Assembly: GCA_964517685.1 (NCBI GenBank)
Contig: CAZFCF010000001.1
Coordinates: 153,458-217,457, forward strand
Direction: 5' to 3'
DNA: 64,000 bases
Origin: an uncultured Gammaproteobacteria bacterium
Lineage (GTDB): Bacteria; Cyanobacteriota; Vampirovibrionia; LMEP-6097
Shown here: positions 1 through 64,000 of the stretch, in pieces
How positions within the stretch are numbered: the stretch's first letter is position 1
Layout of the letters: the number at the start of each line of letters is the position of its first letter
The notes under the pieces: model-generated
Databases searched by the model: none
Told to the model about the DNA's origin: nothing
The model's input: only the letters and a program-made list of their open reading frames with translations
Program-made: the position numbers and the translations under genes

Positions 1-3
1 AGG

Positions 4-579
4 ATGCGTATATTGAATTCTTTGAAGCTTAAAGATTGGAATGCTAAAACTATAACCGCAAATCCAATTAAAGGTAATTTAGGTTTTGTAGAGGATCTGG
101 CGAAACTTGCTAGTTGTGAATTAGCTGCTGATCCAGCTAATATGCGTGATATAAAAGAATCAAATATTGCAAATAGAATTGATCGAACAGATTATTTCCA
201 CAAGTTAGATGCGATTGAAAAATTTGGTGCTGAAATAAAAAGTGCTAGGTTAGCTTCATTGATTGCGGGTGCTACTGCTGCAAGATTCATTTATAGATTG
301 AGTTCCAAAAATGAACCTACCAAGTTAATTAAAGCGCTTGATGATGCAAATTTTTTCTTGGAGGTACTGGGATATAATTCGCTTGATACTACTTTAGAAC
401 ATAAACAAGCAATTGAAGATTGCATTATCAAAGCAATGTATGGACCAAAAAGAGTAGCTATTCTATATAAAGCATTTCCTCTAAAGCAATTCTTTGAAGA
501 TGGACCTGTTACTGGTTATGACCAAGGTGGGATTTCTTTTTGGAAACTCGATAATATTTTAGCTAATACTAATGAATAG
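4..579 (+). CDS. hypothetical protein, possibly 5'-truncated by window edge
   Basis: ORF of 191 aa starting 3 nt from window start; no recognisable motif; overlaps by 11 nt the 3' end of the convergent 593-aa gene. Confidence 0.35.
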   Translation: MRILNSLKLKDWNAKTITANPIKGNLGFVEDLAKLASCELAADPANMRDIKESNIANRIDRTDYFHKLDAIEKFGAEIKSARLASLIAGATAARFIYRLSSKNEPTKLIKALDDANFFLEVLGYNSLDTTLEHKQAIEDCIIKAMYGPKRVAILYKAFPLKQFFEDGPVTGYDQGGISFWKLDNILANTNE

Positions 580-2350
580 TTTCAAGAAATGCATTTTTGC
601 GAGCTGCTTTTAATTCCTCATCGGTATAACTCAGACCTTGAGTGCGACCCTGCGTAGCTTGCAGACCGATTAAATTACCATTCAAATCAAAGTTAAAGCT
701 CATCTCGTTAATATCAGCCTTATGACTAATATTTGCTGTAAGGAGATCATATCTACTAGCAGTTAAGAGTCCTTCTGAATATTTTGGCAACTTAAGTTCC
801 CAGAAACCGTTTTTCTCTGGATTAAGCATGAGATAAAGGTCTTGAGAATTTCTATTGATTTTATAAGCCTCCACCTTGGCTTTCTCATGTAGTTGAGATT
901 CAATTTCTTGGTATTGGTTGTTTTGGAAAGCAAAAACTTTTTTGTTATTAGATTCGGTGTCTTCCGTTAAGAGAATCGCATTGCCAGTAGTTCTTGAGAG
1001 AATTTTAAAGTAAGCAGATAGCTCTTTTTCAGTTTGAAAAGTCTTTCCTGATATTTGTATTGGGCGATTTTTATCAAGAGCATTTGCTTTATTGAACCAA
1101 TCATTTTTTTCTAGATGATTTCTAAATGCTTTTAGTTGATCTAAAGAATATTTACCGTGCTTTAGTTTATTTGGATCTTCTGTGAAATTTTCTCTATTAA
1201 AATATTTTTGTAGTTTTTGAAATTCTTGATCACTTGCGTATTTTGAAGAAGACAATTTATCAATTAGATTTTTAACTTCCTGATGATTATTTTTGTATTC
1301 AGTTCTCTGAGCTTCATTTAGCTCTTGTCCGCTATTAAGTTTTTCGTTAATTTTACTATCTATAGTTTGCTCAATATTAGTTAGGATTTTATTGATTTCA
1401 TCTTTATCTTTAGGATCTATGGATTTAAGATCAGTTTCCATTTTATTTTTTATTGAACTCAGCTCATCTTTGCCAAGCGAATCATTTGCTTTATTTAGTC
1501 TATTATTGATTAAATCAATTACTAACTCTGGATGGTCTTTTTTGATTGAATTATATTGGATTTCTAGGTCGGAAATTTTGATATTACTATCACCTTGTTT
1601 GATTTTTTCTATATCAGCATTAATTTTCTCTACCTTGGTTAAAGCTTCTTGGTGATTGGGCTGTAGGCTAGGCTTTAAGTTTCCAGTATTGTCGTAATGC
1701 ATATCATGCAAATCCTTGAACTCACCTTGTAATTTTTGAGCAGTTTTATAATTTTCATAACTACCAAATTTATCTATTAAAGCTTGCTTTGCTTCATGAG
1801 CTTTATCGACATTTCCTTTTAGCGCTTCTGCAGATATAGGTGAATTTTTGATACTTTGCCAGCCTTTAGCATTCATTTCTTTGAAGCCATAATAATTTCC
1901 GTAGGCTTCATTGTTGCTCCTGAAAGCTAAGTAGTCCTTACCATTATGAGAAAATTTCACTAAACTGTTTTCTTTATTATCAAGCTGCCCATCAAGCATA
2001 TGTTCTTTAGCTTTAAAATCATCACGACCAAGTTTCACGCTATCACTGTCAGCACTTAAGTTCTGGGTGTTTATGGCGCCGGCATCATTCCAGGCGCTAT
2101 CTTTTGTTGCAGCTCTAATATTTGTAGGATTTGTTTGTAAATTAGAGCTTAATTGATTTTGCTCTTTGAAAGTGTTGGATATATTTGGTCCAAATTTTGG
2201 CACCGCACAAATTCCATTTGCACAATTTGGAGAGTCATTTACTAGCTTCTCTTCTAGCTGATCCTGCTTGAATTTGTTTTGCTTTTGCTTTTGCTCTTCT
2301 CTTAGTCTTAATTCAAGATCTAGATTTTGACCTATAATAATGTCTGTCAT
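569..2350 (-). CDS. large hydrophilic K/N/E-rich coiled-coil hypothetical protein (effector-like)
   Basis: 593-aa uninterrupted ORF, no signal peptide/TM, low-complexity charged repeats. Confidence 0.55.
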   Translation of the reverse strand: MTDIIIGQNLDLELRLREEQKQKQNKFKQDQLEEKLVNDSPNCANGICAVPKFGPNISNTFKEQNQLSSNLQTNPTNIRAATKDSAWNDAGAINTQNLSADSDSVKLGRDDFKAKEHMLDGQLDNKENSLVKFSHNGKDYLAFRSNNEAYGNYYGFKEMNAKGWQSIKNSPISAEALKGNVDKAHEAKQALIDKFGSYENYKTAQKLQGEFKDLHDMHYDNTGNLKPSLQPNHQEALTKVEKINADIEKIKQGDSNIKISDLEIQYNSIKKDHPELVIDLINNRLNKANDSLGKDELSSIKNKMETDLKSIDPKDKDEINKILTNIEQTIDSKINEKLNSGQELNEAQRTEYKNNHQEVKNLIDKLSSSKYASDQEFQKLQKYFNRENFTEDPNKLKHGKYSLDQLKAFRNHLEKNDWFNKANALDKNRPIQISGKTFQTEKELSAYFKILSRTTGNAILLTEDTESNNKKVFAFQNNQYQEIESQLHEKAKVEAYKINRNSQDLYLMLNPEKNGFWELKLPKYSEGLLTASRYDLLTANISHKADINEMSFNFDLNGNLIGLQATQGRTQGLSYTDEELKAARKNAFLETIH

Positions 2351-2544
2351 GAATTACCACCCTTACTTCGATGTGTTCTAGGTAATTGTTTAACACTTAT
2401 CGATTAAGATTGGGTTATAAAAACTGCTGAAATTTAATGTCCTGAATACTGGATTGATTTGTTTATAAAGCTTTTATTTAGGTATTTTAGGTTATTTATT
2501 TAATGATTAGAATACTGGATTTTTGGTAGGCTTAGGCAAATGCT

Positions 2545-2623
2545 GTCATTGCGAGGAGTGAAACGACGAAGCAATCTCCTTTGCGCAGGGGGATTGCTTC
2601 ATCCCTTCGGGATTCGCAATGAC
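2545..2623. repeat. modular palindromic repeat: GTCATTGCGAGG..CGAAGCAATC + TTGCGCAGGGGGATTGCTTC..GATTCGCAATGAC
   Basis: matches the inverted modules gtcattgcgag/ctcgcaatgac seen in ~17 copies in the window. Confidence 0.85.
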
Positions 2624-2647
2624 GAGAATTAATGACAATTGAAAAGA

Positions 2648-3775
2648 TCAAAAACTAAAATCCAAGCCTAGATTTTCATCTTGTTTTTCTATTAAATAAA
2701 ATAATTTATCACCGTTATTGTTTTCTGGCTCAGTTTTTACGGCTAATGCTTTGCGCTTTGAAGTTCTCTTCGGTCCTTTTAGACCGACTTTTAATTCATT
2801 GAATTCTTTTTTTGTATTAGGAAGAGTTTTTACTTCTTCTAGTTGGATGGTTTTAGAGTTATTTTTTAAATAATAAAACCCCAGAATGAAGAGAATTGCG
2901 GAAATAAGTAACAGGCAAATTATTACTACAGTGGCTTTAGCTCTAGTATTTGGAATTTTGACCATATGGTTTTTGTTTAAAGAGTTGTTGATATTAATTA
3001 ATTTTGGAAATAATAAATTTATTGAAGAGCCTTCACCAGCAAATGTATCAATTTCAATTTTACCTTGATGGAATAACATTATACTTGATAGTCCGCTAAG
3101 CCCATGTCCATCAGCATTTTGGAAAGAAGCATTTTTTAGTTTATTAACTACCTCTTGAGGCATGGCTTTACCAAAAGAGCTAATTCTAATTTGCCAGTGG
3201 CGAGATCTATCTTTAAGTTCAATTTTAATTTCATCTTCAGTGTATTTAAGAGCATTTTCAATAAGATTAATTAGAGCTTTTGAAACTAAATTGAAATTTC
3301 CTGCTATTAAAGCATGCTCGTTTTGACTGCAATTTGAAAATTTAATGCGATTAAAGTTACTGAGCTGAAAAAGCTCTAGTTCAAGTAAGTCTTTAAGGTC
3401 TATGGTTTCTTTTTTATAGAGTAAATCAAAATTTTTATAAAAATCAAAATCTTCATTAGAGTTTTCAAAAGCAATTAGATTATTTTTTAGTTCTTCAAAT
3501 AGTGATTGAAAATGAAAGGCAGCTCCTTTCGCAAAGTTATAACTATTTTCTGTATCTTGGTTATAAATAGAGGATTTGATCAATGCAAAAAAATTTGCTG
3601 CATCATGTAAATGTGAGAGATTCAGAGCGATTAAAGAATTGATGTAGTTTTTTACTTTATTTTTTTCTTTAAGTAAATTGGCTTGCTCGTGATATTGGTT
3701 GATTAATAAAGTGAGGCCTGCTGAAAACAATGCAGTAGCAATTAATATAATTGAAATTAACACCCCGTCCCCCAT
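2648..3775 (-). CDS. membrane-anchored histidine-kinase-like ATPase (HATPase_c-like)
   Basis: N-terminal TM; ENALKYT (N-box-like), GHGLSGLS (G2-like), possible H-box LSHLHDAAN; second TM and basic tail at C-terminus. Confidence 0.5.
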   Translation of the reverse strand: MGDGVLISIILIATALFSAGLTLLINQYHEQANLLKEKNKVKNYINSLIALNLSHLHDAANFFALIKSSIYNQDTENSYNFAKGAAFHFQSLFEELKNNLIAFENSNEDFDFYKNFDLLYKKETIDLKDLLELELFQLSNFNRIKFSNCSQNEHALIAGNFNLVSKALINLIENALKYTEDEIKIELKDRSRHWQIRISSFGKAMPQEVVNKLKNASFQNADGHGLSGLSSIMLFHQGKIEIDTFAGEGSSINLLFPKLININNSLNKNHMVKIPNTRAKATVVIICLLLISAILFILGFYYLKNNSKTIQLEEVKTLPNTKKEFNELKVGLKGPKRTSKRKALAVKTEPENNNGDKLFYLIEKQDENLGLDFSF

Positions 3776-3797
3776 GTGTAACTGCTTATTCTATCAT

Positions 3798-3834
3798 TTG
3801 CGCAGGGGGATTGCTTCACTGCGCTTGCAATGAC
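3798..3834. repeat. palindromic repeat half-unit TTGCGCAGGGGGATTGCTTC..GCAATGAC
   Basis: module shared with copies at 2582, 43413, 44169, 52172; abuts stop codon of the 3838..5085 gene. Confidence 0.8.
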
Positions 3835-3837
3835 GTT

Positions 3838-5085
3838 CTATTTCATTTTGAAAATATTTAAAGACAAAGGCAATAGAATAAAGCCAATGATGGAGATCAC
3901 TACTTCAAAGATTCCGTTATTAACATCGTTAAATTCTTGGGCTAAGAGTTTAATGAGTAAAAAAATTAAGGGTATTAAAGTCAAACTAAATAAGCATTTA
4001 GACCATTTAAAGAGGTTCTCAAAGAAGCTTTGTTTCAGGCTTGGAAACATTATAGTAAGAGCCCAGAGTGGGCTAATGATTTTGCCGAGAATGATAAAAA
4101 TGATTAAACCAATTACAAAGAAATAAACAAAAACTTGTGAAATGCTATCTATGATGCTCAGTATGAGTGCTGGCATATAGCCGATGTGGTTACTGATATT
4201 TTCCCAGCTTCTTTCTAGGCTGAAATAATCTAGTCCTAAGTCAATAAAATTAGTTTCAATAATGCTGTGTATGCCAGCTTGAATTAGTGTAATCATTTCT
4301 ATGATAATGTCTAAAATAGGTCCAAGAAAACTAATTAAAAGTAGGCATACTAGTGAGTCGTAGATAATTTGTGAGTAAGATTCATGGTGTTGTTCAGTGG
4401 GTTTTATATTTTTGAATACTCGCATTGTAGTAAATAGGGTTAGGAGTATATAAGCAATAACTTGAAAGAAATTAAATAAATCTTGGCAAACCCTTTTCTC
4501 TAGTAGGTTTTGTGTGATTAGAACTAAGTTGGAATGATCAAAGTTAAAGTAGTTTGAAAAATCACCAAAATTAGAGAGTATACCGCCAAATAAATTGCCG
4601 AGATTGAATATATCGGAATCTTCTTGATTACCACTAATAAATTTTTCAGTATTAATGTGTGAATTTAAATTAGAATTTAAAATTTCTTCAGTTGTTTTTC
4701 GGCGTTGATATTCAGGGTAACCTGCCAAAGTGTCTTTAATAGCATATTTGACTCCGTTCTTTACCTGGAAGGTGACATCGACAGCTCCAGTGCCGAGAGA
4801 AAATTTATTAAAACCAAAATTAGTTACTTGTTCCCTGACTTCACCAACAATGCTGTTATCAAATAAATCGGTGATGGTCTCTATAAAATCTGTTTCTTGA
4901 CTTGTATATTCCAAAGGAGATTTTTCTTTGTAAACATCGATTTTCTTGTTTTCCTCTTCAGGATATTGATTTTGAAAAATATTGCTTGGAATATCTAGAA
5001 TATTTAATTTAATCTGTGAGTCTTTTGCTTTAACCGCTGAAACACTGATAAATAATATGATTAAGGCTAAGTATAGTTTTTTCAT
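3838..5085 (-). CDS. T4SS VirB6/TrbL-like polytopic membrane protein
   Basis: signal peptide MKKLYLALIILFISVSAVKA, ~200-aa periplasmic region then >=6 hydrophobic helices; position downstream of VirB4 in canonical virB order. Confidence 0.4.
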   Translation of the reverse strand: MKKLYLALIILFISVSAVKAKDSQIKLNILDIPSNIFQNQYPEEENKKIDVYKEKSPLEYTSQETDFIETITDLFDNSIVGEVREQVTNFGFNKFSLGTGAVDVTFQVKNGVKYAIKDTLAGYPEYQRRKTTEEILNSNLNSHINTEKFISGNQEDSDIFNLGNLFGGILSNFGDFSNYFNFDHSNLVLITQNLLEKRVCQDLFNFFQVIAYILLTLFTTMRVFKNIKPTEQHHESYSQIIYDSLVCLLLISFLGPILDIIIEMITLIQAGIHSIIETNFIDLGLDYFSLERSWENISNHIGYMPALILSIIDSISQVFVYFFVIGLIIFIILGKIISPLWALTIMFPSLKQSFFENLFKWSKCLFSLTLIPLIFLLIKLLAQEFNDVNNGIFEVVISIIGFILLPLSLNIFKMK

Positions 5086-5633
5086 TGTTTCACCTTGAAT
5101 AGTGGTATTGCTTTAACTATCAAATCATCTTTATTAATAATCAATTCAATAGTTAAATTACGAGCTTGATACTTAGTATCACTAAATATTTCTTGACCTA
5201 GAACTATGACCTTATTTTCTTTTTCATTGAGCTCTTCTAAATAGAGATCCTCAATAGTAAAACTGCTATTCAAGTTTTGTTTTTGCCTGTTTTCAAGTTC
5301 AATGGCTAGAGTCTCACTAAAGAGGTTCATGTCGGTATGCTTCTGTATAAAATTAATCGACTCTTCAGAGGTTTTAAAGAAATTTTCTAGATATATATGA
5401 GTAAATTTTTTAATTTGCTCTGGGTTAATTGTTTTACTAGGTTCTTGATTTGATTTTACGGTCTGGGATTTTTCTTCTCTGGATATTGTTGGTATTTTTT
5501 TCTTATGCACTTCTAATAACTGAATAGTAAAAAACATATTGAGTATAAGGCTTAGACAGAGAGCTAGTTGTAGCTTCTTTACTAAGCCTGGCTGCGCCAT
5601 CCAGTCAAAGAATATAGTATTCTTCTCATCCAT
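5082..5633 (-). CDS. bitopic membrane protein, T4SS-associated (VirB5/VirB8-like position)
   Basis: 183 aa, single N-proximal TM (LALCLSLILNMFFTIQLL), overlaps neighbours by 4-8 nt (operon coupling). Confidence 0.3.
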   Translation of the reverse strand: MDEKNTIFFDWMAQPGLVKKLQLALCLSLILNMFFTIQLLEVHKKKIPTISREEKSQTVKSNQEPSKTINPEQIKKFTHIYLENFFKTSEESINFIQKHTDMNLFSETLAIELENRQKQNLNSSFTIEDLYLEELNEKENKVIVLGQEIFSDTKYQARNLTIELIINKDDLIVKAIPLFKVKQ

Positions 5634-8409
5634 GAATTAAAGTCCTTAGAAGTTCTTGGCTAGTATTTAATGCTGCTAATTTACTTGTTTGTGTTTGTTT
5701 AAAATTTTCAAAGAGCTGATTCCTTTTATTTGCAAATTCTCTGGTTGAATTAGTCAGAATATTTTCAAGTGGATTAAGACTAATATTCATAAGTCCACTA
5801 GAACGAGTGCTTTTCATAAATACAGTACCCGCGTTATTCAAGAGCCCTGAATTAATGATTTCAGATTCTTTCTCTGTTAAATTACTAAATCGTGAAATTT
5901 CAAATCTATCTTTAAATTCTTTCAATTGAAAAACAAAAGAACAAGAAGAGTTCGAATGAACTTCAGCAGGTAGGTCACAAGGTTTTTGGGAGATAGTCCA
6001 AAGCCCAAGATCTAGTCCTCTACCAGCTCTGGCGAGGTGAGTAAGTAAGTCTTTTGCGTATACTGACTTATTACTGCCAAATAATTTCCATGCTTCATCA
6101 ATAATTAAATTGGTCTTAGCTTGCTTGAAGAAAACTATTTTTTTGGAAATAAAATTAACTACTAGAAATAAACTGGCTCTAATAAAGCTCTCATCACTAG
6201 TGATTTTGGAAAAAGTGAATAGAACTAAGCGATCGTTAATTTTAAGTTCTTGACCATCAGCAAGAGCAGCATAAATACCATTACTGATATAACAATATGG
6301 AGAAATGATTTCTAACCATTCTTTGCTTAATGCTGCTGAATTAGTTTCTGTATAAGCTTTCCATAGATTGTATAAATCACTAAAACGAGGTTTAGCATAT
6401 TGTGCATAGAGCTCTTTAAGGCTCTGTATCAAGAAAGCCTTCTCACCTGTCTGTAATTCTTTATCAGGACTTTTCAGTAGTTTTAGAAAATTAATTAAAT
6501 CATCGATGTGTTGATTGAGATTGTATCTTGGACATTGAGTAAATTCAAAAGGTGCAAATAAAGACTCACCTTCATCTAAGTTGATCTTGTCTATTTCTAT
6601 AATTTTGCCACCTAGATAATTAGTGAAGAAGCTCCAACCATCTTCAGTACTATCTACTATGTAAAAAAATCTATCTTGCTCGGCAAACATCCTTAATAAG
6701 AGGATTTTGGCTAAGACGGTTTTGCCAGAACCCGAATCACCAATAAAATTAAAATTTCTATTGTGAAACTCTGAGCGATTATAGTCATCTACAAAAATTA
6801 CTTTTTGTGATTTATGATCAAAGCCTGCTATGAAACCTTCTTTCGAGCCAATTTGTGATCTTATGAAGGGGAAGCAAGCTTTAGCAAAGTCTAAACAGGC
6901 AAAGTGCATTTCCTTGTCATTTAGCTTGTTATAGGCAAAGGGTAGCGAATAGTGATAGTTTGGAACCTGTTGCCTATCTAGTCCTGAAATCTTGGAATAT
7001 TTAATTGAGCTTAAAATACTATTATCGATTTTTTGTAATTCATTTAGATCTTTACAAAAAATAGTAATGAAAATTGATATATCAAAACTTATAGCTTTCT
7101 CTAAAAGTTTCTGACTGGCAAGTTCGGTTTCTTTTATGATTGCTAAAGTGCTTTGCCTGCTGAGGTTTGAGAGTTGTTTAGAGTAGATGGATTTTTGTTC
7201 TAATTTTAATCTGTCCTTTAAAGCATTGCGGCTTAGTAACTGAATGCTAATTATGGATTTACAAGAAGTGTTTTTGATGAAATCATAAACCCAAAAATCT
7301 AAGTCACCGCTTTCTGGACTGAAAACCATTCGATAGGTTTTTGTAATGGTCGGGGAATCTTTGCTTGATTTATGCTCTATATACTTTGCTCTATCAATTA
7401 GTTTAATTTCTTCATTAGTTAAGGACTGGATCCTTACGCTTCGCTCAGGATGACGATTAGGGTCGAAGTATTCTTTACCAAGCCATTTTTCTGTGAAATT
7501 TTGTAAATCTATATGCTCTAATTGTTCTGATTGAATATTATTGTTTTGGAAAAATTCTTGGATCTTTTTGATTTTCTGTTTGAGTAAATAATTTTCCTCT
7601 ATAAGTGCTTGCTGCTCTTTTTCTAAAATTGCTTCTTTGTTTTTATTAAAATATTTATTGTAGAAAGCAAACAAAGACTTAAAAATTGGGTGAATGTTGT
7701 TTCTTTGGTTTTTTTGCCTGATAATCATATAAAAATTAGTTTCTGGAATAAATTTCTCTTCGCTTGTTTTGGCTTGAAGGTAGTCACTGTATGCTTTTTG
7801 GTAGTTTTGATAGTTAAGACAATCGCTCTGGATATCATTTAGTATTGGCATTTGGTAAGAATCTATTTCAATAAAGAGCTGAATGATATCGCCATAGTTT
7901 TTTTCTGAAAAGAAATATGATTTGATATTTTTGATTTCAGAAACAGTAGCGAGAATATTTTCCCAATTGCGTAAGAAGTTTTCTATTTCAGTTTTATCCA
8001 GGCGATTTAAAACAATTCCACTTTGGATTTTTATAATTGCTATTTGATCGTTGTCCTTGCTAAGTAAAAAATCATCATAGAGAGATTTAATATCAATTAG
8101 TTCTTTAGTGGAGATATAGCCTTGAGAGTTTTTGCCTCTAGTAAAATGATGATTTGCAAATGGGTGAAATATAAATGAGCTATAGAATCCTTTGATTTCT
8201 GGTTCCTGACTGCTTTTGATAACTAAGCTAAGAATGATCATATAGAGCGTAGCTAGGAAAATTAGTAATGGGCTATTTAGGGCTAATCTTAAGGATAGGG
8301 CGATATAGAGGAGTGATATGGAAAGAAGAAGGATCTTCAATATTGCCCAAAGATTGAGCCCTAGAAATAGCTCAGGCTCTTTTTTAATATGTCGGAAGGT
8401 TTGGATCAT
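5626..8409 (-). CDS. virB4: type IV secretion ATPase, VirB3-VirB4 fusion type (CagE/TraG-like)
   Basis: N-terminal two TM helices (VirB3-like), Walker A GDSGSGKT, Walker B/VirB4 signature IIDEAWKLF, C-terminal WTISQKP (VirB4 motif). Confidence 0.75.
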   Translation of the reverse strand: MIQTFRHIKKEPELFLGLNLWAILKILLLSISLLYIALSLRLALNSPLLIFLATLYMIILSLVIKSSQEPEIKGFYSSFIFHPFANHHFTRGKNSQGYISTKELIDIKSLYDDFLLSKDNDQIAIIKIQSGIVLNRLDKTEIENFLRNWENILATVSEIKNIKSYFFSEKNYGDIIQLFIEIDSYQMPILNDIQSDCLNYQNYQKAYSDYLQAKTSEEKFIPETNFYMIIRQKNQRNNIHPIFKSLFAFYNKYFNKNKEAILEKEQQALIEENYLLKQKIKKIQEFFQNNNIQSEQLEHIDLQNFTEKWLGKEYFDPNRHPERSVRIQSLTNEEIKLIDRAKYIEHKSSKDSPTITKTYRMVFSPESGDLDFWVYDFIKNTSCKSIISIQLLSRNALKDRLKLEQKSIYSKQLSNLSRQSTLAIIKETELASQKLLEKAISFDISIFITIFCKDLNELQKIDNSILSSIKYSKISGLDRQQVPNYHYSLPFAYNKLNDKEMHFACLDFAKACFPFIRSQIGSKEGFIAGFDHKSQKVIFVDDYNRSEFHNRNFNFIGDSGSGKTVLAKILLLRMFAEQDRFFYIVDSTEDGWSFFTNYLGGKIIEIDKINLDEGESLFAPFEFTQCPRYNLNQHIDDLINFLKLLKSPDKELQTGEKAFLIQSLKELYAQYAKPRFSDLYNLWKAYTETNSAALSKEWLEIISPYCYISNGIYAALADGQELKINDRLVLFTFSKITSDESFIRASLFLVVNFISKKIVFFKQAKTNLIIDEAWKLFGSNKSVYAKDLLTHLARAGRGLDLGLWTISQKPCDLPAEVHSNSSCSFVFQLKEFKDRFEISRFSNLTEKESEIINSGLLNNAGTVFMKSTRSSGLMNISLNPLENILTNSTREFANKRNQLFENFKQTQTSKLAALNTSQELLRTLIHG

Positions 8410-8864
8410 TATGCCGGCAAACCACGTGAAAGATTATTGAGTAAGTTGTATCCACCTAGACCGACAGCAGCCAATGGTGAAGCAGTTTGTAACATGTCCC
8501 CCAGTTGTGCTGTTAGACCATAAAAACTACTAACATAATCACTTGAGACATTATTGGCTACGTCGCCATATAGAGTGTTCATACTAAACTCTCCACCGAC
8601 ATCACCGATAATGCTAAATATCAGTGGCAGTATTTGGATAAGGAAAACTCCAGCAGTTGTAGTGCCTACGGAGGTAACGATAGCCGTAGTTCCCTGTGCT
8701 TGATTTCCCCCTTCTCTAGTGACTCTTAGGGCTTTATGTTTACCTAAGATCCTTTCTTCGAGCATCCTATAAGCCCAAATCGGACTTGTGGCTGCTGCTA
8801 GTAGTACAAGGCTCTTTAGGCAAAATCCTAATACTGCTACTGAATTCATTACTAATATGTTCAT
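8409..8864 (-). CDS. small hydrophobic protein, candidate VirB2/TraE-type pilin
   Basis: 151 aa, hydrophobic N-terminus plus Gly/Thr-rich hydrophobic core; immediately upstream of virB4; start ambiguous (alt. Met at ~8765). Confidence 0.3.
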   Translation of the reverse strand: MNILVMNSVAVLGFCLKSLVLLAAATSPIWAYRMLEERILGKHKALRVTREGGNQAQGTTAIVTSVGTTTAGVFLIQILPLIFSIIGDVGGEFSMNTLYGDVANNVSSDYVSSFYGLTAQLGDMLQTASPLAAVGLGGYNLLNNLSRGLPA

Positions 8865-9438
8865 CTTTTAGTGCCTCCTTTAAAGCTTCTAATGCGACTT
8901 TGATTTGATAAGTTTTGGGTTTGAGTAAGAAATATTTTTGTTGAATTTTAGTGGTGATAACTAAGGTTATAAAAACTGAAAAACTTAGCCAAGCTATCAT
9001 AAACACTAAATTCTTATTGAGAAATAGAAAAATATTAGGCAGGGCTGAAAGTAATAAAAGTAAACCTGAGCTGAGAAAAATAGTCGTTCCACAAAACATT
9101 GAAAACGGTTTGGTTTTTTCTATTTCTTCGAGTCTTGGAATAAACTTCCTGATTACTTTTAAACTGGTATTGGCTTTGAGATTTTTGATTTTCTCCTGAA
9201 AACAGTTATAGACTTTATGCTCAGCTGCATGAAATTCTTTGGCTAACCTCGATAGTTCACCGTTAATAGTGCGATATGGTGGTGCACCTAGGTAAGAACC
9301 AGTCTTGATCGGAGCTAAATCCTCATTTGCATAGAAGATCTCATCGAGATCAATCTTGGCGTATGCGGTTTTTTTGCCTATTGAAAAATAAATAGCACCT
9401 GGCTCGCTGTAGCCGTCCATTCTTTGTCCCCCTGTCAA
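8767..9438 (-). CDS. hypothetical membrane protein
   Basis: 223-aa ORF with C-terminal TM helices; first gene of the minus-strand T4SS-like block. Confidence 0.3.
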   Translation of the reverse strand: MTGGQRMDGYSEPGAIYFSIGKKTAYAKIDLDEIFYANEDLAPIKTGSYLGAPPYRTINGELSRLAKEFHAAEHKVYNCFQEKIKNLKANTSLKVIRKFIPRLEEIEKTKPFSMFCGTTIFLSSGLLLLLSALPNIFLFLNKNLVFMIAWLSFSVFITLVITTKIQQKYFLLKPKTYQIKVALEALKEALKDEHISNEFSSSIRILPKEPCTTSSSHKSDLGL

Positions 9439-9514
9439 AAAATAAAAATAGCAAACCAGCTTCAGAAATGAAAGGGGTCGAAAGTACTTTTTGATTCAAA
9501 ATAACTAGCTTCGC

Positions 9515-10648
9515 TTACGCTTTAGCTTCTTTATTCAAAAACAAATCCAAAATAGTAAAACGATTTTTACGTGTTTGTGGTGCTAGTTCAATAATTTTTT
9601 TGAGCTCAGTTGCATCTATGCCTATATCTGCAAACTTAGTGGGGAAGCCTAGTTCACTAAGTAGCTTGAATAGAATTGAGTTGTACTCAAGCTTTTCAAA
9701 ATCAACTTTATCTAAACTTAAATCAAAATCATGTGCTTGAGAAAAAATACTTTTGATCAAATCATAGCCTCTGAGACTTTCTAGAAAAAGTGTTGCCACT
9801 AAAACTTGAATGCCGTGTGATGCCTTCTTGCCATGTCCATAAATTTCATCGATGGCATGAGAGATCATGTGTTCGGCTCCAGAACAAGGTCTTGAGTTGC
9901 CACTTATACTCATAGCGATTCCTGAAACTGCAAGTGCTTCAATTAATGATCTAAGAAAAAATTCTTCATGAATAAAATCTTCAGACCAATTTGCTTTTTG
10001 ATTTTTAAGTTTAACTTGTGTTTCCAAAATTGATATAACCGTCATGGCAGACTGTTTTGAGAGCATTGCAGCAAAGCTATCAATCTCTTCACCTTTGTAT
10101 TTATTTGCAAGTTTCCAATCTTCTATTGCAGATAAATTAGCAATCAAATCACCGACACCAGATTGAATTTGTGCAGTGCTGGCATCTTTGATAATGAATA
10201 AAGGTACTAGCAAAGCATAGGGCATCACTGCTCCGTAGCTTTTGCCATTTAAGACTGCTACAGGTGAGCAGATACCATCATGTGAAATTAAAGTCGGTAC
10301 GCTGATAAATTTTGAATTAGTTTTAGCTGCTAAATATTTTACTTGATCGAGTACCTTGCCGCCACCAACTGCTAAAAGCCAATTGTTATCGAGCTTCTGG
10401 CTTAATTCACTTTCGTGCAGTAGAGCTTGCTCGTCGATTATTTGATAATTTATTTTGCAATTTTTAATCTGCGTAGAAGTCTCTAAATCTTTTGCTAGTT
10501 GATTAGCAAGAATAAAGCTTGCATAAGTGCCTGCGAAAATATAAAGTTTAGTAATTGCATTCTCTGTGATTAAATCTTCAATCACAGTTAACAAAGCAGC
10601 ATAGTCATCTGCAATTTTTAGTTCTTTTGGTATTGTAATTTGACGCAT
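9515..10648 (-). CDS. sn-glycerol-1-phosphate dehydrogenase / glycerol dehydrogenase-like Fe-ADH (EgsA/AraM family)
   Basis: AVGGGKVLDQVKYLAAK (GGGxxxDxxK NAD motif), SVPTLISHDGICSP (metal/substrate motif as in G1PDH TASNDGIASP). Confidence 0.6.
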   Translation of the reverse strand: MRQITIPKELKIADDYAALLTVIEDLITENAITKLYIFAGTYASFILANQLAKDLETSTQIKNCKINYQIIDEQALLHESELSQKLDNNWLLAVGGGKVLDQVKYLAAKTNSKFISVPTLISHDGICSPVAVLNGKSYGAVMPYALLVPLFIIKDASTAQIQSGVGDLIANLSAIEDWKLANKYKGEEIDSFAAMLSKQSAMTVISILETQVKLKNQKANWSEDFIHEEFFLRSLIEALAVSGIAMSISGNSRPCSGAEHMISHAIDEIYGHGKKASHGIQVLVATLFLESLRGYDLIKSIFSQAHDFDLSLDKVDFEKLEYNSILFKLLSELGFPTKFADIGIDATELKKIIELAPQTRKNRFTILDLFLNKEAKA

Positions 10649-11406
10649 TCTAAATCTTTTGCTTTTTGGTAATCTTCTTTAGTATCAATTTCAGTCCAAC
10701 CAAAACCTTCTGTAGAAACTGCTTTTAGTTTAAGCTCGCTTGTAATTCTATCAAGAGCATCTTCGTAATATTTATCATAGATACCATTAGCTATCATATT
10801 TTCAAGAGAAGCTTTGAACTTGGAAGCATCATTGTTACTAAGTCTTAAAATCCCAATGTACTCACCAAAAGATTTTTGATTATCAAGTTGTTTGTGAATT
10901 CGTATAATGTTTTTTTGTTCGTTGAGTAAAACTTTCATATCTTCGTCAACCAATGCCTCACTATTATCCACGATCATAAAGCTCTCTTTATTTGCCTTTA
11001 GAGCATCGACACTAATTGCTAGAATGCGCTCGTCATAGACAATATCAGAATTAAATATCAAAGTATTTTCATCTATAAGATCTCGAATTAAATAAGCTGT
11101 GTAAATATTGTTTCTATCTTTATAGTAGTCATTAAAGATTGAACGTATCTGCAAAGGTTTATAGTAATCTGGATTGCCACGCCCGCCTGCTCCTCGCAAT
11201 GACGATTTTTTAATGACGGCAGCTATCTCATCTGCCGCATGTCCGGTGACAATGATGATCTCTGTAAAATCATATTGACTCATTAACTTGAGATTTCTTT
11301 CAAGAATAGTTTCAGATTCATTTATAGGTAAACAGCACTTTGGTAAATCTTTTGTAAGATCACCTAACCTAGTTGCCATGCCTGCTGCAAAGATAATTCC
11401 GCGCAT
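10618..11406 (-). CDS. LicC-family cytidylyltransferase (CTP:phospho-alcohol/phosphonate cytidylyltransferase-like)
   Basis: MRGIIFAAGMATRLG (GxGTRL), IRSIFNDYYKDRNNIYTAYLIRDLI closely parallels S. pneumoniae LicC VRLVFNDKYADYNNFYSLYLV; overlaps G1PDH-like gene by 31 nt; contains in-frame repeat insertion. Confidence 0.65.
   Translation of the reverse strand: MRGIIFAAGMATRLGDLTKDLPKCCLPINESETILERNLKLMSQYDFTEIIIVTGHAADEIAAVIKKSSLRGAGGRGNPDYYKPLQIRSIFNDYYKDRNNIYTAYLIRDLIDENTLIFNSDIVYDERILAISVDALKANKESFMIVDNSEALVDEDMKVLLNEQKNIIRIHKQLDNQKSFGEYIGILRLSNNDASKFKASLENMIANGIYDKYYEDALDRITSELKLKAVSTEGFGWTEIDTKEDYQKAKDLECVKLQYQKN
11171..11203. repeat. palindromic repeat unit (GGATTGCCACG..CTCCTCGCAATGAC) inserted in-frame in LicC-like CDS
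   Basis: encodes KKSSLRGAGGRGNP on minus strand, a segment absent from LicC homologues. Confidence 0.75.
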
Positions 11407-11498
11407 ATTGACTTATTGTCTCATAAAAAAATGCTTTTGTAATTTTACTTTGGTTTAGTTTCAAAATCTTTATGGTATATCTTATATTATGACCATTT

Positions 11499-12257
11499 TT
11501 GAATGAGTCTATACCTGAATTTAAAACAAGAATGTCGACTCAAGAAGATAAAGTAAAATCTCTAAAAATTAATTCGAAGAATAGCGCAAAAGACATTGCT
11601 AAGTTTATGCCGATCGTAGAGATGATCGCAAGAAAAGAATCTCAAAACAAATCCAAACAAATCATCAGTTACGATGAGATGGTTAATACTGGCTTGATAG
11701 CAGTTAATAAGCTTATTGAAAGTGCAAAGTTAAACGAAGATACTGAATACAATTCAAGTTATATCGCTCAATCAGTTAAGTGGGCAATGAAGGACGAAAT
11801 TCGTTCTAGACAAGGTTGGTATGGTGTTAAAACTGTTATTGCCGTTGATGGCAAGGAGCCAGTTGCTGCTGATGGTGCTGAAGGGCAAGCTAAACCAGAT
11901 CCTACTGAAACTACAGAGATTAATAGTTTTGATGATGCACGTAAAGCTGTTTTCGAAGTAATTATGTCGGTTGAAGGCATGGAAGAAGAATTAGGTTTTT
12001 CTCCCGCTGATACTAATCAAGTTGAAGAACTTGAAAGACTTGAATTACTTGCTATGAAAACAAGTTTAAAAAAATCTGTTTCTAAACTACCAAGTAATTT
12101 ACGTGAAGTTATAGAATTACGTTACTATGATTGCCTCAGTGGAAACGAAGTCGCTGACAAGCTTGGAGTTACACCATCAAGAATTTCTCATATGATTAAA
12201 GAAGCTGTGAAGAAGCTTCGCGTTTCCATGGTTGCAGAAGGATATACAGGCGACTAG
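11499..12257 (+). CDS. sigma-70 family alternative sigma factor (group 3, FliA/SigF-like)
   Basis: region 2 YIAQSVKWAMKDEIR, region 4 HTH LSGNEVADKLGVTPSRISHMIKEAVKKLR; true start probably Met at ~11532. Confidence 0.65.
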   Translation: MNESIPEFKTRMSTQEDKVKSLKINSKNSAKDIAKFMPIVEMIARKESQNKSKQIISYDEMVNTGLIAVNKLIESAKLNEDTEYNSSYIAQSVKWAMKDEIRSRQGWYGVKTVIAVDGKEPVAADGAEGQAKPDPTETTEINSFDDARKAVFEVIMSVEGMEEELGFSPADTNQVEELERLELLAMKTSLKKSVSKLPSNLREVIELRYYDCLSGNEVADKLGVTPSRISHMIKEAVKKLRVSMVAEGYTGD

Positions 12258-12260
12258 AAT

Positions 12261-14156
12261 CTAAGGAGTAGTAGGTGCTGTAGTTGCTCCATTTGTAGTG
12301 GTAGTTTTAATTACACCACTCTTGATTCCTTGTTGTAGCAATCCCTGTAAAGCAGTCCCTAGCTGTTGTTCAAGTTCTCGTTTAGAACTTTGGGTTGTAC
12401 CATTAGTAGTCTGTGGAGCAGTTGTTTGTGTTTTACCATTTTGTAGAGCTGAGTTTAAAGTATCAGATAGTCCTTTGAGTTTGGAATTTTTCTCAGCGGT
12501 TTTTTGTAAATAGTTTAACCCTTGTTGTAGAGCTGTTTGTACTACTTTACCTTTGTTAAGTTTTGCCAGTGCTTCTAAATCTGGATAAATAGAAGGCTTG
12601 TTTATGGTTCCTCTTATTTTCATTGGTAGAGGGCTTGGTAATTCCTTACTGTTAAGTACTATGTCATAAACTATCCACTGACCATTTTTGACAGTACCTG
12701 ATCCAGTAATATCAGCAACAGAAGTATGAATAAGGATATCGTCAGTTCGTAAAAAATTATTTTCAAGATGGAATTTAGAATTCAGAGTAGCAAATTCATC
12801 TGAAATCTTCTTAGTAAGCTCGCTTCCGTTCTTAATGATTGCATCTGCTAAGTCATTATATTTTGTAATGTTTTTAAGAATATATAATGAACCGTCTTTT
12901 ATAGAGATTTGACCATCAGCTATAAATGATTTATTGATTTGTTTTGCATCGAGACCTGCAAATCTAAAACTATAATTGTTGATTTCGAAAACTCCAAATA
13001 CTACTTCTCTTGTATTCGTGAAGCAATTAAGTGCCTCTTCAATCTCAAGCCCTGAAAGGTTTCCAGATCCACTGCCACTCATATACATTGATTCAAGATT
13101 TACATTAACTTTCGTGTTTGCGGTCAAGGTAGCACTTTTAGAATTTTTGTCTTTGAGAGTAACTTTTGCATTATTGCTGAGTAAAGAGAGATTTGGGTTC
13201 TTGATCATATTGATAGAGAATCCTAATGGAACAGTAGTATTAACTTCGATAGTATGGTCTACAGTGTTACCTAATAGTAGATCATTGATTTTTAAATTTC
13301 CTGAACCGTGCATAACATCGAGGACATCGCCAGTAAGGCTGGAATCATATTTTAATGATGAGCCACTAGTGACTTTAATACCATTACCCAAAATTTGACT
13401 TTTGAGTTCTTGAGGTAAATCATTAAGTTTGATATTAATGCTGAACCTACCGTTGATTGGTAATTTATTAAACTTAGTACCGATTGGTCCCAAATCTGCA
13501 TCACAAGTAATGTTGGAGCTTTTAACTCCAAAAAATTCTGCGGTCATTTTTAATTTAGAAATTACTTCTTCTTGGTCGCTTACAACAAAATCAGAAAGCT
13601 CTAAATTGAAATTATTTAGGATGATTGGTTTTTTAGCTTTATGTGGAGTGAATTCATAAGTTGAGTCTTTGATAATAAATTCTTTTAAATTGAAGTCTGT
13701 AATAAACTCATCTTTGTTTTTCTTGTTTTTGCGTTTCTTTTTCTCTTTCTCAAGTTTTTCCTGTAACTCAGTTAAATTGATACCTTTAGGAAAAACTTCG
13801 CGTTTAGAGTTCTCTTCGAATCTAAGAATTGATTTATCAAGAATGATTTTCTTTATATAAAGTCTCTTCTCAAGTAAAGATCTAAGTTCTAATTCTGCAT
13901 TTAATTCTTCAACGTCGATAGCGTCACCAATTTTTAATTGAGTGATTGCCAGGGTTGGTTTTAATCTCAGCAAAGCCGGAAAGTCGAATTTAACATCACC
14001 AAAAGAAATCTTGATGTCGGTTTCCTTTTTTACATAGTCGGTTATAGCGACTAGCACATCATGTTTAAAAGAGCCTTGTATATAAAAATATAATCCAGTG
14101 AGGACTATAAGAAATGCTGCAAGAAAAATACCTAAAATAGAAAGAGCTTTTTTCAT
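12261..14156 (-). CDS. AsmA-family outer-membrane assembly protein
   Basis: N-terminal TM anchor, AsmA-like N-domain, long beta-rich body, T/Q-rich C-terminus. Confidence 0.5.
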   Translation of the reverse strand: MKKALSILGIFLAAFLIVLTGLYFYIQGSFKHDVLVAITDYVKKETDIKISFGDVKFDFPALLRLKPTLAITQLKIGDAIDVEELNAELELRSLLEKRLYIKKIILDKSILRFEENSKREVFPKGINLTELQEKLEKEKKKRKNKKNKDEFITDFNLKEFIIKDSTYEFTPHKAKKPIILNNFNLELSDFVVSDQEEVISKLKMTAEFFGVKSSNITCDADLGPIGTKFNKLPINGRFSINIKLNDLPQELKSQILGNGIKVTSGSSLKYDSSLTGDVLDVMHGSGNLKINDLLLGNTVDHTIEVNTTVPLGFSINMIKNPNLSLLSNNAKVTLKDKNSKSATLTANTKVNVNLESMYMSGSGSGNLSGLEIEEALNCFTNTREVVFGVFEINNYSFRFAGLDAKQINKSFIADGQISIKDGSLYILKNITKYNDLADAIIKNGSELTKKISDEFATLNSKFHLENNFLRTDDILIHTSVADITGSGTVKNGQWIVYDIVLNSKELPSPLPMKIRGTINKPSIYPDLEALAKLNKGKVVQTALQQGLNYLQKTAEKNSKLKGLSDTLNSALQNGKTQTTAPQTTNGTTQSSKRELEQQLGTALQGLLQQGIKSGVIKTTTTNGATTAPTTP

Positions 14157-14160
14157 AGTT

Positions 14161-14409
14161 ATAACTTTATTTTAGCCTTTATTTCAATAAGTCTTAGAAG
14201 TGTAATGTGATATCCATATGGATTCAACTTCATTCCGCTTAGAGCAAATCTAGCTCGGTTTGAATTACGCTTCGCGACCGAAAGATTTTACTGTAAAAAT
14301 TAAATTCAAAAACTTCGCACCTTCGCTGATTTGCTTACTAAGCTTCACTTGTTTCATCTCATATTCCTATCAAAATTACACTTCATAAGACTTATTGAAT
14401 AAAGTTATA
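14161..14409. mobile_element. MITE-like structured element copy 1 (~167-bp conserved core within a 36-46-bp inverted repeat)
   Basis: core 14207-14373 ~80% identical to core at 19580-19746; flanks ...gtcttagaagtgtaat / attacacttcataagac... are inverted repeats unique to this copy. Confidence 0.7.
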
Positions 14410-14431
14410 AAAAATTGAGTGATGTACCATA

Positions 14432-14460
14432 AGAATGGTAGCTGAGGGCAGAGTCGCGAA
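14432..14460. other. direct repeat of tRNA 3' end plus flank (att-like duplication)
   Basis: gtaccataagaatggtagctgagggcaga vs 14513-14541 gtaccataaagatggtagctgagggcaga (28/29). Confidence 0.7.
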
Positions 14461-14523
14461 GGCGACTCATGAGAAAGAGAAGAACTGTTCAGTTCAAATC
14501 GTAAAGTGTAAGTACCATAAAGA

Positions 14524-14600
14524 TGGTAGCTGAGGGCAGATTTGAACTGCCGACCTGTGGGTTATGAATCCACCGCTCTCACCAACTGAGCTACTCAGCC
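14524..14600 (-). tRNA. tRNA with CAU anticodon (elongator Met or Ile2/lysidine)
   Basis: 77 nt: GGCTGAG-TA-GCTC-AGTTGGTGA-GAGC..GTGGA-TTCATAA-CCCAC..GGCAG-TTCAAAT-CTGCC-CTCAGCT-A-CCA; CCA encoded. Confidence 0.85.
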
Positions 14601-14677
14601 AAAAATTTCTTGTTATTAAACAAGAAACGTTTAACTATATTCGCATGAGCAAAATATAAATTCAATAGCTAATAAGT

Positions 14678-17600
14678 TTATAGCCTTGCATTTCGTAGCG
14701 AACCTAGATTTTCTTTAGAAAGTTGTAATGATCTTTCTCTTAGAGTGCTTACATTCTTCAAATTTCTCCATTCAAAACTTAAGCCAACTGCTGGACTGAG
14801 TAGAGGTCTAGGAAATTTTTTCAAAAGATCGATAAGGATATTCTTGGCATTTAGTTGATTAGGGAAGCTTTCTTTCTGAGGATCATCAGCTATTAATAAA
14901 TTAACTTTTTGTTGTAAAAATTTATGTACTAAATCAATCTTTGCTTGTAATTCCCTTACCTGTTGTTCTCTATTTATATTATTGTCCTGATCTAAGAATT
15001 GACTAGGTCTTAAATTCAAAAATTTATTACTGTGTGTATTAAAAAGAAATCCAATCTGATTTAAGTAATGCAAAGTCTTAATCATATTAAAAATATCTTC
15101 TTCATTATTGTCTTTAATTTCAAATTCACCATGTCGATTTATATTTTGTTTCAGAAGGCTCTCTGCAAGGTTTGTAACTTTATCGAGTAAAGAATTTGCA
15201 ACTGCTGTTTTTACTTTGGGATTATTACAGTGTTTGGCATAATCTACAATTAAATCCAAAGTTGTTTTTACTTTTTTAGTACTAAATTCGTCAGAATTTA
15301 TGATTAAATCTAGGTCTGTGTCTAAATACATAACTTTAGTAATAGCTTTATCTAAGCCCTCAAGCATGTGAACATCTTTTCTATCTTTGAAAATTTTGCT
15401 AATTACTCCTAAAGTTCTTTGATTCTGATTAATATTTTTTTCTAATTCAGCATAGATGTAAATTAAATCTTTGAGAGAATCTTTACTCTCTCTGCCTGTA
15501 GCTATATCATTAATTCTTGAATCAAGCTCTTCAAATAGAGATCTAAAAGTACCTGTATGTTTTGGATCTAAGCTTAGATTGTCATCCTTTAAGCCTAATG
15601 CTTGGCTTCTGAGTTTGCTATACAGTGTTTTTGGAATTATATTTTCAAGTCTAAGTTTTTCATCAAGCATTGACCCAACAATGTTTGCTTTAATTTTTAG
15701 TGCTTGAATATCATTCGTTTTTTCAGGTAAAAACTTTACCAATATATAAAAAAGCCAAGTAGCAAGAATTATATTGTGTGATTTTAGAATGTCAAATTCT
15801 GCTTCATTACGATTGGCATTTAAAGCTGCTTCAATACTCTTTTTCAGAAATTTCATGATCACATCGGCACGATTTAATAAAAATCCTGTATTGGACAAAC
15901 TTTCTGATAACCTTGTAAAGGTTTCATCAATTGCTTTACTGTGTCCAATTGGTGCGTATTGAATATCACCGTTCTCATCTTTGAGCAAAGATTCTATTTT
16001 AATAAATTCAATTACTTCTTCTATTTCTTTCATCTCCCGTTGAGAGAGAACAGAACTTTCTTTTGGTCCCCAACTTTGTGCTAGTAAAATATTCAATGGA
16101 AGAATACCAGTACGAGTGGAGTTGAACATAAATTTAAATAACTCTTCTATGTAAGGTTTAGCTGCATAACGGTTTAAATAGTCATCAGGACTAAATAATT
16201 TAGTAGAATTAGTTAATTCTAAAGCCAAGTGGCTAATGTATTCAACTACTGATGTAATGTGGATTTCAGATTTTTCTTTACTAATAAGATCTTTCATTGC
16301 TGCATATCTTTTCGCATAAAAATCTTTAATCCAAGGGATAGAATCTTTTTGATAGCTTTCATAGTTTTCTAGTAAACTGTGATCATCTTTTTTCCAACCT
16401 TTATAAGTGCTAATGGCATCAATGCCAGCAAGTGCGCTAAGTTCAAGAACTATTCTTTCGAAATTCCTTTTAGCATCATCGTCATTAAAAAGAAAATTAA
16501 GTAAATAAGTTGCTTCAACTTTATATCCTCCTGGCAAGGTTTCTGCTTGAGTGCTACCTAATAATTTAGATACAGTTCCAGCTGGGACCCAATTGGATTT
16601 GATTTTCTCAAGTTCACCCTTCATATCAATCCCTAAGTTCTCCCAGATTGGAAACTTTTCTAAATCATTGATTCCTTTAAATGAGTTCGATTCATTTCTA
16701 CCCCATTTATTGAAAAACTGTCTTAGATCACTTTTTCGATGATTGAATTTGCTGATTTCTGCTGTTTGTAGCTTGTCAGAAATATGATCATATTTAAGTT
16801 CAACGCTTTTAATTATGGTTGTTGTATATAAATCTAAAACTTTTTGTGCTAAGTCTTGGGGGATAGAACCGATATTTATTTCATTACTTTCATTTTTGCC
16901 ATTATTAATCAATACTGTACCTTGAACTATTTTTTGTAATTTAGTAATAAAAGCTAAGTTTGAATAAAGATCAGTTTCATTTATTTTATTTAAATCCAAT
17001 CCAGAATTGAAAATAGGTTTAACTAAATTACTATCTAAAATTCCAAAGTGACTACCAATAATTAGTTTCCTAATATTTGGCCAAGCTTTTTCCGTAGTTA
17101 ATTGCTTGAATGTTTTTGAATCTGATGAGCCTGCTTTTTGACCAGGAATCATTGCAGTTATTTTATTTAAAAATTTACTTGAAACCTCGGAACTGACTTC
17201 TTTTAATGACTGTATCGTTTCTAGGAAATCAGCTTGTAAAATTGAGGAATTTTCTAAAGTTTCATTGAGTATAATTTTTTGAATTTCATTTATTAAAGCT
17301 AAGCATGATTCACAGTATTCATGAAGGTATAATTCAAATTGATTTTTTACTTCTTCAAAATTTGCATTGTTGTCTATTTGGGAAATTTTTTGAAAAGTTT
17401 CTTGAATAAGAATTTCAGCTATTTGGAGACTTGGTTCTTTGATTTGACCTTTTACTAAATTAGAACCTTCTTTATTACGTAACTTCTGTTTCATGTCGGT
17501 AAGGAGATCATTTATCAATGGATTTGCTTTATAAATTTCAAAGTTATTGCTTTGTTCACGAGCTTTAAGTTCACTAAGTATTTTTTCTGATATTGGTTTT

Positions 17601-17833
17601 TTGGAAACTATTAATTCCATATCAGTATTTGTAGTTAAAAATTTACCGGGATTGTTGAAACCTTTATTATCTTTTGAATCTCGATCTGAACTTTGTTTTA
17701 AATTTGTAGGAGATCCTTCTTTTGTTTCCCAAGATGAATCAGTATGCGCGCTCTTCTTAGTTTCAGCACCAAAGATATATTCTTTGGCTTTTGAAAACAA
17801 ATTAGTTCCAAATGTATAGATGCTCGCTGACAT
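14678..17833 (-). CDS. large (1051 aa) hydrophilic hypothetical protein (effector-like)
   Basis: single uninterrupted ORF, no TM/signal peptide, no recognisable catalytic motif. Confidence 0.55.
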   Translation of the reverse strand: MSASIYTFGTNLFSKAKEYIFGAETKKSAHTDSSWETKEGSPTNLKQSSDRDSKDNKGFNNPGKFLTTNTDMELIVSKKPISEKILSELKAREQSNNFEIYKANPLINDLLTDMKQKLRNKEGSNLVKGQIKEPSLQIAEILIQETFQKISQIDNNANFEEVKNQFELYLHEYCESCLALINEIQKIILNETLENSSILQADFLETIQSLKEVSSEVSSKFLNKITAMIPGQKAGSSDSKTFKQLTTEKAWPNIRKLIIGSHFGILDSNLVKPIFNSGLDLNKINETDLYSNLAFITKLQKIVQGTVLINNGKNESNEINIGSIPQDLAQKVLDLYTTTIIKSVELKYDHISDKLQTAEISKFNHRKSDLRQFFNKWGRNESNSFKGINDLEKFPIWENLGIDMKGELEKIKSNWVPAGTVSKLLGSTQAETLPGGYKVEATYLLNFLFNDDDAKRNFERIVLELSALAGIDAISTYKGWKKDDHSLLENYESYQKDSIPWIKDFYAKRYAAMKDLISKEKSEIHITSVVEYISHLALELTNSTKLFSPDDYLNRYAAKPYIEELFKFMFNSTRTGILPLNILLAQSWGPKESSVLSQREMKEIEEVIEFIKIESLLKDENGDIQYAPIGHSKAIDETFTRLSESLSNTGFLLNRADVIMKFLKKSIEAALNANRNEAEFDILKSHNIILATWLFYILVKFLPEKTNDIQALKIKANIVGSMLDEKLRLENIIPKTLYSKLRSQALGLKDDNLSLDPKHTGTFRSLFEELDSRINDIATGRESKDSLKDLIYIYAELEKNINQNQRTLGVISKIFKDRKDVHMLEGLDKAITKVMYLDTDLDLIINSDEFSTKKVKTTLDLIVDYAKHCNNPKVKTAVANSLLDKVTNLAESLLKQNINRHGEFEIKDNNEEDIFNMIKTLHYLNQIGFLFNTHSNKFLNLRPSQFLDQDNNINREQQVRELQAKIDLVHKFLQQKVNLLIADDPQKESFPNQLNAKNILIDLLKKFPRPLLSPAVGLSFEWRNLKNVSTLRERSLQLSKENLGSLRNARL

Positions 17834-17946
17834 TATCGAGTAATACAGATTCTAGCATTTAGCTATACATATATGAGAATCTAGATTGAAAATCTTTAAT
17901 AATCTTCGCCGATAAGCGTTAAAATGCTTAAAAAGTGTAATTTACC

Positions 17947-18795
17947 TTGATTCTATGCCATAATTACTCTATGTCAGAAAAATATATTTGTTCTGAAAAA
18001 GGCATTATTAGCAGATCTGATGTCCTTGTCAAGATAAGCGTCAATAATAATCTCGGTATTAGATTTATTCTGCCTAGTGGGAAGATTGTTAAAGCTTCTA
18101 CCGAAAGTATATTTTCATCCCAGAGAAACACAGTTTTAGGTGATTCTGAAGAGTCTTTATGCCTGGTAGAACATTTTTTAGCAGCTTGCTCTCTTCTTGA
18201 TATAAATAATTTAGATGTTGAAGTGGATAATTACGAGCTGCCTTTTGCAGATGGTTCGGCAATGTTTTGGATTGATTGTTTGCGTGCAAGTGGATTTGCT
18301 AGCGAAAATTTAGTTCAGCAAAAACGAATTACTATAAGTGAAGAATTTATTCTGGTTGATGAAAATGATATTAGTCGTTTTATCAAAGTCAGGCCTTCAG
18401 ATACTTTCAGCGTTAATTATATTTTGGATATGCCTCAGAATTTTATAGGTAGAAGAGAAGCGAAATGGACTTTAGGAGAAGATTCTATTGAACTTATTGC
18501 AAGAGCTCGTACTTTTAGTAGTGAAGAAGAAAATAAAATATTGGGTCTCGATGCTTGGGTACTTGGATATACTGAAAGCAGTTTTACTAAGCCTTTGTAT
18601 TCATATAATGAACCCGCTATGCATAAGGCTTTAGATTTAATTGGTGATTTAAGATTGATTGGATTCAACCCACTTAGCTTGAATGCGGATATCATTAGTT
18701 CTAAGGGCGGTCATGCTTTGAATACTAAGCTAGCTTGCTATTTAGCAAAAAACTTCTCTCCTAATTCACAAAAATTATGCATTGCCAGCGTATAA
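17947..18795 (+). CDS. lpxC: UDP-3-O-acyl-N-acetylglucosamine deacetylase
   Basis: EHFLAACSLLDINNLDVEV..PFADGSAMFW and HKALDLIGDLRLIG..SKGGHALNTKL match LpxC zinc/substrate motifs; start probably Met at ~17971. Confidence 0.8.
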   Translation: MILCHNYSMSEKYICSEKGIISRSDVLVKISVNNNLGIRFILPSGKIVKASTESIFSSQRNTVLGDSEESLCLVEHFLAACSLLDINNLDVEVDNYELPFADGSAMFWIDCLRASGFASENLVQQKRITISEEFILVDENDISRFIKVRPSDTFSVNYILDMPQNFIGRREAKWTLGEDSIELIARARTFSSEEENKILGLDAWVLGYTESSFTKPLYSYNEPAMHKALDLIGDLRLIGFNPLSLNADIISSKGGHALNTKLACYLAKNFSPNSQKLCIASV

Positions 18796-19553
18796 GTTCA
18801 AAATTTTTTATCGCAATATTTTTGTTTTTGAATATAGCAGCAGTAGAAGCGGAAACTTTTAAAATTTCTGTAGTTGGTTCTGAGATTAAAAACCTTACAG
18901 CAATTGAACTTAAGCTTGATATTGATCCCGCTGAATCATTTGTTCTTGAAGAGCAGCTTGAAGTTTTTGATTGGGTAAAGAATCCACAAGGTGAACTTGA
19001 AAGACAATCAGCGCAAGCAAGGGTGCTTTATAAAGTTGCTGACCCTGTACACAATTCAATAAGAGTATTTTTCTTTTATCCCAATACTGTTCATCGTTTG
19101 GAAATAGATGGATCGATACTTAGAAGTAACTATAGTGGTGTAGCTTCTATAAAGATCAAAGAAATTAATTACATTTCTGACTTTTCTCTAACTGTTAATC
19201 CAGCTAAATTAAATGCTACTTTTGAATTGACTTCTAGTGAAGAGTCCCTGCCTTATAAAGGAATTTCTAAAGCTGAAATTCTTGGACCTAAGGAAAGAAT
19301 TTTCAATGAAAATATTTTTGTTTCAATTGGCAATATTGAAACTTATGGTTTTAAAATCGATGAGAAAATCAATAAACTTAGAATCAATGGTGTTGAAGCA
19401 AAGTTAATTGACAATACTATTATTGCGGCAAGATTGAAACTCAATATTAATGAGGTTTTGGAGTCATTGCCAATAGTTCTGGAAATTGAAGTTGATAATC
19501 AGACGGTGACTAAAGAAGTCGGAGTTATACACTTCTTTGAAAATTTAAATTAA
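18777..19553 (+). CDS. secreted hypothetical protein
   Basis: signal peptide FFIAIFLFLNIAAVEA; overlaps lpxC by 19 nt; stop codon lies in left arm of MITE copy 2. Confidence 0.5.
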   Translation: MHCQRISSKFFIAIFLFLNIAAVEAETFKISVVGSEIKNLTAIELKLDIDPAESFVLEEQLEVFDWVKNPQGELERQSAQARVLYKVADPVHNSIRVFFFYPNTVHRLEIDGSILRSNYSGVASIKIKEINYISDFSLTVNPAKLNATFELTSSEESLPYKGISKAEILGPKERIFNENIFVSIGNIETYGFKIDEKINKLRINGVEAKLIDNTIIAARLKLNINEVLESLPIVLEIEVDNQTVTKEVGVIHFFENLN

Positions 19554-19773
19554 CCGTAAATAGGCGGTAGAGTTTAATGTGATATTTCATATGGACTCGA
19601 CTACATTTGCTTGGAGCAAATTAAGCTCGTCTTGAAATACGCTTCGCGACCGAAAAATATTCTTAAATGCTTTAAATTTGCGAACTTCGCGACTCGCAAA
19701 TTTGCTTACCAAGCTCATTTACCTCATCTCATATTTATATCAAAATTAAACTCTACCGCCTATTTACGGTTAA
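19551..19773. mobile_element. MITE-like structured element copy 2 (same core, different 29-bp perfect inverted-repeat flanks)
   Basis: ttaaccgtaaataggcggtagagtttaat ... attaaactctaccgcctatttacggttaa flanking core homologous to 14207-14373; lies between convergent gene ends. Confidence 0.7.
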
Positions 19774-19800
19774 AGAATAAATATATATTGAAATAATGAA

Positions 19801-20829
19801 TTAAGCTGCTACTGGTAGCTTAGATCCCACTTGAACTGCAAGATCACAAAGTCTGTTTGAATAACCGTACTCATTGTCGTACCAAGAAACTACTTTCGCT
19901 TGGTTCTCACCAAGAGTCATAGTCATGCTTGCATCAATGATTGATGAGTGTGCATCGCCAGTGAAGTCGATTGATACAACTGCATCTTCAGTGTAGTCAA
20001 GGATACCTTTGAGTTTGCCTTGAGATGCTTCTTTAAGAGCAGCATTGATAGCTTCTTTAGTTACTTTGTTTTTGAAAGTGAATACTACGTCAACAACAGA
20101 AACGTTAGGAGTTGGTACGCGCATTGCATAACCATTAAGTTTGCCATTTAAATGAGGTAATACTAAACCGATAGCTTTAGCAGCACCAGTAGTAGTAGGA
20201 ATCATAGATAGAGCTGCAGCTCTTGATCTTCTTGGATCGCTGTGAGCGTTGTCAAGAAGTCTTTGGTCTGAAGTGTAAGAGTGAATAGTAGTCATGAAAC
20301 CAGTTTCAACTCCGAACTTATCATCCAGAACTTTAGTTAAAGGAGCTAAGCAGTTAGTAGTGCAGCTCGCGTTAGAAATGATGTGGTGCTTAGCTGGATC
20401 ATAGCTTTCACAGTTAACACCTTTAACGATAGTAATATCTTCGTTTGAAGCAGGCGCAGAAATAAGAACTTTCTTAGCACCAGCAGTGATGTGAGCTTTA
20501 GCTTTGTTTGCATCAGTGAATACACCTGAGCACTCAAGAACTATATCTACTCCAAGTTTGTCCCAGCCAATGTTTGCAGGATCTTTCTCTTTTAAAAATG
20601 GTGTCTTTTTGCCATCAATAGTGATTGAATCAGCGCTAGATTCAACAGTACCTTTGTAGCGACCTAGAATACTATCGTATTTAATTAGGTGAGCTGAAAT
20701 TACTGGATCAGAAACAGGGTCGTTAATTGCAACTACTTCTAGAGTGTTTGCGAAGTTCTCATTTAGTGTTCTGAAAACGTTTCTACCAATTCTACCGAAA
20801 CCATTAATACCAACTTTAATCTTAGACAT
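19801..20829 (-). CDS. gap: glyceraldehyde-3-phosphate dehydrogenase
   Basis: INGFGRIGRNVFR Rossmann motif, ASCTTNCLAP active-site Cys. Confidence 0.92.
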   Translation of the reverse strand: MSKIKVGINGFGRIGRNVFRTLNENFANTLEVVAINDPVSDPVISAHLIKYDSILGRYKGTVESSADSITIDGKKTPFLKEKDPANIGWDKLGVDIVLECSGVFTDANKAKAHITAGAKKVLISAPASNEDITIVKGVNCESYDPAKHHIISNASCTTNCLAPLTKVLDDKFGVETGFMTTIHSYTSDQRLLDNAHSDPRRSRAAALSMIPTTTGAAKAIGLVLPHLNGKLNGYAMRVPTPNVSVVDVVFTFKNKVTKEAINAALKEASQGKLKGILDYTEDAVVSIDFTGDAHSSIIDASMTMTLGENQAKVVSWYDNEYGYSNRLCDLAVQVGSKLPVAA

Positions 20830-20904
20830 GAGGCTGATTATAACAATATTAGTTTCTTATTAGAAGCTGGAAAATTATTCTTATCATATTTTTTTAAGTA
20901 TTTT

Positions 20905-22059
20905 GTGTCATTGCGAGCCATCGAAGATGGCGTGGCAATCCAGTTAGCAAGTAGATTCTGGCAATCTGGATCGCCACAGCTGCTACGCAGCTTCGCGATG
21001 ACGGCGTTTGTTCTGTTAATATGGAATCTTATGACCCCTTCTGGTCTAAAAACCTGGTTACCATCTGATGTTCGCAAGCAAGAATATCTTAGTAGCACGC
21101 TGGTTAATTTATATGAGAGTTTTGGTTATGAACCCATAGTTATTCCTACTATTGTGGATTTATCCGTTGTTGAAAAAGCTAACTCTAAATTTAGTGCCGA
21201 TGTTTTTAAACTTCTCGATAGAGACGGTAAAACCCTTGCACTGCGAACTGAATTAACTCAACCTATCGCGAAGACCATAGCTCTACGTTCTGATGAAATT
21301 AAATTCCCAATTAAACTTTATTACAATTCAAATGTATTTAGATATAAAGGTATCGCTACTGATGATTCACGGGAGATTCAGCAAGTAGGTATTGAATACT
21401 TTGGTTCCAAAGAAAATCAAAATTTTTCCGATCATGAAGTTATTCACTTATTAATAGAATCAGCTCTAAAATTAGGTTTGAAAGATTTCAAAATCACTAT
21501 CACTCATGCTGCAATTTGGAAAAGAGTTTTTGAGTTATGCGATCAAGAATCTTTGGGGCTAGGCTCTAAAGCTTATAACTTCCTCTTGGACGGTGATCTA
21601 GTTGCATTTAGAAAACTTGCTGAAAAAAATCCCCTATTGAAATTAATTCTAGAATCGGATGATATTAGTAAATTTGAAGCTGAATTGAAACTTGATTTAT
21701 CTCTCTTAAAGTCGCTTCTAGAGAATAATCCAGAGTATTTAAGTTTTGATCCTCTGCAATGTCCTGATCTAAATCTTTATACTGGAATTCATTTTAGTCT
21801 TTACTGTGCTGGTGAAGGCAAGCTCATTGCTATGGGTGGTAGATATGATAATTTGTGTAAATCTTTTGGAGCGGATTTACCGGCAATAGGTTTTGCCTTC
21901 TACGTTCCAAGATTGCTGAAAATTTTACTTGAAAGAAATTTATTAGAAGAAAGTTCTGTGAAATTGAGTGTGCTAAAGCCAAGCGCTACTTGGAAAGAAA
22001 CTTTAAATGAAATTAGAAAACTTATACACACAAGGAATAGAGTCTTTCTTAAAGACTAA
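20905..22059 (+). CDS. hisZ: ATP phosphoribosyltransferase regulatory subunit (HisRS paralogue)
   Basis: class-II aaRS-like core without anticodon-binding domain, directly upstream of short-form hisG; real start likely ATG ~21034 (MTPSGLKTWLPSDVRKQEY). Confidence 0.75.
   Translation: MSLRAIEDGVAIQLASRFWQSGSPQLLRSFAMTAFVLLIWNLMTPSGLKTWLPSDVRKQEYLSSTLVNLYESFGYEPIVIPTIVDLSVVEKANSKFSADVFKLLDRDGKTLALRTELTQPIAKTIALRSDEIKFPIKLYYNSNVFRYKGIATDDSREIQQVGIEYFGSKENQNFSDHEVIHLLIESALKLGLKDFKITITHAAIWKRVFELCDQESLGLGSKAYNFLLDGDLVAFRKLAEKNPLLKLILESDDISKFEAELKLDLSLLKSLLENNPEYLSFDPLQCPDLNLYTGIHFSLYCAGEGKLIAMGGRYDNLCKSFGADLPAIGFAFYVPRLLKILLERNLLEESSVKLSVLKPSATWKETLNEIRKLIHTRNRVFLKD
20907..21003. repeat. palindromic repeat (GTCATTGCGAG..CGTGGCAATCC + degenerate inverted half ..CGCGATGAC)
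   Basis: creates the spurious N-terminal extension MSLRAIEDGVAIQ of hisZ ORF. Confidence 0.8.
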
Positions 22060-22072
22060 TGGTTGAGAAAAT

Positions 22073-22705
22073 ATGGTCGCTAAGAAAAAAATTAAAATTG
22101 CAATTTCAAAAGGTTCTTTACTCGTTGGAGCTATAGAGTTTCTTCAAGAAAAAAATGTTGAGATTCTTGGTTTGGAAAATAACCGGAAGTTGATTCTTGA
22201 AACTCGCTTGCCAAAAGGCTTTGGCTTTGATGAAATAGAAATTTTATTGGTGCGTGGGCATGATGTGCCTGTCTATGTAGATCATGGTGCTGCTGATTTA
22301 GGTATAGTTGGTAGTGATGTAATTCTGGATTCTAAGACCAATGTTATTCAGCTCAAAGACCTAGGTTATGGTCAATGCAAGCTTTGTGTCTGCGCACCTA
22401 AAGGTAAGTTTAAATCTTTGTCGGACTTGCCAAGTTACACCAGAGTCGCTACGACCTTCCCTATAATTAGTAAGAATTTTTTTGATGCGCAGGGTCTGGA
22501 TGTGGAGATCATAAATCTCTATGGTTCAGTAGAACTCGGACCCCTTACTGGCTTAAGTGATGTCATTGTCGATTTAGTTGCCAGTGGTAAAACTTTAGAA
22601 GAAAATGGTCTTGAGATAATTCATGAGATTATACCTTGTACTGCAAGGTTGATTGCAAGCCAGGCTGCGTTTAAATTGTATAAACATGAATTGTTGAAAT
22701 TTTAG
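22073..22705 (+). CDS. hisG: ATP phosphoribosyltransferase, short form
   Basis: 210 aa; length and position after hisZ are those of short-form HisG. Confidence 0.85.
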   Translation: MVAKKKIKIAISKGSLLVGAIEFLQEKNVEILGLENNRKLILETRLPKGFGFDEIEILLVRGHDVPVYVDHGAADLGIVGSDVILDSKTNVIQLKDLGYGQCKLCVCAPKGKFKSLSDLPSYTRVATTFPIISKNFFDAQGLDVEIINLYGSVELGPLTGLSDVIVDLVASGKTLEENGLEIIHEIIPCTARLIASQAAFKLYKHELLKF

Positions 22706-22762
22706 CGGTTTTAGTTCTGCATATATGGTTATTTTTTAGTTGTTTATGAGTATAATTTACTC

Positions 22763-23083
22763 ATGCAGAAAAAAACAAAACAGCCGAAAAGATTACAATT
22801 ACAAATTCCTTTGGAGCTTTATAATGAGGCTAATACAAGGTCAGATGAACTTGGCTTTAATTCTATTAACCAAGTTATGAAATTAATGTTGCAAGGTTTT
22901 GTTAAAAAAGAAATTAGTTTTGGTTTTTTTAATACTACTGATACTAATTCAGCACCCTTTGTAGATTTAAATACTGAAAAAAGAATTGCTGAGAATGTTA
23001 AAGAGTATCGTGAAGGAAAGGTTTATCGGATTAATATGAAAAAAAATAGTTTAGAACAATTGAAAACGATACTAGATGAATAA
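22763..23083 (+). CDS. RelB/DinJ-like antitoxin (RHH)
   Basis: small ORF overlapping toxin by 8 nt; beta-strand LQLQIP followed by two helices typical of RHH. Confidence 0.45.
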   Translation: MQKKTKQPKRLQLQIPLELYNEANTRSDELGFNSINQVMKLMLQGFVKKEISFGFFNTTDTNSAPFVDLNTEKRIAENVKEYREGKVYRINMKKNSLEQLKTILDE

Positions 23084-23378
23084 TGAATCCAAATACGATA
23101 TTGAATTTTCTGAGCCCTTTAGAAAATCATTGAAAAAATTAATTAAGAGTCATCGTTTATCTCTTGATAAATTTAATAGAATTTTGTTAGTTCTTGCAGC
23201 TGATCCTTTTGCAAAAAATTTATTTACTCACAAAGTTAATACTAGAATTTTAGGTATTCGCTATAGTTCCAGAATTGATGGGGATTTGAGGCTAATATGG
23301 GAGCTTCAAGAAAAAAAACTTATTATACTTTTGCTTGATATTGGTGGACATTCTGGTGCTAAAAAGGTTTACAAATAA
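23076..23378 (+). CDS. RelE/ParE-superfamily toxin (YafQ-like)
   Basis: 100 aa; F..S..FRKSLKKL...LGIRYSSRIDGDLRLIWELQEKKLIILLLDIGGHS pattern of RelE/YafQ mRNA interferases. Confidence 0.55.
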   Translation: MNNESKYDIEFSEPFRKSLKKLIKSHRLSLDKFNRILLVLAADPFAKNLFTHKVNTRILGIRYSSRIDGDLRLIWELQEKKLIILLLDIGGHSGAKKVYK

Positions 23379-23412
23379 GATTTAAGATACTGGATGATAG
23401 AATTAAAGCACT

Positions 23413-24168
23413 ATGGATAAAAAACAAAGATTATTACTAGATTTAAAAAACAAAACTGCGCTTAAAGTGATTGCAGGTATAAGAAATTTTGATTTAGCGA
23501 ATGTTATGAAGATTGTCGGCGCTGCTGAACATATGGGCGCAACTTGCGTAGACATCTCTGCAAATGAAGCTATTGTTGAAGCGGCGGTTGCAAAAGCAAA
23601 TCGTACAGCGATCTGTGTTTCAGCTGTTGATGTTGATGAACTTATTGCTGCTGAGAATTTAGGCGCAGATATGCTTGAGCTTGGTAACTATGAAGCTTTC
23701 TATGAAGATGGAATTTATTTCAGCGCTGAGCAAGTATTGATGCTGGCTACTGAGTTAATGACTAGAAAAAAATCCGCTTTGGTTTCGGTAACTATCCCAG
23801 GTCATTTAGATGTGGCTGCTCAAGTGGATTTAGCAGTTAAATTAGAAGAACTTGGTGTGGATTTAATCCAAACTGAAGGTGCAACTTTAGTTGAAGCTAC
23901 AAGCCCATCTGCACTTGGTCAAATCGAGAAAGCAAGATTGACTTTAGCTAACACTATTGAGCTTGCTAAATCTCTTGAAAAAACTTTCATCATTACTGCA
24001 TCTGCAATGACACCTGATACTGTGAAGCTTGCAATCGCTGCTGGTGCTCATGGTGTGGGTGTTGGTAAGTATGTAAACCGTTTGGAGTCTGAGATTGAGA
24101 TCTGTGCTGCGATTGGACAATTACAAGAAAGCTTAGTAGGCAAATCACAATCTACTGTACTTAACTAA
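23413..24168 (+). CDS. conserved hypothetical, TIM-barrel-like (possibly DUF561/Ycf23-like)
   Basis: alternating beta/alpha pattern, LKVIAGIRNFD..CVDISA..IQTEGA; family assignment from memory only. Confidence 0.3.
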   Translation: MDKKQRLLLDLKNKTALKVIAGIRNFDLANVMKIVGAAEHMGATCVDISANEAIVEAAVAKANRTAICVSAVDVDELIAAENLGADMLELGNYEAFYEDGIYFSAEQVLMLATELMTRKKSALVSVTIPGHLDVAAQVDLAVKLEELGVDLIQTEGATLVEATSPSALGQIEKARLTLANTIELAKSLEKTFIITASAMTPDTVKLAIAAGAHGVGVGKYVNRLESEIEICAAIGQLQESLVGKSQSTVLN

Positions 24169-24170
24169 TA

Positions 24171-25325
24171 TTGATTAAAAAACTTGATAAATATATCCTT
24201 TCAGAGTTCTGGCTACCTCTAGTAGCCGGAGCTGGGATTATTACAGGTGTTTGGTTAGGGATTGATAAATTCAAAGATGTATTTAAACTTTTGGCTAAAT
24301 CAGGCGCGCCGATTGCTACTGGTGTAGTGGTTTTGGGTTTAGAGATACCGCATATTCTTTCTATAACTTTACCGATTAGCATTTTGCTTGCGACATTTCT
24401 TACGTTCCAGAAACTTTCATCGCAATCAGAAATTATTGCAATTCGCGCTGCAGGTGTGAGTTTCACGCGATTGATGCGACCGGTAATTTTTCTTGGACTT
24501 ATAGGGGCGGCACTAAGTTTCTTTTTGAGCGAGTTTGTGGTACCGATCACGACTCCTTTTGCTAAGAAAATTTATACTCTCGCGCTTTACAAAGACCCCA
24601 TCTCTACTAAAGGTGTTGCCGGTTTTAGTTATTTCGAGAGAGATTCAGATGATGCGATTAGAAGAATTTTCTATGTGAAAACTTTTAAAAAAACTAAGCT
24701 CTCAGATATTTTGATTTTGGATTTTTCTAAAAACAATACTTCAATGATTCATACTGCTCAAACTGGTAAGTGGGATCCTGAGCAAGGTGGTTGGGTTCTC
24801 TATGATGGTATGAGTAGCTATATTAAATTAGCGGATCAAAAGAAAAGAAAGAAAGATATGCTTGAGGGTAAAATGTCAGGTGAAAGCCATTTGGTGACTA
24901 CATTCCAGAAGACCTTTATTCCAAGTAGCCTGAATCCAAATGAGATTTTGAATAACATTAATAATGTACGTGATATGAATTTCTTGGAGCTGAGACATTA
25001 TATCGGTGTCCATGAGAAAGGAAGAATTATTACCGATAAACTTGATGAGTTTAAAACCAAGTACTTTAATAAATACGCTTATCCGTTTTCTTGTTTAATG
25101 CTTGCGGTAATTGGTGCGTGTCTGGGAATTACTGGACGTCGTCGTGCGATTAACTGGGGATATATTGTTATCGGTTTAGTTGTATTTGTGTTCTATATGT
25201 CTGAATCAATGTTTGATTCATTTGGTAGTTCTGGAAGAATAATGCCAGTGATTGCGGTTTGGTTGCCGAATCTGGTGCTTGCTGTGATTGCACTGTCTGC
25301 GTATTTATATCGCGCAAGAATTTAA
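24171..25325 (+). CDS. LPS export permease LptF/LptG (YjgP/YjgQ family)
   Basis: MIKKLDKYILSEFWLPLVAG start, 6 TM with large periplasmic loop. Confidence 0.7.
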   Translation: MIKKLDKYILSEFWLPLVAGAGIITGVWLGIDKFKDVFKLLAKSGAPIATGVVVLGLEIPHILSITLPISILLATFLTFQKLSSQSEIIAIRAAGVSFTRLMRPVIFLGLIGAALSFFLSEFVVPITTPFAKKIYTLALYKDPISTKGVAGFSYFERDSDDAIRRIFYVKTFKKTKLSDILILDFSKNNTSMIHTAQTGKWDPEQGGWVLYDGMSSYIKLADQKKRKKDMLEGKMSGESHLVTTFQKTFIPSSLNPNEILNNINNVRDMNFLELRHYIGVHEKGRIITDKLDEFKTKYFNKYAYPFSCLMLAVIGACLGITGRRRAINWGYIVIGLVVFVFYMSESMFDSFGSSGRIMPVIAVWLPNLVLAVIALSAYLYRARI

Positions 25326-25363
25326 CTTATCTTGAAAAGTGAATTGTAAAGACGCGGCCCCAA

Positions 25364-25789
25364 TTAACCGAAGCTTACTCCACCAGGACCGAAGTTATCT
25401 TCGTTTTCTGGAGCTAAGTCTAAACCTTTAATAGCATTGATTTGATTTTGCGCAACAATATCACTAAGGAAAGATTCACTTTGACCGGTGTCTGCTAATT
25501 TAAATGGATCACCATCAACATTACGTTCAATAAAATTTACAGCGGATGCATAGACTGCTTGACCTAACTCTCCAGCACTTGGTAATTTAAGATTTTTACC
25601 ATCACTGGAAGTAAAAGTATCTGAAATTGGTTTTAAAAAATTACTTGAACTGGATAAAGCCGTACCTTTGATAGGACTTTTATTAGCTTTGAGTGAGGTA
25701 TCTTTTTTTTCACCAGCAATAGTTCTAATGTCATAACCAGTGGTTATTTGTGATGCTGCAAAATTGTCGGGTATGCTTTCGCCAGCCAT
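25364..25789 (-). CDS. hypothetical protein
   Basis: 141-aa ORF downstream of serS. Confidence 0.35.
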   Translation of the reverse strand: MAGESIPDNFAASQITTGYDIRTIAGEKKDTSLKANKSPIKGTALSSSSNFLKPISDTFTSSDGKNLKLPSAGELGQAVYASAVNFIERNVDGDPFKLADTGQSESFLSDIVAQNQINAIKGLDLAPENEDNFGPGGVSFG

Positions 25790-25858
25790 AAATTATCTTC
25801 TCAAATGAATTTACCTACAAAGTTATATTTACAAAGCAAGGTTAAGTTTGGGTTAAGT

Positions 25859-25932
25859 GTCATTCTGAGGAGCGAAGCGACGTGAGAATCCAGTCTTTAG
25901 TAAGTGGATTGCTTCGCTATGCTCGCAATGAC
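25859..25932. repeat. palindromic repeat (GTCATTCTGAGG..CGTGAGAATCC + GGATTGCTTCG..CTCGCAATGAC)
   Basis: overlaps the last 5 codons and stop of serS. Confidence 0.85.
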
Positions 25933-27206
25933 GCAGAAATAACTGAAAGTCCACCAAGATATGGTCTCAAAACCTCAGGCACAGTCACAGAGCCATCTTC
26001 ATTCTGGTAGTTTTCTAAAATAGCAGCCACAGTTCTACCCACTGCAAGACCTGAGCCGTTAATGGTGTGAACTAATTCTGCTTTAGCTCCTGCATCACGT
26101 TTGAAACGGATTTGGGCACGGCGTGATTGAAAATCTAGAAAGTTACTGCAACTTGAAATCTCTCTGTATTTGTTTTGACCTGGGAACCAAACCTCTAAGT
26201 CATAGCATTTGCTGGTACTAAAACTCATGTCGCCAGTGCAAAGTAACATTTTACGATAAGGCAATCCAAGCGCTTGAAGAATTGATTCAGCATCTTTAGT
26301 AAGCTGCTCGTGAAGTACTTCACTTTCTTCAGGGCGGCAGATCTTCACGAGCTCAACTTTATTGAATTGATGTTGGCGAATAATGCCGCGTGTATCTTTA
26401 GATGCGGCACCAGCCTCTGCTCTAAAGCATGGTGTATATGCACAAAAGTTTAGAGGCAAAACTGCATTGTCTAAAATTTCATCGCGATGAATATTGGTCA
26501 AAGGTACTTCTGCAGTAGGAATAAGATATAAATCTTCTTCTTGAACTCTGAAGAGATCTTCTTCGAATTTTGGTAATTGCCCAGTGCCATGTAAAGATGC
26601 TGAGTTAGCAAGAAAAGGTGGAAGCATTTCTTTGTAACCATTTTTGCTAGCTTGGTCTAGCATGAAATTAATTAAAGCTCTTTCAAGTTTTGCACCAACT
26701 CCTTGTACTAAAGTAAATCTACTTTTGGCAATTTTTACACCACGTTCAAAATCAAAAATCCCTAAAGCTAAACCGATCTCATCATGATCCTTTGCGGTGA
26801 AATTGAAAACTCTTGGTGTGTCATGTTTGTAAATTTCTTGATTATCATTTTCATCTTTGCCTTGTGGCACAGACTCTTGTGGTGCATTTGGAAGGTCTAA
26901 TAAGATTGCCATTTGCCTAGAATGGAGTTCTGGTTCTTTATCGGCAATAGCTTTGAGAGAATTTTTGATTTGATTTAATTCTTCGATTTCGGCATCGGCA
27001 TTTTCGCCTTTGGATTTTTTCATGCCGACAGTTTTAGAAAGTTGATTGCGGCTTGCCTCTAGTTTTTCTTTTTCTTGAAGTGCGAGGCGGTGTTCTTCGT
27101 CGATTTTGATCAGTTCATCAATAAGAGGTGCCCATAAGGAATTTCTTCTACTAAGTAATTCTTTGATTTTATTGGGCTCTTTTCTTATAAGTTTGAGATC
27201 TAACAT
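25917..27206 (-). CDS. serS: seryl-tRNA synthetase
   Basis: MLDLKLIRKEPNKIKELL N-terminal coiled coil, class II motifs; C-terminal SASLRA* is repeat-encoded. Confidence 0.9.
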   Translation of the reverse strand: MLDLKLIRKEPNKIKELLSRRNSLWAPLIDELIKIDEEHRLALQEKEKLEASRNQLSKTVGMKKSKGENADAEIEELNQIKNSLKAIADKEPELHSRQMAILLDLPNAPQESVPQGKDENDNQEIYKHDTPRVFNFTAKDHDEIGLALGIFDFERGVKIAKSRFTLVQGVGAKLERALINFMLDQASKNGYKEMLPPFLANSASLHGTGQLPKFEEDLFRVQEEDLYLIPTAEVPLTNIHRDEILDNAVLPLNFCAYTPCFRAEAGAASKDTRGIIRQHQFNKVELVKICRPEESEVLHEQLTKDAESILQALGLPYRKMLLCTGDMSFSTSKCYDLEVWFPGQNKYREISSCSNFLDFQSRRAQIRFKRDAGAKAELVHTINGSGLAVGRTVAAILENYQNEDGSVTVPEVLRPYLGGLSVISASLRA

Positions 27207-27354
27207 AATGATGGACTTTAATTGGAAAATCTGTTACGAAAGCTTAGCTTGAGTTAAAACAGATTTCTCAAAAAGCTCTAAAACCGAAGGTTTTAGCAGA
27301 GTCGCCTGAAAGGGATTTACTCCCTTTCGTGCGACTCTATTATAAACTAAATTT

Positions 27355-28122
27355 ATGCCTCGTGTTTATAGGTTTTTTTTGAATGCTGAAGATAGTCTCT
27401 CTGGGACAGAAGTCTTAATCAAAAACAAAGATTTATTACAGCAAATGACCAAAGTTTTGAGACTTAAAAGTGACTCTCCTGAAATCATTGAATTCCTTGA
27501 TGGTTCAGGTAAAGTACTAAGGTCTCGTTGTGAGGAGGTTTCTTCTAAAGAGGCGCGATTTATTGTTACTGAAAAATATTTATCGCAAAGAGAATTGCAA
27601 ACGAAAATTATTTTCTTGGTGCCGGTAATCAAACTTGAAGCTTTTGAATTTATGCTGCGTAAGTTAACTGAACTAGGTGTGCAAAGCTTTATACCTATTG
27701 CTTTTGAGCGTAGTCAAAAACAAAATATCTCTGCAATTAATTCAGCGAAAAATAAACTGCGCTTGAATAAAATTATGCAAGAAGCTGTAGAACAGTGTGA
27801 AGGTGCGATTTTGCCGGTACTTTGTGAAACTATTAGCAGTGATAGGATTCCTTTACTCTTTAATAGAGCTGGTGGTTTGAGAATTTTTGCTTCTGAGAAA
27901 CTTGCAGATGGAGTTGAACAAGATTTAGAATTGAAGTTTGAATTAATTAGGGAATGTGCCGAAGCAAAAAAAATATTTCTGCTGGTAGGTCCTGAAGGTG
28001 GTTTGACTGATAAAGAAATTTCTCTACTTAAGCAGTTTAAATTTAAAGATATTGGGCTGGGTAAGAGATTTCTCAAGGCTGAGACTGCAGCTATTAGCTT
28101 GTTTGCAAGCCTAAATATTTAA
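27355..28122 (+). CDS. rsmE: 16S rRNA (uracil1498-N3)-methyltransferase
   Basis: PUA-like N-domain plus SPOUT C-domain (LLVGPEGGLTDKEI). Confidence 0.7.
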   Translation: MPRVYRFFLNAEDSLSGTEVLIKNKDLLQQMTKVLRLKSDSPEIIEFLDGSGKVLRSRCEEVSSKEARFIVTEKYLSQRELQTKIIFLVPVIKLEAFEFMLRKLTELGVQSFIPIAFERSQKQNISAINSAKNKLRLNKIMQEAVEQCEGAILPVLCETISSDRIPLLFNRAGGLRIFASEKLADGVEQDLELKFELIRECAEAKKIFLLVGPEGGLTDKEISLLKQFKFKDIGLGKRFLKAETAAISLFASLNI

Positions 28123-28124
28123 AT

Positions 28125-28184
28125 GAATTGCCACGCCACTTCGTGGCTCGCAATGACGACTCTTGTTCAGGGCTCAGGATGACG
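28125..28184. repeat. palindromic repeat (GAATTGCCACG..GCTCGCAATGAC..GCTCAGGATGAC)
   Basis: modules shared with other copies; starts 3 nt after rsmE stop. Confidence 0.8.
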
Positions 28185-28401
28185 ACCGAACCTTAAAATT
28201 ATTTAATAAAACCTAGGCAAAAAAGACTAGTCCTTTAAACCTAGCTTAACCAAAGCAACCAATAAGAGATACACGTAAGCAAGAATTAAACCTAAACTCT
28301 GGGAGGGGTGGAGGCTATATTCTTAAAAATTTAGACTTTGTTGTGCTAGCAAAGCTGAGTCACAACAGGGTCTAAAAAATACTAAATACCGGGGGAATGG
28401 A

Positions 28402-28725
28402 ATGAGTAGAAAAGAGTTTCAAGTAGGCGACTACTTAGAGCCGAACGTGCTATTGGAGAGGTTTTTAACCGACTGCCAGGTGATTTCGGAAAATATGGGT
28501 GGTGATGACTACACCTTCTCATATGTTGCAGATACAATTGCTGCAATTTATTACCACAGAGAGTTTGCATCCTGTGAAGAATTTTTACGCGAGAATACAG
28601 AACATTTAGATGAAGACAGAACCGAATGGGTCAAGTATATGTGGCGTACTCTTGATACTATGACTGACGCTCAGCGTGCAGAAGTAGTGATTGAGTCACT
28701 GGCACAAATACCAGTTAACATCTAA
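28402..28725 (+). CDS. hypothetical protein in GC-richer islet
   Basis: 107-aa ORF; codon usage (ccg, gtg, cgc) and noticeably higher GC than surroundings; converges on nrnA with 4-nt overlap. Confidence 0.4.
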   Translation: MSRKEFQVGDYLEPNVLLERFLTDCQVISENMGGDDYTFSYVADTIAAIYYHREFASCEEFLRENTEHLDEDRTEWVKYMWRTLDTMTDAQRAEVVIESLAQIPVNI

Positions 28726-29774
28726 CTTTGTATTTTTGAGTAATTCCTTAGAAGATCGATAACAATTGCTTTCAGCTCTTCGAAGTTAGATGATGGAGAA
28801 TCTAAATCCATGTTAAAGCCCGCAGCTCTAGCATGACCTCCACCATTGAGTTTGCTGGCGACAAGAGAGCAGTCGATTTCACTAATAGCACTCCGTAAGC
28901 TGCCTTTGTATGCCTTAGGACGTAAGCCTTCACGAAGATAAATGCACATATCAATATCTTTTATGCGCATAATGTGATCGACAATCTCGTCAGTGTCCTC
29001 ATCTCTAGCTTGAAGAGCATCAAGGCAAGATCTTGATGTCGTTGTATAAGCCACTTTCAGATTAGGTTTGGAGGGAATATCCGTGTCTATTGTTAATAAA
29101 TCCATGTTGTCCAGAGCATCACCAATGACTTTGATTGCCCTAAATGGGACTTGATTAAAAAGATTGTTGAAAAGTAAATTGGGATCCGCTCCTTGGTTTA
29201 CTAATTCACTAGCCCAGGTGAAGACCTTGCTGTTTGTATTACTATGCCTGAACCCTCCGGTATCTGTTAGTAGGGTGATGTAATACAGACTTGCAAGGTC
29301 TTTATCCGTTTGTATATTCTTTAAATCGTTTGCCATCTCTTTCACTACTTGACCTGTACAAGTAGCTTCAGCATCAACCCAATTAAGATCACCATATAAA
29401 GGATTAGAAAGATGATGATCGATGTTACATTTAGTTTTTGCTTTTTGCCAGATCTTGCCTGCTGAGCCCAATCTATTAACAGAGCCGCAATCAAGACTAA
29501 AACTTAAATCATATTCAGGAAGAGTATGTTGTAGATCAACTTCTTTCATAGAGCATAGAACTTTTTCTTGATCAGGAAAAAATCTATAAATTTCTGGCAC
29601 TTCATCGTGCATAATGCGATCAACTCTTTGGACACCAGCTTGCTCTAAAACTTTAGCTATAGCGAGCATTGAACCGAGAGTATCGCCATCTGGATTTAGA
29701 TGCGCAACGACTACTGCAGTCTTAGCTTCAAGGATTTTGGCGATAATTTCTTTTGATTGTATGGAGGTGGGCAT
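28722..29774 (-). CDS. nrnA: DHH/DHHA1 phosphoesterase (NrnA-like oligoribonuclease / pAp phosphatase)
   Basis: VVVAHLNPDGDTLGS DHH motif, GGGH DHHA1 motif. Confidence 0.75.
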   Translation of the reverse strand: MPTSIQSKEIIAKILEAKTAVVVAHLNPDGDTLGSMLAIAKVLEQAGVQRVDRIMHDEVPEIYRFFPDQEKVLCSMKEVDLQHTLPEYDLSFSLDCGSVNRLGSAGKIWQKAKTKCNIDHHLSNPLYGDLNWVDAEATCTGQVVKEMANDLKNIQTDKDLASLYYITLLTDTGGFRHSNTNSKVFTWASELVNQGADPNLLFNNLFNQVPFRAIKVIGDALDNMDLLTIDTDIPSKPNLKVAYTTTSRSCLDALQARDEDTDEIVDHIMRIKDIDMCIYLREGLRPKAYKGSLRSAISEIDCSLVASKLNGGGHARAAGFNMDLDSPSSNFEELKAIVIDLLRNYSKIQS

Positions 29775-29798
29775 TAGTTTTATTCTAGCAGCCGCGTA

Positions 29799-29940
29799 TC
29801 TATTCAGAATTATTCAACAGTTCGGACACATTCAGTCCGTGCGGTCTCGGGTTTTAAATTTTACCCTCGACCGTACTCCCTCATTGGTGCGCCGCTCCGC
29901 TTTGCAACGTCCTCACTTGATTGAATAATTGCTGAATAGA
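29799..29940. repeat. GC-rich ~96-bp structured core flanked by 22-24-bp inverted repeats (candidate small RNA or MITE)
   Basis: tctattcagaattattcaacag ... cttgattgaataattgctgaataga; core contains cggtctcgggt/accctcgaccg and cggac/gtccg stems. Confidence 0.5.
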
Positions 29941-30813
29941 CACTTTGGTTATAATTGTTCTGTGAGCGACAATTTGGAAGAATTTAATAAGACTATTAAT
30001 GAGATTAGAGATCCAGAGCATGGTTGTGTCTGGAATCTCAGCCAAACTCACAGTTCACTTAAACGTTACTTATTAGAAGAGCTTTATGAAACATTAGAAG
30101 CTATTGATGAGCTTGAAGAAACTAAAAACTATGATGCTCTTAAAGAAGAGCTTGGTGATTTACTTTTACAAATAGTTTTGCATTCTAAACTCGCTGAAGA
30201 AAAAGGCAAATTTAGTTTAGACGATGTTATTGATGGCATTAACAAAAAGATGATTAAACGTCATCCACATGTTTTTAAGAGAGCCGAATCTGGTGGAGCT
30301 GCTACTGTCTCGGAAGTGGATAATCACTGGGATAAAGAAAAAGCTAAAGAGAAAGAAAGTCGCGAGTCGTTCTTCGAAGGAATCCCTCTGGAGATGCCGG
30401 CTTTAGCGCGCGCTTGGAAAATTTCTAAGAAGGCTGTGAAAGAAAGTTTCGAGTGGGATGAAGAGAAAAAACTTTGGGGACAATTAGATTCTGAGATTAA
30501 AGAGTTTCTTGAAGTTACCGAGAACTATGAAAAGCAAACAGGGATTGATCTTTATAAAGATGGTTTCCAGGATGAAAAAGTAAAACGTGAAGCAGAATTA
30601 GAGCTTGGAGATATTTTATTTACTATAGTAAATGTGGCACGCTGGTACAAGATTGATCCTGAAGAAGCTTTAAGACAGACTAATAACAAATTTATTAAGC
30701 GCTTTGAAGTGATGGTAAAGATCTGTAAATCACGAGGCAAAACATTAAAAGACTATAGCGTTTCTGAGCTGGAAGCCTTGTGGCAAGAGGCAAAGCTGTC
30801 ATTGCGAGCGTAG
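29929..30813 (+). CDS. mazG: nucleoside triphosphate pyrophosphohydrolase MazG
   Basis: tandem MazG EExGE/ELGDxL motifs; likely real start GTG ~29962; last 3 codons and stop (SLRA*) from repeat. Confidence 0.75.
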   Translation: MLNRHFGYNCSVSDNLEEFNKTINEIRDPEHGCVWNLSQTHSSLKRYLLEELYETLEAIDELEETKNYDALKEELGDLLLQIVLHSKLAEEKGKFSLDDVIDGINKKMIKRHPHVFKRAESGGAATVSEVDNHWDKEKAKEKESRESFFEGIPLEMPALARAWKISKKAVKESFEWDEEKKLWGQLDSEIKEFLEVTENYEKQTGIDLYKDGFQDEKVKREAELELGDILFTIVNVARWYKIDPEEALRQTNNKFIKRFEVMVKICKSRGKTLKDYSVSELEALWQEAKLSLRA

Positions 30814-30906
30814 CGAAACGTCATTGCGAGGAGCCGGAGGCGACGTGGCAATCCCATCAAGGCTTGCTCAGGGGGATTGCTTCGTCGTTCCACTCCTCGC
30901 AATGAC
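30798..30906. repeat. compound palindromic repeat (two GTCATTGCGAG units + CGTGGCAATCC + GGGGGATTGCTTCG..CTCCTCGCAATGAC)
   Basis: three modules in series forming a ~108-bp imperfect palindrome. Confidence 0.85.
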
Positions 30907-30926
30907 GTCTTGTGATATATTAAAAC

Positions 30927-31829
30927 TTGTATATGGTTAAACATTACTTGAGTATTAATGATGTCAGCAAAGAAGAGCTTTTGGAGCTTTTGGATTCGGC
31001 TGCTGAACTGAAAAGAGATCTTAAAGCTGGCAAAGATCAATCACATTTATTGAAGAGTAAAACACTTGGAATGATTTTTGAAAAACCAAGTTTGAGAACT
31101 CGTATTAGTTTTGAAGTTGGAATATTTCAGCTAGGTGGACAAGGTATCAACTTGACTGCTGATGAAATTAGAATTGGTGCGCGTGAGACCAGAGCGGATA
31201 TTGCTAAAGTTATGTCGCAATATATGGATGGTTTGATGATCAGAACTTTTGGACAAGAGGTTCTTGAAGAGACTGCTCAATATGCAACAGTACCTGTGAT
31301 CAATGGTCTAAGTGATCTTGAGCATCCATGTCAGACGCTTGCAGATCTATTAACTATACGCGAGCACTTCGGTTCTTTTGATGGACTTAAAATTGCTTAT
31401 ATCGGCGATGGCAATAATACAGTGCGCAGTTTGATGCTTGCTTGTACTAAGCTTGGTATTAAGATACATGTCGCATCGCCATTGGGTTATGAGCCAGCTA
31501 AATCTTATCAATCTGAGTATACGACTGTTACTCATGGTGTGGGTGAAGCTGCACAGAATGCAGATGTAATTTATACAGATGTTTGGTCTAGTATGGGTCA
31601 AGAAAAAGAAGCGCAGAAACGTAAATTAGCTTTTGCTGGTTACCAAATCAACAAGCCGCTTCTAGAAGAGTTTGCAAAGAAAACTGCAATCGTACTTCAT
31701 TGTTTACCTGCACACAGAGGCGAAGAAGTTACTGCTGAAGTACTGGATAGACACGAAAAAACTATTCTCAGCCAAGCTGAAAACCGCTTGCATACTGAGA
31801 AGGCGATATTGCTTAAGTTGATGGGTTAA
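30927..31829 (+). CDS. argF: ornithine carbamoyltransferase
   Basis: SLRTRISFE (STRTR), HPCQ, HCLPA motifs. Confidence 0.85.
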   Translation: MYMVKHYLSINDVSKEELLELLDSAAELKRDLKAGKDQSHLLKSKTLGMIFEKPSLRTRISFEVGIFQLGGQGINLTADEIRIGARETRADIAKVMSQYMDGLMIRTFGQEVLEETAQYATVPVINGLSDLEHPCQTLADLLTIREHFGSFDGLKIAYIGDGNNTVRSLMLACTKLGIKIHVASPLGYEPAKSYQSEYTTVTHGVGEAAQNADVIYTDVWSSMGQEKEAQKRKLAFAGYQINKPLLEEFAKKTAIVLHCLPAHRGEEVTAEVLDRHEKTILSQAENRLHTEKAILLKLMG

Positions 31830-31836
31830 GCTCCTT

Positions 31837-31892
31837 GTCATTCCTACGCCCTCGAAGAGGGCATAGAATCCATTTACTATAGAGCTTCTGGT
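31837..31892. repeat. repeat variant GTCATTCCTACGCCCTCGAAGAGGGCATAGAATCCATTTACTATAGAGCTTCTGG
   Basis: shares CCCTCGAAGAGGGC palindrome and TTTACTATAGAGCTT tail with 33509-33560 and 54913-54930. Confidence 0.8.
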
Positions 31893-31894
31893 TT

Positions 31895-32911
31895 ATGACA
31901 TACCACTTCAAACCTTATCATCCAATAGAAAATAGCTCGCGCGAAGACTATCTGCAAGAGCTAAGAGAGAATCAGCTTGACCAAGGAATTTTTGTAGTTC
32001 AAGAAAAAGTTCATGGTGGCAATTTAGTTTTTATTACTGATGGCAAAGAAATTCGCTGCGCGAAGAGAACAGGTTTACTGGATGATAATGAAAGGTTCTA
32101 CAACTTTCAGAAAGTAAGAGATCGCTATCGTGAAAAAATACTTGCAGCTTATAAGCGAGTTAAAGAGTTATATCCAGAGATGGATGAGTTATATATTTTC
32201 GGTGAAATCTTTGGTGGACAGTATCCACATCCCCAAGTGCCTAAAGTGGAGTCAGCGATTAAGTTACAACAAGGTGTATTTTATTCTCCTGATAATGATT
32301 TTTATGCATTTGATTTGCGAGTCTATAACAAAAGCTATTTGGATTTGGATCTCTCGACAAAGATTTTTGCAGAGCTGGGATTTATTCATGCTGAAATTCT
32401 TTTTCAAGGTTCGCTTGAAGAGTGCCTGGCTTATCCAAATGAATTTGAATCTAAGATTCCTGAGTATTTGGGTTTACCTTTAATCCCAGGCAATATTGCT
32501 GAAGGCGTAGTCATTAAGCCGCTTAGCGCGAAGTTTCTGCCAAGTAAAGAGAGGGTCATACTCAAGAATAAAAATCCAAAGTACGAAGAGAAAATTATCA
32601 AGAAACATAAAATTAAAAAACCTAGACCGAAGATATCGGATGCTGTAACTGATCTACGCCAAGAAACTTTGGCATATATCAATGAAAATCGTTTGAAATC
32701 TGTAACGAGCAAAATTGCTGAAGTTAATTTATCAGAGATCAAAAATGACCCTAAGCAAATTGGAAAATTCTTAGGACCCTTTGCGCAAGATGTTTTACAG
32801 GATTTCCTTAAAGACTTTGGGACTGAGTTTGAAGCTTTAGAAAAGGCTGATCAAAAACTTATTAAGCAGTTTGTTTCAGATGAGTGTATGAAGTTGTTGC
32901 GGAGAGTTTAG
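31895..32911 (+). CDS. ATP-dependent RNA ligase, T4 Rnl2 family (full length incl. C-terminal domain)
   Basis: EKVHGGNLVFI..IRCAKRTG (motif I; T4 Rnl2 EKIHGTNFSLI..VTCAKRTG), YIFGEIFGG (III), FYAFDL, AEGVVIKP (IV), VILKNKNPKY (V). Confidence 0.85.
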   Translation: MTYHFKPYHPIENSSREDYLQELRENQLDQGIFVVQEKVHGGNLVFITDGKEIRCAKRTGLLDDNERFYNFQKVRDRYREKILAAYKRVKELYPEMDELYIFGEIFGGQYPHPQVPKVESAIKLQQGVFYSPDNDFYAFDLRVYNKSYLDLDLSTKIFAELGFIHAEILFQGSLEECLAYPNEFESKIPEYLGLPLIPGNIAEGVVIKPLSAKFLPSKERVILKNKNPKYEEKIIKKHKIKKPRPKISDAVTDLRQETLAYINENRLKSVTSKIAEVNLSEIKNDPKQIGKFLGPFAQDVLQDFLKDFGTEFEALEKADQKLIKQFVSDECMKLLRRV

Positions 32912-33072
32912 AAAGTACCTAATTTCGGTACTTTGTCCTATGAGAAAGTACCGTTTTGAGGTACTTTTGCACACCAGAATTTTTAGTAACTTACTACAAA
33001 TCTGATTTTGTTGATTTGTAGTAAGTTGATAAACGTGAGCAACTTACTACAAATTGAATTTTATTGATTTGT
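32903..33072. repeat. array of four hairpins (2x aaagtacc-N7-ggtacttt; 2x cttactacaaat-N10-12-atttgtagtaag)
   Basis: perfect 8-bp and 12-13-bp stems; between rnl stop and MNT start. Confidence 0.7.
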
Positions 33073-33127
33073 AGTAAGAGGAAATCTGCACATTTTTTCA
33101 ATAGAGTTACTTAAGCTATAATTTTGC

Positions 33128-33505
33128 TTGATGAAGCCAGCTTCACACAAAAGCAAATTAGAGCTAGAGTCATTCTTGACTAATGTGATATCCAAAATTG
33201 CACAAGATTTTATGCTTGATGAAGTTTTACTGTATGGCTCATATGCCAAAGGTACGGCTAATGCTGATAGTGATATTGATTTAGCTATCATCTCTCCTCA
33301 ATTAACTAAGAAAAGTATTTATGCTAATAATAGATTTATTAAAACGCAAATTAAGCTCTATGAGCCTGGTCTGCAGCTTACATCTTTTCCTTCTGAGGTT
33401 TTCTATAATGAAACCTTTGTTGATCCTGGTTTCATACAGGAAATTAAACGCACTGGTAAACGAGTTTATAGTAAGGACAATGGTTTGGATTTGAGCTTGT
33501 TGTAA
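33128..33505 (+). CDS. minimal nucleotidyltransferase (Pol-beta superfamily, MNT-like)
   Basis: LYGSYAKGTANADSDIDLAI (GS..D.D NTase motif). Confidence 0.65.
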   Translation: MMKPASHKSKLELESFLTNVISKIAQDFMLDEVLLYGSYAKGTANADSDIDLAIISPQLTKKSIYANNRFIKTQIKLYEPGLQLTSFPSEVFYNETFVDPGFIQEIKRTGKRVYSKDNGLDLSLL

Positions 33506-33508
33506 GCT

Positions 33509-33606
33509 GTCATTCAGAGCCCTCGAAGAGGGCGTAGGAATCTATTTACTATAGAGCTTTTGGTAGACTGGATTGCCACGTCGGGCTTCGCCCTCCTCGC
33601 AATGAC
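33509..33606. repeat. palindromic repeat (GTCATTCAGAGCCCTCGAAGAGGGC..GGATTGCCACG..CTCCTCGCAATGAC)
   Basis: module composition as above. Confidence 0.85.
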
Positions 33607-33618
33607 GGCATTTGAACT

Positions 33619-34407
33619 TTAGTTATTCTGCATCGACTTTGCTGCATGAAGCAAAGCTGCTTCTTTAAGCTCGTCGTCTTTAAGTTGCTCGAAGCATTCA
33701 ATTGCAACTGGGAATTTTTGTTTCACAAGTTGGATTGCAGCTTGCGCGTATTGTTGGATTTCCCATTGTGCTTCTTTCGGTGCGCGCAATGCATACCAAT
33801 GCATAAAATTACGTAAGTTCACAGTAGTGATGAACTCTGTGTGGCTGCCAACAGGTAGCACACCGCGAGCTTGCTCTCTGCAAACTCCAAGTTCAATAAG
33901 TTTAGAATATGCATCAATAGTAGCTTTGCAAGCAGCTTCGTAGACTTCGTTTGCTTGACCTTGGTTGATGTTTGTAGCTTCTACGCTGGCTTGTTTGTTG
34001 CTTGCAGCTTGCTCGCGAAACTCTGTAGGTTTGTAAATCGTGTTGTCGAATTTGGTGTAACGTGCGCTGATCTCATTGAAAACCCAGCAACGGTGTTTCA
34101 TCCATTGGCGCGCAATGTAGATAGGGCATTTAACACGGAACTTGAGAGCGTTCTGCTCAAAGGGGGTCCAGTGCTTGTGTTTAGCCAAAAATAAAATTAG
34201 TTTTTTGTCGCGATCTGAAAGTTCTTCTGCTTGAGTATTGTATGAAACTCTTGCGGCATTGACGATGCTCAGATCATCACCCATCACATCAACAAGTTCG
34301 ATGTGTCCGAGTATGCCCAGGTCCGCAAAAAGTGGATTAGATTTATCGCCCGCTTCATTAGTGTTAGTTTGCGGGTTTTGTAGGTCTTGCGCGTCAGTTT
34401 TAGCCAT
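33619..34407 (-). CDS. thyX: FAD-dependent thymidylate synthase
   Basis: RHRCWVFNEISARY = ThyX RHRxxxxxxxSxR motif. Confidence 0.88.
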   Translation of the reverse strand: MAKTDAQDLQNPQTNTNEAGDKSNPLFADLGILGHIELVDVMGDDLSIVNAARVSYNTQAEELSDRDKKLILFLAKHKHWTPFEQNALKFRVKCPIYIARQWMKHRCWVFNEISARYTKFDNTIYKPTEFREQAASNKQASVEATNINQGQANEVYEAACKATIDAYSKLIELGVCREQARGVLPVGSHTEFITTVNLRNFMHWYALRAPKEAQWEIQQYAQAAIQLVKQKFPVAIECFEQLKDDELKEAALLHAAKSMQNN

Positions 34408-34463
34408 GAATATTATTTTACTATAATTCGGGGCTTGTGGGAAAAGTGGCGTAAATTAAGGGC

Positions 34464-34646
34464 TTAATTCTTGAATTTATGAAACATTAGATTAGAGCTA
34501 TTAACTTTAGAATCCTCTATCGGTTCTGATTCGGCTAATTTACTTTCAGCTTCTTTAATCTGAGACTTAATTAAATTCAGCCTCTCTTTGATTTTGCTTT
34601 TATTAGGTTTTGGTATAAAAAGATCTTGTGAAAAATTTTTATTCAT
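34464..34646 (-). CDS. small hypothetical protein
   Basis: 60-aa ORF starting MNKNF like the 147-aa ORF at 37729; 3 nt from next gene. Confidence 0.3.
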   Translation of the reverse strand: MNKNFSQDLFIPKPNKSKIKERLNLIKSQIKEAESKLAESEPIEDSKVNSSNLMFHKFKN

Positions 34647-34649
34647 AAT

Positions 34650-37226
34650 TTATCTATTGCCTTTTAGTTCTGCATCAAAGAAATATTTAATAATATCTCT
34701 AATGAAACTCATTAAGTTAGGAGTCAAATTATAGTGCGACTGAACATATGATGTAGCACTAGTTTCCATAGCGTTAACTGCTGAATTAAATTGATTTTGT
34801 ACTTGAGGACCTACTGTTTGTCCTGCTTCTCTTGCATCTAAAACAGTTCCTATTGTGCTATTAAGCTTAGCGAGGTTTGCTAAAGAAGATTGGCTCACTG
34901 CTTGTTTTGTGTAGTTATCGATTCCCTGAGCCGTATCACTTATAGTGAGATATTGTTCAGCCAAAGTATCTAAAGTAGCAAATCTGCTAATAGTACCATT
35001 ACTTTCTAATGCTGACAGAGTTGAATTGAAGTTTACAGCAGCAGTTTCTGTATTCCAATTACTGTAACCTACTTGCGTCACTCCTAAACCAACATTTACA
35101 AGACCACTATTAATTATATTATTGACTTTGTCTTTGCCCTGAGCATAATAAATAAAAGCTTTTAAACCTTGTTGTTTAATTTCAGTGTCTGTAGATCTTA
35201 GAGCCTCTTCTATGGTCATAGTATTTGTTGAAAGAACTAATTCACTACTAGCACCGAATAAAGGTGTTCCTATATTAATATTTTCATCTAATATTGCTTT
35301 GGTTTGTCTAATTCCAGTTTTCTGATTTTTACTAAACTCATCCGTGCCATTAGTTTGATCAGGATCAAGATTTCCAATGTTTAATATAGTTTGATCTACA
35401 CTGCTAATATACAAACCAGTAGGAATAGTAGACGAAAAAGTTTCAATATTTTCAATAGAAGTTGTATTAATTGCAGTCTTGCTGCTAACTCCTAAGAATC
35501 CTCTAACTCTGTTTTGCATTTGTGCTTTTTCAGCAGTTCCTAGTGTGGAAGATTGAATATCTGCTTCAAGTTTTGCTAAGCCATAAATTTGTAAACCTTC
35601 ACTATCACTTTGAATTAAATTAAATGATGCAGGATCATTTGTTATTAAAGCTTTAATCAGATTATCTACTGGTGATAATGCAGCTTGATCAGCATTTGCA
35701 ATTTTCTGTAGGCTTTGTCTAATTCCAGCAAAAGGAATAGTAGTTACTCCGTATGCTGTTTGGATTTGAGTTTGAATTTCTGTAGCTAAGTTATCAATAG
35801 AAGCTTTCTTGGAATTACTTAATGCTTCTAATGCTTGTTTATTAAATGTTGTAATAGTTTCAGTTGGATTAGTACTATTCCATTGAGTAGAAAAATCTTG
35901 AATTAAATGATTAGAAAGAGCCAAGGCTTGTTCACCTACTTTAACAATAGTTTGTTGTAATACTCCTGTTTGAACTGCTGGTTTATCAAAATGTTTTTTG
36001 ATTTCAGCTTGAATCTTACCGGTATCATCTAAAATTTCAGGATCTCTTAGTATCTCGATCATTATTGCTTGTTGATTACTAGTTTCAGTCGCACTATCAG
36101 TATCATTAGCAATTAATTGTTGAATTTTTCTATCTTCTAAAATTGTATATGCTTCTAAGAAATATCCAACAGCACGATCTCTATCAGCACCACCTTTCAC
36201 AAAATCTTCTAAAAATTCACCGAAAGTAAAAGTAAATAAATTAGTACCGCTTGCATAAGTACCAGTACCAAATACTCTATCTATAGTCGCTTGATCTCGA
36301 ATTTCAATTCGTTCAAAATTTTCATCAGTGATTCCTAATCTAGTTTCAAGTCTTTCACTTAGTTCTATAGAAGTATCTTTTAGATTTCTTGCATCAATTC
36401 TATCGTTAGTAATTTTTGTTTTTAACTGAGTGATTTGAGGTCCAGTTAAACCAGGTATAGATGTTGCTCCTCCAATAATAGAATTTTCAAGTGCTTCTAA
36501 TCCTGCCAAAATCGTAGAGTCATTAATGAGAGCAGCTTGTACGAATGATCCTGTAATGGGAGCATTGCCAAAATGGCTGATAATAGTTTCTGCTGCTGTT
36601 TCATCACCAGCTTTTGCTTTTTTGATTTGACCTGAACTAATTCCCAGATCTAGAATTATTTTAGCTGCTGCCTGATTCTTTCTACTTGAGTCCAATCCTG
36701 CAGCTGTAAAGTCTTTAATAATATCAATATGAGAAACACCAGAATCTTCTAGCCAAGAACTAATTAGTGACTTAGCTTCTTTACTAGTGTTATTCCGAGC
36801 CATTAAATCTTCTAATGCGCCAATAACAGCATTTGGTACATTACTCATACTCGTACCAAATATTGTTGAAAGGTCTGTTCTTGCTGTATTTAGTAAAGTT
36901 TTGATTTCTCTTGTGTTGTTTGCATTAGTAAGATTTACTAAGTTTCTTTGAGTCTCTGTAAGACCTGCAAGAGTAGATTCTTGTAATCTATTATTAAAAA
37001 TTTGTCCACCAAGCATGTTTGGAAGTCCTGAACCATAAGAGTTAATTTGACGATTAATCCAATTATTTAACCAAATAAAAGTAGCTCTGCCTCTTGTAAC
37101 TGTTGTAGGCGTTGGCACTACTACTGTTGGAGCTGCTGGATTAGGTAAAGGTTTGTTTAAGGCTGATGTTGCGCTTGAAAAATTCGGTGCTGTGAATGTG
37201 AATGCCATAGTCACTATATAAAGCAA
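34650..37226 (-). CDS. large (858 aa) hydrophilic hypothetical protein
   Basis: uninterrupted ORF, T/S/N/Q-rich, no TM or signal peptide. Confidence 0.55.
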   Translation of the reverse strand: MLYIVTMAFTFTAPNFSSATSALNKPLPNPAAPTVVVPTPTTVTRGRATFIWLNNWINRQINSYGSGLPNMLGGQIFNNRLQESTLAGLTETQRNLVNLTNANNTREIKTLLNTARTDLSTIFGTSMSNVPNAVIGALEDLMARNNTSKEAKSLISSWLEDSGVSHIDIIKDFTAAGLDSSRKNQAAAKIILDLGISSGQIKKAKAGDETAAETIISHFGNAPITGSFVQAALINDSTILAGLEALENSIIGGATSIPGLTGPQITQLKTKITNDRIDARNLKDTSIELSERLETRLGITDENFERIEIRDQATIDRVFGTGTYASGTNLFTFTFGEFLEDFVKGGADRDRAVGYFLEAYTILEDRKIQQLIANDTDSATETSNQQAIMIEILRDPEILDDTGKIQAEIKKHFDKPAVQTGVLQQTIVKVGEQALALSNHLIQDFSTQWNSTNPTETITTFNKQALEALSNSKKASIDNLATEIQTQIQTAYGVTTIPFAGIRQSLQKIANADQAALSPVDNLIKALITNDPASFNLIQSDSEGLQIYGLAKLEADIQSSTLGTAEKAQMQNRVRGFLGVSSKTAINTTSIENIETFSSTIPTGLYISSVDQTILNIGNLDPDQTNGTDEFSKNQKTGIRQTKAILDENINIGTPLFGASSELVLSTNTMTIEEALRSTDTEIKQQGLKAFIYYAQGKDKVNNIINSGLVNVGLGVTQVGYSNWNTETAAVNFNSTLSALESNGTISRFATLDTLAEQYLTISDTAQGIDNYTKQAVSQSSLANLAKLNSTIGTVLDAREAGQTVGPQVQNQFNSAVNAMETSATSYVQSHYNLTPNLMSFIRDIIKYFFDAELKGNR

Positions 37227-37285
37227 TGTATGACAGGTTTTTGATAGTTAATGAGGGATTGATTATGCCTAAAACTAACCTAGGA

Positions 37286-47024: not shown

Positions 47025-47489
47025 ATGAATTCAAATTTTATAAACATAGTTCTCTACCAACCCGAGATCCCGCAGAACAGTGGCAACATCGCCAGAATGT
47101 GCGTGGCAAATGATCTTAAGCTGCATTGGATTAAACCAATGGGTTTTGAAATCAGCGATAAATATCTTAAACGCTCGGCTTTAGATTATTGGGAATTTCT
47201 TGATTATCAAGTCTATGAAAGTTGGCAGGAATTTATCCAAGGAAAGGATCTCAGTAAAGTTTGGTTCTTAACAACTAAATCTACTAAAACTTTTTGGGAT
47301 GTGAAATTTTCCCAAGGTGACTATTTGGTTTTTGGTCCAGAGACTAAAGGCTTACCGATGGAACTGATGCAAACTAATTGGGATAATGCAATTACTGTAC
47401 CCATGAGTTCTGAAAATTCGCGTAGCTTGAATTTAGCTAGTACGGTACAAACCGTTTACTATGAGGCTTTTAGGCAGTTAAAAGATTAG
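47025..47489 (+). CDS. trmL: tRNA (cytidine/uridine-34 2'-O)-methyltransferase, SPOUT
   Basis: 154 aa, IVLYQPEIPQNSGNIARMC N-terminus typical of TrmL/YibK. Confidence 0.75.
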   Translation: MNSNFINIVLYQPEIPQNSGNIARMCVANDLKLHWIKPMGFEISDKYLKRSALDYWEFLDYQVYESWQEFIQGKDLSKVWFLTTKSTKTFWDVKFSQGDYLVFGPETKGLPMELMQTNWDNAITVPMSSENSRSLNLASTVQTVYYEAFRQLKD

Positions 47490-50400
47490 CCATGTGCTCC
47501 AGCATAAGCTCTAGATTTAAGATTTAAGAATCCACTTCTTTTATCAATAACATTTGCTTTTAAATCCCACTCTTCTTTAAGTGATAAGATTTTTTTATCA
47601 GACTCTGTTCTTTCTTCTTCTGTTTTACTTGCCACATCAAAAAGTCTTTGAATCGTGCCCCCTAGGAGAGCTTGCATTGTATTGTAAAAATTTGGATTGT
47701 TATGACCACCATAATTATGAGCAACTTCATGAGCTTGTACTTCTAATATTGCAGCCAATGGTCCATCAAATAAAGATTTATGTAAACCAATTCCTTTACC
47801 TTGGAAATTAACTCCTTTAGCACCATTACCTGTAAAAATAAATACCGGTGTATCTATTTTTACATCAGTAGCTTCATGAAGAAAGTTTTTTAGAATTTCC
47901 AATTGTACTAGGTGCCTATGTTCTGGATTATCAACGATTTTAAAATTTTTGATTTGGTGTTCTTTGCCACTTTGTGCTGCTTCGATTTTTTGTTTTAATT
48001 TTGCTAAAGCTTTATCTTTCTCTGATACTTGGACTGTGTCAGTTTCAATTCCATGTGAATTAAATTTCTCAACAAAAGTTGCTATATCATCGCCTTTAGT
48101 ATATTCAGCATCTTTCGGAGCATCACCATAAGTCTTTACTTGAGACCATCTCGTGAATTCATCCTGATCAGAGGTATCTTTTCTCTCAGTAGGTAAGTTT
48201 TCTGTAAAGCCTGCAATTTCTTTTTCTAATTTGCTAGTATCAATTCTTTTTAATCTTTTTGCTAAATCATATGCAAGTTCTATAGTGGTATTTTTAAGTT
48301 TTTCTGTTTCATTGACAAGTTTAGTTCCTTTCTTTAATAGTGACTGACCAACTTCTATAACTTCATCTTGTAATTTATGTTCAGCTTCGCTTAAAGTTTT
48401 ATTTCCAGTTGTTATTAATTTTGCAATTCCTTTTGCGCCTTCAGTAACAATGTTAGCTATTAAAATTTGGGGATGAGGTAATGATGACGTAGTTGTTTTG
48501 TCTTTAATTTTAGTACTGTTGCTGACAGCAATTTCAGGATCTATCTTTGCTTTTATAACAGGCTTGCTAGCCACATTACTAGTAAGCAAATTATCCATAA
48601 AGCTAAACCATAGTACAGCAGTAGTTGCTGCTGTTAAGCCTATAAGACTTGTAGTTACTAGTGCTAGTTTGCTTTTCTTTGCAGGGATGGGCTTTACTAC
48701 TATTGTGGAATTTACCTTAAAATCCTCTTGTTTATTAAGTTCTGGTGTTGGATCGTTTGATACTGAAATATTCTTAGCTGCTTCTGCTGCCATTCTTTCA
48801 GTTAAGGTTACTAAAGCTTCTTGAGCATTGGCAAATGCTACTAGAGGATCCGTGCCTCTTTGAATTTCTGCTAATGCATCTGCTATAGCTAGTTCGGCAC
48901 CGTTCTTTACTGTTTTTTCTTTCACTTCGTTAGTTGGAGGATTATATTCAGGTTTCCAAATATTGTGTTCGTCAAAACTAAAAACTGTTTTGAAAATTTC
49001 CAAATCTTCATCATTGAGTTTAAAAGAGAATCTTTCTTCATTAGCTTTGGTATTTATAAATGGTATTATTCTAGTCATTAGGTTATTTTTTTTAGCTTCA
49101 GAATCATAATTAATATTAAAAGTTGCTAAATGTAGTTGAGCTATTAAGCTAGGATATTGTAATACTTTGTTTTCCAAGCCCCAGAAAATAAGATTTCTAA
49201 TAGTCTGTATCCAAGTTTTTTGATTTAATAATTCATCGCCTATAATCTTACTGAAAAAAGGCTTCATCATTAAATTTGCTGCAATATTTTGATTGAAGAT
49301 AAATTCTAATTCTCCATCTTTGCCTAGTTTTAATTCAACAGCACTGCTTCTAAGTTGATTTTGTAATTCAATAAAGAATCCTCTATGATCATTTGAAGAA
49401 ATATCAAGAATTGTGTAATCAACTTCAATTCCTAGATTTTGCATGACTTCTTTAAAAGCAACATTAGCTGCTTTACTATTAGGTTGTCTATTGTGGACTT
49501 CAGAAATTAAATTAATTGGTTGTGGTTCTTGTACAATTATTGGTCTAGGTTTTTGGTAGAGTGGGACTCCTAATGCAGTAAAAAATTTAGGGCAAATTGT
49601 TTTTCCTTGGCGTTTTAATTCTGCTATTTCTTCATCTGAAATATACTCTGTAACATCGTTGTTTATTGCAATAAAGTCTTTCCCTGGAAAAAGTTCTTTA
49701 AGAGTATTTAAAGTAAATTTATTTGCGAAATCCCATTGTATGTCTTCAACTATTTGCTCCAATAAAATAAAAGCTCCATTTCTATTTCTATTAGAATCTG
49801 TTTCATCTCTATGTTGACTCCATATAGGAAAAGACTTTACTAGTTGTACTTTTCTGTCATTACTATTCATTGTTTTAGTAAGTTTTTCTATACATTTCTT
49901 GAAAGCATATTGGTTTAAGGGATTACGATCGGAATCATGGTGAAATTTTCCGCTAGCACCTAGTTCTAGAGTTACTCCCTCCGCACCTTTAAAAAAGCCT
50001 TCTTCTGGATTTACATTTGATAGATAACTCCAAGGTTGTCCTTGAATAAATAATTCACCTCTTGTTTTGAGGCTATCATGCCATTTAATTCTAAAATTAC
50101 ATGGTCTTTCTTGTGTAACACCATTTTTAGTTTTTTTCTCAATGCCTATATAATGATAGTCAGGGTTTTGTAGAGAAGGATGATCTTTATGAGGAGCCAT
50201 GTCTTTAAGTTTTGCAAAGGTTTTGATAAATTCTTCGTTATCAGTCTCTATTACGTAAGAGCAAGTCCCAGCTTCATACTCATTTGAATTTAACTCTCTT
50301 AATTCTGATAATAAATAAGCTTCAGGAGGCTCAACTCCATGTTGAAGAAGAACTTTCTGAACTTCTTCTATTGGTGGTATACGATATGTGACGGACCAAC

Positions 50401-50890
50401 CTTCACCAATAACAGTTAAATTATCAATGATCTTATGTTCTAATAAATCTCTAGAGCTTTCTTTTAAACCAATTCCTAAGCCACCTGCACTATTATTGTC
50501 ATTTGCTTTACCCGTTGCAATTGCTGTTAGAGCTTGGAAACTAGGAAAAGCCCAATTGCCTTTTATAGTGAGTCTCGTTTTTTTATTTGAAGCCGGAGAT
50601 AGAGTAACATCTACTCCATCAAGATTTTGTCCTTGAGGATTTTCATCTATCCAATTTTGAATTCCAATTTCTCTAACATACCAAGGTATTGGTTTATGTT
50701 TTTCTTCAGTCTCACTTCCTATTCTGCCTTTTTTGAGAGCTGTAACCGCAAATAAAGCTTCTACAGATACACCTGGATGTTTGATTGCATAATAAGTTCT
50801 AAATGCTTCCCCAGCCGAGACCTGTTTTAGCTTTTTACTATTTTGGCCAGATACTTCATTTGTTGGTGATAATAATGGTGGAAATTGCAT
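47486..50890 (-). CDS. very large (1134 aa) hypothetical protein with C-terminal HExxH motif
   Basis: central TM (LALVTTSLIGLTAATTAVLWF), C-terminal AHEVAHNYGGHNNP; overlaps trmL by 4 nt. Confidence 0.5.
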   Translation of the reverse strand: MQFPPLLSPTNEVSGQNSKKLKQVSAGEAFRTYYAIKHPGVSVEALFAVTALKKGRIGSETEEKHKPIPWYVREIGIQNWIDENPQGQNLDGVDVTLSPASNKKTRLTIKGNWAFPSFQALTAIATGKANDNNSAGGLGIGLKESSRDLLEHKIIDNLTVIGEGWSVTYRIPPIEEVQKVLLQHGVEPPEAYLLSELRELNSNEYEAGTCSYVIETDNEEFIKTFAKLKDMAPHKDHPSLQNPDYHYIGIEKKTKNGVTQERPCNFRIKWHDSLKTRGELFIQGQPWSYLSNVNPEEGFFKGAEGVTLELGASGKFHHDSDRNPLNQYAFKKCIEKLTKTMNSNDRKVQLVKSFPIWSQHRDETDSNRNRNGAFILLEQIVEDIQWDFANKFTLNTLKELFPGKDFIAINNDVTEYISDEEIAELKRQGKTICPKFFTALGVPLYQKPRPIIVQEPQPINLISEVHNRQPNSKAANVAFKEVMQNLGIEVDYTILDISSNDHRGFFIELQNQLRSSAVELKLGKDGELEFIFNQNIAANLMMKPFFSKIIGDELLNQKTWIQTIRNLIFWGLENKVLQYPSLIAQLHLATFNINYDSEAKKNNLMTRIIPFINTKANEERFSFKLNDEDLEIFKTVFSFDEHNIWKPEYNPPTNEVKEKTVKNGAELAIADALAEIQRGTDPLVAFANAQEALVTLTERMAAEAAKNISVSNDPTPELNKQEDFKVNSTIVVKPIPAKKSKLALVTTSLIGLTAATTAVLWFSFMDNLLTSNVASKPVIKAKIDPEIAVSNSTKIKDKTTTSSLPHPQILIANIVTEGAKGIAKLITTGNKTLSEAEHKLQDEVIEVGQSLLKKGTKLVNETEKLKNTTIELAYDLAKRLKRIDTSKLEKEIAGFTENLPTERKDTSDQDEFTRWSQVKTYGDAPKDAEYTKGDDIATFVEKFNSHGIETDTVQVSEKDKALAKLKQKIEAAQSGKEHQIKNFKIVDNPEHRHLVQLEILKNFLHEATDVKIDTPVFIFTGNGAKGVNFQGKGIGLHKSLFDGPLAAILEVQAHEVAHNYGGHNNPNFYNTMQALLGGTIQRLFDVASKTEEERTESDKKILSLKEEWDLKANVIDKRSGFLNLKSRAYAGAHG

Positions 50891-50950
50891 TTGTATTAAA
50901 TAGAATTCTTATTTATACAAAGACAAGAGTATTTAGGCTTTTATAGTAAA

Positions 50951-52057
50951 TTACGCCGCTAAAATATCCATAGCTTTCTTCTCAAGTACAGCTCTAGGTG
51001 TTTCTATGCTATTGCCTCTGATGATTTGAACCAAAGCTTCTTTGAATAAGCTATTATTGCCGACTTTACTCATTTGATCTTTAATTGCATGAACATTGAT
51101 TCCAAGTTGTTCAAGTTCAGTAACAATTTTATCGATTGGTATATCTGTAGCTAAATCTTGGAGTACCTGTAACATAGTTGTCGAGCTATCTACAACCTTG
51201 CCGAAACTGCTAGCAATTTTTTGAGCTGGAGTTTCTGAAGATCTTTTTTGAGCTTCAGCTAAAGCTATTTGCCTTCTTTCCGCAGCTTGCTCTTCATAAG
51301 CCTTTTCTTCACTTGCAGCTATTTCATTGCGATGTTTTTCATATTGTTTTTGTTGATAAACTTTCTCTTGATACATTTTTTCTATATAACGTTTTTCCTC
51401 AAGCTTAGCTAGGTAAGCTTCTTTTTTTGCTTTGCAAGAAGATGAACTGCCAAATAAATAGCGATATGTGTTTGAAAAGAAGTTGTAGATTGGCTTGAAA
51501 AAATAATTATTAATACCAGAAATAGTTTCACTAAAATTAGAAAACACTTTAGTCACACTCGGATGAGTTACCAGCTCAGTAAATGCTGTCATCGGACTAA
51601 CTACGGCTTTTGCTCCCCATGCCATGCCTTGAGCAAGCCAGTTTGTTGCAGTCTTAATACCTGCTTCTATATTTGATTTGACGTCATTGCGAGCCATTGA
51701 AGATGGCGTGGCAATCCCTTCCTTAGATTCGGCTTTATCAATTTCAGTTGTCTCTTTGTTTGTGCCTAATAGTGCCGCTGCACCTTTAGCGACATCATCG
51801 ATACTAAAACCTGTTGTTGCTTTAAGTACATCGCTTATAGTGGGAGTTGCTGTTGTGGTTTTTTGTTCACTAACAGTTTCAGTTTTAGTTGAATTAGTAA
51901 AACTATCTTTTGGTTCTTCAACCTTTACTTCTACAGGAGGATCTGTTAATTCTGTAGTTTCAGTTGACTGCGCAGATAAAGCATTGGCCGCCTCAACTAC
52001 CCTAGTAGCGATACTTGGACCTTTAAGAATTATTTGGCTTAATAAATCTAAACTCAT
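50951..52057 (-). CDS. hypothetical protein (T/E-rich N-half, coiled-coil C-half) with repeat insertion
   Basis: 368 aa; IATPSSMARNDVK is encoded by repeat at 51684-51717. Confidence 0.45.
   Translation of the reverse strand: MSLDLLSQIILKGPSIATRVVEAANALSAQSTETTELTDPPVEVKVEEPKDSFTNSTKTETVSEQKTTTATPTISDVLKATTGFSIDDVAKGAAALLGTNKETTEIDKAESKEGIATPSSMARNDVKSNIEAGIKTATNWLAQGMAWGAKAVVSPMTAFTELVTHPSVTKVFSNFSETISGINNYFFKPIYNFFSNTYRYLFGSSSSCKAKKEAYLAKLEEKRYIEKMYQEKVYQQKQYEKHRNEIAASEEKAYEEQAAERRQIALAEAQKRSSETPAQKIASSFGKVVDSSTTMLQVLQDLATDIPIDKIVTELEQLGINVHAIKDQMSKVGNNSLFKEALVQIIRGNSIETPRAVLEKKAMDILAA
51684..51717. repeat. single repeat unit GTCATTGCGAGCCATTGAAGATGGCGTGGCAATCC in CDS
   Basis: near-identical to unit at 20907-20941. 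Confidence 0.85.
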
Positions 52058-52171
52058 AGAAAATTTTCTAAATTCCTATATATAGAAGTGTCTTTTTGAT
52101 AGGAATTTGATAGATTATAGGTGTAACTACTCATTAATCTTAACTATTCTGTGGATTAATTTATTAGAAGA

Positions 52172-52202
52172 CGGGGGATTGCTTCGCTTCGCTCGCAATG
52201 AC
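52172..52202. repeat. repeat half-unit GGGGGATTGCTTCGCTTCGCTCGCAATGAC
   Basis: contains the annotated ATG of the 52198 ORF (caATGACaATGgac). Confidence 0.8.
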
Positions 52203-53178
52203 AATGGACCCCTTAACCGCTAAAACCCATACCGCAATCATTACCTTAGCTCAGGGACAGTTTTCATATTTAAATCGAGCTGCACAAAAATTACTTGGTT
52301 GGGATATTGTTGAACTGAATAAAAATATTTCTGCATTAGCAGGTTTAAGTCCAACATTAATTAACTTTGCAAAATTACTAAAAGAAATTTTTGCTGGCAA
52401 GTTTGACACAGATTTAAAAGATTCTAAATTTAAAAGATTTGAGATTAGTCTTGAAGGTCAGTATTTTAATTTATATCTCTCGAAGCCTAATATTGATGAA
52501 CATTTGCTGGAACTAACTCCTATTGTTTATCAGGACATGAAGCAAACTACTCATGAATTGAAGCGCCCGATTCAAAACATCAAAACACTTACAGAGACCT
52601 TAATTATAGGTGCCAAGAATGATCCAGTTAAGTGTGATGAATATTTAACGAAGCTGAATTTTGAAGCTGACCGTCTCGGTACTTTAGTTAATGACATGCT
52701 CAGTTTAAGTCATATAGTAAATGGTGTAATTGATTTACATAAAGTGAGCTTGCCTCTCAAAGCTAGAGTAGATAAGGTTTTCGAGACATTAGAATCGCGT
52801 GCCAAAGAGAAAAATATTCACCTGGAGAATTTAGTCTCTAATGATTTTCATATAGCTGCTGATCAAAAATTACTAGATCATTTACTTTCTAACCTTGTCG
52901 ATAATGCAATTAAATACAACAAGCCTGATGGCAAGGTTTTAGTCTCAGCTGATTTAAGTCACATTACTATCAGAGACACTGGCTTAGGGATAGCTGAAGA
53001 AGATCAAGCAAAAATCTTTGAGCAGTTCTATAGAATCAAAGACAGAGTTCATATTCAAGGAAATGGATTAGGACTTAACATTGTCAAAGGAATTATAGAC
53101 CTACATGGCTGGCAAATTAATGTGAAATCTACTCTAGGTGAGGGTTCTGCTTTTGAGATTTCCCTATCGTCATCGTGA
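52198..53178 (+). CDS. cytoplasmic sensor histidine kinase
   Basis: H-box HELKRPIQNI, N-box DNAIKYN, G1 RDTGLGI, G2 GNGLGLNI; no TM; stop codon supplied by repeat. Confidence 0.7.
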   Translation: MTMDPLTAKTHTAIITLAQGQFSYLNRAAQKLLGWDIVELNKNISALAGLSPTLINFAKLLKEIFAGKFDTDLKDSKFKRFEISLEGQYFNLYLSKPNIDEHLLELTPIVYQDMKQTTHELKRPIQNIKTLTETLIIGAKNDPVKCDEYLTKLNFEADRLGTLVNDMLSLSHIVNGVIDLHKVSLPLKARVDKVFETLESRAKEKNIHLENLVSNDFHIAADQKLLDHLLSNLVDNAIKYNKPDGKVLVSADLSHITIRDTGLGIAEEDQAKIFEQFYRIKDRVHIQGNGLGLNIVKGIIDLHGWQINVKSTLGEGSAFEISLSSS

Positions 53179-53207
53179 GGAGCCCTGTAAGGGCGACGTG
53201 ACGATCC
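53169..53207. repeat. repeat variant GTCATCGTGAGGAGCCCTGTAAGGGCGACGTGACGATCC
   Basis: same architecture with substituted module sequence. Confidence 0.7.
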
Positions 53208-53238
53208 AGTTAAAAATACTCTGTGATAGCATTTAAGT

Positions 53239-53742
53239 GTGACTACAAACAGATTAACTGAACATTTAAAGCCGCAACAGCATCACTCTGTAAATAGAGT
53301 TTTTGATGTTTTTGATAAGCAATTAACTTGCAAACAAAAAACTGAAGCAAGAAGAATTACAGCAGCAGATCTTTTGCAACCAGTAGCTGAAATGAAATCA
53401 CTAGAAGTTTTACGTTATTTGGAAGATATAGGACTAGCGCAAAAAATTCAAGAAGAGTTTTACTATATTACTGGTAAAAAGATTAAAGTCAATGAATTAT
53501 TACTGTTTGATATGCATCGTATTGATGATAATAAGGACGTAGAATTATTAAAAGAAATCATCTCTAAAAAATTTAGAGATATCTATCAAGAAAGGCTTAC
53601 CAATGGACCAATCTTAGATATAGAAACAATTAAGGCTATTGTTCAGTATTTAAAAATTGATGACTTTCAGTTTGATGATGAGGTTCATTTTGCAAACTTA
53701 AAATTTACTAGAAGGCGCTTAGCTAAATATCTTTCAAACTAA
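53239..53742 (+). CDS. hypothetical protein
   Basis: 167-aa ORF. Confidence 0.4.
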   Translation: MTTNRLTEHLKPQQHHSVNRVFDVFDKQLTCKQKTEARRITAADLLQPVAEMKSLEVLRYLEDIGLAQKIQEEFYYITGKKIKVNELLLFDMHRIDDNKDVELLKEIISKKFRDIYQERLTNGPILDIETIKAIVQYLKIDDFQFDDEVHFANLKFTRRRLAKYLSN

Positions 53743-53761
53743 ACAAGCTACAATAATCTCT

Positions 53762-54122
53762 GCAAGTAGTTCAGGCAATCGCTTTTCCGTAAGGAGGAGA
53801 GGAAAGTCCGGGCACCGCTAGAGCTTAGGTTGCTGGTTAATTGCCAGTGCGCGTGAGCGTGAGGACAGTGCCACAGAAAGATACCGCCAAGAAATTGGTA
53901 AGGGTGCAAAGGTGAGGTAAGAGCTCACCAGCAAGATCGAGAGGTCTTGGCTCGGTAAACCCCACTGAAGGTGCAAGGTAAAGGTATTTAAGTTTAGGAT
54001 TAAAGCTGCTCGCTTCCCTAGATTTACCTGAATTCCGCTAGAGGCTAAGAGTAATCTTGGTCCCAGATAGATGATTGTTCATGATGCAAATCATTACAGA
54101 ACCCGGCTTATAGGCTACTTGC
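53762..54122 (+). ncRNA. rnpB: RNase P RNA, bacterial type A
   Basis: GAGGAAAGTCCGGGC (P4 5'), GGTAAGGGTGCAAAGGTGAGGTAAGAGCTCACC (P10/11/12), ACAGAACCCGGCTTA (P4 3'); P1 gcaagtag/ctacttgc. Confidence 0.9.
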
Positions 54123-54173
54123 AATTTTTATCAAAATACTATTTGAGCAAGCTTTGTAAGCAATGAGGTTTAT

Positions 54174-54869
54174 ATGGTAAACACTTGCTCAGTAACTGGA
54201 ACTCTTAGAATAGGGAACGTCATCGATCCTAAGGAAAAATTTCAAAGAGATTTTAAATTATCTATTTCGCAAGCTTGGAAGGCTGGTGTTACAGCAGACG
54301 TCAAGCCTTTAATGGAACTTCTCTCTAATAATTCTAATCATGTAACAGATGCAAATCTAGATACTTTAGCAAATCTTTTTAAAAGACTTACACCAGAGCA
54401 AGGAATTGAAATTGCTACTTCTAAATATATACAAGACGCACTAGCTAGCTTTGATAGTGGTGATCAAGGAATTACATCACTTTCTATGGCTCTTGAATCT
54501 ATGAAGTCACATACATTAGGTGATGAAAAGGCTTTTGATGGGATAACTAAAGTGATTCATGATATAGATGTACAAAAATTACAAAGTGAGATATCAGCAG
54601 CTCCTAATACTAAGTCAGAAATTAATAAAAAAAGAGATTCTATTGCATATATCATTAATGTTGCTTTGCAAAAAATACCTGAATTTGACGATAAACTTAA
54701 TGAACTTATATCTACGGAGATCGTAGCTACGGAATTACCAAAGCAGGGAATGCATCCAAGTATGGCTGTATTTTACGCTATGAGAGAATTAGCTGATGTT
54801 AGATTTAATACTGATAAATTAAAATGGCATCTTTTTTTATTTGCTAATAGAAATTCAATAGCTGCTTAA
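54174..54869 (+). CDS. hypothetical protein
   Basis: 231-aa ORF between rnpB and the first rnpB-3' direct repeat. Confidence 0.4.
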   Translation: MVNTCSVTGTLRIGNVIDPKEKFQRDFKLSISQAWKAGVTADVKPLMELLSNNSNHVTDANLDTLANLFKRLTPEQGIEIATSKYIQDALASFDSGDQGITSLSMALESMKSHTLGDEKAFDGITKVIHDIDVQKLQSEISAAPNTKSEINKKRDSIAYIINVALQKIPEFDDKLNELISTEIVATELPKQGMHPSMAVFYAMRELADVRFNTDKLKWHLFLFANRNSIAA

Positions 54870-54874
54870 AATCG

Positions 54875-54938
54875 TCATCCTGAGGGTAAAGAAAGCAAGT
54901 GCCGTCATTGCGAGCCCTCGAAGAGGGCGTGGCAATCC
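54875..54938. repeat. palindromic repeat (GTCATCCTGAGG..GTCATTGCGAGCCCTCGAAGAGGGCGTGGCAATCC)
   Basis: module composition as above. Confidence 0.85.
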
Positions 54939-55051
54939 ATCTTAGGGAAGTTTTGATAAAGCTGCTTTATCTTTAAAACCAATAGCTAATTTTGACTCTC
55001 ATACAGTACTTTTATATTTAGATGATTTGGGAATAAAAAAATAGTATTCAA

Positions 55052-55073
55052 ATAGGCTACTTGCGATTTTTGT
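55052..55073 (+). repeat. direct repeat of rnpB 3' end (ATAGGCTACTTGCGATTTTTGT)
   Basis: matches 54110-54131 ataggctacttgcaatttttat (20/22). Confidence 0.8.
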
Positions 55074-55142
55074 TATGTCAAAGAAATTTTACCGTTTTGG
55101 AATTGCGATTAGGATTTGGAGATCCAGTATGTTGATTAAGTC

Positions 55143-55175
55143 TTGACGAATATCAACGCTTTAAGTTAAGATAAT
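55143..55175 (+). promoter_or_regulatory. sigma70-like promoter, -10 ends 6 nt before GTG start (leaderless)
   Basis: TTGACG-18 nt-TAAGATAAT. Confidence 0.5.
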
Positions 55176-55178
55176 CTA

Positions 55179-57824
55179 GTGTCTTTTTTAGAACAATTAT
55201 CAAGATTTTCTATTTTAACGCGACCCACTTCAAAATTAGGCAAAGTTTTAAAAGAAGTTCATCCTTATTCATCATCTGATAAAAATAGCTACGATGAGAT
55301 TTTAAGAAGATTAGGTCCTGTATTTGATAGTTTAGACAAACTTTTTCAAAGGACTAGGAATGGATATGATGACAAAGAAATTATTGAATTATCAGCTAAA
55401 TATACATTTTTAAAAGAAAAATTAAATACGAAGAAAACACCTTTACCAGAGAAAAACAAATATCTTCTAGAATTCAAAAACCTGATTCATGGAACTAATA
55501 TATTGAATCAATTCTATGATTTACTTCAATCTGAAAAAGTACAAGCATTTAATATTAATCGACAACGTCATCCTACAATTCAACTCTTTTTTGATGGATT
55601 AAACTTTAAAGGAAAAAATTTACAGAATATTGTTTTTAGGAATGCAAAAATTATAGATTCTAATCTTTGTGAAATTGATTTAACAGATTCAGATTGTATT
55701 GAAACTGTATTTTCAAAATCAGCTCTATATAAATTAAATTTTACTGAATCTCAATTAAATTCAGCTACCTTTACGAAAGTAAATGGTTCCAATATTAACT
55801 TCACCGATTCAAATTTACCTAAAGCTAAATTTGAAAATTGTGAACTTTTTAAAGCTAATTTTTGTGGAGCAAATCTTAGTAATGTTGAAATAAAAGATTC
55901 TTCGCTTTATGAAGCAAACTTTAGTAAGGCAGACCTGAGTCAAGCTCAAATAAATAAATTAAAATCTCATAATTCAAATTTTGAAAGAGCAATTTTCAAG
56001 AATACCAATCTCTCTAACTCTTTTTTATTTGATGCAAATTTTAAAAATGCAGAATTAACATCAACTGAATTTAATAATGTTGATTTAACTGGTGCTGATT
56101 TTAGTGGAGCCAAACTTTTGAAAGTTAATTTCTATCACTGTAATCTCACGGGTGCAAATTTTAGGAACTGTGATCTTTACCGTATAACAAATCAACAGCT
56201 TGATCAAATTATAAATCCCCTATCTGTTCGTAATGTTAATTTTCAGGAGGGAATTAAATGGTTATTTAAAAATATTGATTCTAAAGAACTAAGTAATATT
56301 ACTACTCATAAAATAATTAGATTTTTAAATATAGACTCTAATTTAGTAAGCCGTATTGATCCAACATTGCTAAGTAAAATTAATACTATTAACCCAAAAG
56401 AATTTATTGCAAGATTATTTTTGATTTATGAAATAAATATTTTAATCGAGAGAGTTTACAGAGAAAATCATAAAACTTTGGATCAACTCTGCAGAGTTTT
56501 ATATAATTCATGTGGAAATAATCTTGATGATTTAATACTTGAAGGCAAGCTCTTAAGTAATCATCTTAGTTCAGGCAATGAAAGTATTTTAAGAGACTCT
56601 TTGGAATTGGTTTTTGATACTTTTGTTTTACCAAGATTAGAAAAGTTTTTAGATACAGCTGCAATTAAAAAGTTAAAGCAATGGCAAGTATCAAGCTTTA
56701 AAGAAAAATTAATGCCATATTTTATGATTGCAATTTCTCAAAATAGATTTTTTGATCCATCTTCTGATTATTCTAAGTTAAAAGGAGAAGTAGCTTCACT
56801 ACCAAAGAGTGCAAATTATAAAATGCCGTCATTGTTACTTAATCTATCAAGGGGCATTCATCATCCTGTTATAGCTTATGATACAGCCGTAAGACATATA
56901 CTTCCTGAAGGCTCTTGGTATCCCATTTTAATTTCTGCAAATAATCAAGTTGAAATAACTTTGCCAAATACTGATAAAAAGTATTTAGTTAGAAATTTGA
57001 TCAATTACAAAGATTTTGATTACGAAACTTTTGTATTAGGTCATTGTATCGGTCGAGGTGTATTTTACGTTAACAAAGCAAAAGAAGGAGGACATCATTA
57101 TTTTTCTATTAGAGAAGCAGAAACTGGTATACCAATATCTACGGTGGAATTTGCTCTAAATGAGCGCTTACAATTACAAAAAATGCAACATAAAGGAAAA
57201 AATAATTTGCCACCAAGTGATGCTGCCAAAAAGATATTGGAAATATTTTTACGAGGTGTTAAAGACGGTACTTATCCTCTATCTTTAAAACAAACTGGTA
57301 AAGATTCCAGTGTTGAAAAATTATCTGTTTTTGAGAATGCAGTTGGTACTTTTTGTGATGATGATACTGAAGTCACAAAGAATCGTAGAATATTTGATAC
57401 AACTAATGTACACTCAGTTCAAGTAAGAGCTTGGATTAAATTAGCGCAACCTAAAAATGGCTATTTAATAAATCGACTACAAAATGGCGAAACTTATAAA
57501 TTGAATCCTGGTATTGGTACCACTAATAATTTAGGCGAAACAATTCAACTTGGTGGCTATAGAGCTAAGCCAGAAGGTATTCCTTATGATAACTATTTTA
57601 TACCTAACTCCTGTAGAGGGGATCTTAGTTTAGAATCTATTAATCCAAGAAAAGTGAATGATAAACGTTTGAGATTTTCACAATTTTCTGGAAATGATTT
57701 GGCTGAGATTGACAAAGGTATAGAAAGATTTTTTAATACCAAAGTTACAGATCAAATGAGTTTTGATGATCTAATAAAATCTACTATTATAGAAGTTGTG
57801 CAAACAGAAGAACCTCCTCTTTAA
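55179..57824 (+). CDS. pentapeptide-repeat protein, paralogue 1 (881 aa)
   Basis: A(D/N)LxxA(N/D)F repeats over residues ~150-340; conserved N-domain and ~540-aa C-domain shared with paralogue 2; GTG start. Confidence 0.7.
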   Translation: MSFLEQLSRFSILTRPTSKLGKVLKEVHPYSSSDKNSYDEILRRLGPVFDSLDKLFQRTRNGYDDKEIIELSAKYTFLKEKLNTKKTPLPEKNKYLLEFKNLIHGTNILNQFYDLLQSEKVQAFNINRQRHPTIQLFFDGLNFKGKNLQNIVFRNAKIIDSNLCEIDLTDSDCIETVFSKSALYKLNFTESQLNSATFTKVNGSNINFTDSNLPKAKFENCELFKANFCGANLSNVEIKDSSLYEANFSKADLSQAQINKLKSHNSNFERAIFKNTNLSNSFLFDANFKNAELTSTEFNNVDLTGADFSGAKLLKVNFYHCNLTGANFRNCDLYRITNQQLDQIINPLSVRNVNFQEGIKWLFKNIDSKELSNITTHKIIRFLNIDSNLVSRIDPTLLSKINTINPKEFIARLFLIYEINILIERVYRENHKTLDQLCRVLYNSCGNNLDDLILEGKLLSNHLSSGNESILRDSLELVFDTFVLPRLEKFLDTAAIKKLKQWQVSSFKEKLMPYFMIAISQNRFFDPSSDYSKLKGEVASLPKSANYKMPSLLLNLSRGIHHPVIAYDTAVRHILPEGSWYPILISANNQVEITLPNTDKKYLVRNLINYKDFDYETFVLGHCIGRGVFYVNKAKEGGHHYFSIREAETGIPISTVEFALNERLQLQKMQHKGKNNLPPSDAAKKILEIFLRGVKDGTYPLSLKQTGKDSSVEKLSVFENAVGTFCDDDTEVTKNRRIFDTTNVHSVQVRAWIKLAQPKNGYLINRLQNGETYKLNPGIGTTNNLGETIQLGGYRAKPEGIPYDNYFIPNSCRGDLSLESINPRKVNDKRLRFSQFSGNDLAEIDKGIERFFNTKVTDQMSFDDLIKSTIIEVVQTEEPPL

Positions 57825-57857
57825 TAAGTTCCTCTGGAGCGATACTCTTCCGTAAAT

Positions 57858-57978
57858 AATTTACTAGTCCCAATATGGGTCAATCTGCCATCGGCAGAGT
57901 CTTGAATTAATAAGGCAGTCTCGGTGTCTCTGATACCGCCAGCAGCTTTGATAGAAATATTTCTTTTGGAACCATATT
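57858..57978 (-). pseudogene. deoC 3' fragment (duplicate of 60877-61000)
   Basis: ~95% identical to internal C-terminal segment of deoC (KAAGGIRDTETALLIQDSADGRLTHIGTS). Confidence 0.75.
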
Positions 57979-57987
57979 ATTAAGTAA

Positions 57988-58012
57988 GCTTATAGGCTAC
58001 TTGCGATTTCTG
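57988..58012 (+). repeat. direct repeat of rnpB 3' end (GCTTATAGGCTACTTGCGATTTCTG)
   Basis: 17/17 match to rnpB ggcttataggctacttgc. Confidence 0.8.
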
Positions 58013-58023
58013 CCATTTAGGTA

Positions 58024-58056
58024 TTGACAAGTATTACCGCTTCGGATTAAGATAAT
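58024..58056 (+). promoter_or_regulatory. sigma70-like promoter, leaderless GTG start (paralogue 2)
   Basis: TTGACA-18 nt-TAAGATAAT then GTG 4 nt after. Confidence 0.5.
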
Positions 58057-58059
58057 CTG

Positions 58060-60849
58060 GTGGCGTTTTTAGAACGATTAGCTAATTTTTCTACTTTAAC
58101 TCAGCCTTCTACAAGGCTTGGAAAAATTCTTGCCGGAATTCATCCCTATTTGATACTTAAGAAAAAAAATGATTATAATGACATATTAAGAAAATTACAA
58201 CCCGTCTTTAATAGCTTGGATAGGCTTTTTCAAATAGGGCAAAGAAATTCTGATAATAAAGAGATTAGAGAATTATCATTAGAATATAGATCTTTAGGAC
58301 AACAATTACAATCTACGAAAGCAACTTTAGAACAAAAAAAGAATTATCTTTTAGAGTTCAAAAAATTAGTTTATAAAACTAATAGACTGAATCAATTTCA
58401 TGATTTACTTCAATCTGAGAATGTAAGAGTATTTAACGCTAACAGACAACTATATCCTACAATTCAAACTCTTTTTCATGGGTTAAACCTTAAAAGAAAA
58501 AATTTACAAAATATCGATTTTAGAAATACGAATATTGCGCAATCAAGTCTTTCTGAAATTGATTTAACAGATTCAGATTGTATAGGAATTAAATTTTCGG
58601 ATCTAGCTTTATATAAATTAAATTTCACGAATGCCCAATTAGATTCAGCTAGCTTTACAGAAGTAAAAGGTTCTAATATTGATTTCACTAATTCTCATTT
58701 ACCTGAAGCTAAATTCGAAAATTGTAAGCTCTTAAAAGCAAATTTTCATGAAGCAGATCTCAGTGAGGTCATAATAAAGAATTCCTCTTTCCAGGAAGCA
58801 GATTTTAGTGATGCAGAACTGATATCAACTAAGTTTAGAGACGTTGATTTAACTGGTGTTGATTTTAGTGGAACCAAACTTTTTAAAGTTGATTTCTTTG
58901 GAAGCAATCTTATGGGTGCAAATTTTAAAAATGCAGAATTAATGTCAACTGAGTTTGGAAGCGTTGATTTAACTGGTGCTGACTTTAAAGGAGCCAAGCT
59001 TTCTAACGCTGATTTTGATAGCAGCAATCTTATGGGTGCAGATTTTAGTAATTGTAATCTTCGCAATGTAAAAATCACAAGTCGGCAGCTTGAGCAGATT
59101 ATAAATCCTCTCTCTGCTAATAATGTTAATTTCAGGGAAGGAATCAAATGGTTATTTAAAAATATTGACTCTAAAGAATTAAGTAATCTTAGAGTTCATC
59201 AAGTAATTAGATTTTTAGATATTGACTTTTCTTTGATAAATAGTATTGATCCATCATTGCAAAGCAAAATTAATACAATTGATCCTAGAGAATTAATTGC
59301 AAGATTATATTTGATTTCTGAGACAGACATTTTTAGCAAGCATGTTTGCGCAGAAAATCATCAAGCTCGGAATCAACTCTGTAGAGTTTTATATAATTCA
59401 TGTGGAAATAATCTTGAGGATTTAATACATGAAGGTAAATTAGTTAATAGTGATCTTCGCTCAAATAATGCCAGTGATTTTAAAGACTCTTTGAACCTAG
59501 TTTTTGATACTTTTGTTTTACCAAGATTAGAAAAGTTTTTAGATACAACTGCAACTAAGGAGTTAAAGCAATGGCAGTTATCAAAATTTAGAGAAAAACT
59601 AATTCCATATTTGGTTATTGCAATTTCTCAAAATAGATTTTTTGATCCAAGCTCTGATTATTCTAAGCTAAAGGGGAAAGTAGCTTCACTACCTAAAAAT
59701 GCAAACTATAAAATGCCATCATTATTACTCAATATATCAAAAGGTATTCACAACCCTGTTGTCGCTTATGCTACAGCAGTAAGGCATATTAGTCCTGAAG
59801 GCTCATGGCATCCTATTTTAAATTCTGTGGCTAATCAAGTTGAAATCACTTTACCTAATAGTAATAGAAGATACTTAGTTAAAAATTTGATCAATTACAA
59901 AGATTTTGATTATGAATCTTCTGCATTAGGTCATTGCATCGGTCAAGGTGTACGTTACGTTAACAAAGCAAAGGGAGGTAAATACCATTATTTTTCTATA
60001 AGAGAAGCAGAAACGGGCAAGCCAGTATCTACCGTGGAGTTTGCTTTAGGACATGATGGTAGTCCTAGGGGTCCTTTTGAAGATCGTGATATTAGAGCCA
60101 GAAATAGTACTTCAATAGACAATCATTCTGATTATTTTTTACAACAAATCCAGCATAGAGGAAAAAGAAATTCGATACCAACTGCAGATGCCAAAGAGAT
60201 CCTGAAGATATTTTTACAAGGTGTCAAAGACGGTACTTATCCTATATCCTTAAAACCAATTGGTAAAGATTCTAGTACTGAAAAATTATCTGCTTTTGAA
60301 AATACTATTGGTACTTCTTTTGATGATACCGAAGTTATAAATAATCGTAAAATGTTTGATACAACTAATGTACATTCTATTCAAGCAAGAGCTTGGATTA
60401 AATTAGCGCAACCTAAAGACAGCCATTTAGAAAATCGACTACAGGATGGTGAAATTCAAGAATTAAACCCAGGTATTGGTGTCATTGACGAGGAAACTGG
60501 CGAAACAATTCAGCTTGGTGGCTATAGAGCCAAGCCAGAAGGTATTCCTTATGATAACTATTTTATACCTAACTCCTGTAGAGGAGATCTTAGTTTAGAA
60601 TCTATTAATCCAAGAAAAGTGAATGATAAACGTTTGAGATTTTCACAATTTTCTGGAAATGATTTGGCTGAGATTGACAAAGGTATAGAAAGATTTTTTA
60701 ATACCAAAGTTACAGATCAAATGAGTTTTGATGATCTAATAAAATCTACTATAGAAACTGTGCAAAAAGAAGAACTTCCGAAAAGAGATCTTGCGCACGG
60801 AGATCTTTTGATGATGGAGTTGGCTGCAATTATTGGGGATAATCAATAA
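58060..60849 (+). CDS. pentapeptide-repeat protein, paralogue 2 (929 aa, longer repeat tract)
   Basis: ~60% identity to paralogue 1 in N-domain, near-identical in last ~100 aa; extra pentapeptide units. Confidence 0.7.
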   Translation: MAFLERLANFSTLTQPSTRLGKILAGIHPYLILKKKNDYNDILRKLQPVFNSLDRLFQIGQRNSDNKEIRELSLEYRSLGQQLQSTKATLEQKKNYLLEFKKLVYKTNRLNQFHDLLQSENVRVFNANRQLYPTIQTLFHGLNLKRKNLQNIDFRNTNIAQSSLSEIDLTDSDCIGIKFSDLALYKLNFTNAQLDSASFTEVKGSNIDFTNSHLPEAKFENCKLLKANFHEADLSEVIIKNSSFQEADFSDAELISTKFRDVDLTGVDFSGTKLFKVDFFGSNLMGANFKNAELMSTEFGSVDLTGADFKGAKLSNADFDSSNLMGADFSNCNLRNVKITSRQLEQIINPLSANNVNFREGIKWLFKNIDSKELSNLRVHQVIRFLDIDFSLINSIDPSLQSKINTIDPRELIARLYLISETDIFSKHVCAENHQARNQLCRVLYNSCGNNLEDLIHEGKLVNSDLRSNNASDFKDSLNLVFDTFVLPRLEKFLDTTATKELKQWQLSKFREKLIPYLVIAISQNRFFDPSSDYSKLKGKVASLPKNANYKMPSLLLNISKGIHNPVVAYATAVRHISPEGSWHPILNSVANQVEITLPNSNRRYLVKNLINYKDFDYESSALGHCIGQGVRYVNKAKGGKYHYFSIREAETGKPVSTVEFALGHDGSPRGPFEDRDIRARNSTSIDNHSDYFLQQIQHRGKRNSIPTADAKEILKIFLQGVKDGTYPISLKPIGKDSSTEKLSAFENTIGTSFDDTEVINNRKMFDTTNVHSIQARAWIKLAQPKDSHLENRLQDGEIQELNPGIGVIDEETGETIQLGGYRAKPEGIPYDNYFIPNSCRGDLSLESINPRKVNDKRLRFSQFSGNDLAEIDKGIERFFNTKVTDQMSFDDLIKSTIETVQKEELPKRDLAHGDLLMMELAAIIGDNQ

Positions 60850-61712
60850 GTATTTTTACTTTCCGGCTCAGTAAACAATTTACTAGTCCCAATATGGGTC
60901 AATCTGCCATCGGCAGAGTCTTGAATTAATAAGGCAGTCTCAGTATCTCTGATACCGCCAGCAGCTTTGATAGAAATATTTCTCTTTGGATCATATTTGT
61001 TTAGTAGCTTTGCAATTAAGGAAATCAAGTTAGGTGAACTTGTTTTCAAAACCACTCCTGATTCCTCTTTGCTGCCTATATAACCAGTTGAGTTTTTATA
61101 AGCAAATTTTATTCTAGCTACTACATCAGGGTTACTTTCATAAAATCTTGCAACAACATCACTAAATATTTTTGCAGTTCTTTCAATTTCTTCGTCATTT
61201 AAAATTTCACAAGAAAAAATTGGTTTCATCCAAAATTTTTCTTCCGGGCGCTCTAATGAGAATTTATATAAGGTTTCAATTAAGCCTTGCAATTCTTTTT
61301 GTAAATTATCAAGATCACTAATTTTCATTACTGGATCAAGTTCTATAGCGCCGTCTCCAAGAGCATTAGCGGCTTCTACCTTCTTAGCTTCAAGGCTAAA
61401 ATTTCCTATTGAGGATTTTATTTTTTCTAAATTGTTAGCATCAGTTATTTCATATTTATTTTCAAGGAAACCAATTACGGCTGAAAGTCTGTAGTGTTGA
61501 TTTAGATTCATCAATTCTTTTACTTTAGATGGACGTATACATGCAGAATGTAAATCTTTATCTAAAACTGTATCTGCTAGAGTTTTTAGTTCTGCCAAAC
61601 TAGCGCTAGGATTTAAATTTGTTAAATCGATTAAATTATCAACTGTGCTTTCCATAATATCTATTAGTAACTGGATTGCCACGCCCATTCCATGGGCTCG
61701 CAATGACGGCAC
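60843..61712 (-). CDS. deoC: deoxyribose-phosphate aldolase
   Basis: C-terminal IKAAGGIRDTETALL..RLTHIGTSKLF matches DeoC KASGGIRT..RIGTS; N-terminal 20 aa (MPSLRAHGMGVAIQ) are repeat-encoded, real start probably MESTVDNL. Confidence 0.65.
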   Translation of the reverse strand: MPSLRAHGMGVAIQLLIDIMESTVDNLIDLTNLNPSASLAELKTLADTVLDKDLHSACIRPSKVKELMNLNQHYRLSAVIGFLENKYEITDANNLEKIKSSIGNFSLEAKKVEAANALGDGAIELDPVMKISDLDNLQKELQGLIETLYKFSLERPEEKFWMKPIFSCEILNDEEIERTAKIFSDVVARFYESNPDVVARIKFAYKNSTGYIGSKEESGVVLKTSSPNLISLIAKLLNKYDPKRNISIKAAGGIRDTETALLIQDSADGRLTHIGTSKLFTEPESKNTY

Positions 61713-61746
61713 CTGTTCTTAACTTGCACCCATACAGCAATGACGC
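61673..61746. repeat. palindromic repeat (GGATTGCCACG..GGGCTCGCAATGACGG..CAGCAATGACGC)
   Basis: module composition as above. Confidence 0.8.
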
Positions 61747-61747
61747 A

Positions 61748-62011
61748 CTAATCCTCACTGAACCTTTCCTTAATTGCCTCTTTCAGCTCTTCATCTTGCA
61801 CTACAATAAAAAAATTCATTATGCCGTTCCCGGTATAACCGATGGCTTTGTAACCAGCGTCAGTGTCTCTAACTAGACGAATAGTACCTGGACTGTATCT
61901 GTGTCTAGCACACTCGCAAATGCCTAAAACTAATTTAATGCCTTGTTTCTCTAACCATGAGAAGTTTTTTTTGAGTTCCTTGGGAACTGATTTATGTTTA
62001 GCTCGTACCAT
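61748..62011 (-). CDS. small hypothetical protein
   Basis: 87-aa ORF with CxC..H pattern. Confidence 0.35.
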   Translation of the reverse strand: MVRAKHKSVPKELKKNFSWLEKQGIKLVLGICECARHRYSPGTIRLVRDTDAGYKAIGYTGNGIMNFFIVVQDEELKEAIKERFSED

Positions 62012-62084
62012 TTGTTCATAATTAGCGCTAGCTTAAATTATATTAACAAATAAAATCTCCTAAGCCTCGTTAAAATAAAAGGAT

Positions 62085-64000
62085 ATGGCGGAAACTAAGG
62101 CTCCAATGACGCTGGCAGAGCCAAAACATATAGCTCTTCATTTACATACGGAATTCTCGCTGCTTGATGGTGCAAGTAGGGTAGAGGACCTTTGCAAAAA
62201 AGCTAAGGCTTCGGGAATGCCGGGTCTGGCGATTACAGATCACGGCACTATGTTTGGTGCTTATAAGTTTTATCACGAGGCTGTGAAGGCAGGACTTAAA
62301 CCTATAGTTGGTTGTGAAGTTTATGTAGTAAATAACGATCACACCCTAAAAGGCAAAGAGCATAAATATAAGCTTTATCATTTGGTCTTACTTGCAAAGA
62401 ACGACCAAGGCTACAAAAATCTAATCAAGATCGTTTCAGAATCTTGCATTAATGGTTTCTATTACAAACCCAGAATCTCGAAAGAATATTTAAAACAATA
62501 CTCTGGTGATTTGGTTGCACTTTCAGCTTGCCTTGGTGGTGAGGTGAATAATCTTGCTTTGAATAATAGTTACGAAGATGCGCGTGATGCAGCTCAAGGT
62601 TATAAAGAAATTTTTGCTGAGGATTTCTATTTAGAAATCATGGATCATTATTATCCAGAAGATCGTAAGGTTAACCCTGTAATCTTGAGGATCGCAAAGG
62701 AGCTTGGTATCAAGGTTGTAGCCACTAATGATAGTCACTACACAAATATAGATGATGCTAATTCACATGATGCACTTCTGTGTTTGCAAACTCAAAAATA
62801 CATCTCGGATATGAAGCGCATGAAATTTTCTTCGCATGAATTTCTCAAGACTGAAGAAGACATGTTTGAGCTTTTCAAAGATCATGTTGACGAAACAGAA
62901 ATTCGCAAAGCCATCTTGGATAATCCAACGGAAATCTATAATAAAATTTCTGATTACCAACTGCTCAGTAAGCCAGGTATGCATATGCCTGATCCGCATA
63001 TTCCAGAAGGACATACTTTTGAAACTTACTTGAAAGAAGTTAGTTATGAAGGCGCGAGAAAGCGCTTTGGTGAATTAACCCCGACAATTATTGAGCGTTT
63101 GGATTTTGAACTTACAGTAATGAATGATTCAGGCTTTGCTTCTTACTTCTTGGTTGTCTGGGATTTTATAGATTGGGCGCGTAAAAATAGTATTCCTGTG
63201 GGACCTGGAAGAGGCTCTGCTGCTGGATCTCTGGTGGCTTACTGCCTGGGAATTACTAATATAGATCCACTGAAGTATGATTTGCTTTTTGAAAGATTCT
63301 TGAATCCAGAGCGTAAGTCAATGCCCGATATTGATACGGATTTTTGTATTGAGAGACGTGAGGAAGTTATTAATTATGTCCGCGAGAAATATGGTAACGA
63401 TAGCGTTTGCCAGATTATCACTTTTAATAGACTTACATCTAAAGCAGTAATCAAGGACATGGCAAGGGTTCTAGAGTATCCCTATGCTAAAGCCGAGGAA
63501 CTGGCTAAATTAATTCCTGTAGTTCGTGGTAAACCTAGATCAATTTCTTGGATGCTTGAGAACCATGATGAATTTGCAAAGAAATACAAAGGTGATCCAG
63601 AGGCTAAGGAAGTAATTAATCTTGCACTGAAGAACGAAGGTTTGAATAAGAATTTCGGTGTGCATGCTGCCGGCGTAATTATTGCAGACCAGCCTATAGA
63701 CCAGCTTGTACCAATATCTAAAAGTAATGATGGCAATATCATCACTCAGTTCTCTATGGATGAATGCGCGTCTATGGGTCTACTCAAGATGGACTTTTTG
63801 GGCTTGCGTAACTTAACGATGATCAAGAAAGCTATCGATATCATTGAAATTAATTCTGCGCCAGGTACTCCAAGGATAGACATAGATTCGATTTCACTGG
63901 ATGATGAAAAAACTTATGACATGATTTGCTCTGGTAATTTAGCTGGAATATTTCAGTTAGAGACTTCTGCTGGTATGAAGCAGATAGCAAGAGATCTTGC
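62085..64000 (+). CDS. dnaE: DNA polymerase III alpha subunit, N-terminal part (runs off window)
   Basis: PHP domain HLHTEFSLLDGA, ITDHGTMFG; open to the end of window in this frame. Confidence 0.9.
   Translation, partial: MAETKAPMTLAEPKHIALHLHTEFSLLDGASRVEDLCKKAKASGMPGLAITDHGTMFGAYKFYHEAVKAGLKPIVGCEVYVVNNDHTLKGKEHKYKLYHLVLLAKNDQGYKNLIKIVSESCINGFYYKPRISKEYLKQYSGDLVALSACLGGEVNNLALNNSYEDARDAAQGYKEIFAEDFYLEIMDHYYPEDRKVNPVILRIAKELGIKVVATNDSHYTNIDDANSHDALLCLQTQKYISDMKRMKFSSHEFLKTEEDMFELFKDHVDETEIRKAILDNPTEIYNKISDYQLLSKPGMHMPDPHIPEGHTFETYLKEVSYEGARKRFGELTPTIIERLDFELTVMNDSGFASYFLVVWDFIDWARKNSIPVGPGRGSAAGSLVAYCLGITNIDPLKYDLLFERFLNPERKSMPDIDTDFCIERREEVINYVREKYGNDSVCQIITFNRLTSKAVIKDMARVLEYPYAKAEELAKLIPVVRGKPRSISWMLENHDEFAKKYKGDPEAKEVINLALKNEGLNKNFGVHAAGVIIADQPIDQLVPISKSNDGNIITQFSMDECASMGLLKMDFLGLRNLTMIKKAIDIIEINSAPGTPRIDIDSISLDDEKTYDMICSGNLAGIFQLETSAGMKQIARDL

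Follow-up and report, generated by a model that had tools for sequence, protein, structure and literature searches.

The window, as we call the whole 64,000-nucleotide (nt) stretch of DNA that was analysed, belongs to a chromosome most similar to those of the Melainabacteria. Between its rnpB gene and a convergently transcribed deoC-like gene lie an orphan gene, ORF231, and two genes for proteins with a pentapeptide beta-helix, PRP1 and PRP2, each in its own repeat unit:

53763-54125, plus strand: rnpB, a class A bacterial RNase P RNA (full-length match to Rfam RF00010, 246.2 bits), whose 3' end is the left border of the insertion
54110-54129, plus strand: rnpB 3' repeat copy 0 (true 3' end), A variant (TTGCAATTT)
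54174-54869, plus strand: ORF231, absent from all related loci compared
54886-54940, strand not assigned: REP/RPE-like palindromic dispersed element, core GTCATTGCGAGCCC...CGTGGCAATCCA
55052-55072, plus strand: rnpB 3' repeat copy 1, G variant, start of unit 1
55143-55172, plus strand: putative promoter-like motif of unit 1, TTGACG-18-TAAGAT, conserved in unit 2
55179-57824, plus strand: PRP1, 881 amino acids (aa); Pfam Pentapeptide 104 bits, PcfJ 21.8-22.5 bits, below the cutoff of 25
57534-57784, plus strand: conversion tract, unit 1 side (PRP1 aa 786-870; 248/251 identical to 60499-60749)
57825-57991, minus strand: dead copy of the deoC 3' end, codons ~235-289 (tblastn to deoC aa 240-289: 86%, E 5e-22)
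57987-58012, plus strand: duplication junction and rnpB 3' repeat copy 2, G variant (AGCTT from deoC, then ATAGG... from rnpB)
58024-58053, plus strand: putative promoter-like motif of unit 2, TTGACA-18-TAAGAT
58060-60849, plus strand: PRP2, 929 aa, PRP1-like architecture; Pfam Pentapeptide 117.8 bits, PcfJ 26.0 bits against the cutoff of 25
58797-59036, plus strand: two tandem 120-nt blocks in PRP2, 8 pentapeptides each (TRF period 120, 2 copies, 81% matches)
60049-60135, plus strand: loop in the PcfJ-like core of PRP2, longer by ~25 codons, between two beta strands of the structure model
60499-60749, plus strand: conversion tract, unit 2 side, partner of 57534-57784
60780-60839, plus strand: 60 nt for the PRP2 C-terminal extension, absent from unit 1
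60843-61712, minus strand: intact deoC-like aldolase gene, right border of the insertion (orthologues 72-77% identical, adjoining rnpB in relatives)

In four related lineages rnpB adjoins, or in two of them probably adjoins, the stop codon of the deoC-like gene, indicating that ORF231, PRP1 and PRP2 constitute a lineage-specific insertion of 6.7 kb; this empty site, and hence the status of the 6.7 kb as an insertion, is new here. In the first lineage (L005/L006; deoC 72% identical) 19 nt separate the rnpB 3' end from the deoC stop, and in the second (L008/L010) rnpB was detected 150 nt from it. The remaining two (L011/L012 and L013/L014) have the same gene order, with a gap of 430-475 nt that would hold rnpB and nothing more. 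The rnpB of the window is syntenic with that of L005, with which positions 50935-54130 and 60868-63994 are collinear; this collinearity comparison found no counterpart of positions 54131-60867 in L005. The contigs of the closest relatives (L007 and L015; deoC 74-77% identical) end in REP-like elements at the deoC stop. In the window, the core of the REP/RPE-like element has 24 matches (1.6 expected), and the element has an inverted partner at 61672-61715. Together with ORF231, which has no match in Pfam or PHROGs, it forms a 0.94-kb module between 20-nt direct repeats (54110-54129 and 55052-55071; 19/20 identical). The right-hand border gene had been called deoC; its match to TIGR00126 is weak (53.7 bits, below the cutoff of 117.3) and it has no DeoC-family match in Pfam, and we prefer deoC-like, abbreviated to deoC below.

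PRP1 and PRP2 have 66% amino acid identity, and the copies are ~79% identical overall, with many private indels. According to Pfam and AF2 models, PRP1 opens with an N-terminal helical region (~aa 1-130), continues with a pentapeptide beta-helix (~aa 131-335) and has its PcfJ-like core (~aa 597-685) in the C-terminal region. The beta-helix is modelled as right-handed with ~39 units and pLDDT above 90, and its Foldseek matches include HetL, QnrB1, AlbG and MfpA (E 2e-10 to 1e-7). The C-terminal region of ~540 aa, flagged as conserved in the initial annotation, is common to both copies, and a Pfam profile search of the proteins yielded the PcfJ scores listed above. Its core follows the pattern E...L.HC(I/V)G...Y......G..H(Y/I)FS...ST.E...Q..G..N; 38/41 homologues match the PcfJ family, and in BFVD the best matches are predicted structures of phage PcfJ-like proteins. 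Apart from PRP1 and PRP2, fusion of this domain to pentapeptide repeats was seen in just three proteins, all distant and metagenomic (31-33% identity). Homologues carry the domain joined to ankyrin or LRR repeats, a hint that the proteins may act in protein targeting or as effectors; the beta-helical scaffold would present the PcfJ-like domain. Neither protein has a signal peptide or hydrophobic segment (maximum KD19 1.2), and both are probably soluble. Of their 48-aa difference in length, ~25 aa belong to the loop in the PcfJ-like core and 21 aa to a C-terminal tail; small indels account for the rest. PRP1 probably lost sequence at the loop, since the loop of distant homologues is of intermediate length. 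The number of pentapeptide repeats, by contrast with the initial annotation, is equal: the alignment of the repeat region is gap-free, with ~39 units over ~195 aa in both proteins, and repeat-number variation is therefore unsupported. Within this region the first 120-nt block of PRP2 is a paralogue of the second, while the corresponding position of PRP1 (55913-56032) is occupied by an unrelated block (pairwise 78-79% versus 46-52%).

A tandem duplication, as originally proposed, is evident from the head-to-tail homology of 55052-57991 and 57992-61010, with a start-to-start spacing of 2881-3019 nt. Besides its copy of the rnpB 3' end (18-22 nt), each ~2.9-kb unit has one promoter-like motif and one intact PRP gene, the 3' end of PRP2 overlapping the deoC stop codon by 7 nt. 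The repeats heading the units, at 55052 and 57992, are copies of the tip of a bona fide RNase P RNA, as had been recognized: the 18-mer of the rnpB 3' end, ATAGGCTACTTGCRATTT, has exactly three occurrences (54110, 55052 and 57992; 0.18 expected) and is single-copy in L005/L006. The variant position is G in rnpB of L005/L006 and in both downstream copies, and A in the present rnpB. The 18-mer at 57992 is perfectly kept, next to intergenic sequence that is only ~74% identical and full of indels; such conservation is a little surprising if the copy is a neutral relic (probability about 0.01 by our estimate). As for the promoter assigned to each unit, a consensus match, TTGAC(G/A)-18-TAAGAT, whose end lies 6 nt upstream of the GTG start codon, is conserved, but the number of matches in the region is no higher than in shuffled sequence.

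At the junction between the units, the deoC fragment (deoC') meets the rnpB tip with a 4-nt microhomology, GCTT, that is found in both parental sites (rnpB 54106-54109 and deoC 61007-61010). The fragment ending unit 1 is a dead copy, as first described, although 93-97% identical to deoC rather than identical; because it reaches the deoC stop-codon region, it represents the 3' end and not an internal segment. Between 57825-57991 and 60843-61010, 145/156 aligned bases match. The deoC' core (57852-57964) is identical to the live gene at 110/113 positions, compared with 20/26 at the right edge (57965-57991) and 32/43 between the promoter regions (55136-55178 and 58017-58059), so the edges of the units are old and the core is recent.

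Divergence between the units is far from uniform, in agreement with the mosaic identity noted earlier. Amino acid identity is ~60% in the first 250 aa but complete in aa 786-870, and block dS along the gene (0.82, 0.65, 0.57, 0.37, 0.59 and 0.37; that is, 0.4-0.8 over most of it) falls to 0.06 in the conversion tract. This 251-nt tract is 98.8% identical, synonymous sites included, with differences at 2/28 4-fold sites. Its 5' edge is sharp, right after a dense cluster of differences, and its three private substitutions are linked to the diverged flanks within 90 nt. The longest identical run, the phasing across which rests on a ~6x short-read assembly, is 171 nt, a length reached in 0/10,000 permutations (maximum 64 for the whole gene or 78 for the C-terminal half). 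Recent gene conversion between the paralogues is thus well supported, as the initial annotation had supposed; its direction we infer, like the order and mechanism of the events described next. Both genes are intact and under purifying selection, with dN/dS of 0.19-0.64 in all orthologous blocks.

Our preferred reading, to which we assign a probability of roughly 0.7, is that of a tandem-duplicated PRP gene within a lineage-specific 6.7-kb insertion, later partly homogenised. One PRP gene would have entered between rnpB and deoC. Illegitimate recombination at the GCTT microhomology may then have joined a site inside deoC (~165 nt in) to one lying 22 nt short of the rnpB 3' end, doubling a ~2.9-kb unit of rnpB 3' tip, promoter region, PRP gene and deoC 3' end. 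Both copies would have remained intact while diverging under purifying selection (dS 0.4-0.8), with block replacement in the repeat domain, the loop indel and the tail deletion. The 0.94-kb ORF231 module would have entered later at the rnpB 3' end, with a 20-nt direct repeat on either side, moving the original rnpB tip to 55052; its placement after the duplication is read solely from the GCTT microhomology and the G/A variant. Recently, non-reciprocal homologous recombination would have copied ~250 nt of 3' coding sequence and ~113 nt of the deoC fragment between the units. Overall, the locus appears to hold an old, diverged gene pair, a product of ordinary gene-family evolution without sign of a switching system.

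A rather unlikely alternative is serial site-specific integration, in which the rnpB 3' tip served as attachment site and ORF231, PRP1 and PRP2 arrived as successive cargo modules, newer elements pushing older ones inward as in tRNA-seeded island stacking, with PRP1 and PRP2 diverging before arrival. Every module is indeed headed by the same 18-22-nt rnpB tip, the ORF231 module lies between 19/20 direct repeats, the whole block is missing from relatives, and the PRP genes have a GC content of 26-31% against 34% for the whole window. Prochlorococcus tycheposons offer a precedent of stacked elements separated by partial copies of the target RNA gene, with integrase-less remnants (10.1101/2020.12.28.424599). 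However, such stacking predicts N+1 repeat copies, and none lies between PRP2 and deoC (the alignment score equals that of shuffles, P = 0.6); neither the insertion nor the scanned ORFs of the window yielded an integrase or excisionase; the diverged outer edge of the deoC fragment fits an old in-situ duplication junction, not an att site; and the 18-mer agrees with rnpB as found within this clade, whereas rnpB of more distant relatives does not match it.

It is improbable that the array, or the near-identical tract, is an artefact of misjoined reads from two strains or from a chromosome and an episome. The other assembly compared, ENA NODE_1291, is 100% identical and comes from a short-read assembly at ~6x coverage (cov 6.1); its contig breaks inside the repeated deoC segment, and a de Bruijn path over the 171-nt exact repeat is ambiguous in principle. 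The low overall identity of the copies (~79%) and their many private indels nevertheless exclude a collapsed or duplicated single locus, the unique deoC'-rnpB tip junction is shared by the window and the ENA contig, and the private substitutions of the tract are tied to its diverged flanks.

The initial annotation likened the pair to contingency or antigenic-variation loci, that is, to a programmed system reshuffling segments and changing the repeat number of an exposed protein. Such a system is very improbable here, although the pair does have one clear conversion tract, a 40-aa repeat-domain block that is non-orthologous between PRP1 and PRP2, and homologues with ankyrin/LRR fusions, as in host-interaction proteins. 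The repeat-unit number is equal; TRF detected no simple-sequence repeats in the pair, just the old 2 x 120-nt block, and one A8 is the sole long homopolymer; no inverted repeats around the promoter-like sites are convincing as substrates of promoter inversion. The window contains two full-length, promoter-equipped copies only, with no silent cassettes elsewhere, and neither a recombinase nor a reverse transcriptase among its scanned ORFs. Together with dN/dS below 1 in the orthologous blocks, these absences leave the contingency reading unsupported; moreover, conversion affected the conserved C-terminal region rather than a variable surface segment, and the proteins lack a signal peptide or hydrophobic segment. 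A diversity-generating retroelement is ruled out, because the tract differences are not adenine-specific and no reverse transcriptase was found among the scanned ORFs.

That the mosaic reflects uneven selective constraint along an old duplicate without conversion is hardly credible: the tract does hold the most conserved C-terminal motif of the family, P(Y/F)DNYFIPN..RG, but its synonymous and 4-fold sites are near-identical too, dS is as high as 0.59 in the more constrained PcfJ core, where dN is 0.11, and the non-coding deoC' core is homogenised as well.

The beta-helix of PRP1 and PRP2 resembles HetL, QnrB1, AlbG and MfpA (Pfam PF00805); these are stand-alone helices of ~180-240 aa, some of them DNA mimics, whereas the PRP helix sits inside a protein of 881-929 aa, has a net charge of 0 to -8 and is thus not markedly acidic, and has no link to gyrase. 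Like NleL/SopA-type effectors, the PRPs place a large C-terminal domain after a repeat beta-helix, and NleL is among the structural matches (E 2.4e-6). That match is carried by the beta-helix only, and the PRP C-terminal domain is PcfJ-like, not a HECT-like ligase; the likeness is one of architecture. With PcfJ proteins (PF14284; PcfJ of pCF10 and phage homologues), for which to our knowledge no function is known, they share the conserved core, PRP2 scoring above and PRP1 below the family cutoff.

As in tRNA/tmRNA islands and tycheposons, a lineage-specific insertion directly 3' of a stable RNA gene, with an empty site in relatives, has short direct copies of the 3' tip between modules and cargo without an integrase. 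Here, in contrast, the target is rnpB, the repeat is only 18-22 nt long, there is no repeat at the distal end and no integrase or remnant was detected, and one inter-module junction is a duplication junction with a deoC fragment.

Gene conversion between bacterial paralogues is exemplified by tufA/tufB in enterobacteria and babA/babB in Helicobacter pylori. Unlike these, the PRP copies are directly tandem, the homogenised part comprises only the 3' ~250 nt and the flanking pseudogene core, and no phenotype, phase switching or population polymorphism is known for the pair. It resembles them in that both paralogues are full-length and, though diverged over most of their sequence, share a near-identical segment attributable to non-reciprocal homologous recombination.

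The window has a GC content of 34%. The locus runs from the RNase P RNA gene to dnaE with the following features.

53763-54125: rnpB, full-length class A bacterial RNase P RNA gene (246 bits)
54174-54869, + strand: ORF231, an orphan ORF of 231 amino acids
54886-54940: REP-like palindromic element (copy at 54896-54939)
55179-57824, + strand: PRP1, pentapeptide-repeat and PcfJ-like gene of unit 1, 881 amino acids
58060-60849, + strand: PRP2, pentapeptide-repeat and PcfJ-like gene of unit 2, 929 amino acids
60843-61712, - strand: deoC-like ORF, convergent
61748-62011, - strand: ORF of 87 amino acids, between deoC and dnaE
from ~62079, beyond the 87-aa ORF: dnaE

Comparison of the locus with itself bears out the tandem duplication proposed in the initial annotation. 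Repeat finding and blastn identified eight repeat families with a start-to-start spacing of 2881-3019 nt, the two units being head-to-tail and collinear, and blastn between the units gave 77-87% identity over 2.7 kb.

Aligned segments of unit 1 and unit 2
55052-55072 and 57992-58012: 20/21 identical
55136-57158 and 58017-60048: 76.8% identity
57174-57817 and 60139-60779: 86.9% identity
57849-57978 and 60868-60997: 93.8% identity

Each unit is headed, as had been noted, by a copy of the rnpB 3' end: the 18-mer ATAGGCTACTTGCRATTT, consisting of the 3' strand of the rnpB P1 helix and the first bases past the gene, is found exactly three times in the window (54110, 55052, 57992; 0.18 copies expected), the last two at the heads of the units. 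The rnpB-tip repeat as a candidate att sequence is ATAGGCTACTTGCGATTT. The deoC 3' pseudogene fragment that had been described at the end of unit 1 is likewise present; on the minus strand it matches deoC residues 240-289 (86% identity, E 5e-22) and reaches the stop-codon region of deoC. The parent ORF (60843-61712) is best called deoC-like rather than DeoC: it scores 53.7 bits over nearly the full TIGR00126 profile (equivalog cutoff 117.3) and has no Pfam DeoC-family match at E <= 1, and PF01791 is present in some homologues of its product. Upstream of 55052 there is no significant deoC or PRP remnant of a third, decayed unit (score 40 vs 31 +/- 5 for shuffles), ORF231 has no similarity to the PRP genes, and no RNA structure was detected near the repeat copies (z-scores 0.22 and -0.07). 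An ORF167-like match at 54961-55035 was discarded as weak (E 0.038) and without nucleotide support.

The junction between the units (57987-57992) joins deoC codon ~235 (...AGCTT) to the rnpB tip (ATAGGCTAC...), reading ...TAAGTAAGCTT and, across the breakpoint, ATAGGCTACTTGCG.... The parental site in deoC (61007-61010) is ...TAGTAGCTT followed by TGCAATT, and that in rnpB (54106-54109) is ...CCCGGCTT followed by ATAGGCTAC. GCTT is common to both parental sites, a signature of microhomology-mediated illegitimate recombination, which between the deoC and rnpB sites would have created the tandem units. Since the junction puts the left breakpoint inside the true rnpB, PRP would have lain directly 3' of that gene at the time of duplication. 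The 0.94-kb ORF231 module is bracketed by a direct repeat (54110-54129 and 55052-55071, 19/20 identical), and each copy of this repeat is followed by spacer-like sequence resembling the ancestral rnpB-deoC spacer. The G variant of the tip, TTGCGATTT, is found in the rnpB genes of relatives and in both downstream repeat copies; the present rnpB of the window has A. The simplest reading is a later insertion of ORF231 at the rnpB tip, an event that would have moved the original tip (G) out to 55052 and brought in the new one (A). This reconstruction explains only partly why the 18-mer at 57992 is perfectly conserved beside intergenic sequence of poor conservation. The rnpB-tip repeat has as its core the octamer TTGCRATT, which occurs at 55062-55069, 55104-55111, 58002-58009, and 61008-61015, including the unit 1 leader and the deoC breakpoint region, and CTGCAATT occurs at 60824-60831. 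We estimate ~0.8 chance copies for the region as a whole; the excess may be a coincidence or a preferred recombination motif.

The presence of gap, hisZ/G, lptG, serS, lpxC, pyrB, thyX, and dnaE in the window identifies it as chromosomal. Its seryl-tRNA synthetase is closest to proteins of metagenome-assembled genomes, and the best-named matches (~71%) are labelled Candidatus Melainabacteria or Cyanobacteria. A search with the deoC-like protein, extended to the encoding contigs, recovered the corresponding loci of four related lineages.

The rnpB-deoC interval in related lineages, with deoC identity to the window; in L011-L014 rnpB is deduced solely from the width of the interval that separates deoC from the histidine kinase gene
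L005, L006: deoC 72%; rnpB detected, with 19 nt between its 3' end and the deoC stop
L008-L010: deoC 42-44%; in L008 and L010, 150 nt separate the detected rnpB from the deoC stop
L011, L012: deoC 46%; gene order kept, 475-nt gap, which fits rnpB alone
L013, L014: deoC 49%; gene order kept, 428-nt gap, which fits rnpB alone

The empty rnpB-deoC site is thus present in relatives, which allows the steps at the locus to be ordered. Positions 50935-54130 and 60868-63994 of the window are collinear with L005 at 78-84% identity, and 54131-60867 has no counterpart there; the stretch with ORF231, PRP1, and PRP2 is therefore an insertion of 6.7 kb, specific to this lineage, that separates rnpB from deoC. 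L005 and L006 each have the 18-mer once, and it is not conserved in more distant rnpB genes, indicating that the repeat copies derive from the rnpB of their own clade. In the two closest relatives, L015 (deoC 77%) and L007 (deoC 74%), the samples being SRR12901036 and ERZ28654051, the contigs break in REP-like elements exactly at the deoC stop. The protein of the 87-aa ORF is unusually conserved, being 97.7% identical to its L005 orthologue (neighbouring deoC, 72%; ORF167, 42%).

In the order of events favored here, the two PRP genes would stem from tandem duplication of a unit that lay next to rnpB. A minority rival has all three modules integrating serially at the rnpB tip, as modelled for tRNA-seeded islands (10.1101/2020.12.28.424599). 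Direct rnpB-tip repeats do stand on both sides of the 0.94-kb ORF231 module, but not of the whole insert. Pure serial integration would also be expected to leave a further tip copy next to deoC, but the attR-like fourth copy there is not significant (P = 0.6), and neither a recombinase domain in ORF231, PRP1, or PRP2 nor an integrase among the other scanned ORFs of the window was found. We read the locus as one of ordinary acquisition, tandem duplication, and partial homogenisation.

The homogenisation is visible in the divergence of the two genes. PRP1 and PRP2 are 66% identical as proteins, and the mosaic identity noted initially is confirmed, with ~60% in the first 250 residues, rising to 100% at PRP1 residues 786-870. 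The uniform divergence that a simple old duplication would have left is not seen: block dS values are 0.37-0.82, vs 0.06 in a near-identical 3' segment (57534-57784 in unit 1, 60499-60749 in unit 2).

Nei-Gojobori estimates for PRP1 and PRP2, by block
N-terminal helical region: dS 0.82, dN/dS 0.39
repeat domain, two blocks: dS 0.65 and 0.57, dN/dS 0.31 and 0.46
C-terminal region, part 1: dS 0.37, dN/dS 0.49
C-terminal region, part 2 (PcfJ core): dS 0.59, dN 0.11, dN/dS 0.19
C-terminal region, part 3: dS 0.37, dN/dS 0.64
near-identical tract, 57534-57784: dS 0.06, dN = 0

The tract is identical at 248 of 251 bases, differs at 2 of its 28 four-fold sites, and has an abrupt 5' edge, immediately preceded by closely packed differences and a 3-nt indel. 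The longest identical aligned run between the genes is 171 nt; with the variable sites permuted 10,000 times, it was at most 64 nt over the whole gene and at most 78 nt in the better-conserved C-terminal half. Protein constraint cannot explain the tract, since the PcfJ core combines a low dN with an ordinary dS. The tract is a recent gene-conversion tract, as the exchange between paralogues suggested in the initial annotation would have it. Beyond the coding region, the core of the deoC fragment (57852-57964), non-coding in unit 1, still agrees with the live gene at 110/113 positions, against 20/26 at the outer edge of the fragment (57965-57991) and 32/43 between the promoter-proximal segments (55136-55178 and 58017-58059), so that the edges of the units are old and the centre of the 3' part was recently homogenised, in one patchy event or two. 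The nearest homologues available as an outgroup to the pair are 31-33% identical, with no close one.

The repeat domain had been thought to differ in repeat number; it aligns without gaps, with ~39 units in both proteins (residues ~141-335). What differs is a 120-nt block of PRP2 (58797-58916) that is a paralogue of the adjacent block (78% identity); its distance from the one PRP1 block that corresponds is the same, and the PRP1 block at the matching position (55913-56032) is unrelated (46-52% identity). This difference is an old replacement. It accounts for the one repeat-domain window with dN/dS > 1, and we rejected positive selection, because values above 1 are confined to this 40-aa block, non-orthologous between the copies, and an 11-codon tail. 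The 48-residue difference in length is made up of a ~25-residue loop in the PcfJ core, a 60-nt deletion in the PRP1 tail, and small indels. In distant homologues the loop is intermediate in length, suggesting that PRP1 probably lost sequence there.

The likeness to contingency or antigenic-variation loci drawn initially finds no support. TRF detected no simple-sequence repeats in 54000-62000; its two results there were the 2 x 120-nt block and, inside deoC, a 12-nt x 2 repeat. The pair contains a single homopolymer run of at least 8 (A8 at 58162). Such inverted repeats as occur are AT-rich, imperfect, and short, and do not flank the promoter-like TTGAC(R)-18-TAAGAT sites as those of an invertible promoter would. 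Silent cassettes are likewise absent from the window, where tblastn with PRP1 and PRP2 returned the two full-length genes alone, without further PRP fragments, and the ORFs scanned there yielded neither a recombinase nor a reverse transcriptase. PRP1 and PRP2 both remain intact, and purifying selection acts on them. PcfJ-like targets of diversity-generating retroelements have been mentioned (PMC5758913); such an element was rejected here, the three differences in the tract (A/G, T/C, G/A) not being adenine-specific and the scanned ORFs containing no reverse transcriptase.

Both proteins match the Pfam pentapeptide family PF00805 (PRP1 104.2 bits, PRP2 117.8 bits; gathering cutoff 20.2). The conserved C-terminal domain of ~540 residues pointed out in the initial annotation resembles the PcfJ-like family (PF14284) by HMM search, at marginal scores: PRP2 passes the gathering cutoff of 25 with 26.0 bits, and PRP1, at 21.8-22.5 bits, falls below it. 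An exhaustive HMMER search of the C-terminal 541 residues against 1.84 billion representatives returned, besides the paralogue, 40 proteins. Three of them have the whole architecture (31-33% identity), and in the others the alignment is confined to the core. Among the 41 aligned homologues, 38 have a PcfJ match at E <= 0.001, and repeats of three kinds are found: ankyrin (6), LRR (1), and pentapeptide (3). The conserved core motif is E...L.HC(I/V)G...Y......G..H(Y/I)FS...ST.E...Q..G..N, with invariant E, H, and C in its E...L.HC.G part. The three distant homologues of full architecture are single copies with neither rnpB nor deoC nearby. We know of no function for the PcfJ-like domain, and our literature search on PcfJ function yielded nothing usable.

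AlphaFold2 modelled the C-terminal region with a mean pLDDT of 79.6 and a pTM of 0.77. It has no sequence match in the PDB and no Foldseek fold match there below E 0.4; a recurrent but weak GNAT-like resemblance of the predicted alpha/beta core is a lead, not a result. Its best matches in BFVD are predicted phage PcfJ-like proteins (E 8e-5 to 6e-4, low TM-scores), and PHROGs gave one marginal match, of unannotated function. The full-length model is weaker (mean pLDDT 65.4, pTM 0.41), with residues ~131-335 predicted as a regular beta-helix (pLDDT 90-97, 20-residue periodic strands), and the prediction for the repeat domain is a right-handed quadrilateral beta-helix. Foldseek matched the predicted helix to HetL (E 2e-10), to QnrB1, AlbG, and MfpA (E 7e-9 to 1e-7), and also to the beta-helix domain of the effector NleL. 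PRP1 and PRP2 contain no hydrophobic segments, and the helix is not markedly acidic. We infer that they are soluble proteins of a scaffold-plus-payload type. Here and in the homologues, the PcfJ-like domain is joined to protein-interaction repeat scaffolds of three kinds, which hints at a targeting-plus-payload design, and the ankyrin and LRR fusions make an effector role plausible.

The tandem array rests on short-read phasing across the 171-nt exact repeat. The ENA contig ERZ3430527 NODE_1291 (~6x coverage) shows 100% identity over 48060-60931 and stops within the repeated segment of deoC; since the repeats broke this metagenome assembly, copy number and phasing here are not trustworthy without long reads. 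A third contig carries an exact PRP1, not an exact PRP2. As to a second strain or close orthologues, genome contigs gave only an unrelated Crocosphaera pentapeptide protein, the metagenome collections scanned gave none, and a search of 5.8 billion proteins returned the paralogue only. PRP1 was absent from its own result in that search because its 90%-identity cluster is represented by an unrelated, signal-peptide-like protein of 56 aa, a database clustering artefact.

Several other features of the window were recorded. A dispersed REP/RPE-like palindrome (core GTCATTGCGAGC...CGTGGCAATCCA) has 24 matches in the 64 kb (1.6 expected), for example at 20907, 25919, 28144, 43512, 47003, 51683, 54896-54939, and 61672-61715, often at gene ends or overlapping ORF termini; copies are also found in L005, L006, L007 (1995-2005), L013, and L015 (995-1005). 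Giant orphan proteins are interspersed with core genes: three consecutive ORFs of 858, 847, and 925 aa (34650-43153, - strand) have no Pfam/NCBIfam match. An orphan ORF of 1134 aa (47486-50890, - strand) is without family match and missing from the syntenic locus of L005, where the flanks equivalent to 47476 and 50935 are adjacent; it is thus another insertion specific to the lineage, lying 3 kb upstream of the one at rnpB. An orphan-gene cluster at 2648-9438 includes a VirB4/AAA_10-like ATPase (5626-8409, - strand; NF045975 129 bits, below cutoff; PF12846) and may represent a module for type IV secretion or a conjugation-like process; the name PcfJ was first given to a protein of a conjugative plasmid. 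The ORF at 9515-10648 (- strand) resembles NAD(P)-dependent glycerol-1-phosphate dehydrogenase (NF002022 207 bits, below the cutoff of 413), an archaeal-type lipid enzyme family found here in a bacterium. An AbiEii-type nucleotidyltransferase toxin (44525-45298, - strand; PF08843 66 bits) and its upstream 205-aa partner ORF (45291-45908) are probably a pair of the type IV toxin-antitoxin or abortive-infection kind.

The locus offers a clean textbook example of lineage-specific acquisition and microhomology-mediated duplication, then partial re-homogenisation by conversion, with added interest from its acquisition site, the rnpB 3' tip, and its cargo, an uncharacterised pentapeptide/PcfJ-like family. 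To our knowledge, rnpB rarely comes up as a site of insertion, and a literature search on rnpB as an integration site found nothing usable. A broader reading, to which we assign a probability of only about 0.15, joins these elements. As cargo there would be a family of modular pentapeptide-repeat/PcfJ-like proteins not described before, effector-like because the same domain is fused elsewhere to ankyrin or LRR repeats; its tandem copies would exchange 3' segments, and a ~2.9-kb circle could excise across the identical tract. The rnpB 3' tip may then be a recombination or attachment hot spot seeding a small flexible island in this Melainabacteria-like lineage, in the role that tRNA and tmRNA genes have for tycheposon-type islands.
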